DNA of 63,216 bases, the filler included, from Basidiobolus ranarum (lineage: Eukaryota), in NCBI GenBank assembly GCA_040143965.1. It is 38 parts of 38 records of this genome, joined end to end, with 100 filler letters (N's around TTAATTAATTAA, not from the genome) between each part and the next. Parts side by side here need not be neighbours in the genome. Positions count along the whole stretch, not along the records: positions 1 to 1,574 come from JASJQH010011684.1; 37 more parts are not named here. The stretch is one strand, 5' to 3'. Positions 1 through 63,216 of the stretch are shown one piece after another. The notes beneath the pieces were generated by a model. The model was not told where the DNA came from. It was given only the letters and a program-made list of their open reading frames with translations, and searched no databases. Position 1 is the first letter of the stretch. Each line of letters starts with the position of its first letter. Both the position numbers and the translations under genes were made by a program.

Positions 1-187
1 CTTTGTTACTCCCTCCCACTCCACTTAACAGTGTCTTAGATTCTACTGACTTAACTTTTCTGCTTTGCAACATTCATACAAATACTCCAGATCTCCATAC
101 ATTAGTTAAGACACTACAAAAGTAGTTATGGCTTCTTAGTTTTGTTTGAAATAAAGATTTCACCTTTTGGTGACTGTCTCCCCCTAA
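1..187 (+). mobile_element. 3' end of unclassified retroelement-like family A
   Basis: Homologous to the reverse complement of 5782-5970, 23095-23290 and 56481-56580; ORF end (...HTLVKTLQK*), AATAAAG at 150, TCACC-TTTT-GGTGA hairpin 160-173, CCCCCTAA end. Confidence 0.75.
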
Positions 188-390
188 GGATTGCATCCCC
201 CATACCCCCTGCTTTCTTTTTATACTGAGATGACTGCGTCCCGCAGACCCCTACTTTTCTTCCTTACCCTTCCTTACCCTTACCAGAACATCTATACCCT
301 ACTTTAAATTTGGCTTCTTTGTTTATTTGTGTTGTATTACTTGAGATAAATAAAGATTACACCCTGTGGTGCTTTTCATCTCCCCTAACC
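188..390 (+). mobile_element. 3' end of unclassified retroelement-like family B, stacked directly on A
   Basis: Last ~80 bp match the reverse complement of 6084-6165; AATAAAG, CACC-CTGT-GGTG, ends CCCCTAACC. Confidence 0.7.
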
Positions 391-789
391 CTTATGTGGG
401 AGATCTGGCTGTAGATTTGGTTATGTTGTTACATAAAATCAAGATGGTAGGTACTTAATGAATGCCTTTTACCTTGTCTGATTGGTGTATTACAATGTTG
501 CACTTAGAGTAGATAACTGTCCTTTGAATATGGACATAAGATGGTTAAGGCAATACTAGCATTAATCTCATTACCTTCAAACTTACTAGCACCTCTGTTG
601 AAGGAGTCAATAGAATTGTTTGTACTTTGAAACTTTAGATGGTTCATTGCTTCATGCTTGATATTAAAGAATACAAGGTAATTATATGGAGAGGACAAAT
701 ATATTATTAAGTCACAAATCACATTTCAAATTACACCAAAGACAACATCAGGTTTTCTGGTGAAGGCTGTTGTAGTCCAATATGCTACA

Positions 790-1373
790 AAGGCTGATAT
801 CATCTATTGTCTGTGCTTGATCAAACTTATTCAAATCTGACAGAGCATGGCCTACTTGGGCTGAATTCCCTTGGACCTATTCAGGTAACACTTCTTGATG
901 TAAAGACTAGCCAAGAGTATTTGCTAACTGCATGTTGGAGCAATTTCCATCTTGTTCTCAGAGTCCTGCAGTACAATATACATTCTTGGTGAAATATTAC
1001 TACTTCCAGTTGACCCCAAATCTTCAACTGCTCCTTGGTCAGATTTTACACCACTACCCTCCATTACAAAGCTGGGTCCTGCTGTTTGTAAGTCTATATT
1101 GACTTGTAATTATCTTTAGCCTCAGTCTCTTGGGTTTTCAATTTGTTCAAGTTATAGATCTTGGTAGGCATATAAGATTTGTGACTCTTAGTAGACCTGA
1201 GCATATCACAAATCCAGACAGACATTTGGGCATGATGAGTCAGAGTAGATTTGTGAGCATCATGAGTCTTGGTAGGCATATAAGTTTTATCAGCCTTGAT
1301 AGACCTGGGAGTATCTTGAGTCTTGTTAGACTTGCAAGTATCCTTAGTCTCAGTAGATTTAGGAACATCATGA
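790..1373 (-). pseudogene. Decayed paralog of the low-complexity gene at 7896-8267, with 27-bp (9-aa) internal repeats, cut by an LTR insertion
   Basis: 790-930 aligns with 7990-8130 but has in-frame stops and CG>CA changes; 27-bp periodic repeats at ~1150-1370; flank 391-500 also resembles 7596-7740. Confidence 0.65.
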
Positions 1374-1574
1374 TGTTAAAGTATTTGGGAGCCTGTTGGA
1401 AGTGGTTTGGAGAATTAGAGGAATTGGTAGTTTTCACTTATTGATTTATTGAGTAGAAAGTTAACATTTATAGTTTTGTCAAGATGTAAACAAACTAACA
1501 TGTAGAATATGTTAAGGAAGGTCCCAGGAACATGTGTGCAAAGTTTGGGGCTTCTAGCACAAGTTTGAAAAATC
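1374..1574 (-). repeat. Copia LTR type 1 (partial)
   Basis: Reverse complement of the 3' part of the LTR at 17523-17871, ending ...CAAATACTTTAACA. Confidence 0.9.
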
Positions 1575-1674
1575 NNNNNNNNNNNNNNNNNNNNNNNNNN
1601 NNNNNNNNNNNNNNNNNNTTAATTAATTAANNNNNNNNNNNNNNNNNNNNNNNNNNNNNNNNNNNNNNNNNNNN
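1575..1674. other. Artificial contig linker N44-TTAATTAATTAA-N44 (first of 37; last at 61558-61657)
   Basis: Identical 100-bp spacer with stops in all six frames every ~1.66-1.67 kb; intervening contigs decrease from 1574 to 1559 bp. Confidence 0.99.
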
Positions 1675-1911
1675 CACAGTATGTTCCCTATTCAGTATAT
1701 TATGTTTCACCTTGCAATATCTATATAAGCACCATGTATTCCTTGATCAGACCTCAGTCTGATCAACCCCAGTTATCAATAAAGATTCTTGCCAAAGTAT
1801 CTTCCTTGTCCAGTCTTGTCTTGCCTTGTCTTGTGGTCTACACCCAAGTACTCTCCTGCCTTCTAGCCTCTTGTCATTGTTCCCAGTCCTTGTCCAGTTC
1901 CTTATTGTGAC
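1675..1911 (+). repeat. 3' part of an LTR (probably gypsy-type)
   Basis: TATATAA box, AATAAA, pyrimidine-rich U5-like tract, ends TGTGACA exactly where copia integrase sequence begins. Confidence 0.6.
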
Positions 1912-3084
1912 ACCAGCATAGTTTGGAGTTAAACCCAATGTAAAACATTTGAGGATCTTTAGAGGTATTGCTTATGTCAAATTGTGACCAAAAAATAGTC
2001 TAAATTTGATTCAAAAAGTAAGAAATGGATATTTATGGGTTATTGTACTCAAACTAAGGCATACAGACTGTATGATACCAATAATTCCAAGCAATTCGAG
2101 TCCAGAAATGTTTTGTTTGATGTATATGAAATATTTTTACCCAAAATGATCTCAAATGATGAAGAAAATAGCATTCCTGAGGACCCTTCAACCAAAATTT
2201 GGCCTACTGAAGTGCCCAATACAATGCCAGAAGTTTTAGTACCTTTATCCCAAACCAGGAGATCAAATTGGAGCATAAATAGCCCTGATCACTATATCAA
2301 TGAATCCCAAAGTTAGGCCTATGCCTGCACAGCTTGAGTACATGAACCCCCAGCTGTAAAAGAGGCCCTGAATTGCCCTCACACAAAATTTTGGAGACAT
2401 GCAATGGCTGATTAGTACAAGGCTTTGGTTGATGATCACACTTTGATTTTAACCAATTTACATGATGATAGAAAATCAATTGGCTGCCCATGGGTGTCTA
2501 TTGTTAAATACAACTCCGATAGCAATACAGAAAGGTATAAGGCTGGATTAGTAGCCAAAGGCTATTCCCAAGCACCAGGAATTGATTATGCACAAGCTTT
2601 TGCTCCTGTAGCAAAGTTTAATTGATTACATTGATTTTAGCAATTATAGCCAAATATCAGCTTTTTACACATCAAATAGATGTTGAAACTGCATTCTTGA
2701 AGGGGGAGCTTGCTAAGGAGATCTATGTAGACCAGCCAGATGAATTAGTGGACCCAGAAAGCCCTACAAAAGCTTGCAGACTATGGAAAATACTCTGGGA
2801 CTTAAAATTGTCTCCAAGAGCTTAGAATATCAAGATAGATGTTTTTTTGAAAACACTCATATTTGAAAAGTGTAATGCTGACTATAGTTTCTACTCCAGG
2901 CCAGACAACTCTAATCCAGTTTTATTAGCCTTATATGTATATGACCATATGATAGTAAGCAATCACTTTAAGACTTTGGAGAAAACCAAATCCAGGTTAT
3001 GTGCCAGATTCAAAATGACTGATCTTGGTGAACTGACATACTATCTTGGAATCCAAATCAAGATTGATAGAACTAAGAATCCAT
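1912..3084 (+). mobile_element. Degenerate Ty1/copia integrase C-terminus and reverse transcriptase
   Basis: Motifs [44 protein letters not shown] with stops and frameshifts; same family as 18395-19964. Confidence 0.95.
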
Positions 3085-3248
3085 AATTTGCAAAGAAATG
3101 GGTTTGTTTTGTTGAAGTATGATAAGAGTTGTTGTAAGCTAATTCAGCAAGGGGCAAGAGTTGTGTCCAATTATCCAGATTATAGTTGATAGTGCATTGC
3201 AAATATTGTTCCAAAACTTGATTGCCTCTTTCTGTTTGGCCATCAGAT
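3085..3248 (-). mobile_element. Ty3/gypsy integrase fragment
   Basis: Manual translation [51 protein letters not shown], a typical gypsy rve C-terminal motif. Confidence 0.9.
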
Positions 3249-3459
3249 NNNNNNNNNNNNNNNNNNNNNNNNNNNNNNNNNNNNNNNNNNNNTTAATTAA
3301 TTAANNNNNNNNNNNNNNNNNNNNNNNNNNNNNNNNNNNNNNNNNNNNTAGGGATTGGCTCGTTTAAGAATATTTCTAAGGTCGGACATTTCGGCGACAA
3401 AAGAGGATTGGCCTTTGAGAATATTATCTTCGCTAAGGATGCGAGTCATGAGAGATTTG

Positions 3460-3647
3460 GTAGAATGTGTTAAGGAAGGCTTCAGCAACATGGGACTTCT
3501 AGCACAAGTTTGAAAAACCTATATATCTGAGAGCTTCGAAGTAAATTCCTCTTGAGAATAGTTCGTGATAACTTAGTTCAATATGGAATAACTAAATACT
3601 AAGCTATATATGACTATACAGGTGTTTAGACTATGTTAATTTCAACA
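3460..3647 (-). repeat. Copia LTR type 1-related fragment
   Basis: TAGAATGTGTTAAGGAAGG...CTAGCACAAGTTTGAAAA...TTTCAACA matches the 5' half of LTR1 in reverse. Confidence 0.8.
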
Positions 3648-4674
3648 ATATCAATATGGTCCTGGAAAATGGGTTCCTTAAACTGGAGGTAAAAGGAGTA
3701 GAAGTCCACTAATGATTTAAGCAAGCTAGTCATAACATTGTCTTGTATTTTCCTAGTGTTACACTAGCGCCCATGGCTTCTACTGAACAAAGATATAAAT
3801 AATAATAAGGGAAATATGCTTTGTGTGCTAGACCTCAAACATGCTAACTAGGATGAAGCTTTACATTTCAATAATGAATATTTACAGTTGTGGCAAAAAA
3901 TAGAGTATCTATCTCCTATATTCTTTCATATGCAGGCATTTAAATGTTAACATATCATGCTTAACACTCAATATTTCACAAATCAGAATCGTAACATACA
4001 CTGAACATATCAGAAATATTTACTTTCCAAATGTTCCCCTCCCCTATATTCTAAGTACCCCAGGAATATATCACTGTTGTTGCTTTTCTTCATTTTTGAC
4101 ATAAATACTAACTTTCAACTCAATATAGCAGTAGGTTACCTTAAACAACTCCAATTCATCCCAGATATTTATACTGGCATGGATCAGATATTATTTTGAG
4201 TAAGTTAAGACCTCATTGTATTTAATTGAATCTTATGGCCATACATCTAACTCAAAACCATATGCCTCGAAGTTTGAATATATTGTGTCATTGATCAATT
4301 CCATGAATTGGTGGTAAGCCACGATTCTCTTAATAGATGTTTTTATGTTGAAAAAGTTATTGTGGAATGGAGTAGGTTAAATGCGTAATAAAGCTAAGAA
4401 AATTTATGAGAATTTCACCATCACGAGACATCCAGAGTCACCAGGTAACTATTAATATATAAACATTCTGAATGAGTATCAGAGCTTCAACATAAGGGTA
4501 GTGAATTTGACTATAGGTAATTGCATAAAATCTCATCAAGTCATACTCTACACTTACCAAAAACTCAAAGTTTGGATTTCTTCTTATCTTCCACCTAGTG
4601 CAGTTGCTTTTTCAGATTTTACATACAATTTTCTGCTGGTATTTTGATCTCAGCTTGAGGTTTTTGTTGATGTA

Positions 4675-4921
4675 TGTTAAAGTATTTTTGGAGTTTGTTG
4701 GAAGTGGTTTTTTGAACTAGAGAAATTGGTGGTTTTCACTTGTTGATTTATTGAGTAGAAAGTTGATATTTATAGTTTTGGCATGATGTAAAAAAACTAA
4801 CGTGTTGAATGCAAACTAAAACATAGAGTGTGTTAAGAAAGGTCCCAGGAACACGTGTGTAAAGTTTGGGGCTTCTAGCACAAGTTTGAAAAATCTATAT
4901 ATCTGAGAACTTATAAGTAAA
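4675..4921 (-). repeat. Copia LTR type 1 (partial)
   Basis: Close match to 1374-1574, with a small internal insertion. Confidence 0.9.
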
Positions 4922-5142
4922 NNNNNNNNNNNNNNNNNNNNNNNNNNNNNNNNNNNNNNNNNNNNTTAATTAATTAANNNNNNNNNNNNNNNNNNNNNNN
5001 NNNNNNNNNNNNNNNNNNNNNCTGTATACTTATATTACAAAATAAGCTCAATCATTAAGTCTAGAGATGGTTCCTCAAGGTAGCTATCATGGTAGCACCG
5101 TATCCAACCAAGTTTAACGTTGTATGGGCATAATTCCGATTT

Positions 5143-5150
5143 CTATAAAA
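5143..5150 (+). promoter_or_regulatory. TATA box of the peptide gene
   Basis: CTATAAAA ~65 bp upstream of ATG 5215, followed by a CT-rich leader. Confidence 0.6.
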
Positions 5151-5214
5151 GATCAAGTTTCAAACGCTCCAAATACATCAAAAATATCTCTACTCTATCT
5201 CTGCCTTTTGAAAG

Positions 5215-5403
5215 ATGAAACTCTCCGTCGCCGCTCTCCTAGCTACATTCGCCATGGTTACCTTGACTGCACAGGCTAATCCCGTTCCGGCAGAAGCTGA
5301 AGTTCGTCGTAGCAGTGGTACTATCGAAGCTCGTGCTTGCTGTCAGATGTGGGGTTGTGGCCCCGATGGAAATAGATGTTGCTCGTGGAGTTCTTGCAAC
5401 TAA
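5215..5403 (+). CDS. Small secreted cysteine-rich prepropeptide (62 aa)
   Basis: Signal peptide MKLSVAALLATFAMVTLTAQA, pro-region with RR and IEAR, mature ACCQMWGCGPDGNRCCSWSSCN (6 Cys); biased codons, CpG retained, TATA upstream, AATAAA at ~5411 and ~5445. Confidence 0.9.
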   Translation: MKLSVAALLATFAMVTLTAQANPVPAEAEVRRSSGTIEARACCQMWGCGPDGNRCCSWSSCN

Positions 5404-5781
5404 GGAATTGAATAAATGCTAGTACACTTTCTTTGTCTACGCTAAATAAAGAATTATTCCGGCATCAGGCCAGTGCCATATATTTAACATTTTGATGGAA
5501 TTACTACAGCATTATAATAAGTATTACAGCTTGTTAAAAGCGATATTATCATTGTAGCTCATAACTTTTGAAACTTGCTGTGAATGCTGCGATATAGTTA
5601 TTTGAAGAATGATTGCACAAAAGGTGAATTAGATACGAATCATAAAGTATAAGAGTTCATATTAAAAGTTTTTTTATTAATGCTATGGTATATTACAAGG
5701 TAGCATGTATGAAGTACAGATGCATTGTTATCACAGTATTGAACTTTCTTTCAGATATATATACCATCTGCAAAAAAATAA

Positions 5782-6087
5782 GGTCAGGGGGCGACAGTCA
5801 CCAACAGGTGAAGTCTTTATTTCAAACAAAACAAAGAAGTCATAACTACTTTTGCAGTTTCTTAATTAAAGTGTGAAGTTCTGGAGTATTGGTGTGAATG
5901 TTGCAAAGTAGAAAACTTAATTCAGTAAAGTCTAAGACACTATTAAGTGGAGTAGGAGGGAGTAATAAAGGTAAAAATGGTGTGTCAACAATAGAAATTA
6001 GTGGAATGAGACTAGGATTAACATCAAGCATAAAGGGAGTATGTTTCTGAAGATATTGCTGCCAAAGGTCCACCAAGTATTCCTTAG
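5782..6087 (-). mobile_element. Family A element, 5'-truncated
   Basis: Carries ORF end 5846-6076 (...PPTPLNSVLDFTELSFLLCNIHTNTPELHTLIKKLQK*), hairpin TCACC-TGTT-GGTGA, end CCCCCTGACC. Confidence 0.75.
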
Positions 6088-6448
6088 GGGGGGTTGAAAA
6101 GCACCAGAATGTGTAATCTTTAATTATCTCAAGTCATACAACACAAATAAATAAAGAAGTCAAGATGAAAGTAAAAGTCAAAGGTTAATCTAACTAAGAC
6201 CTGTTTAGTGCAGCTTCCCAGACCTCTTGATATAAGATAAAAGTTTGGGGATGGAGAACCTTAGCCTGGGAAATGTAGAAGTCTTTCATAAATTTTGTAA
6301 TAAGTAGAGGGGGAATTTCTTAGAAGTGAAGTAAATCTTTTAAGTAGAGTGTCCTTTAAAGAAAAGAGAACATAAAGTGAGGTACCAGCATGTTCTTTGA
6401 AGTAATAATCAATTGGCTCCCAATCAAGCCTATCATGTACTTCATCAG
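6084..6448 (-). mobile_element. Family B element joined to the truncated 5' end of A; interrupted by LTR2
   Basis: 3' end matches 310-390; upstream ORF remnant DEVHDRLDWEPIDYYFKEHAG...; junction CCCCCCTAA|GGAATAC on the minus strand. Confidence 0.7.
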
Positions 6449-6594
6449 TGTTGAAGTTTATTGTCTTTATCATATTTGTTATCTCTATCTTTATACACCT
6501 AACTATTTCATATATCACATATAAGTTAGTTAACATTACTTAGTCAAATATCACTTGGCTGAAAATTGGAACATATATTATATATATATGTGAA
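6449..6594 (+). repeat. Copia LTR type 2 (5' part)
   Basis: Starts TGTTGAAGTTTATTGTC; reverse complement of 8740-8885. Confidence 0.9.
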
Positions 6595-7895
6595 NNNNNN
6601 NNNNNNNNNNNNNNNNNNNNNNNNNNNNNNNNNNNNNNTTAATTAATTAANNNNNNNNNNNNNNNNNNNNNNNNNNNNNNNNNNNNNNNNNNNNTAGGAT
6701 ATTAATGAGCTCAAAAGATTTTCCGACTATTTTTTTTTCACCAACTTTTTCCGAAATCGGTACTATAAAAGAGACGGGTTTGCATCAATGAAAAATTACG
6801 ACTGTACTTTACAGGATTATGTATATAGTACATTCCCAGTCTTTGTTTCCCAACAAAGACACTAATACCAAGCTGGTGGATGAGTAGTAGTGCGCTGTCC
6901 GTAAAGGGAAGTGTGGAATTGACTCGTTTGGTTCTTCGGAACCTCTGAGTATTTCCAGTTGATGATCTTGCCGGTTGATTATTCCAACAACCAGGCGAGG
7001 ACGGTTTGCACATTCTGACAGCTAGTAATTCTCTTAATATCAAAAAACAATTTTCAAATCAATTGAGACATACAAATATATCCTTTCAAAATACGCTATA
7101 TTTTTCAGTTTAACAATTACTGCTTCCACTGCGAAAGATTATTCTCTAGCTGGACTTGGATTCAACAACTTCTCCTTGTCGAGGTGCAACGCTCCACTAT
7201 AACCCCACCAAAAAGATCAGGCTTGGTTAATACTTTACGCCAAAACTTTCTTGCTTGTTGAAACTCGCATCATTCAAATTTTCATGGTTTTTAGTATCGG
7301 AAACAAAAACTGGATATTGCTGCTTTTTCGGATTAAAGAACGAATATCAAGTAAAGCTGATACAATTAGTAAGGCGGATGACTAATTAAAGTTAATACCA
7401 AAATTGTCAGTACCGACTGTCAAAATGACTCGTGCTACGTTGATTCAAGTATGTTACTCGAAAGGTGCTCACAGGAATGGCACAACTTCACGTAGAGACT
7501 ATCTTCATTGTCAATGTGACCCTCGTTATTAGATATATATGTACGGCGAATTTGCTTAATGTTTAAGATTATGGGATTGCATTGTACAAGTATGCTTATG
7601 TGAGAGATCTGACAGTAGATCAGGCTTTGTAAATATAAATTATCTCGATAGAAAGTAAAGAAATATTTGATTATTGTTATTCATTGAAGCATTCATTAAA
7701 TGCTCAATTACGTTATCTGATTGGTGTCCTATGCCATCGCATTTGGAATAGACTAGTGCCATTTTAGCGCGTTTGTTCTGCCTAATCATTGTTTAGACGA
7801 AGTTAACACTATTGTTGACCATTACATGGTTTATTTTTTAATGAGTGATATTAATGAATATATACTAATTATATAATGTATTGCTAATCCTATCT

Positions 7896-8267
7896 TTAGT
7901 TACACCTGCCGCACCTTGAGCCGGAGGATGAGGGCTCTTCCGGCTCTTCTGGCGAAGAAGGTTGTTCTTGTTCGATGGGCTGCGAAGGCTGATATAATGT
8001 TTGATCTATTGTCTGTGCTTGATCAAACTGATTCGAATCGGACAGAGCATGGCCTGCTTGTGCTGAACTCCCTTGGACCTGATCAGGTAACGCTTGCTGA
8101 GGTAAAGATTGACCAAGAGTATTTGCTAACTGTGAAGGGAGATGGAAGGGTTTATTATCTGCTGAGCCTATATTATTTATTCCTTGTGCATCGTTACTCT
8201 CGTTGTTGAACCCTGAACCTGATGCTTGAGACGGTAAAGCATCTTCAGAGCTAAAACCATCCACAGG
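7896..8267 (-). CDS. C-terminal part of a Q/S/E-rich low-complexity protein ending ...SRCGRCN (5' end missing)
   Basis: Open to the contig edge, CpG retained, stop followed by AT-rich UTR; decayed paralog in contig 1. Confidence 0.6.
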   Translation of the reverse strand, partial: PVDGFSSEDALPSQASGSGFNNESNDAQGINNIGSADNKPFHLPSQLANTLGQSLPQQALPDQVQGSSAQAGHALSDSNQFDQAQTIDQTLYQPSQPIEQEQPSSPEEPEEPSSSGSRCGRCN

Positions 8268-8367
8268 NNNNNNNNNNNNNNNNNNNNNNNNNNNNNNNNN
8301 NNNNNNNNNNNTTAATTAATTAANNNNNNNNNNNNNNNNNNNNNNNNNNNNNNNNNNNNNNNNNNNN

Positions 8368-8885
8368 CCCTATCCTCCAGCATGATTTGCATTTTGAACT
8401 TCCAGAAATTGTAATTTTCTCCATCAAGCTTTTCAACACTTGAGTTAATAAAAGTGGTAGTAGTGGTTTCTGTCATGCTGTAAAGGTTAGAACACGGGGC
8501 TCATAACCTATTGGGAAAAAATGGGCTATTTGGAGGAACTTTAGAAAAGTGGAGTAGTGCGTAGCTTTGTGATATAATTGTTTATTATCCAGAAATAAAG
8601 CATTTATACTTTTTGGTGGAAAAGCAGAAAACTAACACTGGGGTTATATTCAAAACATCTGTGTGAGTAAAATGAGCTATCTTTGGGGCAATTGGGACAA
8701 GTTTGAAATTTTCAATATGGAATTGCCAATTCTCACATTATTCACATATATATATAATATATGTTCCAATTTTCAGCTAAGTGATATTTGACTTAGTAAT
8801 GTTAACTAACCTTTAAGTGATCTATGAGATAGTTAGGTGTACAAACATAGAGATAACAAATAAGATAAGACAATAAACTTCAACA
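8368..8885 (-). mobile_element. 5' end of a copia element: LTR2 (8509-8885), PBS (8497-8508), gag start
   Basis: LTR TGTTG...CCAATA directly followed by GGTTATGAGCCC, then MTETTTTTFINSSVEKLDGENYNFWKFKMQIMLEDR (copia gag N-terminal motif). Confidence 0.92.
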
Positions 8886-9230
8886 AAGAAATACTGAAGG
8901 AGCAAGAAGTTAGTAAACCTAAGGTGAAAGCAAAGGAGCCAGCAAATTTAGGCTCTACTGTCCCACTTACCAAAGTCTGCACACCATTATAAAGTTCTTC
9001 ATTTTCAGGGTCAGATATACTGGTGAAAAAGCTTAATTTCAACATGGAACAAGGTTCAACAGTTGGAACCGTTCTAAATTTGGAAGTTTATCCAACACCT
9101 GGCACCTGTCAACAAGCCAAACAACCAGCAAATAAACCTCACAGCTCTCCAACCTCAACTGTTAATTTCACAGTGTTGAAAATAGCCCCAAACTTAAAGG
9201 CAAGCAACTAGCCACACAAATACCATAAAG
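8886..9230 (+). mobile_element. Fragment of CACTA-like ORF2 (target of two copia insertions)
   Basis: Aligns with 21240-21590. Confidence 0.8.
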
Positions 9231-9798
9231 TGTTGAAATTAGCTTTACCAAAACACCTATATAGTCATATATAGCTCAGTACTTAGTTATCTTATAGTGC
9301 ACTAAGATATTATTCTTATTCTCAATTGGAATTAACTTGGAATATATTTACCTACTTAGAAGTTCTGTGATAAATAGATTTTTCAACTAGTGCTAGAAGC
9401 CCCAAACTTTGCACACATGTTTCTGGTACCAACCTTGACAAATTCTACACATTAGTTTGTTTACATCTTGACAAAACTGTAAATGTCAACTTTGTACTCA
9501 ATAAAGCAATAAGTGAAAAACATCAATTCCTCTAATTCTCCAAATCACTGGAAACAGGCTGCCAAATACTTTAACAGGTTATGACCCCCAAGCTTATACT
9601 CTCTGTGATGTCTACTTCTCAAACCCTTGGAACTTTTTCCACTTCTGAAAAATTGGATGAAACCAATCATCAAGTTTGGAAAATTAATATGAAAATGCTG
9701 CTGTAAGAAAAAGTACTTTGGGACACTGTTATAGGAGAAGAAAACAATGCAAAACTGTCCAAAACCAAAGTTTTACTCCAGGTCAAAAAAGAACAAAG
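9231..9798 (+). mobile_element. 5' end of a copia element: LTR1 (9231-9576), PBS (9577-9588), decayed gag
   Basis: TGTTGAAATT...TTTAACA then GGTTATGACCCC; EKLDETNHQVWKINMKM. Confidence 0.92.
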
Positions 9799-9939
9799 TG
9801 TCATGATTCTGATATTGGCATACTGATACACTACAAATAGAACTCCTCTATTATTAGATTATGACATCATATCTGCTGTGCCATCCCTTCTTGGCAATCT
9901 GGTGTCAGTTCATCCAGATTACCTTCTATGGAAGTCATG
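9799..9939 (+). repeat. 5' start of another LTR inserted in gag
   Basis: Gag homology stops abruptly at TGTCATGA, an LTR-like terminus that is a near inverted repeat of the ...TGTGACA end at 1911. Confidence 0.45.
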
Positions 9940-10040
9940 NNNNNNNNNNNNNNNNNNNNNNNNNNNNNNNNNNNNNNNNNNNNTTAATTAATTAANNNNN
10001 NNNNNNNNNNNNNNNNNNNNNNNNNNNNNNNNNNNNNNNA

Positions 10041-10420
10041 CACTTTGATGGCAGAGGAGAGCCTCTATTTATTAGTGGCACCAGGGATGAGGAAAGCAAT
10101 TGTTACGAGTTATACCAGACAAAGCAGAATGGAGACAAGGTGGTTGATATCAGGCTTGCTGAGAATGGGCATAGTAACTTGCAACTTGGTGGCAACAAAT
10201 GGATTGCTTCGGTCAGATTTTTGTTTGCTAGTGCGTATTAATCAACATACTAACCAACCTCCATTTTGGTTTATTTGTGTGTTAACCTTTACACTAACTT
10301 TATACAATCATTAATGTAATTGTTTTCCTTTCTAGGGAACTCTTTGAGAGAACCCATCCCAGCCTTTAAGCTGCACACTGAACCAAGCTTCCTTCTTTCC
10401 AGCTGGAGGTATGGCATAAA
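10041..10420 (+). CDS. Possible spliced 3' exons of an unidentified gene
   Basis: Open frame HFDGRGEPLFISGTRDEE...GGNKWIASVRFLFA, then GTGCGT donor (10231), CTAAC branch-like motifs and TTTCTAG acceptor (~10335). No family recognised. Confidence 0.35.
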
Positions 10421-11485
10421 ATACTGAAACTTACTCTACATTCATAGTTTGAGTAGAGACTCAGCAATGTCAACCCATTTTTCTAATACATCATTTTTAG
10501 CAACTGCAACCTGCAGGAAGCCTCATTCTGCCATTACTTCAGGATTTGCTACCCAAATTCCCTAGCGTGAAGACAAAGATTGTTGATTCTTGCTACTGAT
10601 ATATCATCTGTTTCTCTTCTGGCCTTGGTCAATTCCTTCCTTATTAATGTGGGAAACATCTTAAACATGGACTTTCTTACTCTTGCACTTATAGTTGCAT
10701 ATTTATGCTATCCTTTGATGTGGGTATTTTAAGTGCTGATTTTTTAACTGTCACCACTAAAATATTTGTCAATGAATTCATAACATTTGTAGCTTAACTA
10801 CTGCAGGTATACTTTGGGAAAGAACCTCATCTTTGAATATTTATTATCTTTGTAGATTTGCTAACTTGGCATCTTTTGGCATTCAAATTAGTGCCTTGGG
10901 AGCCATGCTGTGTGGTACTATGTCTACTTTGCTGAGTGCTACCATTGATGGCATGTTGTTTTGTTAGATTTTTCCAATCATCAAAACTCACTTAGCACAA
11001 AACTCACAATCTTGTAAAACTGCCTACTCATTAATCCTCACCCCCATTTTATTGAGAAATACCAATTCAAAACCATCATGAAAAAGGGTTATGCACTCAA
11101 CAAGAGATAGCAAAAGAAGGCAGCCTAGATGTTGTGAAAATAATAACCAATGAAGTTCTATGCAATCTTGCCAGCCTTAATAATTTGAGTGTAACTCACC
11201 TTGCTAATCAAGTCTGATTCTTTGATACAGTGCCCTCAACAAAGCAGGGCTCAAGGTAGATCAAAATTAGTACATATTGGTCATGACTTTCCAACAAATA
11301 TGCAAACAGAGCAATTTCTCACTTGGTAGTGCTTATTACTCTAGTCATGGTAACAGAGCCTGCAAATAGTCTTCTCCTTTTTTTGACTGTATTGGAAACT
11401 GTTGTTAATTCCTGGAGTGAACTCTTCACCTTCTTGTTTCTTGTGCTTGAACTCCTTACCCTTGCTGGCTTAGATGTAGATTAGG

Positions 11486-11611
11486 TATTGGGAAAATATT
11501 GGCTGTTTGGAGGAACTTTAGAAAAGTGGAGTTGTGAATAGCTTTGTGAGATAATTATTTATTGACCAGAAATTAAGCATTTATACATTTTGGTGGAAAT
11601 ACAGAAAACTA
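11486..11611 (-). repeat. Copia LTR type 2 (partial)
   Basis: TATTGGGAAAATATTGGCTGTTTGGAGGAACTTTAG matches 8509 onward. Confidence 0.9.
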
Positions 11612-11711
11612 NNNNNNNNNNNNNNNNNNNNNNNNNNNNNNNNNNNNNNNNNNNNTTAATTAATTAANNNNNNNNNNNNNNNNNNNNNNNNNNNNNNNNN
11701 NNNNNNNNNNN

Positions 11712-13122
11712 AAACATATTCCTTAGCGTAGTGCAGTTGGAAGTCTCATATATGCAACAACTGGTACTAGGCCTGATATTGCTACAGCAGTAAGCATAGT
11801 AAGCAAATATATGGAAAATCCTACAATGGAACATTGGATAGCTGTGGAACAGCTAATATGCTATCTGAAAGGAACAACACATCATAGGATTCAATTTAGT
11901 AAGCAGTACAACATGTCACCCATTTTGTAAGGATATGCTGATGCAGACTGGGCTAACAATACAGATGACCATGAGTCCAAAACTGGATATGTGTTTTAGC
12001 TAGCAGATGGGCCAATAAGCTGGATTAGCAAGAAAAAACAAACTGTCACATCATCAACCACAGAAGCAGAATATATGGCAAGCTCTATAGCTGTTCAAGA
12101 AGCTATATGCCTAAGGAGTCTTCTCAAGAAGCTGGGGTATGATCAAGTTAATCCTACCCTAATATATCAAGATAATATCAGTTGTATTCAGATCACCAAT
12201 AATCCTGACCATCATTCAAGGATGAAACATATTGACATAAGACATCATTTTATACATGAGAAAGTTGAAGACAAAGAAGTGAACTTTACTTAATGTAATA
12301 CTGAAAACATGCTTGCAGATACTCTAACAAAATCACTCAAAACTTCAAGGTTTGAGAAGTTAGGGGCAGGAATAGGCATTAGTGAAAATAAGCAAAATGC
12401 TGAATAAGAATTAAGGGAAGGTGTTGGATAATTGATCTTTATTCAGTATCATAGTTAACTTTAGTTATGATACATATACCAGAAGCAGAAAGCAACATAT
12501 CTATAGCCCCTATGTTCTAAATAGGATTATCTCTATATCTATATAACTATTGGGAAAATATGGGCTGTTTGGAGGAACTTTGGAAAAGTGGAGTTGTGAA
12601 TTACTTTTGTGCAATAATATTTATTGTCCCAACCTGAAGCATTTATACATTTTGGTGGAAATACAGAAACCCAACACTGCAGTTGTGCTCAGAACATCTG
12701 TGGGAGGAAAATGAGCTATATTTGGGGCAATTTTGATGAGTTTGAAATTTTCAATATAGAATTGCTAATTCTCACATTATTTACATATATGTATATAGTA
12801 TATATTCTGACTAGCAATAGATTGATATTTGACTAAGTACTCTTAACTAACTTATATGTGTTATATGAAATAGTTAGGTGTATTAAGATAGAGATAACAA
12901 ATATGATAAAGATAATAAACTTCAACAATAACAAATATGTCTTATTGCCCCACTTATCTTTTATATCTTATTACACAAACTCATGAATATCTCAAACAAT
13001 TGATTTACTTTTCTACTATATAAGTCACAATATTCTCTTAAGAATAAAGTGACTAAAAGACAGTATCATAAGTTGCTTCTAATACCCAGAGTCTACCCCC
13101 ATTATGTCAAGATCCTCCAACA
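11712..13122 (+). mobile_element. 3' end of a copia element: RT end/RNase H, PPT (~12411-12421), LTR type 3 (12422-13122) carrying a nested solo LTR2
   Basis: TRPDIA, GYADADWA, SSTTEAEYMA, YQDN, KHIDIRHHF, LADTLTK motifs; TTAAGGGAAGG then TGTTGG...CCAACA. Confidence 0.93.
12548..12927 (-). repeat. Solo LTR2 with 5-bp TSD ATAAC
   Basis: ATAAC at 12543-12547 and 12928-12932; the empty site is visible in the LTR3 copy at ~16457-16470. Confidence 0.93.
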
Positions 13123-13382
13123 AGAATGCAAGCCACCAATATTGTGACAGTTCTCTGATCATTTTGTGATCCAAAAGGGTGGATCCAATCCAAATCAAAT
13201 TGATTTTATTTTTGTTAGGTTATAGTAATCAGTGCTGCTTCCAATGCAATTTGATCTTCTAGTTTGGGATGCAGGTACTGCANNNNNNNNNNNNNNNNNN
13301 NNNNNNNNNNNNNNNNNNNNNNNNNNTTAATTAATTAANNNNNNNNNNNNNNNNNNNNNNNNNNNNNNNNNNNNNNNNNNNN

Positions 13383-14555
13383 CAGTTTGATTATTGAGGA
13401 GTGGCGAGTTCAATCCAATCTTAGCAACCAGGTGTTTATTGGTTTTCTTAAACTTTTACCACAGTTGATTGCCAACTGTTGCTTGCCACAGGCCTGGTAC
13501 AAGTGGAAAACACTTGTCAATTGTATGACTGATAATCCTTCAGCAATTAAACTACCTTTATGTCCAAATGGTTGTTTGGCTTTCACCAGTGATCTGAAAA
13601 AACTGAAGCCATGTACTGTTTGCGCCCAATTGGCAATCACTGAATGAGGTAATCATCTTTCATATTTGGCTTATGTACCATTGATTTGCCATCTTAAAGT
13701 TTTGATGAAATCACCCAAATATAGATCATTGATCCAATACCAAAGTACTCACTGTAAAGCCCATGGTATTACAGATATACTTGATGGATATCACTACCAG
13801 AATCTGAAAAGTCAATATTTCTTTGAGAACATGTATGATCATACACTTGCATTGGCTCTGGATGGTTTCTCATTAAACAAATATACTGTTGAAAAGTCTT
13901 GCTGGCCAATAATTTTAATGAACTTAAATCTTTCTCCTTCTGAATGGTATAAGAGTCATAATATTTTGTACTATGCATCATATCTGGACCTAAATCATCA
14001 GTACTTATAGATAGCTTCTTGGAGCCTTTGATTGCAGAATTTGGATTGTTATCTAATGGGGTTCAGATGGGTGAATATTTTATTAAAGCCAATATCATTG
14101 TATGTATTGGCAACCCTCCTGCCATCAGTAAACTTGGAGGTTTTTGCAGGCTGAATGCACTATGTTGCTGAAGATTTTGTCAAATCAATGGATTTTACTC
14201 TATCAGGCATATGCATTACTACTATCCAAATACAACACTAAACTCCTTGATTTTACCATCAAGAGCCCGGTCAGATTCCAACATGATCACTGATATCAAT
14301 TCGCCAAATAGTCAGTCTAACATCAAACTTGGTATTAGCTGTAAGCCTAAGATTATATTGCTAAAGGGGATCAGCTGAAGCCAGAGCTTTCCATTAGGCA
14401 CTACACACTTACTATTCAACAACATTCCAATACTACTTACTCAGCTATATAGTGGAAAATTCAGTATGAATGAGCCATTCAAGATAGGATCAAAGTTTGA
14501 ATCAATTGGGAAAATGCTTGAAAACGTCAAGATAATATCATATTTTACCAGGACC
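13383..14555 (+). mobile_element. CACTA/EnSpm (CMC; Tnp2/Transposase_21-like) transposase, central part, degenerate
   Basis: CPNGCLAF...CTVC, YVPL, ITDILDG, ALALDGF, SCWPIILMNLNL, GPK, DSFLEPL motifs; start overlaps the end of contig 24 and continues into 56681. Confidence 0.88.
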
Positions 14556-14558
14556 GGC

Positions 14559-14953
14559 ATCAATTATCAGCATGGATGATCTTAATCTTTAGACCTGTTT
14601 CAGTCTCCACCATTGCTTTGAACTTCTTGAAGATATTAAAGGCTTCATCCTTACTGGCCAGAAAGTACACCCAAGTATACTTTGTCTTTTCATCAATAAA
14701 GGTCATAATGTACCTTTTGCCACCTAAGGATTTTGTCTGCATTGGGCCACCCAGATTGGAGTGTATCAGGCCCAATTTTTGATCAATTGTGCTCATTCCA
14801 GTGTCCACAAACTCCTGTCTGTGTTGCCTACTGTATAGGCAACCTTTGCATAGCTCCAGATCTGGTGGAACTACAAAATTTAGTCCCAAAACCATCCTGG
14901 TTTTGGCAATCACTGAATCAGGTAAATATCTTTCATATTTAGCTTACATACCA
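14559..14953 (-). mobile_element. Copia GAG-pre-integrase/integrase fragment
   Basis: CKGCLYSRQHR, LIHSNLGGPMQTKSLGGKRYIMTFIDE, IKIIHADN. Confidence 0.92.
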
Positions 14954-15053
14954 NNNNNNNNNNNNNNNNNNNNNNNNNNNNNNNNNNNNNNNNNNNNTTA
15001 ATTAATTAANNNNNNNNNNNNNNNNNNNNNNNNNNNNNNNNNNNNNNNNNNNN

Positions 15054-16336
15054 CTCCCAAATACTTTAACAGGTTATGAGCCCCAAGCTTGGACTCTCTG
15101 TAATGTCTACTTCTCAAATTTATGGAACTTTTCCTTCTTCTGAAAAATTGGATGGAACCAATTATCAATTGGGCCTATGCCTGCACAGCTCAAATACATG
15201 AACCCCAGACTGTAAAAGAGGCCCTGAATGGCCCTCACACGAAATTTTGGAGATCTGCAATGGCTGATGAGTACCAGGCTTTGATTGATAATCAAACTTG
15301 GATTTTAACCAACTTACCTGATGATAGAAAATCAATTGGCTGCCGATGGGTGTTTAAAGTTAAATACAACTCTGATGGCAATATAGAAAGGTACAAGGCT
15401 AGACTAGTAGCCAAAGGCTATTCCCAAACACCAGGAATAGATTATACAGAAACTTTTGCTCCTGTAGCAAAGTTTAATTCAATTAGATTGATTTTAGCAA
15501 TTTCAGCTAAATATCAGTTTATTATACATCAAATGGATGTTAAAACTGCCTTTTTGAATGGTGAGCTTGCTGAGGAGATCTATATGGACCAGCCAGATGG
15601 ATTTGTGGACCCAGAAAACCCTAAAAAAGTTTGCAGACTCCGGAAAACACTCTATGGCTTAAAACAATCTCCAAGAGCTTGGAATAGCAAGATAGACGCT
15701 TTTTTAGAAACACTCAAATTCCAAAAGAGTAATGCTGACTATAGTATCTACTTCAGGCCAGATAAGACAAACTCAGCTTTATTAGCCTTATATGTAGATG
15801 ATCTTATTATAGCAACCAGTGACTTGAAGACTTTGGAGAAGACCAAATCCAGCTTATCTGCCAAATTCAATATGACTGATCTTGGTGAACTGACATACTA
15901 TCTTGGAATCCAAATTAGGATAGATAGAACTACCAAAACAGTAACTTTAAACCAGTCTAAGTATATCCTGGATATACTAAAGAAGTTCAAAATGGAAGAA
16001 TGTAATCCAGTATCTACCCCAATGGAGACAAATCTTAACTTGACCAAAAATGGCTCAGATCAGACATTCTTGGATTCAAATGAAAGCCAAAAATAGCCTT
16101 ATCAACATATGGTTGGTAGTTTGATGTATATCATGGTTGGAACATGGCCAGATATTGCATATTCTGTGGGAGTTATGTGCCAATATCATCAAAATTATGC
16201 ATCTGATCAAATCATAGCAGTTAAGTGGATTTTCAGATATTTGAAAGGTACAGTGGATCTATGCTTAAAATACACATATTCAGGATCAAACTTTGATCTG
16301 ATGGGATATTCAGATGCAAATTGGGGAAGAGATATT
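15054..16336 (+). mobile_element. Internally deleted copia: LTR1 end, PBS (15072-15083), ~22 gag codons fused to a near-intact RT
   Basis: Gag start [22 protein letters not shown] joins WAYACTAQ... at ~15168; ORF 15122-16096 has [29 protein letters not shown]. Confidence 0.93.
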
Positions 16337-16624
16337 GTTGGATAATTAATCTTGATTCAACATTATAGTTAACTTTAGTTTTGATACATATATCAGAAAC
16401 AGAAAGCAACGTATATATAGCCCCTATATTCTAAATAGGAATATCTCTATATCTATATAACAAGTATGTCTTATTAACCCCACTTATCTATTATATCTTA
16501 TTACACAAACTCGTGAATATCTCAAACAATTGATTTACTTTTCTACTATATAAGTCACCATATACTCTTAAGAATAAACTAACTAAAACACACTATCATA
16601 AGTTGCTTCTAATACTCAAAGTCT
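16337..16624 (+). repeat. Copia LTR type 3 (partial) inserted in RNase H
   Basis: Matches 12422-12547 plus 12933-13095. Confidence 0.9.
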
Positions 16625-16724
16625 NNNNNNNNNNNNNNNNNNNNNNNNNNNNNNNNNNNNNNNNNNNNTTAATTAATTAANNNNNNNNNNNNNNNNNNNN
16701 NNNNNNNNNNNNNNNNNNNNNNNN

Positions 16725-17522
16725 ATAGATCTCTGCAGCAAGGTTGCCATTCAAATATTTAGTTTTAACATTCATTTGATGTATTATAAACTGATATTTA
16801 GCTGAAATTGCTAAAATCAATCCAATGGAATTACACTTTGCTATAGGAGCAAAATTTTTGTGTAATCAATTCCTGGAGCTTGGGAATAGTCTTGTGCTAC
16901 TAGTCTAGCCTTTTACTTTTTCATATTGCCATTGGAGTTTAATTTAACTTTACACACCCATTGGCAGCCAATTGATTTTCTATCAGCAGTTAAGTTAGTT
17001 AACATTTATGTTTGATTATCAATCAATGCCTGGTACTCATCAGCCTTTGCAGATCTCCAAGATTTTGTGCATGGGCCATTCAGGTCCTCTTTTACACTCT
17101 GGGATCTGTGTGCTCAAGCTGTGCAGGTGAAGGCCAAATTTTGGTGCTCATTAACATAGTACAGAGCTATTTCTGAACCTATTTAATCTCCTTTTTGGGG
17201 ATAAAGTTAATTCAATTTCTGGCATTGTATGGATACTTCAGTATGCAGAATTTTGATTGAGGGGTCCATAGGAATGCTGTTTTCTTTGTTGATTTGGTTT
17301 AATTCATTTTGAATGTTCAGATCAGGAGAAAACTGATTTCAATCATCATATGAGATCATTTTGGGTGAAAACTTCTCATTTTCACTTAACCAAACATCCC
17401 TGTACTTGAATAACTTTGAATTTTTGTATTTTAAAGTCTATAGGCCTTAGTTCGAGCACAATAACCCAGAAAGATGCATTTCTTACTTTTGGATCAAATT
17501 TAGACCAGTTTTTGGTCATGAT
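16725..17522 (-). mobile_element. Degenerate copia integrase C-terminus and RT
   Basis: Colinear with 18657-19460, with many stops and indels. Confidence 0.9.
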
Positions 17523-18294
17523 TGTTGAAATTAGCAGTTTCGAAGCACCTATATAGTCATATATAGCTTAGTACTTAGTTATCTTATTTTTCACCAGGAC
17601 ATCATCCATTACTGTCAATTGGAATTTACTTAGAATATTTTTACCAACTTTGAAATTCTGCAATATATAGATTTTTTCAAATTTTTGCTAGAAGCCCCAA
17701 ACTTGGCATACATGTTCCTGGGACCTTCCATAACACATTGTACATGTTGTTTTGCTTACATCTTGACAAAACTATGAATGTCAACTTTCTAACCAATAAA
17801 TCAATAAGTGAAAACCATCAATTCCTGTATTTCTCCAAACCACCTCCAACAGGCTCCCAAATACCTTAGCAGGTTATGAGCCCTAAGCTTGCACTCTTGG
17901 TAATATCAATGTCTCACATTTATGGAACCTTTCCCCCTTCTGAACAATTGGATGGAGCCAATTATCAAGTTTGGAAAATAAAAATGAAAATGCGGCTGCA
18001 AGAAAAAGGACTTTGGGACACTGTTGTAGGAGAAGAAAACAATGCAAAACTATCTGAAAGCAAAATTTTACTCCAAGTTAAAAAAGAACAAAGTGCCTTC
18101 AACAAAATTTTTTGTCTTAATGTTAAAGACAAATTGCTAATTCAATGTTCAAGAGCTAAAACTGCCAAGAAGGTATGGAAAGTCTTGGAAGACACCTACC
18201 AAACAAGTTCTGCTACCAACAAGATGTTTCTGAGAAGACAATTCTTTAACTTAAAGATGAAGCCAGGAGAAGATATTCAATCACTAATTAATAG
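17523..18294 (+). mobile_element. 5' end of a copia element: full LTR1 (17523-17871), PBS (17872-17883), open gag
   Basis: ORF from 17876: LDGANYQVWKIKMKMRL...GLW...TAKKVWKVLE...LRRQFFNLKM. Confidence 0.95.
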
Positions 18295-18394
18295 NNNNNN
18301 NNNNNNNNNNNNNNNNNNNNNNNNNNNNNNNNNNNNNNTTAATTAATTAANNNNNNNNNNNNNNNNNNNNNNNNNNNNNNNNNNNNNNNNNNNN

Positions 18395-19964
18395 GGTGTT
18401 CTCCAAAGTCTTCAAGTCATTGGTTGCTATAATAAGATCATCTACATATAAGGCTAATAAAACTGGGTTTGTCTTATCTGGCCTGAAGTAGATACTATAG
18501 TCAGCATTACTCTTTTGGAATTTGAGTGTTTCCAAAAAAGCGTCTATCTTGCTATTCCAAGCTCTTGGAGATTGTTTTAAGCCATAGAGTGTTTTCCAGA
18601 GTCTGCAAGCTTTTTTAGGGTCTTCTGGGTCCAGCAATCCATCTGGCTGGTCCATATAGATCTCCTCAGCAAGCTCACCATTCAAAAAGGCAGTTTTAAC
18701 ATCCATTTGATGTATAATAAACTGATATTTAGCTGAAATTGCTAAAATCAATCTAATTGAATTAAACTTTGCTACAGGAGCAAAAGTTTCTGTATAATCT
18801 ATTCCTGGTGTTTGGGAATAGCCTTTGGCTACTAGTCTAGCCTTGTACCTTTCTATATTGCCATCAGAGTTGTATTTAACTTTAAACACCCATCGGCAGC
18901 CAATTGATTTTCTATCATCAGGTAAGTTGGTTAAAATCCAAGTTTGATTATCAATCAAAGCCTGGTACTCATCAGCCATTGCAGATCTCCAAAATTTCAT
19001 GTGAGGGCCATTCAGGGCCTCTTTTACAGTCTGGGGTTCATGTATTTGAGCTGTGCAGGCATAGGCCCAATTTTGGGACTCATTAATATAGTAATCAGGG
19101 CTATTTCTGATCCAATTTGATCTCCTGGTTTGGGATAAAGGTACTACAACTTCTGGCATTGTATTGGGCACTTCAGTAGGCAAAATTTTGGTTGAAGGGT
19201 CCACAGGAATGCTATTTTCTTCATTGTTTTGGTTTGAATCAATTTGAATGATTGGATCAGGAGAAAATTGATTTTTGTCATCATCTGAGGTCATTTTGGG
19301 TGAAAATTTTTCATTTTCATTAAACAAAACATCCCTGGACTTGATTAACTTGGAAATTTTGGTATCATAGAGTCTGTAGGCCTTAGTTTGAGTACAATAA
19401 CCCAGAAATATGCATTTCTTACTTTTTGGATCAAATTTAGACTGATTTTTGGTCATAATTTTGACATAAGCAATGCATCCAAAGATCCTCAAATGTTTTA
19501 CATCAGGTTTAACTCCAAACCAAGCTTGATATGGTGTAGAGTTAGACAGACTACTAGTAAAACTCCTATTCTTCAGATATACAGCTGTAGCAACAGATTC
19601 CGCCCAAAAGTTATGAGATAAATTTTGTGCATTTATCATAGATCTTGCCATTTCTATTATAGTCCTGTTAGCTCTTTCAGCAACTCCATTTTGTTGAGGT
19701 GAATAGGGGGCAGTAGTTTCTTGCTTAATTCCATGAACTTTGCAAAAGTGCTTAAATAGTGTTGAAGTATATTCTCCACCATTATCAGTATGTATTTTCT
19801 TGATTTTAGTTCCAGTTTCAGTCTCCACAAGTGTTTTAAATCTCTAAAGATAGAGAGAGCTTCTTCTTTTCTTTCCATAAAGTAGACCCAAGTGTATCTT
19901 GTATAATCATCAATAAATGTGATTAAATATCTTTTCCACCTAAAGATAAATTTTGCATAGGTCC
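18395..19964 (-). mobile_element. Young, nearly intact copia pol (integrase and RT)
   Basis: [33 protein letters not shown]; ~480 open codons with one frameshift near 19840. Confidence 0.97.
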
Positions 19965-20064
19965 NNNNNNNNNNNNNNNNNNNNNNNNNNNNNNNNNNNN
20001 NNNNNNNNTTAATTAATTAANNNNNNNNNNNNNNNNNNNNNNNNNNNNNNNNNNNNNNNNNNNN

Positions 20065-21633
20065 TATCAATATCATCAGCGGATTCTGAGATGGCATCAC
20101 AGATGAGTCATCAGGGAATTTACCAGATATATCCGGTAATTGATGGCAATTTTGGTTTATTACAACCTGTTTCTAAGCAATTTCATTATACCAAGCTTAC
20201 CATCCCAAAATTTCAATGCCGGTCAAAAAGCATTCAAAATCCAAGTCAAAATTGGCTTCCAAGCCACAGCTTGCTGGCACAAAAGGAAAAAAACCAGTTA
20301 GAACAGAGGACTTAATTGATGAGCAGTATAGCAATCCACTATCCCCTTTGGAAGGCATTAACATGTGGAAAGTAACTCTAGTAATGATGAAGCACTAATT
20401 AATATAACAGTTGTGTTTGTTTCTGGCAATAGTGCAAGTGAAGAGATTGTAATCACCCAATTACATAGTAAGTCAATAGTTGAGCAATGTTCAACAAAAA
20501 CACTGTCAAGACCATCAGCTTCCAAAATGGTTTCTTTGCCCACTATTGAAGAACTGTCCATGGTAAATTTGGATACAGTTATTACAACAAGGGAATTACA
20601 GGCAGAGCACTGTAATTATTTGCATGTAATCTTAAGTAAAAACTATGATGTTGCTATGCTGGCTATGACAAGGATTAATGCCACAATATTGCAACTAATG
20701 CAGCAATTGGAAGCAACTAGTCAACAGTTAAAAGTCACTCAACAATGATACAAGATCTTCAGAGTGCTATACTTGAGCTATAGCAACATGCTGCTCCCTC
20801 CATCCATTCTCATATGGGATTTCAATCAATCACACATCATACATATGAATGGCACCTTTACAATCTAGCAGAGCAGAATATGTGTTGGACCATTAAGCCT
20901 ACACAACAACCCAAAATTGCTTGAGCACGCAAAAGTAGAAATCTTATAGGAAAACCGGCAAACCAAAAGACTCTGAATATCAGAGCTGCATCACTTGCTC
21001 TAATGATGAGTGGTTTAACATATTGGAAACTGTACGGAATCTTGCCCAAAATCACCAGGATTTGAGCCAATTGTGGAAAAACCAAAAACCAAGCATTACT
21101 CTGAAGGTTCTTGACTTATTTTATATTGCTTACGCTGGGCTTTTGCAAGCAAATGGCAATTGGGCTAGTATAGGCCTATTCAAGAAACTTCTCAAACATG
21201 TACACAATCATTGACTTGGAAAAGAAAGAAAAGCAGCTAAAGAAGTACTGAAGAAGCAGGAAGTTAGTAAACTCAAGGGAAAAGCAAAGGAGCCAGTAAG
21301 TTTAGACTCTACCGTCCAAGTTACCAAATTCTTCACACCATTACAAAGATCTGCACTTCCTGAGTCAGATATACTGGCAAAAAAGCTTAATTTTACCATA
21401 GAATTGGGAACACCAGTTAGAAGAGTGCTCAATTTGGAAGTTTATCCAACACTTGGCACCAGTCAACAAGACAAAACACCAGTAAATAATGCTCATGGCT
21501 CTCCAACCTCAACTGGTACTTGTCAAAGTGTTGAAATTAGTCCCAAAGGTAAAGGCAAGCAAAAAGCCACACAAACACCACAAAGCACCCTCAGTAGTGT
21601 CACACTACAAGGACATACAAAAATAGTCAAAGA
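20065..21633 (+). mobile_element. CACTA-like element ORF2 region, degenerate
   Basis: MPVKKHSKSKSK...coiled coil...LSQLWKNQKP...GNWASIG; homologous to 40066-41160, which is linked to the transposase start in contigs 24, 25 and 32. Confidence 0.8.
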
Positions 21634-21733
21634 NNNNNNNNNNNNNNNNNNNNNNNNNNNNNNNNNNNNNNNNNNNNTTAATTAATTAANNNNNNNNNNN
21701 NNNNNNNNNNNNNNNNNNNNNNNNNNNNNNNNN

Positions 21734-22760
21734 AGTTTACCATTGGAATATTTCATTACCATACAAAAAGCGCTTAAATTCTTGGTCAAAATTGGATTCC
21801 AAGACAAAGCCAGCTGGCACAAAAGGAAAAAAACCAGCAAGAACAGAGGACTTAATTGATGAGCAGTCTAGCAATCTACTATCCACTTTGGAAGGCATTA
21901 ACTTGCTCGAAACTAGCTCAGCAATGAAGAAGCAGTACCCAATTTACTAGATGTGTTCCTTTCCAGTGCTAGGGCAGGTGAAGAGATTGTTATCCCCCAA
22001 ATGCGTAGTATATCAATAGTTGAGCAAAGTTCAACCAAAACACCATTAAGACCATCAACTTCCAAAATGTCTACTTTACCCACTATTAAACAACCCTCTG
22101 CAGAAAATTTGGATAGAACTATTACTACAAATAATCTCAGGCAGAACACTGCAATAATGGTATGCAGTGATATGTAAAAACTACAAAGTTGCTCTACAGG
22201 CCATGACAAGCAACAATGCCGCAATATCAGAATAAATGCAGCATTTGGAACCAGCTAGTCAACAGTTATAAAGTCACTCAACATTGATACAAGACCTTCA
22301 GAGTGCCGTACTTGAGCCACAGCAACATGCTGCTCCCTTCACCCATTTTCATACAGGAATTCAATCAATCCCACACCGTACATATGAACTTCACTGTGAC
22401 AATCTAGCAGAGCAGAATATGTGTTGCACCATCAAACCTACACAATGGACTTGTTCTCTGTGATAGTGCCAGGTTGTGCTATATATATCATATTGGATAA
22501 AGTATTAAAAAATTGATGTGGCACAATTTGGCACTATCCATCACCCTCTACCATGATCATTTCAATCACATTTACTCTAATGCATTGATCCAAGGTCCAA
22601 CAAATCCTGGCACACTGGAACCAGTCCAATGACCTGAAATTGCTTGGGCACATGAAAGTAGAAATCTCTTAGGAGAAACAGCAAACCAAAAGTCTCAGAA
22701 TGACAGAGCTGCCAACACTTGCTCTGATGATGAGTGGTTTAACATTTTGGAAACAGATAT
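21734..22760 (+). mobile_element. CACTA-like ORF2 copy carrying a MITE insertion
   Basis: Aligns with 20195-21030. Confidence 0.8.
22448..22626. mobile_element. ~180-bp MITE, copy 1
   Basis: TIR GACTTGTTC...GAACCAGTC, flanked by CAATG on both sides; absent from other ORF2 copies; inverted match to 23671-23850. Confidence 0.88.
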
Positions 22761-22818
22761 CAAACTTGGTTTGGAGTTAAGCCTGATGTAAAGCATTTGA
22801 GAATCTTTGGATGCATTG

Positions 22819-23096
22819 GGTTAGGGGGGATGAAAAGCACCAGATGGTGTGGACTTTATTTAGCTTAAATACTAATCTAAACAAAGCAACAATCAAGGCA
22901 TCAATCTTTTAAGATATTGTGACAATACCAGATCATATCCATACTTAACCTGATGACCAATGTAATCAAGCTCAGAGAATGTAAATATAGTGTTAAGGGG
23001 CAAAGGTGGTAAGCAGAAAGGAAGGTACTCAGTGCAAAACAGATGGACAATAGGACAAAAACCTGGAATAACGGGAATTAAGAGAGGTGTCTTAGG
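22819..23096 (-). mobile_element. Family C retroelement-like 3' end joined to a copia integrase fragment
   Basis: ORF end ...LPPLPLNTIFTFSELDYI...YLKRLMP* (similar to family A LPPTPLNSVLDFTELSFL); AATAAAG, CACC-ATCT-GGTG, CCCCCCTAACC. Confidence 0.72.
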
Positions 23097-23302
23097 GATA
23101 GGGGGGTGACAGTCACCAAAAGGTGAAATCTTTATTTCAAACAAAACAAAGAAGCCATTACTACTTTTGTAGTTTCTTAACTAATGTATGGAGATCAGGA
23201 GTATTTGTATGAATGTTGCCAAGCAGAAAAGTTAAGTCAGTAGAATCTAAGACACTATTAAGTGGAGTGGGAGGGAGTAACAAAGGTAAAAATGGTTTGT
23301 CA
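23095..23302 (-). mobile_element. Family A element stacked on C
   Basis: Near-identical to the reverse complement of 1-187; minus-strand junction CCCCCCTATCCCTAAG. Confidence 0.75.
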
Positions 23303-23559
23303 NNNNNNNNNNNNNNNNNNNNNNNNNNNNNNNNNNNNNNNNNNNNTTAATTAATTAANNNNNNNNNNNNNNNNNNNNNNNNNNNNNNNNNNNNNNNNNN
23401 NNGGGAGCCTTAACCTAGTCTGTCAATGTATGGTACTTTGGCATTTCAGCCATACAAGCAACTGATTGGCCTTAGACTTTGTGTTTAGATGCAGTCATTA
23501 TACCCTATACTTTCCTCTTTGGAAATTACTTCTTGTACCGCAAGTCACCAGACTTTCAA

Positions 23560-24563
23560 CAATGCTAATATGATTAACAATGTATCAGCCAAATCAGTAA
23601 TAGACATAATGCAATGGGTTAAGGAGACTACAGAGTATATAAATGTTCCAACAAATGGCTCTTTTCAATGAACTTGTTCCATTATGCCAGGATTTATTGG
23701 ACCTTGGATCACAATATTAGAGTAAATGTGATTGAAATTGATTATGCCAGAGGGTGATGGATATTGCCAAATTGTGCCACATAAATTTTAAAATACTTTA
23801 TCCAATATGATACATACAGCACAATCTGGCATTATCACAGAGAACAAGTCCAATGTGCTCCCTGGTTTTCACATTGTTTGAGCATAAAAACAGCTACAAA
23901 GCCCAATCCATCAATACAGAGTAAGTACTATTATAATTTGGACTAATTTGTTTGTATGATAATCTGATGGTATTTTGAGGAAAGCTGCAAGAAAGACTTC
24001 TTGGTGAGATAGATCCAGATAGGCAGTATTATTATTTTAGCCATGGGGTAAGCTATTCAAGCCATGACACATCTTCTTGTGGCAGGACATTTGTTGACTG
24101 CAAGTTGGGGATATATTGGCTGAATTCTTTACAGAAATCTGCAAAAATCCAAGATCTTATTCTCATTTTGAACAGTAACAAGAGTCAGTAATTTGCCAAG
24201 TGTCAGTGATATTCAAAATTTCAGATGTTTGGCAATTTTTCCACCATTAGTATGCTGGTAAAGCATATTGATATTGTTGAGATATGTCTGAACAGTCAAA
24301 TATGTGCATATATAGAGAGTGAACATAACAAGATTCTTGTATTTTTGATTCTTGTTATGACTGGAATACAAAGCCTCAAATATCTAAATAAAGGCATGCA
24401 TATTAATTCAAATTTCTACAGTGGTAAACCCAGTAATTTGCCATTCATAAAGTATATTTTTGCAAAAATTGCTGGATATTGAATAAAGCATGTCAAACTT
24501 GAGGATCAATGTTTTAACATGTATAAATACTGTCAAAATACCATCAAGAAACTGCCATCGCAC
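23560..24563 (+). mobile_element. CACTA-like transposase 3' region, degenerate
   Basis: Aligns with 57600-58239 and 43880-44690. Confidence 0.85.
23671..23850. mobile_element. ~180-bp MITE, copy 2 (opposite orientation)
   Basis: AACTTGTTC...GAACAAGTC flanked by CAATG at 23666-23670 and 23851-23855; empty site TTTCAATGTGCT at ~57702. Confidence 0.88.
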
Positions 24564-24953
24564 AATTAGAAAAATATGGGCTGTTTGGAGGAACTTTAGA
24601 AAAGTGCAGTTGTGAATAGCTTTGTAAGATAATTATTTATTGTCCAGAAATAAAGCATTTATACTTTTTGATGGAAATACAGAAAACTAACACTGATGTT
24701 GTGTTCAGAACATCTGTGGGAGTAAAATGAGCTACCTTTGGGGCAATTTGGATAAGTGTGAAATTTCCAATATGGAATTGCTAATTCTCACATTATTTGC
24801 ATATATATATAATATATGTACCAATTCTCAGCTAAGTGATATTTGACTAAGTAATGTTAATAACTTATATGTGATATATGAAATAGTTAGGTGTATAAAG
24901 ATAGAGATAACAAATATGATAAAGACAATAAACTTCAACACTCCCACTCAACT
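24564..24953 (-). repeat. 3' LTR2 (to 24940) with polypurine tract (24941-24953)
   Basis: Minus strand reads AGTTGAGTGGGAG|TGTTGAAG. Confidence 0.9.
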
Positions 24954-25071
24954 AAATATTCATATATCTTANNNNNNNNNNNNNNNNNNNNNNNNNNNNN
25001 NNNNNNNNNNNNNNNTTAATTAATTAANNNNNNNNNNNNNNNNNNNNNNNNNNNNNNNNNNNNNNNNNNNN

Positions 25072-25683
25072 CTGCCTCTGCTACTACACAAGAAGCTATG
25101 TGGTTAAGGAAGTTATTTACAGACTTAGTATACATGCAAAAACATGCTATTACTGTATTTGAAGATAATCAAAGTTGTATTTTATTAGCAAAAACCCTAC
25201 ATTCATGCTGGAACAAAACATATAGATATTAGGGATCATTTTGTTAGAGAAGCAATAAAGAATGATATAATTGAACTTGTCTATTGCCCTACTGAAGAAA
25301 TGATAGCTGATATCTTAACCAAACCTTTAGCAAAAGCACAATTTGAATTTTTAGGATATAAGTTAGGTTCAAGAGAAATACAAAATAATTAGTTGAGTGG
25401 GAATATTGAAATTAGGTAAATAGCAACTCATTATTTAATAGTTATTTTATTCATATTCTGATTATTTAGTGCTCAATTCTGTCATTCAAAAACGTGTGTT
25501 TAGTGTTCTAATTGATAGAAATATCAAATAGATCACTTTTACCAATTTTGACTATTTTCTCAAAACTTCCCCAAATCACCTCAAATTTTGACCCATGCTT
25601 AACAGGCTTGTTTGTTATGATATAAGCATGTCCAGTAGTACTATTTCATAGTAAACTACAAATAGGACATATTTAATTCAACA
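25072..25683 (+). mobile_element. 3' end of a copia element: RNase H C-terminus, PPT, LTR type 4 (25404-25683)
   Basis: QEAMWLR, FEDNQSCI, TKHIDIR, EMIADILTKPL; AGTTGAGTGGGAA then TATTGAA...TTCAACA; second LTR4 copy at 51702-51924. Confidence 0.9.
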
Positions 25684-25725
25684 AAACTTAAGTGTCTAAT
25701 TCACAAATCCCAATCTTGTCCAAAA

Positions 25726-25870
25726 CACTTCTAAATCCCCTAAACACTTTTATCACAAACGTTGACTTTTCAGATACTGGTAGTGATATCCATCAAGTAT
25801 CCTGGTAATACCATCAGCTTTACGGTTAGTACTTTGGTATTAATAACAGTGTTTAGGGGATTTGGAAGTG
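25726..25870. repeat. Imperfect inverted repeat (23-bp outer arms)
   Basis: CACTTCTAAATCCCCTAAACACT (25726-25748) versus AGTGTTTAGGGGATTTGGAAGTG (25848-25870), 22/23 complementary. Confidence 0.8.
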
Positions 25871-25911
25871 CATCACTGTAACCTTCAAAATTTTGTGCAC
25901 CAGCAGTGGCA

Positions 25912-26639
25912 GAGTATTCCAGAACTAGATCTATAGTTCCTCTCAAATGCCTTTATATTTGTTTTACTGCAGTTTTGTGCTCAGATCCTGGTTTTTGAGA
26001 TAATGGCTGACAACTCCCACTGCCACAGCAATGTCTGGAGGTGTTCCAACTATTGTAAACATTGAACTACCAACCATGGATTAATAAGGGAACTCCTGGC
26101 CTTGATTTAAGTCATTTTAAGCCAAATCATATGAAATTTTAATTGATTTCACATTGGGATCCATTGATGTTGATACTGGCTTGCTATTCTCTGTGTTGAA
26201 ACATTTTAGGATGTCCAGGATGTATCTAGACTGATTCAGCATGATTTTCTCACTGGGTTTATCTCTCATGCTTTGTATTTCAAGAAAATGACTAAATTCA
26301 CCCATATCAGTCATCTGAAATTGTTTGATAAGCTGCTTTTTGTCTGATTAACTGCTTGTAGATCATTTGTGGCCATGATTAGGTCATCCACATAGTGCCA
26401 AGATAAGGATCCGATTTCCAGTAGGTTTCATGTCAATACTGTGATCTGCTGTGCATTTTTAGAATTCCAGAGATTCGAAATAGGTATCTATCTTGTTGTA
26501 CCATGCCCTGTGTGCTTTCTTGAGTCCATAGAGCAGTTTTTATCAGTTTACAGACCATATCCGGATGTTTGGGGTCATCAAATCCATCTGTATGCTCCAT
26601 ATAGATCTCTTCTTCTGGATTTCCATTTAGAAAGGCTAT
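25912..26639 (-). mobile_element. Degenerate copia RT (second pol family)
   Basis: YVDDL, MTDMGE, TPPDIA remnants; homologous to 34290-34972. Confidence 0.9.
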
Positions 26640-26739
26640 NNNNNNNNNNNNNNNNNNNNNNNNNNNNNNNNNNNNNNNNNNNNTTAATTAATTAANNNNN
26701 NNNNNNNNNNNNNNNNNNNNNNNNNNNNNNNNNNNNNNN

Positions 26740-28307
26740 ACACATTGTAATGGATTGCTGTCTTTGTAGATTGCTCTCAGGTGTCAGATCTCCATCCAAC
26801 AAAGTGGAAGGTTGATTAATTCTTGCAGTTGGCCTTTGTTACTGTTGTGTGGTAGTACACATTAAACCAGTATGTCTTTCTGGTGGCATGCTCCTTGGAG
26901 CTGACTCTTCTCCAGATGTAAAAAGCTCACTGGTTGGTTTGATTGAATCAGGTAAATCATGCACTACAATGCATGAGAATGGGGCTGTCCTCTTTCTGGT
27001 TCTTGATTGACTGCTTGCTCTTCATCCAAAATGGGAGAAACATCATGGACTCTTCCAAGCTGGCATTGCTGTCAATGTGTACAACTAGCTGATGAACCAA
27101 CTTGTTGGGCTCTTGCCCTTGTTGCTGATGTTACCTCAATTCAAGTGGTGAGATGTGTAAATTCTTCTTGTGAAATAGATACCTTGTCAGGAGTCTCTTT
27201 GATTTGGAGTGATCTATTACATCTCTGCAATGGCCTAGACTGCTCCAATTCACCTTTGGGAATATCTTGTGATTCAATAAATTGTCTTGCTTCTCTCTTT
27301 ACACCTCTGTTGATTACTCTTGCCATAGTGTCCTGAAATGTTGTTTTGAACTCTGCAACCTCCATCAACAGTTGCTGCAAAGTCTCATTAGGTAGTGGTA
27401 TATATCTATTTAGAACATCTTTTGTCTCTAAAGTTGAGGCTGCAATGGTCACTTGTGGTCCATATAAGCAAAAACATGATTAGAATTGTGTCTTTGCAGA
27501 CTCAGAATTAAAATTTCTATTTCTCAATTCACACTTTCTATCTGCATGAGTCTTATTGTATATTTTCTTCCAGACTTCTGAAGGCATGAAGATATAGTAT
27601 TCTCTGCAAAGCAGAGTCAAAAGTTGCTTCCACTTTTTTCTAATGCCCTCTTCCCCAGCTTCTGTCAAGTTTATCAATAACTCCCATATATCTAAGCAAG
27701 AATTCATAGTGGACACCTGGGCATCTGTAAAATCATTAGGTGCATGCTGCTTTGCACCACCCACACCTTTATTTGACTGTGCATACAAAGTTTTGGAAGT
27801 GGTGGCTTCCTGTACCAAAGTAGGTTGTGAATCAGCAAGAACCTGTTTTAACATCATACATAACTAACATATATATCTATGATGTTAGACTTTATTGGTT
27901 TCAGCCAGAATTAGGGATCTTTTTATAATATTGGTTAAAATGTCAAAGTTAATTTCCTATAGTGTGATCAAGCATAATGCATTCTGCTTTGAGCTGTTTT
28001 GATATGTATGATAAATAAATTGATTTGGATCAAACTATGATTAACTTTGCTGATGCAGTTAATTATAAAATTTCCATGCAATTACACCTAATTGAATTAA
28101 TTAGGATAATAAACACAAACAGAAGTTTCAATATACAGAATGAAGGGAATTTTATCATGATAATTGAAATTCTTAGATAAATAGCTTGCATGTGCCAGAT
28201 TGATCAGTATCATGCCAGCTCAATACAAGATTAATATCATGCTATCCATCTACTCCAAATGGCCATTCCTCATTAATACAAAAGCAACTACTGGCTTTCC
28301 TAGCACC
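26740..28307. mobile_element. PIF/Harbinger-like element copy: accessory ORF (minus, to 27857) and start of the divergent transposase (plus, ~28240 on)
   Basis: Colinear with 53362-54440. Confidence 0.75.
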
Positions 28308-28407
28308 NNNNNNNNNNNNNNNNNNNNNNNNNNNNNNNNNNNNNNNNNNNNTTAATTAATTAANNNNNNNNNNNNNNNNNNNNNNNNNNNNNNNNNNNNN
28401 NNNNNNN

Positions 28408-29974
28408 ACAATGCCTCTGTAGACAACTTGGAAATACTAATTAATGCAAAGGTTTCTTAGGCAGAAAACCATAATGATTTCTATGCTATCCTAATTAAAC
28501 ACTACTAGTTGCTATATAGGCCATGACAAGCAATAATGCCTCAATATTGCAATTAATACAGTATTCTGAGGCAACTAGTCAAAAGTTGGAAAGTAACTTG
28601 ACAATGATAGAAGACACTCAGAATGCTGTACTTTAGCTACCGCCACATGCTTTTCCTCCCTCCATTCTCATGTGGAACTTCAATCAATCCTGCACCATAT
28701 ATATGAATTTCACCATGACAATCTGGCAGAGCAGAATATGTGTTTGACCATTAAGCCCACACAACAACCCGTAATTGCTTGGGTACATGAAAGTAGAGAT
28801 CTCATAAAATGACCATTAAACTCAAAGACTTTGCATGTCAGAGCCACTTTCACTTGTTCTAATGTTAAATGATTTAAAAATTTGATGTTGTACAGAATCT
28901 TGCCCAAAATCACCTTGATATGATTCAATAGTGGAAAAACCAAAAACCAAGCATTATTCTGAAGGTTCTTGACTTATTTCATGTGGCTTATCCCAGGTTT
29001 TCAAGCAAATGATAACTGTGCTAGTATATGCCTATTCATGAAACATCTCAAGAATGTAGGCAATCATTGACTTGGAAAAGGAAGAAAAGCAGCTTGAGCA
29101 GTACCTAAGGAGCTGGAAGTTAGTTAACCCAAGAGAAAAGCAAAAGGAGCCGGTAAGTTGAGGCTCCACTGTCCTGCTGACCAAATGCTTTACACCATTG
29201 CAAGGAGCTTTACTTCCAGAGTCCAATATACCCACAGATATGCTGGCAAAGAGATTGAGTTAACTATAGAACAAAGCACACCAGTTGAAAGAGTGCAAAA
29301 GTTGGATGGCTATCCAACACCTGCCAAATTCTTTGCACTATGACAAAGATCTTTATTTCCAGAGTTAGATGCACTGCCAAAAAAGCTTCATTTCACCATA
29401 GAACCAGGTACACTAGTTTGAAGATTGCTAAATATGGAAGTTTATCCAATACCTGACACCTCTCAACCAGCTAAAACACCAGCAAATAAAACTCATGACT
29501 CTCCCCCCTGAAATGGTACTTTCAAGGAGGCAAAATTTGCCCCAATCTTAAAGACAAGCAAAAAGCTACCCAAACACTGCAAAGTACACTGAGTAGTTTT
29601 GCATTAGAAGGTGATAGAAAAAAGTAAAAGTGGTTGAAGATCATCTTCAATAGTACAAAGATAAATTGCAGTGTATGTATGCAGAAAGTGGCTTCAGAAG
29701 AACATTCAACTTGACATTTAGTCTAGTGTTGACCATGCATATATTTAGGAAGACCATGTTAAAGAGTGTTGCAATATTGCAGGGCATTGGCCAGATAGCT
29801 TAAATAATGTTGATTCTGCAATGTTAACACAATTGTGGGCTTGAATAGTTATATTTTAGTGTGACACTACTAAGGGTGCTTTGTGGTGTTTGTGCAGCTT
29901 TTTGCTTGCCTTTAACTTTGGGGCAAATTTCATCACCTTGAAAAGTGCCAGTTGAGGTTGGAGAGCCATGAGTT
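28408..29974. mobile_element. Rearranged CACTA-like ORF2 copies (internal duplication; inverted second copy from ~29860)
   Basis: Aligns with 20550-21633; 29335-29460 repeats 29190-29325; 29860-29974 is a reverse-complement copy of ~29490-29605. Confidence 0.78.
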
Positions 29975-30074
29975 NNNNNNNNNNNNNNNNNNNNNNNNNN
30001 NNNNNNNNNNNNNNNNNNTTAATTAATTAANNNNNNNNNNNNNNNNNNNNNNNNNNNNNNNNNNNNNNNNNNNN

Positions 30075-31640
30075 AAACCGCCTGCCGATATGAATGTTGG
30101 ATGCAGTGATCAACTTGCCCCCCATCTTATCAATTATAATCCGGGTCAAGGTTAAAGAGCGCCCTTTCATTTCAAATTGACCACCTATTGAGCCATTTGC
30201 TTGAGCTAATGGGTCGAAGTCAATCTCAAGGTATTGCGAGGGAACTAATCGATTGGGACATTCGATCAAGTATTTGATTGTAACATAGCCGTCAACATCG
30301 GAAACAGTGGTCATTTTCAGAGTGATTTCAGCTTCAGCATTCTGTTCTTCGAAGATAGGTGAATCCAGGATTAAATATCCCAACCGATGAATCACTGACT
30401 GAAGTCTAGACGAGTCACACAGTATCTTCACATCACCCAGGCCTTCAATAATAGTATTGATGTGATAGTTTCTTCCTTCAATGGAGGTGAAACTACATTT
30501 GAGAAGGGTCAGCAGATAATCCAAGTCAATACATTTTTCCTTGAGGACTAAGTCGTTATTCTTCAGATTAGCCAAATCCAACACCTCGTTAACAAGCTCA
30601 CTTAAGAACTTGGCTGAACTCAGAATATTTTCTAGTTCCTCTGACGAGTGAGAGATCTCTTTCTGCTCCATTAATAGTCTAGCGTATCCACTGATGGCAT
30701 GAACTGGGTTTCGAATTTCGTGACACAGATATAACAAAATGTCTCCTTTGGATTTGTTGGCTATTTCGGCGTCCTTCTTGGCATTCCATAAATCGATCGC
30801 CGCTTGCTTTTTGGTGGAAATATCTCGAAATGTGACTACTTGGGCATAATTCGACCCGACAACTGTTTGAGCACTGAAATTTGCTTCGGCGTAAAACTGA
30901 GTTCCATCCTTACAGGTGATAGTAACTTCTCGCATTCCTGGTTCAATCACCACAGAGGACAGATCATTTGGCTCCCGCGCTATGCTGATCACATTCCTTA
31001 CAAAAAGGTCTACCGAGCTGTTGATGTCTCTGGAGGTATATCCAGTCCGAGTCAATGCGTAGGTGTTTGCACCGGTGATCCTTCCCTCACGATCGAACAG
31101 AATAAGTGGGTCTGTGATGGACATCAGGATGGCCTTGCTGTTTGTGGCCATGTTTTTTACCAAAGCGTTGGAATTTTGCAACATCATGTGCCCCAAAGAG
31201 GCCTGTTTTCTTGCTTTAAAATACCTCTTGGTGAATACAAAGAGCAACATCGTCGAGAAGGTGATACAAATGATGATCGCAAGTAGTAAGAAAAGTTGTG
31301 TACTGGTGGTGAGAAGATCTGCCTTATGCGCGTAACACTGTATTTGCCACTCACGATCGGCAAAATTCAAATTAGTGGTAATCCCATCTAGTGGAAATGC
31401 ATTGGCATCCTCATGACCATCAGTATATAGTATAGTATCACTCCCTGATTTATCTATTATACGTATATGATTATCCTCTGAAGTATCAATGAAAGAGACA
31501 ACCGATGCGAGAAGTGATTCCATTCCGACCGTGATACCTATCAGGCCGCTTATGTTTCTATATATACTGTGCTCCGCATTAATTGGAGGATTTCCTGCGT
31601 TAGGTTTTGCTTCGACAGACGAGGAATTTGATTTTTTTAC
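30075..31640 (-). CDS. Membrane sensor histidine kinase-like protein: CHASE-like end, TM helix, PAS, HisKA, degenerate HATPase (both ends missing)
   Basis: Frame open across the whole contig; GLIGITVGMESLL...LNFADREWQIQCY, hydrophobic helix, DPLILFDREGRITGAN...TGYT...FRDIS (PAS), ANKSK...LCHEIRNPVHAISG (H box). Confidence 0.92.
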
Positions 31641-31740
31641 NNNNNNNNNNNNNNNNNNNNNNNNNNNNNNNNNNNNNNNNNNNNTTAATTAATTAANNNN
31701 NNNNNNNNNNNNNNNNNNNNNNNNNNNNNNNNNNNNNNNN

Positions 31741-32481
31741 GGTAACAATGGTGGAAACAACGCAGGAACTGTCGCCACTTGCCCCGATATTGTAGCCAAG
31801 GTCAAACTTCTCGGTATTCAAGTCGATGCAAATGTGTGTTTGAGCGGTGGGAACAATGGACCCAACGCTCCTCCCCTCTCTGGTGGAAGTAGCTGCCCAG
31901 ATATTGTTGCCGATGCCAACTTACTCGGCATCAAGGTCAACGCTCAAGTTTGCTTAGGTGGTGGAAGCGGTAATGGTGGCAATGGAGGAAACAACAGCGG
32001 TAACAACGGAGGAAATGGAGCCACTTGCCCCGATATTGTAGCCAAGGTCAAACTTCTCGGTATTCAAGTCGACGCCAACGTATGCTTGAGTGGTGGAAAC
32101 AATGGACCCAACGCTCCTCCTCTCTCCGGTGGAAGTAGCTGCCCAGATATTGTCGCTGACGCCAATTTACTCGGTATCAAGATCAATGCTAGTGTTTGCC
32201 TAGGCGGTGGTAACTCTGGAAACCCAGCTGGAAACAATGGTGGCAATAACGGTACCCCTTCATCTCCTGGATGTCCCGACATTACTGCTCGCCTCGTTGC
32301 TGGAGGAATTCGTGCCAATGCCTTCGTTTGTTTGAGTGGTGGGGAGGCTCCAAACACAGGATCCAATGTACCTACCGGAGGCAATTCTCGTATGTGTAAT
32401 GGTATTAGAGCACGTATTAACGCTCTTGGAATCCAAGTCAGAGCTGTTGTCTGCCTTCCACGCATTGAAATTAGGATTTAG
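31741..32481 (+). CDS. Repeat protein with six Cys-bounded hydrophobic modules and G/N-rich linkers (5' end missing)
   Basis: Frame open from the contig edge; modules such as CPDIVAKVKLLGIQVDANVCL and CPDIVADANLLGIKVNAQVCL; repeats differ mostly at synonymous sites; AATAAA downstream. Confidence 0.9.
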   Translation, partial: GNNGGNNAGTVATCPDIVAKVKLLGIQVDANVCLSGGNNGPNAPPLSGGSSCPDIVADANLLGIKVNAQVCLGGGSGNGGNGGNNSGNNGGNGATCPDIVAKVKLLGIQVDANVCLSGGNNGPNAPPLSGGSSCPDIVADANLLGIKINASVCLGGGNSGNPAGNNGGNNGTPSSPGCPDITARLVAGGIRANAFVCLSGGEAPNTGSNVPTGGNSRMCNGIRARINALGIQVRAVVCLPRIEIRI

Positions 32482-33157
32482 GTGCATATAGCGGCAATTA
32501 TATTCCAATACCTAGATAACTTTAATTGAAATCACACACCGATTCAACTGAGTGCAAATATCAATAAATAAACCAATTTAACCATCAAATTGCAAATTCA
32601 ATTAATCGGAAAAAGTCTACACTGGTTCATGAAATAAATTATTGGAAGTGGTAAGAGTACTTGACGTAATAGTAATGTACAAAGCAGCGTGTTCATTAAA
32701 GAAATGCATAAACTCCTTTAAGTTAAGCAGTATTTCCGTACTATGGAATTACATAGGCGAATACTATTTGGCACGATCTAATAATAATAACTATTGTTTG
32801 ACTCACTGTACTATTTTAGTTGATCCTTCTTAGGAAGTGGTTAGAAATAATGATTTCAAGAAGGAAGTGGTTAGTGATAGTGATATTAAAAATAAGGAGA
32901 AGGGTGAAAAATGGATATGAAAGCAATGTTAAAACCGATTAAATTGAAATTTAAGCATCTGTATTCTACAGTCTGCATCACCCCTTGATTATACATCCAA
33001 GGTTCTTCAACTTCAAGGGGTTAAGCATATTTGACTGCTATAAATACGAGTTCAGGTTCGAACTCTAAAATCATTCAAGCTATTCATCTCATATACATTC
33101 ATTTAATTACATTGAACTACTTAGTAACAACCAGTTCATCCTTACACCTAGTATAAT

Positions 33158-33306
33158 ATGAAATTTTCTTCTAGAGCCATCTTATTCTTCTCTGCTGTTG
33201 CTGCCTTAGGAGGGACCTCAGCTGCACCGCCACATTACAAAGAGAAGTCCGGTGATGGCTATTGTCGCGGAATTGTTGCGAAATTAAATCTACTAGGTGC
33301 CAATAT
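33158..33306 (+). CDS. Secreted paralog of the upstream repeat protein (5' part)
   Basis: TATAAA at ~33039; signal peptide MKFSSRAILFFSAVAALGGTSA; module start CRGIVAKLNLLGAN. Confidence 0.85.
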
Positions 33307-33406
33307 NNNNNNNNNNNNNNNNNNNNNNNNNNNNNNNNNNNNNNNNNNNNTTAATTAATTAANNNNNNNNNNNNNNNNNNNNNNNNNNNNNNNNNNNNNN
33401 NNNNNN

Positions 33407-34972
33407 CCAATATTGGGCTGAATCTGTCTCCACTGCAGTCTATGTCCAAAACAGATGCCCAACAAGATTACTACAAAATCACACTCCATTAGAAGCCCTA
33501 TATGTATTAAAACCAAATGAGTATCATCTCAGGATCTTTGGTTGCACAGCTTATCGTCTAATTCTAGCTCAAAAATGCTCTAAACTGGATCCCCAAAGCA
33601 GAGAATGCATGTTTCTTGTTTACTCTGATGGATCTAAGGCATATGGACTATGTGATACCAAAAATCACAAGTTAATCAGGTGCAGAGATGTGATTTTTGA
33701 TGAAAAAGCAGATTTGTTGTCTCAAATTGCAATTCTTGATCCAGAAAACACAATCAGCATTATTCAGGAAGTGTCTGACAAAGTTCAAGCTGTATCCAAG
33801 CCACATTTAATCAACATCCCGATCCCTATTACATCAGACGTAGATTCAGGACCCAGAAGATCATCCAGAAGGAGAAATAAGCAAGGAAACTGCTGGAATA
33901 CTTCCAATGATGATGTATATACCAATGCAGCATTCTGTGAGAAGCCACACACTCTAGATCAAGCTCTTGAATGTCCAGTATCAAAATTATGGGAACAAGC
34001 AATTTCTGATGAGAATTTTTCACTTCATGACAATAAAATGTTGGTTTAAAGTCCTCTACTATCTGGGAGGAAGCCAATAGGTTGCAAATGTGCCTACAAA
34101 GTCAAAAACCAACCTGATGGAACCATAGAAAGATTCAAAGTAAGATTAGTTGCAAAAGGTAACTCACAGACACCAGGAGTTAATTTTGATGAAACCTTTG
34201 CTCTAGTAGCTAAGTTTAAACCCACTTAATAAATCCTGGCACTCTCAGCCATCCATAACCTAGCTTTACATCAAATGAAAGTAAAAACAGCCTGTTTGAA
34301 TGGAAATCTTGAAGAAGAGATCTATATGGAGCTATCAGGTAGATTTGTGGCCCAAAACACCCTGATATGGTCTGTAACTCCAAAGATCACTATAAAGACT
34401 CAAGCAAGCGCCATGGTACAACAAGATAGATACCTATTTGGAATCATTAGAATTCAAAAATTGCACAGCAGATCATAATATTGATATCAAATCCACTGGA
34501 AATAAGATCCTTGTCTTGGCACTATATGTGGATGACTTGATCATAGCCACAAATGATCTAGAAGCACTTAATCAGACAAAAAGCAGCTTATCAAATTAAA
34601 TTCAGATGACTGATATGGGTAAATCAAGTTATTTTCTTGGAACCCAAATCAAGAGAGATAAACCTAATCAGAAACACATGCTGAATCAGTCTGGAAGAAT
34701 CCTAGACATCCCAAAATGCTTCAACATGGAGAATAGCAAGCCTGGATGTACACCAATGGATCTCAATGTGAAATTTGTAAATATTTCATCCAATTTGGCC
34801 CAAAATGACTCAAATCAAATCCAGGAGTAACCTTATTGATCCATGGTGGGTAGTTAAATATATATAATGGTTTGAACACATCTGGACATTGCTATGGCAG
34901 TGGGAAATGTCAGCCAATATTTCAAAAATCCAGGATCTGAGCACAAAACTGCAGTACAACAACTATTCAGGT
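33407..34972 (+). mobile_element. Degenerate copia integrase and RT (second pol family)
   Basis: [38 protein letters not shown] remnants. Confidence 0.93.
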
Positions 34973-35072
34973 NNNNNNNNNNNNNNNNNNNNNNNNNNNN
35001 NNNNNNNNNNNNNNNNTTAATTAATTAANNNNNNNNNNNNNNNNNNNNNNNNNNNNNNNNNNNNNNNNNNNN

Positions 35073-36637
35073 AGTATTTTAAAGTATCTAAGGATAGGGT
35101 GAGATTCATTTTTTCTTTCCAAAAAGTAGAACAAGGTGTATCTTGTATAATCATAAATAAAAGTGATTAAATATTTTTTCTTTTTAAAGAAAAATTTTGC
35201 CTAGGTTCACACAAACCTGAATGAATAAGATCCAATTTTTTGACAAATCTGATTAAGCCAGAGCACTTGAATAGTTTCCTGGCTTAGTTTCTATAAAAAT
35301 AACCCTCACAAATTTCCATTATGGTTGGAGGGTTGATTTGAATACCAGAAATTAGGCAATTTTTGATAATTTTGCTCAAAAAAGCAAATCTAATATGGCT
35401 AAATCTCATATGCCATAATTGAATAGTTTCTTGATTAGAATATCTTATATTGGCACATAATCCTCTTGGATTATATGTACATTTTTATAGATTCCAATCC
35501 ACATCTCCTGAAGCTATATAATTCCCATTTTGATCTGTGGTGATGCATCTTGACTAATCAAAAAAGAATTTTAGCCCTTCTGAAGTAACCTTGTATACAG
35601 ATATTAAGTTCTTGCAATATCTGGAACATGTTGCACATCCTTAAAAGTATATACTTTCTCTTTGGAAGCTTGTTTTAAATTTACTTGAAGTGGTTCCATT
35701 CCAATTGCATCTGATATGGTCATCTCCCATGAAAACCTTTCTTGGGATTTCTTCATGATCCATAAACCAATAATTTTCATTTGTGAAATGTTGGGGGGCT
35801 CAAGAATAGTATACCACACTGGAAAATCCTTGTTGGTAGTCATAGATAGAGCAGATGTGAATAAGTGAACATCTGTTGTAACCACATTTCTAGATTTCAT
35901 GTGTTTTTCTTCTCTTGCAATTCTTTTAAAGCAATCTTTGCTTACATGGCCAGTTCTTTTACAGTAATTGCAAAATGTGAGATGTCTCTTCTTGAAGTGC
36001 TTTGACCTTTAGAAGATGGTTTCCCATAGCCTATTAAAGCATTTTATGCATTCTTTTGTTTGGATCCTAATGTACATAAATCCCATCCAGAAGTCTACCA
36101 AATAAATAGTTTAGAAGCAAATTTTCAGTTGAAGATTCTAGAGCCATTACTAGGCCCTGAAACTTGTGCAGCAGGCTATTCAGGACTGCAACTATGAAGC
36201 TTGATTAGTAGTGGGAACTTCAATGCATACTGCTTCATCCACCAAAATAGCATTGCTATTAATTAGTGAATTAAGGTATTCTCCTGGCTGCATCTTTAAG
36301 TTAAAGAACTGTCTTGTTAGAAACATCTTCTTGATGGCAGAACATGTTTAGTGGCTGTCTTCTAAGGCTTTCCATGCCTTCTTAGCAGTTTAGCCCTTGA
36401 ACATTGAATTGGCAATTTGTCTTTAACATTCAGACAAATTGTGTTGAAGGCACATTGTTCTTTTTTAACCCAGAGTAAAACTTTGGTTTTAAATATTTTG
36501 CAAACTTGATAAATGGATCTATCCAATTCATCAGAAGAGGGAAAAGTTCCATAAATTTGAGAAGTAGACATTGCAGAGAGTGCAACCCTGGGGCTCATAA
36601 CCTGTTAAAGTAGTTGGGAGCCTGTTGGAAGTGGTTT
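35073..36637 (-). mobile_element. Degenerate copia 5' region: LTR1 end (36603-36637), PBS (36591-36602), gag, protease, pre-integrase
   Basis: GGTTATGAGCCC adjacent to the LTR; CCHC knuckle CNYCKRTGHVSKDC; colinear with 61740-63216. Confidence 0.93.
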
Positions 36638-36737
36638 NNNNNNNNNNNNNNNNNNNNNNNNNNNNNNNNNNNNNNNNNNNNTTAATTAATTAANNNNNNN
36701 NNNNNNNNNNNNNNNNNNNNNNNNNNNNNNNNNNNNN

Positions 36738-38301
36738 TATTGCTAAACATCTGAAATTTTGAATAGAATTGACACTTGGCAAATAGCTGACTCTTGTTAC
36801 CATTCACAATGAGAATAAGCGCTTGGATTTTGGCAAATTTCCATAAAGAATTCAGCCAATATATCCCCAACTTGCAGTCAACAAATGTCCAGCCACCAGT
36901 AGATGCCTCATTGCTTAAATAGATCACCCCATGGCTAAGACAATAATAATGTGTATCTTGATCTATCTCACCAAGAAATCTGTCTTGCAGCTTTCCTAGA
37001 AATACTGTCAGATCATTACACAAACAAATTAGTCCAAGTTATACAGGTACTTACTCTGTGTCCATGAATTGAGCTTTGTTGCTGTTGTTGTGCTCAAACA
37101 ATGTGAAAGCCCAAGAGCACATTGAAAAGAACCCTTTGTTGGAAGGTTAATATAATCTGGAGTCTCCTTAACCCATTGCATTACATCCAGCATTACTTTT
37201 GCTGATACATTGTTATTCAGATTAGCAAACAGTAATACTGACAATTTCACACAGAGCATCATTTTACTGCAGGTGTGCTCCATTGGGAGATCCCAGAATG
37301 TGTAGCAAGGGCCTATAATCTCTAAGCATCGTGAAAGATGTAGCAGGGAATGTACTGAATACTAGCATAGATTCACTCTATCTTCTTCAAGCCTGTAATA
37401 TAGCTTTTCATATCCAATTACAAAATCTTCACCCAATTGCTGTATCTACCTGAGATCTGCTAATGTTGTTGCCATAAGAATATATTAACAATATCCACAA
37501 ATGACTCTCAATGTTGCTAATACTTATCAGGCAGAAATCTTTTCAAGATTCCACTTAAATATATACAAATCCAATACGTCCAGTCTTTGTATTGGAATGA
37601 CTACCTAAATGAGTGGATATTGATGGGATTCTTAGTAAAATATGTTGGTATCTTGACACTTTCAAGCATTTTCCCAATTTATTCAAACTTTGCTCCTATC
37701 TCAAATGGCTCATTCATTTTGAGTTTTCCACTATATAGCTGAGTAAGTAGTATTGGAATGTTGTTGAATAGTAAGTGCATGGTGCCTAATGAGAAGCTCT
37801 GGCAGCAGCTAATCCCTTTTAGCAATATAATCTTAGGCTTGTGGCTAATACCAAGTTTGATGTTAGACCAACTATTTGGTGAATTGATAACAGTGATCAT
37901 GATGAAATCTGACCAGGCTCTTGATGGTAAAATCATGGAGTTTAATTTTGTATTTTGAGAGCAGTAATGTGTATGCCTGATAGAGTAGACTTCATTGATT
38001 TGATAAAAACTACAGCAAGGTAGTGCTTTGTGGCCACAAAAACCTCCAAGTTTACTGATGGCAGGAGTGTCACCAATACATACAATGATATTAGCTTTAA
38101 TAAATTTTTAACCCATCTCAACCCCATTAGATAGCCATTCAAATTCCACAATCAAAGGCTCAAGAAGCTCTCTATAAGCACTGGAGATTTAGGTCCAGAT
38201 ATGATGGATAGTATCAAAATATAATGACTCTTATACCATTCAGAAGGAGGAAGATTAAGTAAATTAAATTATTGGCCAGCAAGCCTTTCCAATGGTATAT
38301 T
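36738..38301 (-). mobile_element. CACTA-like transposase copy, degenerate
   Basis: Reverse-complement homolog of 13880-14555 and 56681-58090. Confidence 0.9.
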
Positions 38302-38401
38302 NNNNNNNNNNNNNNNNNNNNNNNNNNNNNNNNNNNNNNNNNNNNTTAATTAATTAANNNNNNNNNNNNNNNNNNNNNNNNNNNNNNNNNNNNNNNNNNN
38401 N

Positions 38402-39965
38402 AGATTCCGCACAGTTTCCAAAATGTTTAACCACTCATCATCAGGGCACGCGATGGCAGCTCTTACATTCAGAGTCTTTTGGTTTGCTGGTTTTCCTATG
38501 AGATTTCTACTTCAATGTGCCCAAGCAATTTCAGGGTGTTGTGTAGGCGTTATGGTCCAACACATATTCTGCTCTGCTAGATTGTTGCGGTGATGTTCAT
38601 ATGTATGGTGTGGGATTGCTTGAAATCCCATATGAGAATGGATGGGGGAGCAGCATGATACTGTAGCTCTACTACAGCATTCTGAAGATCTTGTATCATT
38701 GTTGAGTGACTCTCTACCTGTTGACTAGTGGCTTCCAAACACTGTATTAATTGAGATAATGTGGTGTAATTACTTGTGATGGCCTGTATAGTAACTTTGT
38801 GTTCTTACTCATGATTGCATACAAATCTTTACAGTGTTCTGCCTACAAATCCCTTGAAGTAACAATTCTATCCATGTTTTCTCCGCAGGGTTGTTCAATA
38901 GTAGGCAAAGTAGCCATTTTGGAAGTTGATGATCTTGATGGTGTTTTGGTTGAACATTGCTCAACTTTAATTTATTATGTAATTGGGGGATTAAAATCTC
39001 TTCACTTGCAGTATTGCTAGAAAGGAATACATCTGGTAAATTGATTAATACTTAATCATTACTTGAGTTAGTTTCTGCATGTTGATGCCTTCCTAAGTAG
39101 ATAGTGGTTTGCTAGACTGCTCATCAATTAAGTCCTCTGTTCTTACTGGTTTTTTTCCTTTTGTGCTAGCAGGCTTTGCCTTGGAAGCTGCTTTTGACTT
39201 TGCTTATGAACACTCTTGAAATGGCATCGGAATTTTCCAATGGTAAACATGGTGTAATGAAATTGCTTAGAAACAGCTTATAATGAACCAAAATTGCAAT
39301 CCATTACTGGAAGTATCTGGTAACTCCCCTAATGACTCATCTGTGACATCATCTCAGAATCAGCTTATGATATTGATAGGCTATACCCAAGACACCACCC
39401 TTATGTAGGAGGTGTTCTTTTTTCTCCAATATCCTTCTCATGCCACAACAAAAACATTAAAAGAAGCCTTGCTATTATTTTCACAAATTCTTGTGCTATG
39501 AAAGCCAGAGGCTTCATAGAAAAATAATCACAGGCACAGTCACTATAGAAAGCCACCAGCTGCCCAAAGTCTGGTGAATATCAACTGTAATAAGTGCACA
39601 AAATCGACTTCATCTTTGCCCACTGAACACACTGACTGTGCTTTGCCTCAAAGTTTTGGTAACAGTGCCAAAAGTCAATATAGTGTGGAGTTACCACAGT
39701 TATAAGACCAGAATGATGCAGATAAAAATACAACTTTGGTTGTACCAGTAAGTCCAGTAAACTTTGAGGGCATGCTGCTAGATGTTGACCTTGGTTATTC
39801 CAGTACTGATGGTAGTGTATCAGAAGTTGCCAAAGAAGAAAATGTTTTGTTACAGACTCTTTGTTATTGGCAAGCATTAGTCCACTCATAACACTTACAG
39901 TAAAGGAAGCAGCTTTGATTATTGAGGAGTGGAGAGTTCAATCCAATCTTAGCAACCAGGTGTTT
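38402..39965. mobile_element. CACTA-like element core: ORF2 (minus, start ~39226) and transposase N-terminus (plus, start ~39440), divergent
   Basis: The last 50 bp match 13386-13437, linking the two ORFs in one element. Confidence 0.85.
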
Positions 39966-40065
39966 NNNNNNNNNNNNNNNNNNNNNNNNNNNNNNNNNNN
40001 NNNNNNNNNTTAATTAATTAANNNNNNNNNNNNNNNNNNNNNNNNNNNNNNNNNNNNNNNNNNNN

Positions 40066-41629
40066 CCTACACGCACACGCTCCTTTTCTGTTCCCATGGG
40101 TTTACTAACTTCCTGCTCCTTCAGTACTTCTTTAGCTGCTTTTCTTTCTTTTCCAAGTCAATAAATGCGTACATTTTTGAGATGTTTCATGAATAGGCCT
40201 ATACTAGCCCAATTGCCATTTGCTTCCAAAAACCCAGGATAAGCCACATGAAATAAGTCAATAATCCACAGAGTAATGCCTGGTTTTTGTTTTTTCCACA
40301 ATTGACTCAAATCCAGGTGATTTTGGGCAGGATTCCGCACAGTTTCCAAAATATTAAACCACCTATCATTGGAGCAAGTGATGGCAGCTCTAACATTCAT
40401 ACTCTTTTGGTTTGCTGGTTTTCCTATGAGATTTCTACTTTTGTGTGCCCAATCAATTTTGGGCCATTGTGTAGGCTTAATGGTCCAACACATATTCTGC
40501 TCTGCTAGATTGTCACCGTGATGTTCATATGTATGTTGTGGGATTGACTGAAATCCCATATGAGAATGGATGGAGGATGCAGCATGTTGCTGTATCCCAA
40601 GTAAGCATTATGAAGGTCTTGTATCATTGTTGAGTGACTCTCTAACTGTTGACCAGTTGCTTCCAAATGCTGCATTAATTGCAATATTGCGGCATTATTG
40701 CTTGTCATGGCCTGTATAGCAACTTCAAAGTTTTTTCTTATGATTGCATACAAATCATTATTGTGTTCTGCCTGCAATTCCCTAATTGTAATAATTCTAT
40801 CCAAGTTTTCTACGGAGGGTTGTTCAATAGTGGGCAAAGTAGCCATTTTGGAAGGTGATGGTCTTGATGGTGGTTTGGTTGAACTTTGCTCAACTTTTGA
40901 TTTACTACTTAATTGGGGGATTCCAATCTCTTCACTTGCACTATTGCTGGAAAGGAACAGATCTGGTAAATTAATTAATGCTTCATCATTACTTGAGTTA
41001 GTTTCTGGCATGTTAATGCTTTCCAAAGTGGATAGTGGATTGCTAGACTGTTCATCAGTTAAGTCCTCTGTTCTTACTTGTTTTTTTCCTTTTGGGCCAG
41101 CAGGCTTTGGCTTGGAAGCCAATTTTGACTTAGATTTGAGTGCCTTTTGAATGGCATTGTAACTTTCAGATGGTAAACTTGGTGTAATGAAATTGCTTAG
41201 AAACAGCTTATGATAAACCAAAATTGTCATCCATTATTGGAAATATCTTGTAAATCCCCTGATGACTCATCTGTGACACTGTCTCAGAATCTGCTGATGA
41301 TATTGAAGGGCTATACCTAAAATACCACCCATACATGGGAGGTGTTCTTTTTTCTACAATATCCTTCTGATGCCAAAACACAAACGTTTAACAAAGCCCT
41401 GCTATTATTGTTGCAACTTCTTGTGCTATGAAAGCCAGAGGCTTCATAGAAAAAATAATCACAAGCATGGTCACTATACAAAGCCACCAGCTGCACAAAG
41501 CCTGGTGTGTAACAACAATAATAAGTGCACTAAATTGACTTTAGTTTTGCCTATTGAGTCCACTGACTGTAGTTTGCCTCAAAGTTTTGGTAACACTGCC
41601 AAAAGTCAAGATACCATGGAGTTACCACA
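40066..41629. mobile_element. CACTA-like element core, best-preserved ORF2 (minus) and transposase start (41370, plus)
   Basis: ORFs 40505-41230 and 40158-40559 are one frameshifted gene; same layout as 38402-39965. Confidence 0.85.
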
Positions 41630-42735
41630 NNNNNNNNNNNNNNNNNNNNNNNNNNNNNNNNNNNNNNNNNNNNTTAATTAATTAANNNNNNNNNNNNNNN
41701 NNNNNNNNNNNNNNNNNNNNNNNNNNNNNAAACTGTCATTGGGTAACTATATTGCTGAATCTCTTTAATCATACAATGCACAACAAGAAGCAAACATTCC
41801 ATGAAAGAAGAATTGGATAATGATTGTCCTGAACTGAAGCTAATCTGGATTAATAGGAATCCAGTTCAATTGGAAATCGATTCATCTAACCACTTTTCCA
41901 ATGTCATTACTCCATGAAATCTAGAATTCCCGCTCTAAGAACACTGCTAGTTTCAAGCAGGTATATTCGGCTCATACCATACAACATAGAAGCCATTTGT
42001 AGTAACATGATGCTAACCTTGCGTTCAGCTACACTCATTCATGCTAAAAATATAAATACTTGAAGCTGAGTACTATGATGGATAGGTACGTTTCTATACT
42101 TCATATCATCTCAATTATCACCTTCATTACATTATGGTTACCGCTAAGGACTTTGAATTGGAAGTTAGGAAAGAAATAGCAGCAAGAAAGAATGGCGATA
42201 GCTATGAAGGTATTGAATTTACTCTCCATGGGACTACTTGGACATGGTTGTCACGTGGAGATGGACAGCTTTCATTTGAACAGATTCTTCGTGGGAGTAA
42301 GGGTACTGCATGTGTTGATAGTCAGAGATGGCAGATCAGTTGAACCCATTTGTTGCTAAAGCAGTGTCTGCTTCCTTTGCAGTTGTTGACTGTCTTTGTA
42401 CGAAGCAGTTGTGGATAAATAGTTCACAAATGGTAATAAAATACTTTATAAAAACCAACTATTAAATTGATCCAAGCTTTTGATAGAGTTTCAGATTATT
42501 GCCGAGTATTTAGAGGATCAGTATGGATTTATTCTTCTGTAAGTGAATGGTAGTAAGTTGTAGTCGTCATCCACATTCAGCATCTTTCACTCAACATCAC
42601 AACTAGCCATCTAAACCAGAAGTGATCAATACTTCCTAAATAGGTAAGAAGCTTTATTAACATTAGACACTTACAACATAGATATATAGAACTAATTTTA
42701 CTCGCAATCGATAACCATTTAGCATATTATACAAC

Positions 42736-43292
42736 ATGTTGCAATCAAGCAACAACATGAATTTACTACAAGACCTCATTAACACAACCAAGAACTATCC
42801 AACCCATGGTCTTAACTACATCAACAATTTGGACGATATTGCAAATCATTCATTCGACAGCAACCCTAGTCTTAAGCGGGCATATAAGATTAGCCAAGAG
42901 CTATGTGCACTCACACAAAATACCTCTTGCCAAATAGTTGTATGGTATTTTGATAATAATCGGGATACAATTGATTACTTTTGGGGACTGTTAGCTGCTG
43001 CTTTTCTACCATGTGTTCTTGGGCATGTGTTCTTGGGCCATTGAAAAGTGATGATGAGAAAAAGCAAGTGGAACTCTCACATCTCAATATGCTTTTCAAC
43101 AAGCCCATTTTTCTTTGCCGCTAGAAAGATTTCCATGAGCTCACTTCTTTGACTCCAAATTTGAATGTTCAACTGGTTGACAGCTTCAAAGCACATGAGA
43201 GCCTTAATGCTAATACTGATTTTACTTAACTCAAATCACTGAATTTCAGCAGTCACAACACCGCAAACAAAGTAGCTATTCTGTTACTCACC
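42736..43292 (+). pseudogene. NRPS-like adenylation-domain N-terminus (AtrA/MicA-type A-T-TE enzyme-like), disrupted
   Basis: IVVWYFDNNRDTIDYFWGLLAAAFLPCVLG/PLKSDDEKKQVELSHLNMLFNKPIFL...KVAILLLT (just before the expected SGSTG P-loop); 14-bp duplication at 43010-43037, stop at 43122, and a further frameshift and stop. Confidence 0.72.
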
Positions 43293-43392
43293 NNNNNNNN
43301 NNNNNNNNNNNNNNNNNNNNNNNNNNNNNNNNNNNNTTAATTAATTAANNNNNNNNNNNNNNNNNNNNNNNNNNNNNNNNNNNNNNNNNNNN

Positions 43393-44810
43393 TTACATAC
43401 CATTGATTCCCCATCTTAAAGTTTTGATGAAATCACCCAAATATAGATCATTTACCAGGACTCCCATCAATATCCACTCATCTAGGTGTTTATTCAAATG
43501 CAAAGACTGGATGCAATGGATTTATATATATTCAATTGGAATCTTGATAGGATTTCTGCCTGATAAGTATTGGCAACATTGGGAGTTGTTTGTGAATATT
43601 GTTAATATATGATATTGTTAATATATTCTTTCGGCATCAACTCACATTGGCAGATCTCAGGTAGATACAGCAACTGTGTGAAGATTTTGCAATTGAATAT
43701 GAAAAACTTTATTACTGGTTTAAGGAAGACAGACTGAATATATGCCAGTATACAATACATTATCTGCTACATCTTTCACAATGTTTAGAGATTATAGGCC
43801 CTTGCTATACATTATGGGAGTTCTCAATGGAGTGCACCTGCGGTGAAATGATGCTCTGTGTGAAATTGTCAGTATTACTGTATGCTAATCTGATTAACAA
43901 GGTATCAGCAAAGTCAGTGATGGATGTAATGCAATGGGTAAAGCAGACTCCAGAATATATTAACCTGCCAACAAAGGGCTCTTCTCAATATGCTAACAGG
44001 TTTTCACATTGTTTGAGCACAATAACAGCAACAAAGCCCAATCCATGGACACAGAGTAAGTACCTCTATAATTGGACTAATTTGCTTATGTGATAATCTG
44101 ACAGTATTTTTTGGAAAGCTGCAAGACAGACTTCTTGGTGAGATAGATCAAGATATGCAGTATAATCATTTTAGCCATGGTGTAATCTATTCCAGCAATG
44201 ACACATCTACTTGTGGCAGGACATTTGTCAACTGCAAGTTGGGATATATTGGCTGAATTCTTTATGGAAATTTGCCAAAATCCAAGAGCTTGTTCTCATT
44301 GTGAATGGTAACAACAGTCAGCTCTTTGTCAAGTGTAGTGCTATTCAAAATTTCAGATGTTTAGCAACTTTTCCACTGTCAGTTTGCTGGTAGAGCATAT
44401 TGATGTTGTTGAGTTACGTCTAATCAGTCAAGTATGTGCATATGTAGAGACTAAACACAATAAGATTCTTGGATTTTTTGATTCTCATTATGGCTGTAAC
44501 ACAAAGCCTAAAATATCTAAATAAAGGTATGCATATTAATTCAAATTCCTACAGCAGTAAACCCAGTAATTTGCCATTCAAAAATTATGTTTTGCAAAAA
44601 TTGCCAGATTTTGAATAATGCATGCCAAATTTGTGGATGAATATTTTAACATATATGAATACCATCAAAATACCATCAAGAAACCACCATTATATCATCA
44701 AAATCCTTGGCAGAATGCAAGCCACTAGTATTGTGACAGTTCTCTGATGGTTTTGCTCTTTTGGAGAGTGGATCCAATCTGGATCAAATTGATTATATTT
44801 TTGTTAAGGT
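43393..44810 (+). mobile_element. CACTA-like transposase copy with internal deletion
   Basis: Jumps at ~43451 from the 13730-equivalent to the 57186-equivalent position, then stays colinear. Confidence 0.88.
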
Positions 44811-46296
44811 GAGACACAAACTAGACCAACAGGTTCAGTTAGCTTTATTTGTATTTTTTGATAGCCAAGTGAATTAGTCAACACCAAGATATTAGATGAC
44901 TAATTCTGATAAATGAAAATGTGATTGGATAGATAGATTGATAAGTGAGTCATGCNNNNNNNNNNNNNNNNNNNNNNNNNNNNNNNNNNNNNNNNNNNNT
45001 TAATTAATTAANNNNNNNNNNNNNNNNNNNNNNNNNNNNNNNNNNNNNNNNNNNNATATTCATGCAAATATTGAGTAGTCCATTCCGAGATTTACACTCA
45101 GCTAATCAAATTAACCCTAGCACGATTGTTTGCTGATGAAGCTGATCCTAGGCCAATCATTCACCAAGTCCCACGACTCAGATTTGGTTTAGTCTTATAT
45201 GATTGGTCGGATAGCTACCATGGTTATTAGGTCAAACCTAATAGTGAGGAATTTTCACTAATGGCAGTAACGACAAAATAATGACAAAATAACACCTCAC
45301 GCTTATCTTGATTATTGTGCCAAAGTGACCTATTTGTCACAATAGAATCGGAATCAAACTTCTTAGCCAAGCTTTAATAAAGTCACATTGTCAAGCAACT
45401 AATTACTCATATAGCACCAGTCACTTTCTCAGTTGATCCCAGTAATAGTAGTAAAGACATGTAGATTAAATATCCTATCTATTTAACAAGTGTGTTCATT
45501 GTTCTCATGAATCATTTTACAACAGCATCCAATGAGACCACTGTGAGTGTGAGTTCTGACTTATTTTCACACCACTTCAGTTTTTCTGCAAGATATTTGA
45601 GTATCCTTCATTGTAAATGTTGAGTCAAGCAAGGTTTCATAACTCTGCCAAGATTAACCAGAGGCTAGTGCTTCATGTGAATACAAAACATTTGGGGACA
45701 CTACCGCATTTAACACCAATACAGGTTTTGAAGGGATTTTCAAATTTACTATCTCCAGACTATATATTCGACCAATAAATTCCCAGATATAAAGTATTGT
45801 TTCAATACGTCTCAGATAGTATATTCATTAGTTCAATTGCGGGTTACGATCTGTTTTCTATCTATAGACCTGCTAAGATAATAGCTCAAACACCAATTCA
45901 ACGAACACTCATTACTGATAGAATGAAGATACAACATTGTCTTTCACTAGGATTCAACCAGTTGTTCTTAATATAACTGTTGTAAATGCGAACGATTGTA
46001 TAGCAAAACTCATTTAATTAGCAATTTCTTCATAATTAGCGTCTTTCTCGTGACAGAAGCAAATAATATGTCATCTCTCTTTAGTTATGCCGATCATCAC
46101 GAAGAGATCTTCATACAACACATACCAACACTACCCAGTAGGTTATGCAATTATTTCAGATGTTGGCTCAGCCATATCAAATAACAGCGTTAAACTAGCA
46201 TCTACATTCATATTCCTGTCTATCGTCACCACCGGTGCAAATTTGGTGATAGGACTATTTCACCTTGTTCACTGTCTATGTCCTCTTCCTAGTAGA

Positions 46297-46617
46297 TTAT
46301 ACCGACTTGTCCATGCATTCTGGCTTCTTAGCTTTATGTCTACCGAGCGCATCCATTCGTGAGAATTTTTTACCACATGCTGTACATTCGAATGGCTTAA
46401 TCCCCATATGAATCTTTTGGTGCCTTTTCAGGTCATGGTTACGACTGAATGCTTGCTCGCATTGATTGCATTTGAAGGGTCGGTCATCTGTGTGCGTACG
46501 TGTATGTGATTTGAGGTTGTATAGTCTTCCAAAGGTTTTACCGCAGTGTGGATATTCGCATCGAAAGATTCCCGGAGATCTTCCCTCTTCCTCACTCCGT
46601 GAGTCTTCCACCCCACA
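46297..46617 (-). CDS. C2H2 zinc-finger transcription factor C-terminus, Crz1/CrzA-like
   Basis: CEYPHCGKTFGRLYNLKSHTRTH-TDDRPF-CNQCEQAFSRNHDLKRHQKIH-...CTACGKKFSRMDALGRH. Orthology not established. Confidence 0.9.
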   Translation of the reverse strand, partial: CGVEDSRSEEEGRSPGIFRCEYPHCGKTFGRLYNLKSHTRTHTDDRPFKCNQCEQAFSRNHDLKRHQKIHMGIKPFECTACGKKFSRMDALGRHKAKKPECMDKSV

Positions 46618-46717
46618 NNNNNNNNNNNNNNNNNNNNNNNNNNNNNNNNNNNNNNNNNNNNTTAATTAATTAANNNNNNNNNNNNNNNNNNNNNNNNNNN
46701 NNNNNNNNNNNNNNNNN

Positions 46718-48171
46718 GGATTTTGGCAAATTTCTATAAGGAATTCAGCCAGTACATCCCCAACTTGCAGTCAACAAATGTCCTGCCACAAGTAGTTGTA
46801 TCATTGCTTGAATAGATTACCCCTTGGCTAAAACAATAATACTGCATATCTTGATCTATCTCACCAAGAAATCTCTCTTGCAACTTTTCTTAAAAAACCA
46901 TCATATTATTAAACAAACAAATTAGTCCAAATTATAGAGGTACTTACTCTGTGTCAATGGAGTGGGCTTTGTTGCTGTAATTGTGATCAAACAATGCAAA
47001 AACCCATGAGCACATTGAAAAGAGCCCTTTGTTGGTGGGTTAATATACTCTGAAGTCTTGTTAACCCATTGCATTGCATCCATCACCTATTTTGTTCATA
47101 CATTGTTAATCAGTTCAGCATATGGTAATCCTGATGATTTCACATGGAGCATCATTTTGCCGCAGGTGGACTCCTTTAGGTACTCCCAGAATGTACAGCA
47201 AGGGCCTATAATCTCTAAGCATTGTGAAAGATGCAGCAGGTTATATATTGAATACTGGCATAGATTTAGTCTATTTTCTTTAAACCTGTAATAAAAGTTT
47301 TCATATCCAATTACAAAATCTTTGCACAGCTGCTGTATCTGCCTGAGATCTTCCAATGTGAGTTGATGCCATAGGAATATATTAACAATATCAACCAACA
47401 ACTCCCAATGTTGCCAATACTTATCAGGCAGAAATCTTTTCATAATTCCACTTGAATATACACAAATCCAATGCTTCCAGTCTTTGCATTTGAAATAATG
47501 CCTAGATGAGTGGATATTGATGGGTGTGCTGGTAAAATATAATGGTATCTTCACATCTTCAAGCATCTTCCCAATTGATTTAAACTTTGATCCTCTCTCA
47601 AATGGCTCATTCACATTGTACTTTCCACCATATAGCTGAGTAAGTAATAGCAGAATGTTGTTGAATAGTAAGTGCATGGTGCCTAATGGGAAGCTCTGGC
47701 TCCAGCTGATCCCCTTTAGCAATATAGTCTTAGGCTACTGGCCAATACCAAGTTTGATGTTAGACTGACCATTTGGTGAATTGATAACAGTGATCATGTT
47801 GAAATCTGACTGGGCTCTTGATGGTAAAATCATGGAGTTTAGTGTAGTATTTGAATAGTAGTAATGCATATGCCTGATAGAGTAAACTACATTGATTTGA
47901 TAAAATCTACAGCAGGATAGTGCATTGTGCCTGCAAAAACTTCCAAGTTTACTGATGGCAGGAGTGTCACCAATACATACAATGATATTAGCTTTAATAA
48001 AATATTCACCCATCTGAACCCCATTAAATTACTGTTCAATTTCCGTCATCAAAGGCTCCAAGAAGCTATCTCTAAGCACTGGCAATTAAGGTCCAGATAT
48101 GATGGATAGTATGAAAATATTATGACTCTTATAGCAATTAGAAGGAGGAAGATATAAGTTGAGTAAAATTA
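46718..48171 (-). mobile_element. CACTA-like transposase copy
   Basis: ORFs 47735-48013 and 47096-47722 match the 56709-57812 protein. Confidence 0.92.
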
Positions 48172-48279
48172 TATTGGGAAAATATGGGCTGTTTGGAGGA
48201 ACTTTAGAAAAGTGGAGTTGTGAATAGCTTTGTGAGATAATTATTTATTGACCAGAAATTAAGCATTTATACATTTTGG
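48172..48279 (-). repeat. Copia LTR type 2 (partial)
   Basis: TATTGGGAAAATATGGGCTG... matches 12548 onward. Confidence 0.9.
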
Positions 48280-48379
48280 NNNNNNNNNNNNNNNNNNNNN
48301 NNNNNNNNNNNNNNNNNNNNNNNTTAATTAATTAANNNNNNNNNNNNNNNNNNNNNNNNNNNNNNNNNNNNNNNNNNNN

Positions 48380-48657
48380 CACATTGTAAAGCCAAGGATT
48401 TCACGAAGAAAGGACTGGTAAGATCACTGCTGTAGTCATCAAACAATTGGATACCTGCTTGCTATTAGCGTGACAAAGTAATGTTTACATATCAATACAA
48501 GCCTTCAATGCTTTGAAGAAATTAGTAGACCTACCATGTTACATCCGTCGATACAACCACCAGCAGAAGGAATGTTGTAGCAATTGGCAGGGGCAGCATC
48601 AATGATGCTCATGGCACCCAAGACAGAAAGAAGAAGACAGAAGACCTTTGAAGACAT
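48380..48657 (-). CDS. Small secreted Cys-containing protein, two exons (48657-48535; 48461 to contig edge)
   Basis: MSSKVFCLLLSVLGAMSIIDA-APANCYNIPSAGGCIDGCNM / 73-nt GTAGGT...TAG intron / QAGIQLFDDYSSDLTSPFFVKSLALQC; TATAAAA ~50 bp upstream. Not in the ORF track. Confidence 0.8.
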
Positions 48658-50041
48658 GATGAAAACGAATTGCTTGGATACTTTTTGCGTAGAATTTTTT
48701 CTCTTTTATAAAGATAGTAGGTGTCATGTTGTTGCTGCTTCGAAGGATGTTACTTGTCCGGACAATATAGTGAATCTTTTACTAATATCATTCTATGGCA
48801 AGATGCTAACCTGCCGTGTCACTTCGGTGCTCTTCACTTATTTCGACACATAGCACTTTAATGCATATTAAAACAAGGCTGTGCCAATGGTCATACCTCA
48901 TGACCATGCTGTATCATTTACCTAGGCTGCGATAAAAACCTCAGAAGTGTCTAGTTCCAGTTATTCTCTCCTCTGTTTCACTTGCTCAATCGGGCAAAAT
49001 TTTATAAGGTAATAATCTTGGTAAACTAACATGATTTGATCAGATAAGACCTGTTTGAAATTTTCATTTTACTTGATAATATATATATTTGCGGTGTACG
49101 AACGAAAAAGGATGTAGCGAGTGAGTTTTGGGTGCATGTTGGTAGGAATAATTGGTCATAAATCATTATCAGATTTGAGAGTTGTAAGTATTGGGCAAAG
49201 TTCCCCAATATGGAAAATCAGATAATTAAAGAAATATATCTGATGTAAACTCAGTAAGCTAGTATTAAAGGGAGAATATTGAATACTAAACAAATTGAAC
49301 ACTACAGAATAATAGGATGCAATCAGCATATAGATCACCTTTACCTATTGAATTCTTGAACTGAATAGATGTCGTATTTGATGAATGGATTATTTACCAA
49401 GAATTGACAAATTATTGTGAATACTGTCCACTAAAGAATGATGAAGCTTGGTTTGATGTCTGGCATTATAAATTGACTGAAACGATTCATTATCAAAAGG
49501 GCACACCTTTGACTAATTATGGTTGAAAGTATGGTGATATTAGTTAACAATTGTGTACGGGTATCTGAAGATCCACTACGTTACACATCAACGCGTGTAA
49601 ATCATAGCTCTTTCAAACCTGTAGTGTAACAGTAGTCAATTTGAGAATACTCCCGATTTGAGTTCAAATTATATCCATTGTATAATAAAACTTGAACGAT
49701 TCTCAATTACGGACAAGGAGAGTAATGGAACTATGTCTAATTCAAAAGATAATTGTGGGAACACAGCATGCTAACTATATGAAATGACATCGAGCTAATG
49801 TATAACGATAGATGTTAATGAATATACAAAGCATAAATATCTATCAATTCTTGAGATTTGTTAATATTAATTACTTTCGGAACATTACTGCCACTTAACT
49901 ACGAAAAAGCCATTTGGATAATAAGCAATGTATACCGATTNNNNNNNNNNNNNNNNNNNNNNNNNNNNNNNNNNNNNNNNNNNNTTAATTAATTAANNNN
50001 NNNNNNNNNNNNNNNNNNNNNNNNNNNNNNNNNNNNNNNNT

Positions 50042-50806
50042 CAACTCAATCTCATTAACCCCAAGACCTTAGAAGTTGTTCGCAACCTTTTGAAGGAAAC
50101 TACCAAGTGGTTTGATGAAGAACTCTTCCATATCGGTGGTGATGAAGTCAACATGAAATGTTGGGAAACTTCTCCTGGCTATCCTGAATACCTTGAGAAG
50201 CACAACACTACCTTGGATGCTCTATTTGCCAACTTCATCCACCAAGATCATAAGTATATCAGAGAGAATAAGAAGACCCCCGTTACCTGGCAGGGAGCTC
50301 TCCTTACTCAAAATGTTACCATGGACAAGGATGTTGTTGTCCAAACATGGCTCGGAAACTCTGCTACCGTTGCCGCTGTCCGTTTAGGTCATCGTGTTAT
50401 TGCCTCCAACTACGAGCACATGTACTTGGATTGTGGACACGGTGCTTGGATTGGATCTAGTCTTGGTAACTCCTGGTGCGATCCTTACAAGTCATGGCAA
50501 GTAATCTACAATTACGATCTCACAGCCAACATGACTGAGAGTGAAGCCAAGCTTGTTATTGGTGGTGAGACCGCCATGTGGGGAGAACAAGTTGATGGTG
50601 TTAACTTTGACTCTCGTGTATGGCCCCGTGCTTCATCCTCTGCTGAAGTTCTCTGGAGCGGCAACAAGCTTACCAACGGAACCATCAGACCCACTGCTGA
50701 TGTTTCCCCCAGAATTAATGAGATGCGGGCTCGTCTTGTTGATCGCGGAATTGGTGCTTCTACTCTCCAACCTCTCTGGTGTCAACGTTTCCCTGGCATG
50801 TGCTAG
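50042..50806 (+). CDS. Beta-N-acetylhexosaminidase (GH20), C-terminal catalytic half
   Basis: FHIGGDEV catalytic motif, YLDCGHG, WCDPYKSWQ, IGGETAMWGE, VWPRAS, PLWC; strong codon bias. Confidence 0.96.
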   Translation, partial: QLNLINPKTLEVVRNLLKETTKWFDEELFHIGGDEVNMKCWETSPGYPEYLEKHNTTLDALFANFIHQDHKYIRENKKTPVTWQGALLTQNVTMDKDVVVQTWLGNSATVAAVRLGHRVIASNYEHMYLDCGHGAWIGSSLGNSWCDPYKSWQVIYNYDLTANMTESEAKLVIGGETAMWGEQVDGVNFDSRVWPRASSSAEVLWSGNKLTNGTIRPTADVSPRINEMRARLVDRGIGASTLQPLWCQRFPGMC

Positions 50807-51374
50807 ACCACCTGATATCACTTGTATCGCAGTTTGCCCTTCTATTTGGGTAAAATATATCGACAAGATATTCATCAATTTTTTACATATTCTTTTTAGA
50901 GATCTAACGAAGCTCAATACCTGTATAGCATAAAGGGATCACCGTGATGAATCAAGGATACTATACTTTCTCATTACATAAAATAAAATCTCAGTGTCTA
51001 TAAATATATATCACAGCAGTTGTATATTTCTCATATTTTTAGAGGATTTGTAGCTTCTTTTTCTCTTTTTGCCATTTATTTTAGTCTGTTGCAAAGGTCT
51101 GAGCTTCAAGAAGCTTAAGGAAAGAAACAAAGCAAACCGACATATATAGCCAGTGGGACTTACGCTCAGGTTTAATCTACATTTGGATTGCTATATACTA
51201 TTGAATGGACTCATCATTCACCAATAATTACTCAGCTAGCATATGCGCTGACAATACAATTTATATCAGGTAAGTGATTCATAATATGTTACTTTGTAGA
51301 GAGTATGATATATTGCTAGCACTAATTTATAATCTACTATTTCTAATCCGGAATATGTTAAAATTTGCATAGCT

Positions 51375-51490
51375 TAGGCTTTGGGGGGGATGACAAGTAT
51401 CAGTTGGGGTATACTTTGCTGAGCTTACATGCTATAGTAAACAAAGTGGCATTTGGGATATCAATCCTCTAAGATATTGTGACACTATAT
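51375..51490 (-). mobile_element. Old, diverged family C 3' end
   Basis: GGGGGGGATGACAAG...AAACAAAG...ATCAATCCTCTAAGATATTGTGACA aligns with 22824-22925. Confidence 0.6.
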
Positions 51491-51491
51491 G

Positions 51492-51601
51492 TGTTAAAGT
51501 ATTTGGGAGCCTGTTGGAAGTGGTTTGGAGAATTAGAGGAATTGGTGGTTTTCACTTATTGAGTTGACATTTATAGTTTTGTCAAGATGTAAACAAACTA
51601 A
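51492..51601 (-). repeat. Copia LTR type 1 (partial)
   Basis: TGTTAAAGTATTTGGGAGCCTGTTGG... as at 1374. Confidence 0.9.
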
Positions 51602-51701
51602 NNNNNNNNNNNNNNNNNNNNNNNNNNNNNNNNNNNNNNNNNNNNTTAATTAATTAANNNNNNNNNNNNNNNNNNNNNNNNNNNNNNNNNNNNNNNNNNN
51701 N

Positions 51702-51924
51702 GCTTAGATCATAACTAACCTGCCTGTTAGGCCTGGATGAAAGTTTGAGGTGATTTGGAGAGTTTTGAGAAAATAGTGAAAGTTGGTAAAACTTATCTGA
51801 TTGATATTTCTGTCAATTAGAGCAATAAACACATGATTTTGAATGGCAGAATTGAGTGCTAAATAATCAGAATATGAATACACTAACTACTAAATAATGA
51901 GTTGCTATTTACCTAATTTCAACA
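51702..51924 (-). repeat. Copia LTR type 4 (partial)
   Basis: Reverse complement of 25404-25628. Confidence 0.85.
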
Positions 51925-53261
51925 AAAACCCAGTAATATGCCATTTGAAAATTGAATATATGCAAAAGTTGCTGGAAAGTAAATAAGGCATGCCAAATGT
52001 GAGAATCAATATTTTCACATGTATGAATACCATTAAATACCATCAAGAGGCTACTTTGTTACCATACTAATCCCTGGCAGAATGCAAGCCACCAAAAATA
52101 CAATGGTCCTCTGACAGTTCTGCAATCCAAAGGGCAGATCTGATCTGGATCAAAATGATTTTATTTATGTTAGAGACAGTGGATTAAGTGAGCAAAACTA
52201 AAGTCAATTTTGTGCACTTAGTACAGTTGATATTTGCCATGCTTTGTGCAGCTGGTGGCTTTATACAGTGACAGTGCTTGAAATTTGTTTTTGTGAAGAC
52301 ACCAGCCTTCATAGCACAAAGGTTTGTAACAAAAACAGCAGGGCTTCATTAAATTTTTGTGTTGTAGCATGAGAAGGATATCTTAGAAATATAACACCTC
52401 CTACATAAGGGTAGTGTTTGAGGTATATCCCATCAATATCATCAGCTGATTCTGACACAGTGCCACTGATGAGTCATCAGGGGATATACAAGATATTACT
52501 GGTGATGGATGGTAATTTTTTTTTTACAAGCTGTTTCTAAGCAATTTCATAACACCAAGTATACCATCTGAAAATATCAATGCCATTCAATAAGTGTTCA
52601 AAATCTAGTTCAAAATTGGCTTCCAAGCCTGAGCCTACTGCCACAAAAGGAAAAAAACTGGCAAGAACAGAGGACTTAATTGATAAGCAGACCAGCAATC
52701 CACTATCCACTTTGGAAGGCATTAACATGCTATAAACTAACTCAAATAATGATGAAGAATTAATCAATTTACCAGATGTGTTCCTTTCCAGCAATAGTGC
52801 AAGTGAAGGGATTGTAATCCCCCAATTACATAGTAAATCAATAGTTGAGCAAAGTTCAACCAAAACACCATCAAGACTATCAACTTCCAAAATGGCTTCT
52901 TTGCCCACTATTGAAGAACCCTCCATAGCAAATGTTAATAGAACTTTTACAACAAGGGAATTGCAGGCAGTACACCATAATGATTTGTATGTAACTGTAA
53001 GTAAAAGCTATGAAGTTGCTATATAGGCCAAGACAAGCAATAATGCCGCAATATTGCAATTAATGCAGTGTTCAGAAGCAACTAGTCAACAGTTAGAGAG
53101 TTATTCAGCAATGATACAAGACTTTCAGAATGCTGTACTTGAGCTACAGCAACAAGTTGTTCCCTCCATCCATTCCCATATGGGATTTCAATCAATCCCA
53201 CACTGTGCATGTGAATGTCACCATGACAATCTAGCAGAGCAGATTATGTATTGGACCATTG
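51925..53261. mobile_element. Rearranged CACTA-like pieces: transposase 3' fragment (plus) fused to an inverted core (transposase start minus, ORF2 plus from ~52580)
   Basis: 51925-52172 resembles 44558-44806; 52190-53261 resembles the reverse complement of 40480-41550. Confidence 0.8.
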
Positions 53262-53361
53262 NNNNNNNNNNNNNNNNNNNNNNNNNNNNNNNNNNNNNNN
53301 NNNNNTTAATTAATTAANNNNNNNNNNNNNNNNNNNNNNNNNNNNNNNNNNNNNNNNNNNN

Positions 53362-54027
53362 AGGAGTCTCTTTGATTTGGAGTCATCTGGTACATCTCTG
53401 CAACGGTCTAGACTGCTCCAACTTGCCCTTGGGAATATCTTCTGATTCAATAAATTGTCTTGCTCTTCTCTTTACACCCTTGTTGATTACTCTTGCCAGA
53501 GTGTCCTGAAATGTTGTTTTGAACTCTGCAACCTCCATCAACAGTTACTGCAAAGTCTCATTGAGTAGTGGTAGATATCTATTTAGAACATCTTTTGTCT
53601 CCAAAGTTGAGGCTGCAATGGTTGCTTCTGGTCCATACAAGCAAATATGCAATTGGAATTGTGTCTTTGGGGACTCAAGATTCAAATTCCTATTTCTCAA
53701 TTCATGTTTTCTATCCTCATGAGTATTATTGTATATTTTCTTGCAGACTTCTGAAGGCATGAAGATATAGTATTCTCTACAAAGCAGAGTCAAAAGGTGC
53801 TTCCACTTTTGTCTAATGCTCTCTTCCTCAGCTTCTGTCAAGTTTATCAATAACTCCCATATATCCAAGCACAAATTCATAGCAGATATCTGGGCATCTG
53901 TAAAATCATTAGGCATACACTTCTTTGCGCCACCCACACCTTCATTTGACTGTGTGCAAAAAATTTTGGAAGTAGTGGTTTCCTGTACCAAAGTCGGTAG
54001 TGAATCAGGAAGAATCTGTTTTGACAT
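53362..54027 (-). mobile_element. PIF/Harbinger accessory ORF (Myb/SANT-like N-terminus, tentative)
   Basis: FTDAQISAM...IWELL...ESIRQKWKHLL resembles a Myb/SANT-like aromatic pattern; divergent from a DDE transposase; second copy in contig 17. Confidence 0.55.
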
Positions 54028-54370
54028 GATACATAACCACCATATATATCTATGATGTTAGACTTTATTGGCTTGAATCAGAATTAGGGATCTTTTTATA
54101 TTATTGGTTAAATTGTCAAAGTTAATTTCCTATAGTATGTATGCTAAATAAATTGATTTGGATCAAACTATGATTAACTTTGCTGATGCAGTTTGTTATA
54201 TAATTTTCATGCAATTACACATAATTAAAATAATTAGGATAATAAATGCAAACACAAATTTTATTACACAGAATGTAGGGAATTTAACATGATACTTGAA
54301 ATTCTTAGATAAATAACTTGCACGCACCAGATTGATCAATGTTGTGCCAGCTCAATGCAAGATTAATATC

Positions 54371-54921
54371 ATGCTCTCCATCTACTCTAAATGGTCATTC
54401 CTCATTAATCCAAAAGCGACTACTGGCTTTCCTATCACCACACTAGAAGCTATATTTGAGAAATACTGTGGCTCATATACTCCAATACCCACCAGAAAGC
54501 AGCTAGTCAATTTGATTTGTTACTACAAAAACTATTGTCCAATCAGATTTTAGTGCACTATTAATGGTAGCAAAAGTGGGAGAAGCTACCATACCAGGCT
54601 TCAAGTAAGTGAGAATTATCTAGCTTCAGTGATGAATGATGTTGAAGATGCCTGGGACAAAAGATTTAGAGACTCTAATTTCCTTCTATTTCCTGGAGTA
54701 TTTCCCAATAGAGTTCATATCAGATGTATTCTTGACACATTTCCAGTCTGAATTAACAGGCCCAAAGCAACCAAAAGCAATTCTATTCTGGTAAGTACAA
54801 AGCCCACTGTGTAAAGTTCCAGGCTTTGAGAGATTTGGAAGGAAACATCATTTGGTTTAGTGGGCCACATCCAGGGAAACACCATGACAAAAGGCTTTGG
54901 GTTGAGAGGCATGCACCATTT
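54371..54921 (+). mobile_element. PIF/Harbinger-type (DDE_Tnp_4-like) transposase, degenerate
   Basis: Manual translation across two stops and a frameshift: RCILDTFPV*INRPK / QFYSGKYKAHCVKFQALRDLEGNIIWFSGPHPGKHHDKRLW. Confidence 0.85.
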
Positions 54922-55021
54922 NNNNNNNNNNNNNNNNNNNNNNNNNNNNNNNNNNNNNNNNNNNNTTAATTAATTAANNNNNNNNNNNNNNNNNNNNNNN
55001 NNNNNNNNNNNNNNNNNNNNN

Positions 55022-55271
55022 CAGACCTGAAAGGATTGTATCCAATATTGTTTGGCCCGATCAAATGCACATTTTTAACTTTAGTTGACTGTTTGAAGAA
55101 TTCTGCACTATTCTGGAACATTTTGTCAACCAAAGCTTGGTCGACTCCATGGTTCTTGAGATAAAAGAATCCTATGGTCGTGCTAGCCTCACCCACTTGC
55201 TTTGCACACTCTTGCAAGTTGGTAGAAAATAGAGAGAGATCAATTACTGGTATTTCAGTGAAGTGTGGCAT
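55022..55271 (-). CDS. 2-oxoglutarate/Fe(II) dioxygenase, N-terminal (DIOX_N-like) part
   Basis: IPVIDLS...QVGEASTTIGFFYLKNHGVD...FF...NIGY; TATATAAA ~60 bp upstream. Confidence 0.92.
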
Positions 55272-56337
55272 CAGAAATTGCTAGCTGACTAGTGTAAGGA
55301 CAGTAAAGCTAGAAACAAAGTGTCCAGGCTTTATATAAGATCTTGGTAATGATAAGCATGTGAGTGTTCCGAGTGGCAAGACATGTAGGAAACACATCGC
55401 CGATCGGGAGCTTTATTTGAGTGGGGTGTTAACATCATCCTATTTTATTTCCTTACTTGTTCTCTCCTTACTCCCATCTAATACTCACCGAGTATATGGC
55501 TTTTCTTATAGATGCATATACTCTCTTTGGTATATTAGTCACACGGATTGGTTTAGATGTGTCATTCCACAGAAGGTAAGGGGAGAAGGAATAAATAGGA
55601 ACGATTCAATGGCTATAGTTGCAGTATATTTACGTTTACTGAGATACTCAAAGTAACATTTTAAAAATGAATTATTGCTAACACACTCTACGTGGAAGTT
55701 ATCCGCTCTATTGTTGATATAGCCATATAGACTTTCTGTGACTTTACTTTATATGGTCACAGTCTTAGTGCAGTATTACAATAGCATTCAATTAGTTTCA
55801 TATCGTTAGCCAAATAACTACGCTAATCGTTACTAAAAGCCTATATATCTCATCTTTTAATTTCTGTGAATGATTCATGTTTTAAGTGCTATTTTGAGGA
55901 ACTCCACATCAATATTGGTAGTTATTTTATATTACATATGATTATGCAACAAGTTAATCCCAATGGATCAATATGCCATTAAAAGTAAGAGTACCGCATT
56001 TCATGGATCAAATCTTTTTTCCTGGATGGATGCAAAATGCTCAATCCACTGATATTATTTCCCTCAAATACTTCAACAATTCTACACATAACTGCTAGTT
56101 TGCCTCAGTGAAGGCACAAGCTTTCTTCTTGGATGGAACAATAATCAGAGTCAAGCTATAAGCATAATTGAGTGAATTTAGAGAGGTGCAATATGCAGAA
56201 CCTGCCATTCTGCTAGTCTGCTCATTTAATTATCTATTATGTAACAGAAACATGTTTCTAAAGGAGTGAATATGAGGCTGAGTAGAGTAAAACGGCATAT
56301 ATGTTGTTGTAATAGTAAGGGAGGGTAAGGATGAGAA

Positions 56338-56480
56338 TGTTAAAGCATTTTGGAGCCTGTTGGAAGTGGTTTAGAGAATTAGTAAAATTGGTGGTTTTCA
56401 CTTATTGATGTATTGAGCAGAAAGTTGACCTGTATAGTTTTGTCAAGATGAAACCAGACTAACATCTAGAATATGTTAAG
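56338..56480 (-). repeat. Copia LTR1 fragment truncated by a family A element
   Basis: Matches 1374-1517 and stops at ...AATATGTTAAG. Confidence 0.88.
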
Positions 56481-56580
56481 GGTTAGGGGGAGACAGTCAC
56501 CAACAGGTGAAATCTTTATTTCAAACAAAACAAAGAAGCCATAACTACTTTTGTAGTTTCCTAACTAATGTATGGAGATC
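56481..56580 (-). mobile_element. Family A 3' end
   Basis: Plus strand GGTTAGGGGGAGACAGTCACCAACAGGTGAAATCTTTATT... Confidence 0.78.
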
Positions 56581-56680
56581 NNNNNNNNNNNNNNNNNNNN
56601 NNNNNNNNNNNNNNNNNNNNNNNNTTAATTAATTAANNNNNNNNNNNNNNNNNNNNNNNNNNNNNNNNNNNNNNNNNNNN

Positions 56681-58239
56681 ATTTGAACAGTTATCTAATG
56701 GGGTTCAGATGGGTGAATATTTTATTAAAGCTAATATCATTGTATGTATTGGTGACACTCCTGCCATCAGTAAACTTGGAGGTTTTTGCGGGCACAATGC
56801 ACTATCTTGCTGTAGATTTTGTCAAATCAATGGAGTTTACTCTAACAGGCATACACATTACTACTATCCAAATACAACACTAAACTTCATGATTTTACCA
56901 TCAAGAGCCTGGTCAGATTTCAATATGATCACTGATATCAATTCACCAAATAGTCTGTCTAACATCAAACTTGATATTAGCCATAAGCCTGAGATTTTAT
57001 TGCTAAAGGGGATCAGCTGGAGCCAGAGCTTCCCATTAGGCATTATGCACTTACTATTCAACAGCATTCCAATACTACTTACTCAGCTATATAGTGGAAA
57101 ATTCAATATGAATCAGCCATTCAAGATAGGATCAAAGTTTGAATTGATTGGGAAAATGCTTGAAAACGTCAAGATACCATCATATTTTACCCAGACTCCC
57201 ATCAATATCCACTCATCTAGGCATTTATTCAAATGCAAAGACTGGAAGTATTGGATTTGTATATATTCAAGTGGAATTTTGAAAAGATTTCTGCCTGATA
57301 AGTATTGGCAACATTGGGAGTTGTTTGTGGATATTGTTAATATATTCTTATGGCATCAACTCACATTGGCAGATCTCAGGCAGATACAGCAGCTGTGCAA
57401 AGATTTTGTAATTGGATATGAAGAACTATATTACAGGTTTAAAGAAGATAGACTGAATCTATGCAGATATTCAATACATTCCCTGCTGCATCATTCACAA
57501 TGCTTAGAGATTATAGGCCCTTGCTATACATTCTGGCAGTTCCCAAAGGAGTGCACCTGCGGTGAAATGATGCTCTGTGTAAAATTGTCAGCATTGCCAT
57601 ATGCTAATCAGATTAACAATGTATCAGCAAAATCAGTGATGGATGTAATACAATGGGTTAAGGAGACTCCAGAGTATATTACCCTGCCAACAAAGGGCTC
57701 TTTTCAATGTGCTCATGGATTCTTGCATTGTTTGAGCACAATAACAGAAACAAAGCCCAATCCATGGACACAGAGTAAGTACCTTTATAATTGGACTAAT
57801 TTACTTGTTTAATAATCTGATGGTATTCTTAGGAAAGCTGCAAGACAGACTTCTTGGTAAGATAGATGGGGATATGGGGTGTTATTATTTTAGCCATGGG
57901 GTGATCTATTTAAGCACTGACACATCTACTTGTGGCAGAACATTTGTTAACTGCAAGTTGTGGATATATTGGCTGAATTCTTTATGGAAATTTGCCAAAA
58001 TTGTAGGGCTTATTCTCATTGTGAATGGCAACAAGAGTCAGCTATTTGCCAAGTGTCAGTGCTATTGAAAATTTCAGATATTTAGCAACTTTTCCACCGT
58101 TAGTTTGCTGGTAAAGCATATTGATGTTGTTGAGTTATGTCTAATCAGTCAAACATGTGCATATGTAGAGACTAAACACAACAAGATTCTTGTATTTTTT
58201 GATTCTCATTATGGCTGGAATACAAAGCCTAAAATATCT
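56681..58239 (+). mobile_element. Best-preserved CACTA/EnSpm-type transposase copy (ORF 56709-57812 plus downstream frames)
   Basis: GDTPAISKLGGFCGHNALSCCRFC, MHLLF, FKCKDWKYW, FVIGYEELYY, IHSLLH, GPCYTFWQFPKECTCG. Confidence 0.92.
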
Positions 58240-58396
58240 NNNNNNNNNNNNNNNNNNNNNNNNNNNNNNNNNNNNNNNNNNNNTTAATTAATTAANNNNN
58301 NNNNNNNNNNNNNNNNNNNNNNNNNNNNNNNNNNNNNNNAATTATGCACTAAAAGGTATGGTTCTGAGAACACACATTCTCAGAACTTAAATATCC

Positions 58397-58683
58397 TATA
58401 TATATATCAACGTATTAACATATGAATAAATTGAAGTTCTTAAGCTATTTGTTTACGACTTATCTTTCGCTTCCAACATCCTTATTCCTCATACCCTCTG
58501 CACACGTTGGAATTCTGACTGCTATCTTATCGGTGAATAATTGTTAATCAACAACCAAATAGCAGCGAATATTGATGTGTGCAGAGTATATGAAGAATAA
58601 AGATTTTGGAAGCTTAAGATGCTATGTGAACAATGGCTTAGGAACTTCAATTTATTTATATGTTAACTTGATATATATATATA
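58397..58683. repeat. Long fold-back (~125-bp arms, ~33-nt loop) bounded by (TA)n
   Basis: 58397-58525 is roughly 80% complementary to 58559-58683 by manual alignment. Confidence 0.9.
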
Positions 58684-58983
58684 ATTAGATTTCTGACAAG
58701 TTTTTTTTGGTTAGTGCGCCATTTTGTATCTTCATTGTTATTCCATTTTTGGTAACAACAATAATCCATTTCACTCACCAAATAGTTTGATATACAGCAT
58801 TTCATGCAAAACAACATGGAGAGTATTTTGTAACAAGAACGTTTTCGAGGTATCCTCCCAAATGATCATCACAGATATAATTAATTAGCGATTTTTATAC
58901 GCACATACTCTAAAAATAAGGATATTGACTGAAATATAAACCTGAATCCCACACTTCAACCATAATAAATTTTGGGAAAAATA

Positions 58984-59055
58984 TGCCTACTGCCGGGATT
59001 GAACTGGCGACCTTCAGTTTACGAGACTGACGCGCTACCACTGCGCTAAGCAGGC
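58984..59055 (-). tRNA. tRNA-Thr(CGT)
   Basis: GCCTGCTTAGCGCAGTGGTAGCGCGTCAGTCTCGTAAACTGAAGGTCGCCAGTTCAATCCCGGCAGTAGGCA; cloverleaf with anticodon CGT, one A-C mismatch in the T stem, T5 terminator immediately downstream. Confidence 0.93.
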
Positions 59056-59998
59056 TTTTGTTTATTTGGATCCTGAGCTGAGTATAATTTCGAGATTTGG
59101 GTCACTGATAGATTGACTAATTATTTCAATCATGCCGTTTTTATATAGGGTGATCAAGGGAAAATGGAATGGCATTTCTGCCCGATTTGAGAGTTGTCTG
59201 TAGGAGCAATGAACCATTTCCGATGTTTTATAACTTCTGTCTTCGTCGTTCAGTATAAAATGTATTCCTAGGATAGAATAATATTAGGGAATTGTCTTCC
59301 TGAGATTTAGTAACGTTTCACATCCTAGTTTTAGGAATATGAATGTTTGAATACTTGTTTTATCGATTGCGGGATATATAGGAAAGGTACAAATATAAAA
59401 CTTGGTGCAAGTCTTGGCCATGAACTATGTGTAAATATAATGATTGAGGCATTATTTTGTTTCAAATGCTGTCACTTTATAAAAAAGTAAGCATTTTTTT
59501 GGGATTTATTATATCAATGATAGCAACGGATTGAAACTATAGAATGATGATAACAATTTAGTTATATCTATTCTTTTGGTGTTTTCAGTTCATTTCTTGT
59601 GAGATATTTTCACAGGCTTTGCGTATGATTTTAGATTTCCCTTGTTTACCTATTACTGTAACAACAAATCGTAACAACAAATCGTAACCAACAACTTGGA
59701 ATTTTCCATGATATCAATAGGTACAAAATTTGTGTTAGTATTTATGCTTAATTGCTTCGATTCACACTTTACACTCCTCAGTAAATGTTCTGGGAATCAT
59801 TAGTGATTTAAAGTTACCATGAATCAGAATCCTTTTCACAACTGGGCGGCTAGTGTAAAAGCATATAGATATTATTATCTTCGTCTAAATGGCATATANN
59901 NNNNNNNNNNNNNNNNNNNNNNNNNNNNNNNNNNNNNNNNNNTTAATTAATTAANNNNNNNNNNNNNNNNNNNNNNNNNNNNNNNNNNNNNNNNNNNN

Positions 59999-61557
59999 GA
60001 ATCAACATTCTTCCAGCTAACTGGAGGATACCTTGCAATATTGTGCCAATCTGTATTAAGTTCTTCACAGATTTCTGCACAGTAAACACCAGACTGAATG
60101 TCAAATTGAATGTCCTACTTCTCAAGCCACTTTCTGCATACTTGCACTGTGTTTTCCCTTCATACTTTTGAAAATACTACTCCAGCACTTTGACTATTTT
60201 TGTATATCCTTGTAGTGTGACACCACTGAGGGTGCTTTGCAGTGTTTGTTTGGCTTTTTGCTTGCCTTTACCTTTGGGCTAATTTCAACACTTTAAAAAG
60301 TACCAGTTGAGATTGAAGAGCCATTGTAGTGTTAGAAATATTCCAATCGTATCTTGCACATAATAAGCAGGAAGAAAATTATTGATTGCTATCTTATAAT
60401 ACTCTATAGATCAAGAAAAAGAACAAGTATATTCAATTGCTCATAGTCACATTAATATTACAGTAGTTCAAGCTGCAATCAAAACCTCTAAATTAGAGCT
60501 TTTTAACAATGCAAGAATCATAAGATTTGATCAAATATTGGTGGAGCTACAACCATTTTAAAATTGCCAACACAAAAATCAACACAAGCATATATTCAGA
60601 ACACAGGAATTCAGCACCTCAAGATGCTCACAAAATCAGTGCTAACCTTTGAGCCAGTTAACAGATTCTCTTCAAATTTTGCACATAGCTGCAACAATAC
60701 TTGATGCTGATGTGTTGAAAGTTTCATAGCCTTAGCTGCTATATTAGTGATTGTATTGACACTTCAATTCTAAGCCACCCACTCATAGCTTTTATTTTCA
60801 GCCACCCACTCATAGCATTTATTCTCAGCCATCAATTCATAGCATTTATGCTAAGCTCTTTCTTTATATAAGCAACCCTTCCCCCTATTGAAAAAGCTTC
60901 TAGCCTTAGCACCATTCAAAACTGCACCATAATCTTTATCCTTTCCTTAACTAGATATTCTACCATATATCATAGTAAGATAATAATGATTCCTATTGCA
61001 ACTCAACTAGGCTTGGCTGTAGAAGATTGCAGTACAGATTCTTTCATAGTTATCTTCACTTTTACAGCCATAGAATATATCCAACTCTTAATCAAAGTCT
61101 TTGCCAATCTCAAAAGAACTATATCTTATTCTTCAGACTTCTAGTTAGAGAAACCACCAGAGTTATATCTACCCTTGTAGTATTGAGGATATTTGATAGT
61201 TCTATTATCAGAAATAATCTTTTCTCATAAAGTCTTCAAGCTATTGACACACTAAAGTGTGTCTTTACCCTTTAAAGATAGAGTGAAGAATATATCTCCT
61301 ATCAATATTTTTAAGCTTACAGTATAAAAAATTCAGCTTTGCTGGAGATTTGTAGTGGGATTAAGCTTTATTACTGAATATTTAAGTTAACACCCCTATC
61401 CCACACTAAACCATGAGTTTTATTTGCTGGTGTTTTAGCTTGTTGAGAGGTGCCAGGTGTTGGATAAACTTCCAAATTTAGCACTCTTCCAACTGGTGTA
61501 CCTGGTTCCATGGTGAAATTAAGCTTTTTTGCCAGTATATCTGACTCTGGAAATGCA
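59999..61557 (-). mobile_element. CACTA-like ORF2 3' region interrupted by a solo LTR
   Basis: 60185-60324 and 61411-61557 are contiguous in the reverse complement of 21350-21633. Confidence 0.8.
60325..61410 (+). repeat. 1086-bp solo LTR-like insertion with 4-bp TSD CCAT
   Basis: TGTAGTG...CACTAAA termini; CCAT at 60321-60324 and 61411-61414; ~27-bp tandem repeats at ~60770-60855 followed by TATATAA. Confidence 0.8.
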
Positions 61558-61657
61558 NNNNNNNNNNNNNNNNNNNNNNNNNNNNNNNNNNNNNNNNNNN
61601 NTTAATTAATTAANNNNNNNNNNNNNNNNNNNNNNNNNNNNNNNNNNNNNNNNNNNN

Positions 61658-63216
61658 GTATATTCTCCACCATTATCAGTACGCATTTTCTTGATTTTAG
61701 TTCCAGTTTCAGTCTCCATAAGTGTTTTAAAATCTCCAAAGATAGAGAGAGCTTCTTCTTTTCTTTCCATAAAGTAGACCCAAGTGTATCTTGTATAATC
61801 ATCAATAAATGTGATTAAACATCATTGTTGGCCAAAAGATAAATTTTGCATAGGTCCACACAAATCTGAATGAATTAGATCCAATTTTTTGACAGATTTG
61901 CTCAAATCAGAGCTCTTGAACAGTTGCCTGGCTTGTTTTACATATATACAACCCTCACAAATTTCCATTTTGGTTGGGGGGTTAATTTGAATTCCAGATA
62001 TTAGGTGATTTTTGATCATTTTGCACAAATAATCAAATCCAATATGGCCAAATCTCTTATGCCATAATTGAGTAGTTTCTTGATTGAAATAACTTATATT
62101 AACACATAAATCTCTTGGAATATATGTAAGTTTGTACAAGTTTTGATCCTTTTCTCCTGAAGCTAAATAATTCCCAATTTGATCAGTGATGGTGTATCCT
62201 GACTTATCAAAATTGAATTTTAGCCCTTCTGAGGTGACCTTGAATACAGAGATTATATTCTTGGCAATATCTGGAACATGTAGTACATCCTTAAAAGTAT
62301 ATACTTTCTTTTCACAAGCTCCAGTTAAATTGACTTGAATTGTTCCCATTCTGATAGCATCCAATGTGTGGTCATCTCCCATGAAAACCTTTCTAATTGG
62401 GATTTCTTCATATTCCACAAAGCAATGTTTTTCATTTATGAAATGTTGGGAAGCTCCAGAAGCAATATACCACATCTGAGGATCCTTGTTGGTAGTCATA
62501 GATAGAGAAGATATGAACAAGTGATCTTCTGTTGTAACCACATTTTCAGATTCAGTATGTTTATCTTGTTTTGCAATTCTTTCAAAGCAATCTTTGCTTA
62601 AATTGCCAGTTCTTTTACAGTAATCATAGAATGTGTTACTTTCTTCTTAAAGTGCTTTTGACCTTTATAGGAAGGTTTCCCATAGCCTATTAATGCATTG
62701 TCTTCATTCTTTTGGTTGAGTCCTGATTTGTGTAAATCTTCATCCAGAAGTCTGCCAAATACTTAATTTAAGGTCAAATTTTCAGCTCTTGATTCTAGAG
62801 CCATTACTAAGCTCTGAAACTTGTGTGGTAGGCTATTCAGGACTCTAACTATGATATCTTCATCAGTGGTAGGTACTCCAATGCATTCCATTTCATCCAC
62901 TAAAATAGTGACTCTAATAATTAATGATATAATGTCTTCTCCTAGCTTCATCTTCAAGTTAAAGAATTGTCTTCTTTGAAACATCTTGTTGGCAGCAGAA
63001 CTTGCTTGGTATGTGTCTTCCAAGGCTTTCCATGCCTTCTTGGCAGTTTTAGCTCTTCAACATTCAATTAGTAATTTGTCTTTGACATTAAGATAAATTG
63101 TGTTAAAGGCACTTTGTTCTTTTTTAACCTGGAGTAAAACTTAGGTTTCAGATAGTTTTGCATTGTTTTCTTCTCCTACAACAGTGTCCCAAAGTCCTTT
63201 TTCTTGCAGCAGCATT
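61658..63216 (-). mobile_element. Copia gag, protease, GAG-pre-integrase and integrase start
   Basis: VLNSLP, CKRTG..SKDC, WYIASGASQH (protease Asp lost), LWHKRFGH, CEGC, LIHSDLCGP, TDNGGEY. Confidence 0.96.

Follow-up and report, generated by a model that had tools for sequence, protein, structure and literature searches.

The stretch of DNA considered here (63,216 nucleotides from Basidiobolus ranarum, hereafter the window) raises the question of what kind of element ends in a C-rich tail resembling a telomere unit and lies joined, head to tail, to others like it. An earlier note on the same DNA read these ends as those of endonuclease-deficient elements, Penelope-like (PLE) or telomerase-like, which would be primed from G-rich chromosome ends and form arrays there, an interpretation that as a whole is partly supported by the present analysis. 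The window is composed of 38 contigs of 1559–1574 bp each (not five), which are repeat-rich contigs of a Basidiobolus-like fungus. A GH20 gene fragment within it has 88% identity to a Basidiobolus meristosporus protein. The transposons of this fungal group are hardly described, and searches of the literature on Basidiobolus and on telomere-like fungal LINE tails found no paper on these elements, nor anything relevant on the Basidiobolus telomere repeat or on LINEs ending in CCCTAA.

The element ends and their common 3' module

The eight element ends, here assigned to families A, B, B' and C, lie where the earlier note placed them (Table 1), and its description of retroelement ends that are 3'-intact and 5'-truncated, with a C-rich tail resembling one telomere unit, is borne out. 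The motif of AATAAAG and hairpin is intact in six of the eight. As was also claimed, two old copies are decayed, the B copy of contig 4 reading ATTAAAG and CACA..GGTG and the end at 51375–51490 having neither motif; the hairpin loops are TTTT, TGTT, CTGT and ATCT, and the ends have no poly(A), LTR or TIR of their own. Three contigs contain direct joins in the same orientation, again in agreement with that note (contig 1, 187/188; contig 4, 6088/6087; contig 14, 23096/23095), and a fourth join connects A to a 5'-cut copia LTR (56483/56481). Two other repeats were considered and rejected as members of the set. Repeat E (6449–6594) is a copia-type LTR on the other strand rather than a link in a chain, and repeat D is a copia LTR rather than a LINE-like end, its copy at 17523–17883 preceding a primer-binding-like site and gag.

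Table 1. Element ends, their targets and neighbouring repeats in the window. Stem-loops are predicted; a slash marks the point of insertion.
Feature	Position	Strand	Details
Family A copy, contig 1	1..187	+	Truncated by contig start; tblastn to P0004, 87% over 39 aa; ORF2 C-terminus 3-122; stop 123-125; stem-loop 1 134-157 (one mismatch); AATAAAG 150-156; stem-loop 2 160-173; tail ACTGTCTCCCCCTAA 174-187 (sequence, fold)
Family B' copy, contig 1	188..390	+	Non-coding, C-rich; 5' end adjoins A's tail; CTTCCTTACC x2.3 repeat 259-281; stem-loop 1 316-356 (13 bp) and stem-loop 2 360-371 (fold); AATAAAG 349-355; tail CTTTTCATCTCCCCTAACC 372-390
Copia LTR D, copy with uninterrupted target site	1374..1574	-	GGGACCTTC/CTTAACATATTC
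Family A copy, older subgroup, contig 4	5786..6087	-	88% to contig 1 copy; C-terminal 79 ORF2 codons 6085-5849; stop 5848-5846; two stem-loops; tail ..GCCCCCTGA(CC)
Family B copy, contig 4	6088..6448	-	Different ORF (P0244/P0246 family), C-terminal part; frameshift near 6306-6313; ORF end 6197; 3' UTR 106 nt; stem-loop 1, decayed stem-loop 2; tail ..CCCCCCCTAA directly joined to A
Copia-type LTR E, start	6449..6594	+	TGTTGAAGTTT...; inserted into B, opposite orientation
Copia LTR D, reference copy	17523..17883	+	TGTTGAAATT...CCTTAGCA, then primer-binding-like GGTTATGAGCCC, copia gag
Uninterrupted paralogue of pol target	19459..19480	+	GACATAAG/CAATGCATCC
Copia pol piece, 62 bp	22757..22818	-	Antisense to pol; 94% to 19471-19532; target of the C (or A-C chain) insertion by empty-site comparison
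Family C copy, contig 14	22819..23095	-	C-terminal 66 ORF2 codons 23093-22896; stop 22895-22893; stem-loop 1 (11 bp), stem-loop 2; tail CTTTTCATCCCCCCTAACC
Family A copy, young subgroup, contig 14	23096..23302	-	96% to contig 1; truncated by contig end; double tail CCCCCCTA-TCCCTAA, directly joined to C
Decayed C-like end	51375..51490	-	74% to C; motif and hairpins gone; 5' side interrupted by terminus of an LTR D copy, 51492-51601
Copia LTR D, last ~144 bp	56338..56482	-	5' part missing; ends ..CTTTAACA, then a decayed B'-like copy
Family A copy, young subgroup, contig 34	56483..56580	-	Truncated by contig end; tail ..CTCCCCCTAAC(C) runs into copia LTR D at an internal position

The layout is far more frequent than chance would allow. 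A scan of the window for AATAAAG-N(0-12)-CACC-N4-GGTG gave six exact matches (150+, 349+, 5821-, 22860-, 23136- and 56520-) against 0.01 expected, with six or more reached in 0 of 100 shuffles, and four matches against 0.00 expected when the pattern was extended by N8-12-CCCTAA. The CCCTAA/TTAGGG hexamer occurs 19 times in the window, about as often as base composition predicts (roughly 11 per strand by our own estimate); 6 of the 19 are element tails and none are in tandem, and the window (~60 kb) holds no telomere array or tandem TTAGGG. When the tail module was used as a DNA pattern against JGI metagenome contigs, three loci were returned (GC 45–64%), but their likeness is confined to the pattern and they were rejected as chance matches.

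Upstream the families differ, and it is the 3' ~60–90 nt that is common to A, B, B' and C. This module of 60–80 nt is predicted to fold into two stem-loops followed by a C-run-TAA(CC) tail. In stem-loop 1, CUUUGUUU.. is predicted to pair with ..AAAUAAAG, which would place the AAUAAA signal within a stem, while stem-loop 2, (U)CACC-N4-GGUG(A), would be followed by a single-stranded tail ending C(4-7)UAA(CC). The two-stem fold is predicted in six of the eight copies; its z-scores in the five intact copies (-1.9 to -2.7) are individually modest, and 92.5% of 80 cells pair as against 36–48% with the partners slid. Two-sided covariation was found at 0 of 10 alignable pairs, the observed score being reached in 437 of 500 shuffles. 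By eye, the distal pairs of stem 1 vary by family (U-G, A-U; U-A, G-C). The terminal C-run and TAA form one unit in seven copies and two units in one.

ORF2, its relatives and the partner elements

The copies in the window are 3' ends only, and what is known of their endonuclease and reverse transcriptase (RT) comes from related proteins. Among 66 candidate proteins, the last 79 codons of family A have one match, P0004 (81% identity, E 3e-33), a protein of 664 aa with an RVT_1 domain at 208–420 (E 1.6e-24) in which the RT motifs YRPISLL and FADD are present on inspection. A search with P0004 returned 756 proteins at E<=1e-3 among 8000 scored, and six of these, P0005–P0010, are close relatives with 50–74% identity; family C aligns to the same ORF2 C-terminus, with P0010 closest. 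The full-length relatives (821–923 aa) carry an N-terminal AP-endonuclease and then a LINE-type RT. Pfam reports an N-terminal Exo_endo_phos or Exo_endo_phos_2 domain together with RVT_1 in P0005, P0006, P0007 and P0010, of which P0010 alone reaches the curated cut-off for the endonuclease and the other three fall below it. In an alignment of nine sequences G125-D126-x-N128 (GDxN), D171 and S200/H202 of the SDH motif are invariant.

Structural comparison gives the same picture. The closest solved structure to the LINE profile is human L1 ORF2p, to which the match is unbroken over the endonuclease (from residue 73) and the RT (E 4.5e-52); the next-best solved relative of the RT is R2. In the Atlas model of P0005, residues 4–852 align to EN-RT proteins with a TM score of 0.67. 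Pfam reports no GIY-YIG domain in the relatives and no domain downstream of the RT in P0005–P0010. There is also no Pfam match to RNase H or zf-RVT in the relatives, which, with the Exo_endo_phos_2 matches, offers hints of clade only. An Rfam search of the whole window at gathering scores returned only U3 and one tRNA, with no hammerhead ribozyme, and hammerheads were absent from contig 1 even at E<=1. The earlier statement that the window contains no RT domain stands for these elements; for the window it does not, as two copia RTs (RVT_2) are present at 15104–16096 and 18395–19843 (E 1.6e-86 and 9.1e-66).

Judged by the identity of ORF2 and by the endonuclease and RT of its relatives, A and C are probably the 3' ends of two AP-endonuclease LINE subfamilies, with B and B' as elements that have no ORF2 and carry the same 3' module. 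The endonuclease-bearing relatives have 62–64% identity to P0004 (50% for P0010), and P0004 itself begins inside the linker, so that the endonuclease could be missing from the lineage of A itself. A search of genome contigs with the LINE alignment found that 512 of 586 candidate stretches encode relatives, the best 80 of them at 24–35% identity; these are distant LINEs from metagenome-assembled bins and are uninformative on the tail. Among viral contigs, 0 of 25 candidates were confirmed as relatives.

The ORF of B belongs to a separate protein family (P0244, 73% identity, E 8.5e-14; also P0246 and P0247), which has no Pfam family, no solved structure related to it in sequence (best E 0.11) and no likeness to any of 120 LINE proteins. 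Its AlphaFold model is poor (pLDDT 50.6), with a long N-terminal helix and a helical C-terminal region on either side of a disordered stretch. That it may be an ORF1-type protein is only a guess, made from this architecture and from multi-copy clusters of look-alikes. A 3' module held in common with such partners is the 'stringent' LINE layout.

Insertion sites and the origin of the chains

Empty-site paralogues are present in the window for two of the ends, one in the copia pol gene (GACATAAG/CAATGC) and one in a copia LTR (GGGACCTTC/CTTAAC), and neither is a telomere repeat. Insertion at termini only, as the earlier note supposed, is contradicted by these two ends, which are interstitial with the target resuming 3'. 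The junction sequences suggest that the C-rich end may pair, at internal nicks of the insertion site, with a short primer complementary to it (..TAAGG-3' or ..TTA-3'). By analogy with eel UnaL2, the ORF2 protein would bind the stem-loops of its own RNA and of partner RNAs, its endonuclease would nick the target DNA, and reverse transcription would begin inside the terminal C-run/UAA(CC) with 1–3 nt pairing to the nicked strand. The 5' truncations would then reflect incomplete copying, and poly(A) would not be copied.

Several readings that tie these ends more closely to telomeres or to other element types have to be weighed against this. Priming on G-rich chromosome ends by endonuclease-deficient PLE-like or telomerase-like elements would agree with the polar chains, the lack of poly(A) and the complementarity of the C-rich tail to TTAGGG, but the earlier note had itself held that full-length copies encoding an AP-endonuclease LINE with target-site duplications would speak against it, and, duplications aside, the nearest full-length relatives encode just such an endonuclease and a LINE-type RT. 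No telomerase is found among the 20 PDB matches of the profile and, with neither GIY-YIG nor hammerhead found and two insertions interstitial, this reading is now very improbable. Another reading, in which the endonuclease or the priming step favours a short telomere-like motif (CCTTA/TAAGG, CCCTAA), would have sites re-used beside existing tails, and perhaps true telomere repeats, with arrays built as in TRAS/SART or microsatellite-specific LINEs. Three of the four non-LINE flanks do start with CC(C)TTA (contigs 1, 4 and 34), that of contig 34 being native to the target LTR, and the tail is one telomere-like unit, doubled in one copy. The copia pol target, however, has no such motif on its right, the two empty sites are not telomere repeats and the 60 kb of the window hold no array. 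Site re-use also predicts the newest copy beside the flank, whereas in the chains the upstream place is taken by young A copies; we regard this reading as unlikely. The short telomere-like tail is nonetheless unusual, and it is conceivable, though doubtful, that in early-diverging fungi a LINE lineage with an AP-endonuclease acquired an RNA end resembling a telomere template (C-run-UAACC...) that pairs with G-rich 3' ends (..TAAGG, ..TTAGGG), both integrating at internal nicks and extending or healing chromosome ends as head-to-tail arrays. There is next to no chance that these are Helitron 3' ends, a hairpin followed by CTRR. The small hairpin ~11 nt upstream of CTAA is reminiscent of them, but it directly follows the C-terminus and stop codon of a LINE ORF2, all six CTAA-ending copies have G or C rather than T as their next base, and there is no RepHel.

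For the joins themselves we lean tentatively, with a little less than even confidence, towards nested insertion, in which copies of A, the youngest subfamily, entered older 3' remnants of related elements, as well as copia sequences, in a repeat-dense region. Each of the three A copies that are 96% identical stands upstream in its join (three of three), which also disfavours the converse idea of new copies inserting into old tails. Ordinary nested insertion does not readily explain why all three LINE-to-LINE joins have the same orientation, and it fits poorly with downstream pieces that are all short (203, 277 and 302 bp). Nor does it have a ready explanation for the tail endings, which are CCCTAA/G in three of three tails adjoining a LINE and TAACC or TGACC in four of four adjoining other DNA (Fisher p=0.029). 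In B. meristosporus, two gene models read through truncated copies chained head to tail, three copies in P0008 and three pieces in P0009, and the identical truncation point seen three times in P0008 is again a poor fit. A possible, if less probable, origin is a chimera made in a single event, when the RT, having copied a few hundred nt of one RNA, breaks off and switches to the 3' end of another tail-bearing RNA bound to the same protein, so that 3'-intact pieces become fused to 5'-truncated ones with a single orientation; what the elements are would be unaffected and only the origin of the chains would differ. Such a jump accounts for the common orientation, the short downstream pieces, the recurrent truncation point in P0008 and the shorter CCCTAA at internal joins (on this reading the true end of the RNA), and the AAG Lys codons that start the downstream A and C pieces permit 2–3 nt of pairing with the terminal UAA. 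For Magnaporthe MGL, recurrent switch sites have been described, along with chimeras whose 3' LINE fragments measure 230–5461 nt (PMC2104539). Against a jump, there are three joins only, none of them seen as a whole chain with flanking duplications; the A-to-LTR (contig 34) and C-to-pol joins look alike upstream, yet cannot be RNA-to-RNA jumps; and P0008 is equally explicable by tandem duplication through unequal crossing-over. Chimeric joining within a fragmented short-read assembly might be suspected of contigs that are ~1.57 kb long, repeat-rich and frequently end within A. The joins, however, fall exactly at element termini, three different joins follow the same logic, the same chains appear in gene models of an independent Basidiobolus genome, and the join partners share no more than ~8 nt, so that chimeric assembly at a common k-mer is unlikely; we give artefact very little weight.

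Likeness to known systems and significance

The closest parallels to the probable LINE family described here are eel UnaL2/UnaSINE1 and zebrafish ZfL2, in which a conserved LINE 3' tail of ~60 nt is reported to be common to non-autonomous partners (PMC1636434; PMC4176376). Those too are AP-endonuclease LINEs without poly(A), and in the same sources a stem-loop region and a short terminal sequence serve as the start of reverse transcription. They differ in that two stem-loops are predicted here, the terminal sequence is C-run+TAA(CC), usually present once, instead of (TGTAA)n, and partner B retains an ORF.

TRAS1 and SART1 of Bombyx (R1 clade) are likewise AP-endonuclease LINEs tied to telomere-type sequence, and the TRAS1 endonuclease is a weak match to the LINE profile (E 3.8e-3). 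TRAS and SART elements carry poly(A), whereas the present family has no poly(A) and no array and both of its known targets are copia sequences. The insertions of TRAS and SART are reported to lie within (TTAGG)n arrays (PMC7265360). The Athena and Coprina PLEs resemble the present elements in their polar head-to-tail chains of 5'-truncated copies and in a 3' end like the reverse complement of a telomere repeat. PLE RTs are described as telomerase-related, with EN- forms confined to termini (PMC8557442); here, by contrast, the relatives have a LINE-type RT and an AP-endonuclease, no hammerhead was found and insertions are interstitial.

Array-forming non-LTR elements are known in other fungi, namely Cnl1 (Cryptococcus), MoTeR (Magnaporthe) and FoTeR (Fusarium), and Cnl1 is reported to form subtelomeric arrays of 5–80 kb (10.1101/2021.08.11.455996). 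These elements are placed in the CRE/SLACS clade with a C-terminal restriction-like endonuclease (PMC12857005), unlike the N-terminal AP-endonuclease of the relatives here. In the MGL chimeras of Magnaporthe, 3' LINE fragments are directly fused to another transcript at its 3' end and share its orientation, the upstream partners being WEIRD RNA or Mg-SINE, and no microhomology was found (PMC2104539); in the present chains the partners are related LINE-tail elements and an overlap of 2–3 nt is possible.

What was put forward as a new class of telomere-primed retroelement becomes a probable LINE family with a putative strict 3' recognition module, a striking claim giving way to a well-founded one. 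Should the doubtful link with chromosome ends prove true, fungi would have their own counterpart of TRAS/SART or HeT-A, within an endonuclease-bearing LINE and its dependent partner elements. At least two annotated 'hypothetical proteins' of B. meristosporus are read-throughs of chained LINE fragments. The Basidiobolus LINE family has at least two kinds of putatively dependent elements and is a compact natural case for the recognition by a LINE protein of the tail of its own RNA, one that allows us to ask whether a telomere-like terminal unit influences the site at which reverse transcription is primed.

LINE ends and their partner elements

Families A and C carry the closing codons of a LINE ORF2. 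Of 66 candidates in a search with the last 79 codons of A (P0001), P0004 was the one longer protein to match (E 3e-33, 81% identity, 664 aa). It carries RVT_1 at 208-420 and as a query gave 756 matches (E<=1e-3) among 8000 scored. Six of these, P0005-P0010, are close relatives (50-74% identity), the remainder reaching at most 35%. P0005 (923 aa), P0006, P0007 and P0010 have an N-terminal match to Exo_endo_phos or Exo_endo_phos_2, in most cases scoring under the Pfam cut-offs; RVT_1 comes next, and their conserved C-terminus closes with ..LVKKLQ. A nine-sequence alignment shows no change in the endonuclease motif GDxN, in D171 or in S200/H202 of the SDH motif. In one stretch the family profile aligned with both domains, endonuclease and RT, of human L1 ORF2p (E 4.5e-52), and further matches were to R2 proteins, to RTs of the group II and retron kinds and, weakly, to the TRAS1 endonuclease; the Atlas model of P0005 (residues 4-852) superposes on endonuclease-RT proteins. 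The last 66 codons of C align to the same C-terminus, nearest P0010, with 39% identity to A over 44 residues. By sequence, and with endonuclease and RT read in the proteins of relatives, A and C are two subfamilies of an AP-endonuclease LINE. These domains, and the lack of telomerase among the 20 profile matches, speak against the PLE-like identity proposed in the earlier note. Its statement that the window holds no RT is right for these LINEs, as tblastn with eight ORF2-family proteins found only the C-termini of A, and wrong for copia, whose RT is present in several contigs.

Hundreds of bacterial and archaeal metagenome-assembled-genome contigs encode AP-endonuclease-LINE RTs with 24-35% identity to the family (best 80, L004-L083), which are most likely mis-binned host or eukaryote DNA.

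The LINE tail is also carried by B and B'. The ORF of B has no relation to ORF2, and an exhaustive search gave four matches, including P0244 (73% identity, E 8.5e-14), P0246 and P0247 (269 and 173 aa); tblastn placed its end so as to leave a 106-nt UTR. This ORF family is without a Pfam domain or solved relative. In the Atlas it resembles hypothetical proteins that early-diverging fungi have in several copies. The predicted structure is of low quality (pLDDT 50.6): a long helix at the N-terminus, disorder in the middle and a helical C-terminal part. Contig 34 contains a decayed copy of B'.

Positions of features in the window
Feature	Position	Strand	Remarks
Join A-B'	187/188		
Join B-A	6088/6087		
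Join A-C	23096/23095		
Join of A to 5'-cut copia LTR	56483/56481		
B'	188-299		C-rich, non-coding
B, frameshift	near 6306-6313		
B, ORF end	6197		
Empty site of the C target	19459-19480		
GGTTATGAGCCC beside D or E LTR	17872-17883	+	
GGTTATGAGCCC beside D or E LTR	8497-8509	-	
GGTTATGAGCCC beside D or E LTR	36591-36602	-	
27-bp tandem repeat	1230-1373		5.3 copies, 64% matches
U3 snoRNA gene	6798-7023	+	full-length; Rfam RF00012, 73.2 bits, E 4.7e-14
tRNA-Thr(CGT) gene	58984-59055	-	
Match to own reverse complement	58377-58699		323 bp, 74%; ~300 bp from tRNA-Thr(CGT) gene
GH20 beta-hexosaminidase gene fragment	50042-50806	+	
Decayed LINE end and copia LTR	51375-51601		~570 bp from GH20 fragment
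ORF with PAS and HisKA domains	30075-31640	-	contig-wide, 522 codons
Six-contig repeat family	13648-14010	+	
Six-contig repeat family	56682-57812	+	
Second repeat family, copy	40079-41306		
Second repeat family, copy	20067-21293		
Direct duplication, contig 20 start	31741-32210		224 bp, 87% identity, within open reading frame

The common 3' module

All eight element ends claimed in the earlier note lie where it had placed them, six intact and two decayed. Over the whole window, AATAAAG-N0-12-CACC-N4-GGTG has six exact matches against 0.01 expected, a count reached in none of 100 shuffles, and its extension by N8-12-CCCTAA has four against 0.00 expected. Besides the predicted CACC/GGUG hairpin of 4-5 bp, AAUAAAG is predicted to pair with the upstream CUUUGUUU, the stem measuring 10, 11 and 13 bp in A, C and B', respectively. 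This two-stem fold is predicted for six of the eight copies, with z-scores of -1.86 to -2.71 in five intact copies and -0.7 to -0.9 in three mutated ones. Pairing holds in 92.5% of the 80 cells in alignable columns and drops to 36-48% with partners slid, but no pair has changed on both sides and the observed score was reached by 437 of 500 shuffles; the fold is thus conserved in sequence without proof by covariation. As read by eye, distal pairs of the AAUAAAG stem differ between families: where A has U-G, B' and C have A-U, and a U-A of B' corresponds to G-C in C.

The tail ends 26-32 nt past AAUAAA, which is the usual spacing of a cleavage signal. Its terminal unit is conserved in four element types, the preceding 7-10 nt differing among them, and, which is unusual, mimics the C-strand of TTAGGG, a likeness that might bear on priming or on chromosome ends.

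Surroundings, junctions and the origin of the chains

The window's 63,216 bases comprise 38 contigs (1559-1574 bp each, linked by N44-TTAATTAATTAA-N44 spacers), most of them repeat mosaics by all-against-all BLAST within the window; several hold the gag, integrase and RT of Ty1/copia. Contigs 9, 15, 23, 27, 29 and 35 share a repeat family that spans at least 1.4 kb and has long ORFs, which gave only sub-threshold matches to Transposase_21 (tnp2, CACTA-type; E 3e-4 and 0.046); the ORFs of a second abundant family (contigs 13, 14, 18, 24, 25 and 32; 77-87% identity over 0.7-1.3 kb) have no credible Pfam match. Of 1843 candidates, 247 proteins matched the GH20 fragment at E<=1e-10. Basidiobolus meristosporus CBS 931.73 supplied five of the six best (the first at 88% identity), which marks the source as a Basidiobolus-like fungus, though probably a different strain. 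The closeness of the fragment to a decayed LINE end and LTR indicates that the elements also lie near ordinary genes. PAS and HisKA domains mark a sensor histidine kinase gene fragment, and the stretch matching its own reverse complement is possibly a MITE-like or foldback repeat.

As the earlier note had described, three contigs each show two like-oriented elements directly joined, the 3' end of one to an internal point of the other; a fourth join sets A onto a copia LTR. Uninterrupted paralogues (empty sites) exist for two ends. C lies in a 62-bp copia pol piece (empty GACATAAG/CAATGCATCC, filled ..CCCCCCTAACC/CAATGCATCC) and the contig 34 copy of A in LTR D (empty GGGACCTTC/CTTAACATATTC in contig 1, filled ..CCCCCTAAC/CCTTAACAT), and in both cases the insertion is interstitial and its target non-telomeric. 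The copia LTR D reads TGTTGAAATT...CCTTAGCA and is followed by GGTTATGAGCCC and then gag; where its exact ends lie beside B'-like and C-like pieces, the junctions are those that an integrase ordinarily makes. The 27-bp tandem repeat stops exactly at the start of a D copy. E, an LTR on the opposite strand, was rejected as a chain member. GGTTATGAGCCC follows the LTRs of both D and E (TGTT...ACA ends), and its presumed complement is the anticodon stem-loop region of an initiator tRNA-Met, not a tRNA 3' end; the Drosophila copia primer site likewise involves that region.

Tails adjoining another LINE read CCCTAA/G in all three cases and those adjoining other DNA TAACC or TGACC in all four (Fisher p=0.029). 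AAG (Lys) is the first codon of the downstream A and C pieces, permitting 2-3 nt of overlap with a terminal TAA. In all three joins that involve a young A copy, that copy is the upstream member; the young copies are 96% identical mutually and 88% to the contig 4 copy. In B. meristosporus, P0008 holds three tandem copies of the last ~140 residues, all truncated at one identical point, and P0009 is a chain of three pieces; both are CBS 931.73 'hypothetical protein' models that read through head-to-tail joins of truncated LINE copies, and are transposon chains annotated as genes.

Tentatively, we attribute the chains to nested insertion, in which young A copies entered older 3' fragments where transposons are dense, although this leaves unexplained the same orientation in all three LINE joins, the shortness of the downstream pieces, the tail-length difference (CCCTAA against TAACC/TGACC) and the repeated truncation point of P0008. 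Template jumps by the RT fit all four and are a possible, somewhat less probable origin; such jumps, with recurrent switching sites, are documented for the Magnaporthe MGL LINE (PMC2104539). Three of four non-LINE flanks start CC(C)TTA, and in contig 34 this motif is native to the target; re-use of sites at the telomere-like motif nevertheless seems doubtful beside either of these readings. The terminal priming that the earlier note had proposed is less likely still, and very improbable. CCCTAA/TTAGGG hexamers occur 19 times in the window, never in tandem and six times as the element tails themselves, and TRF found no telomere-like array there.

Likeness to known systems and a proposed mechanism

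No description of the family was found in literature searches on Basidiobolus or on fungal LINEs with telomere-like tails. It differs from the telomere-specific TRAS/SART elements and from the CRE-clade fungal telomeric elements Cnl1, MoTeR and FoTeR; a Helitron was also rejected. In function it resembles UnaL2-type LINE/SINE pairs, and a 'stringent' LINE is the best-supported reading of its mechanism, by analogy with UnaL2 (PMC1636434). ORF2p would bind the stem-loop module in partner RNAs as well as in its own, the AP-endonuclease would nick the target, and reverse transcription would start in the C-run/UAA(CC) end through short pairing with the primer, so that the resulting copies would be 5'-truncated.
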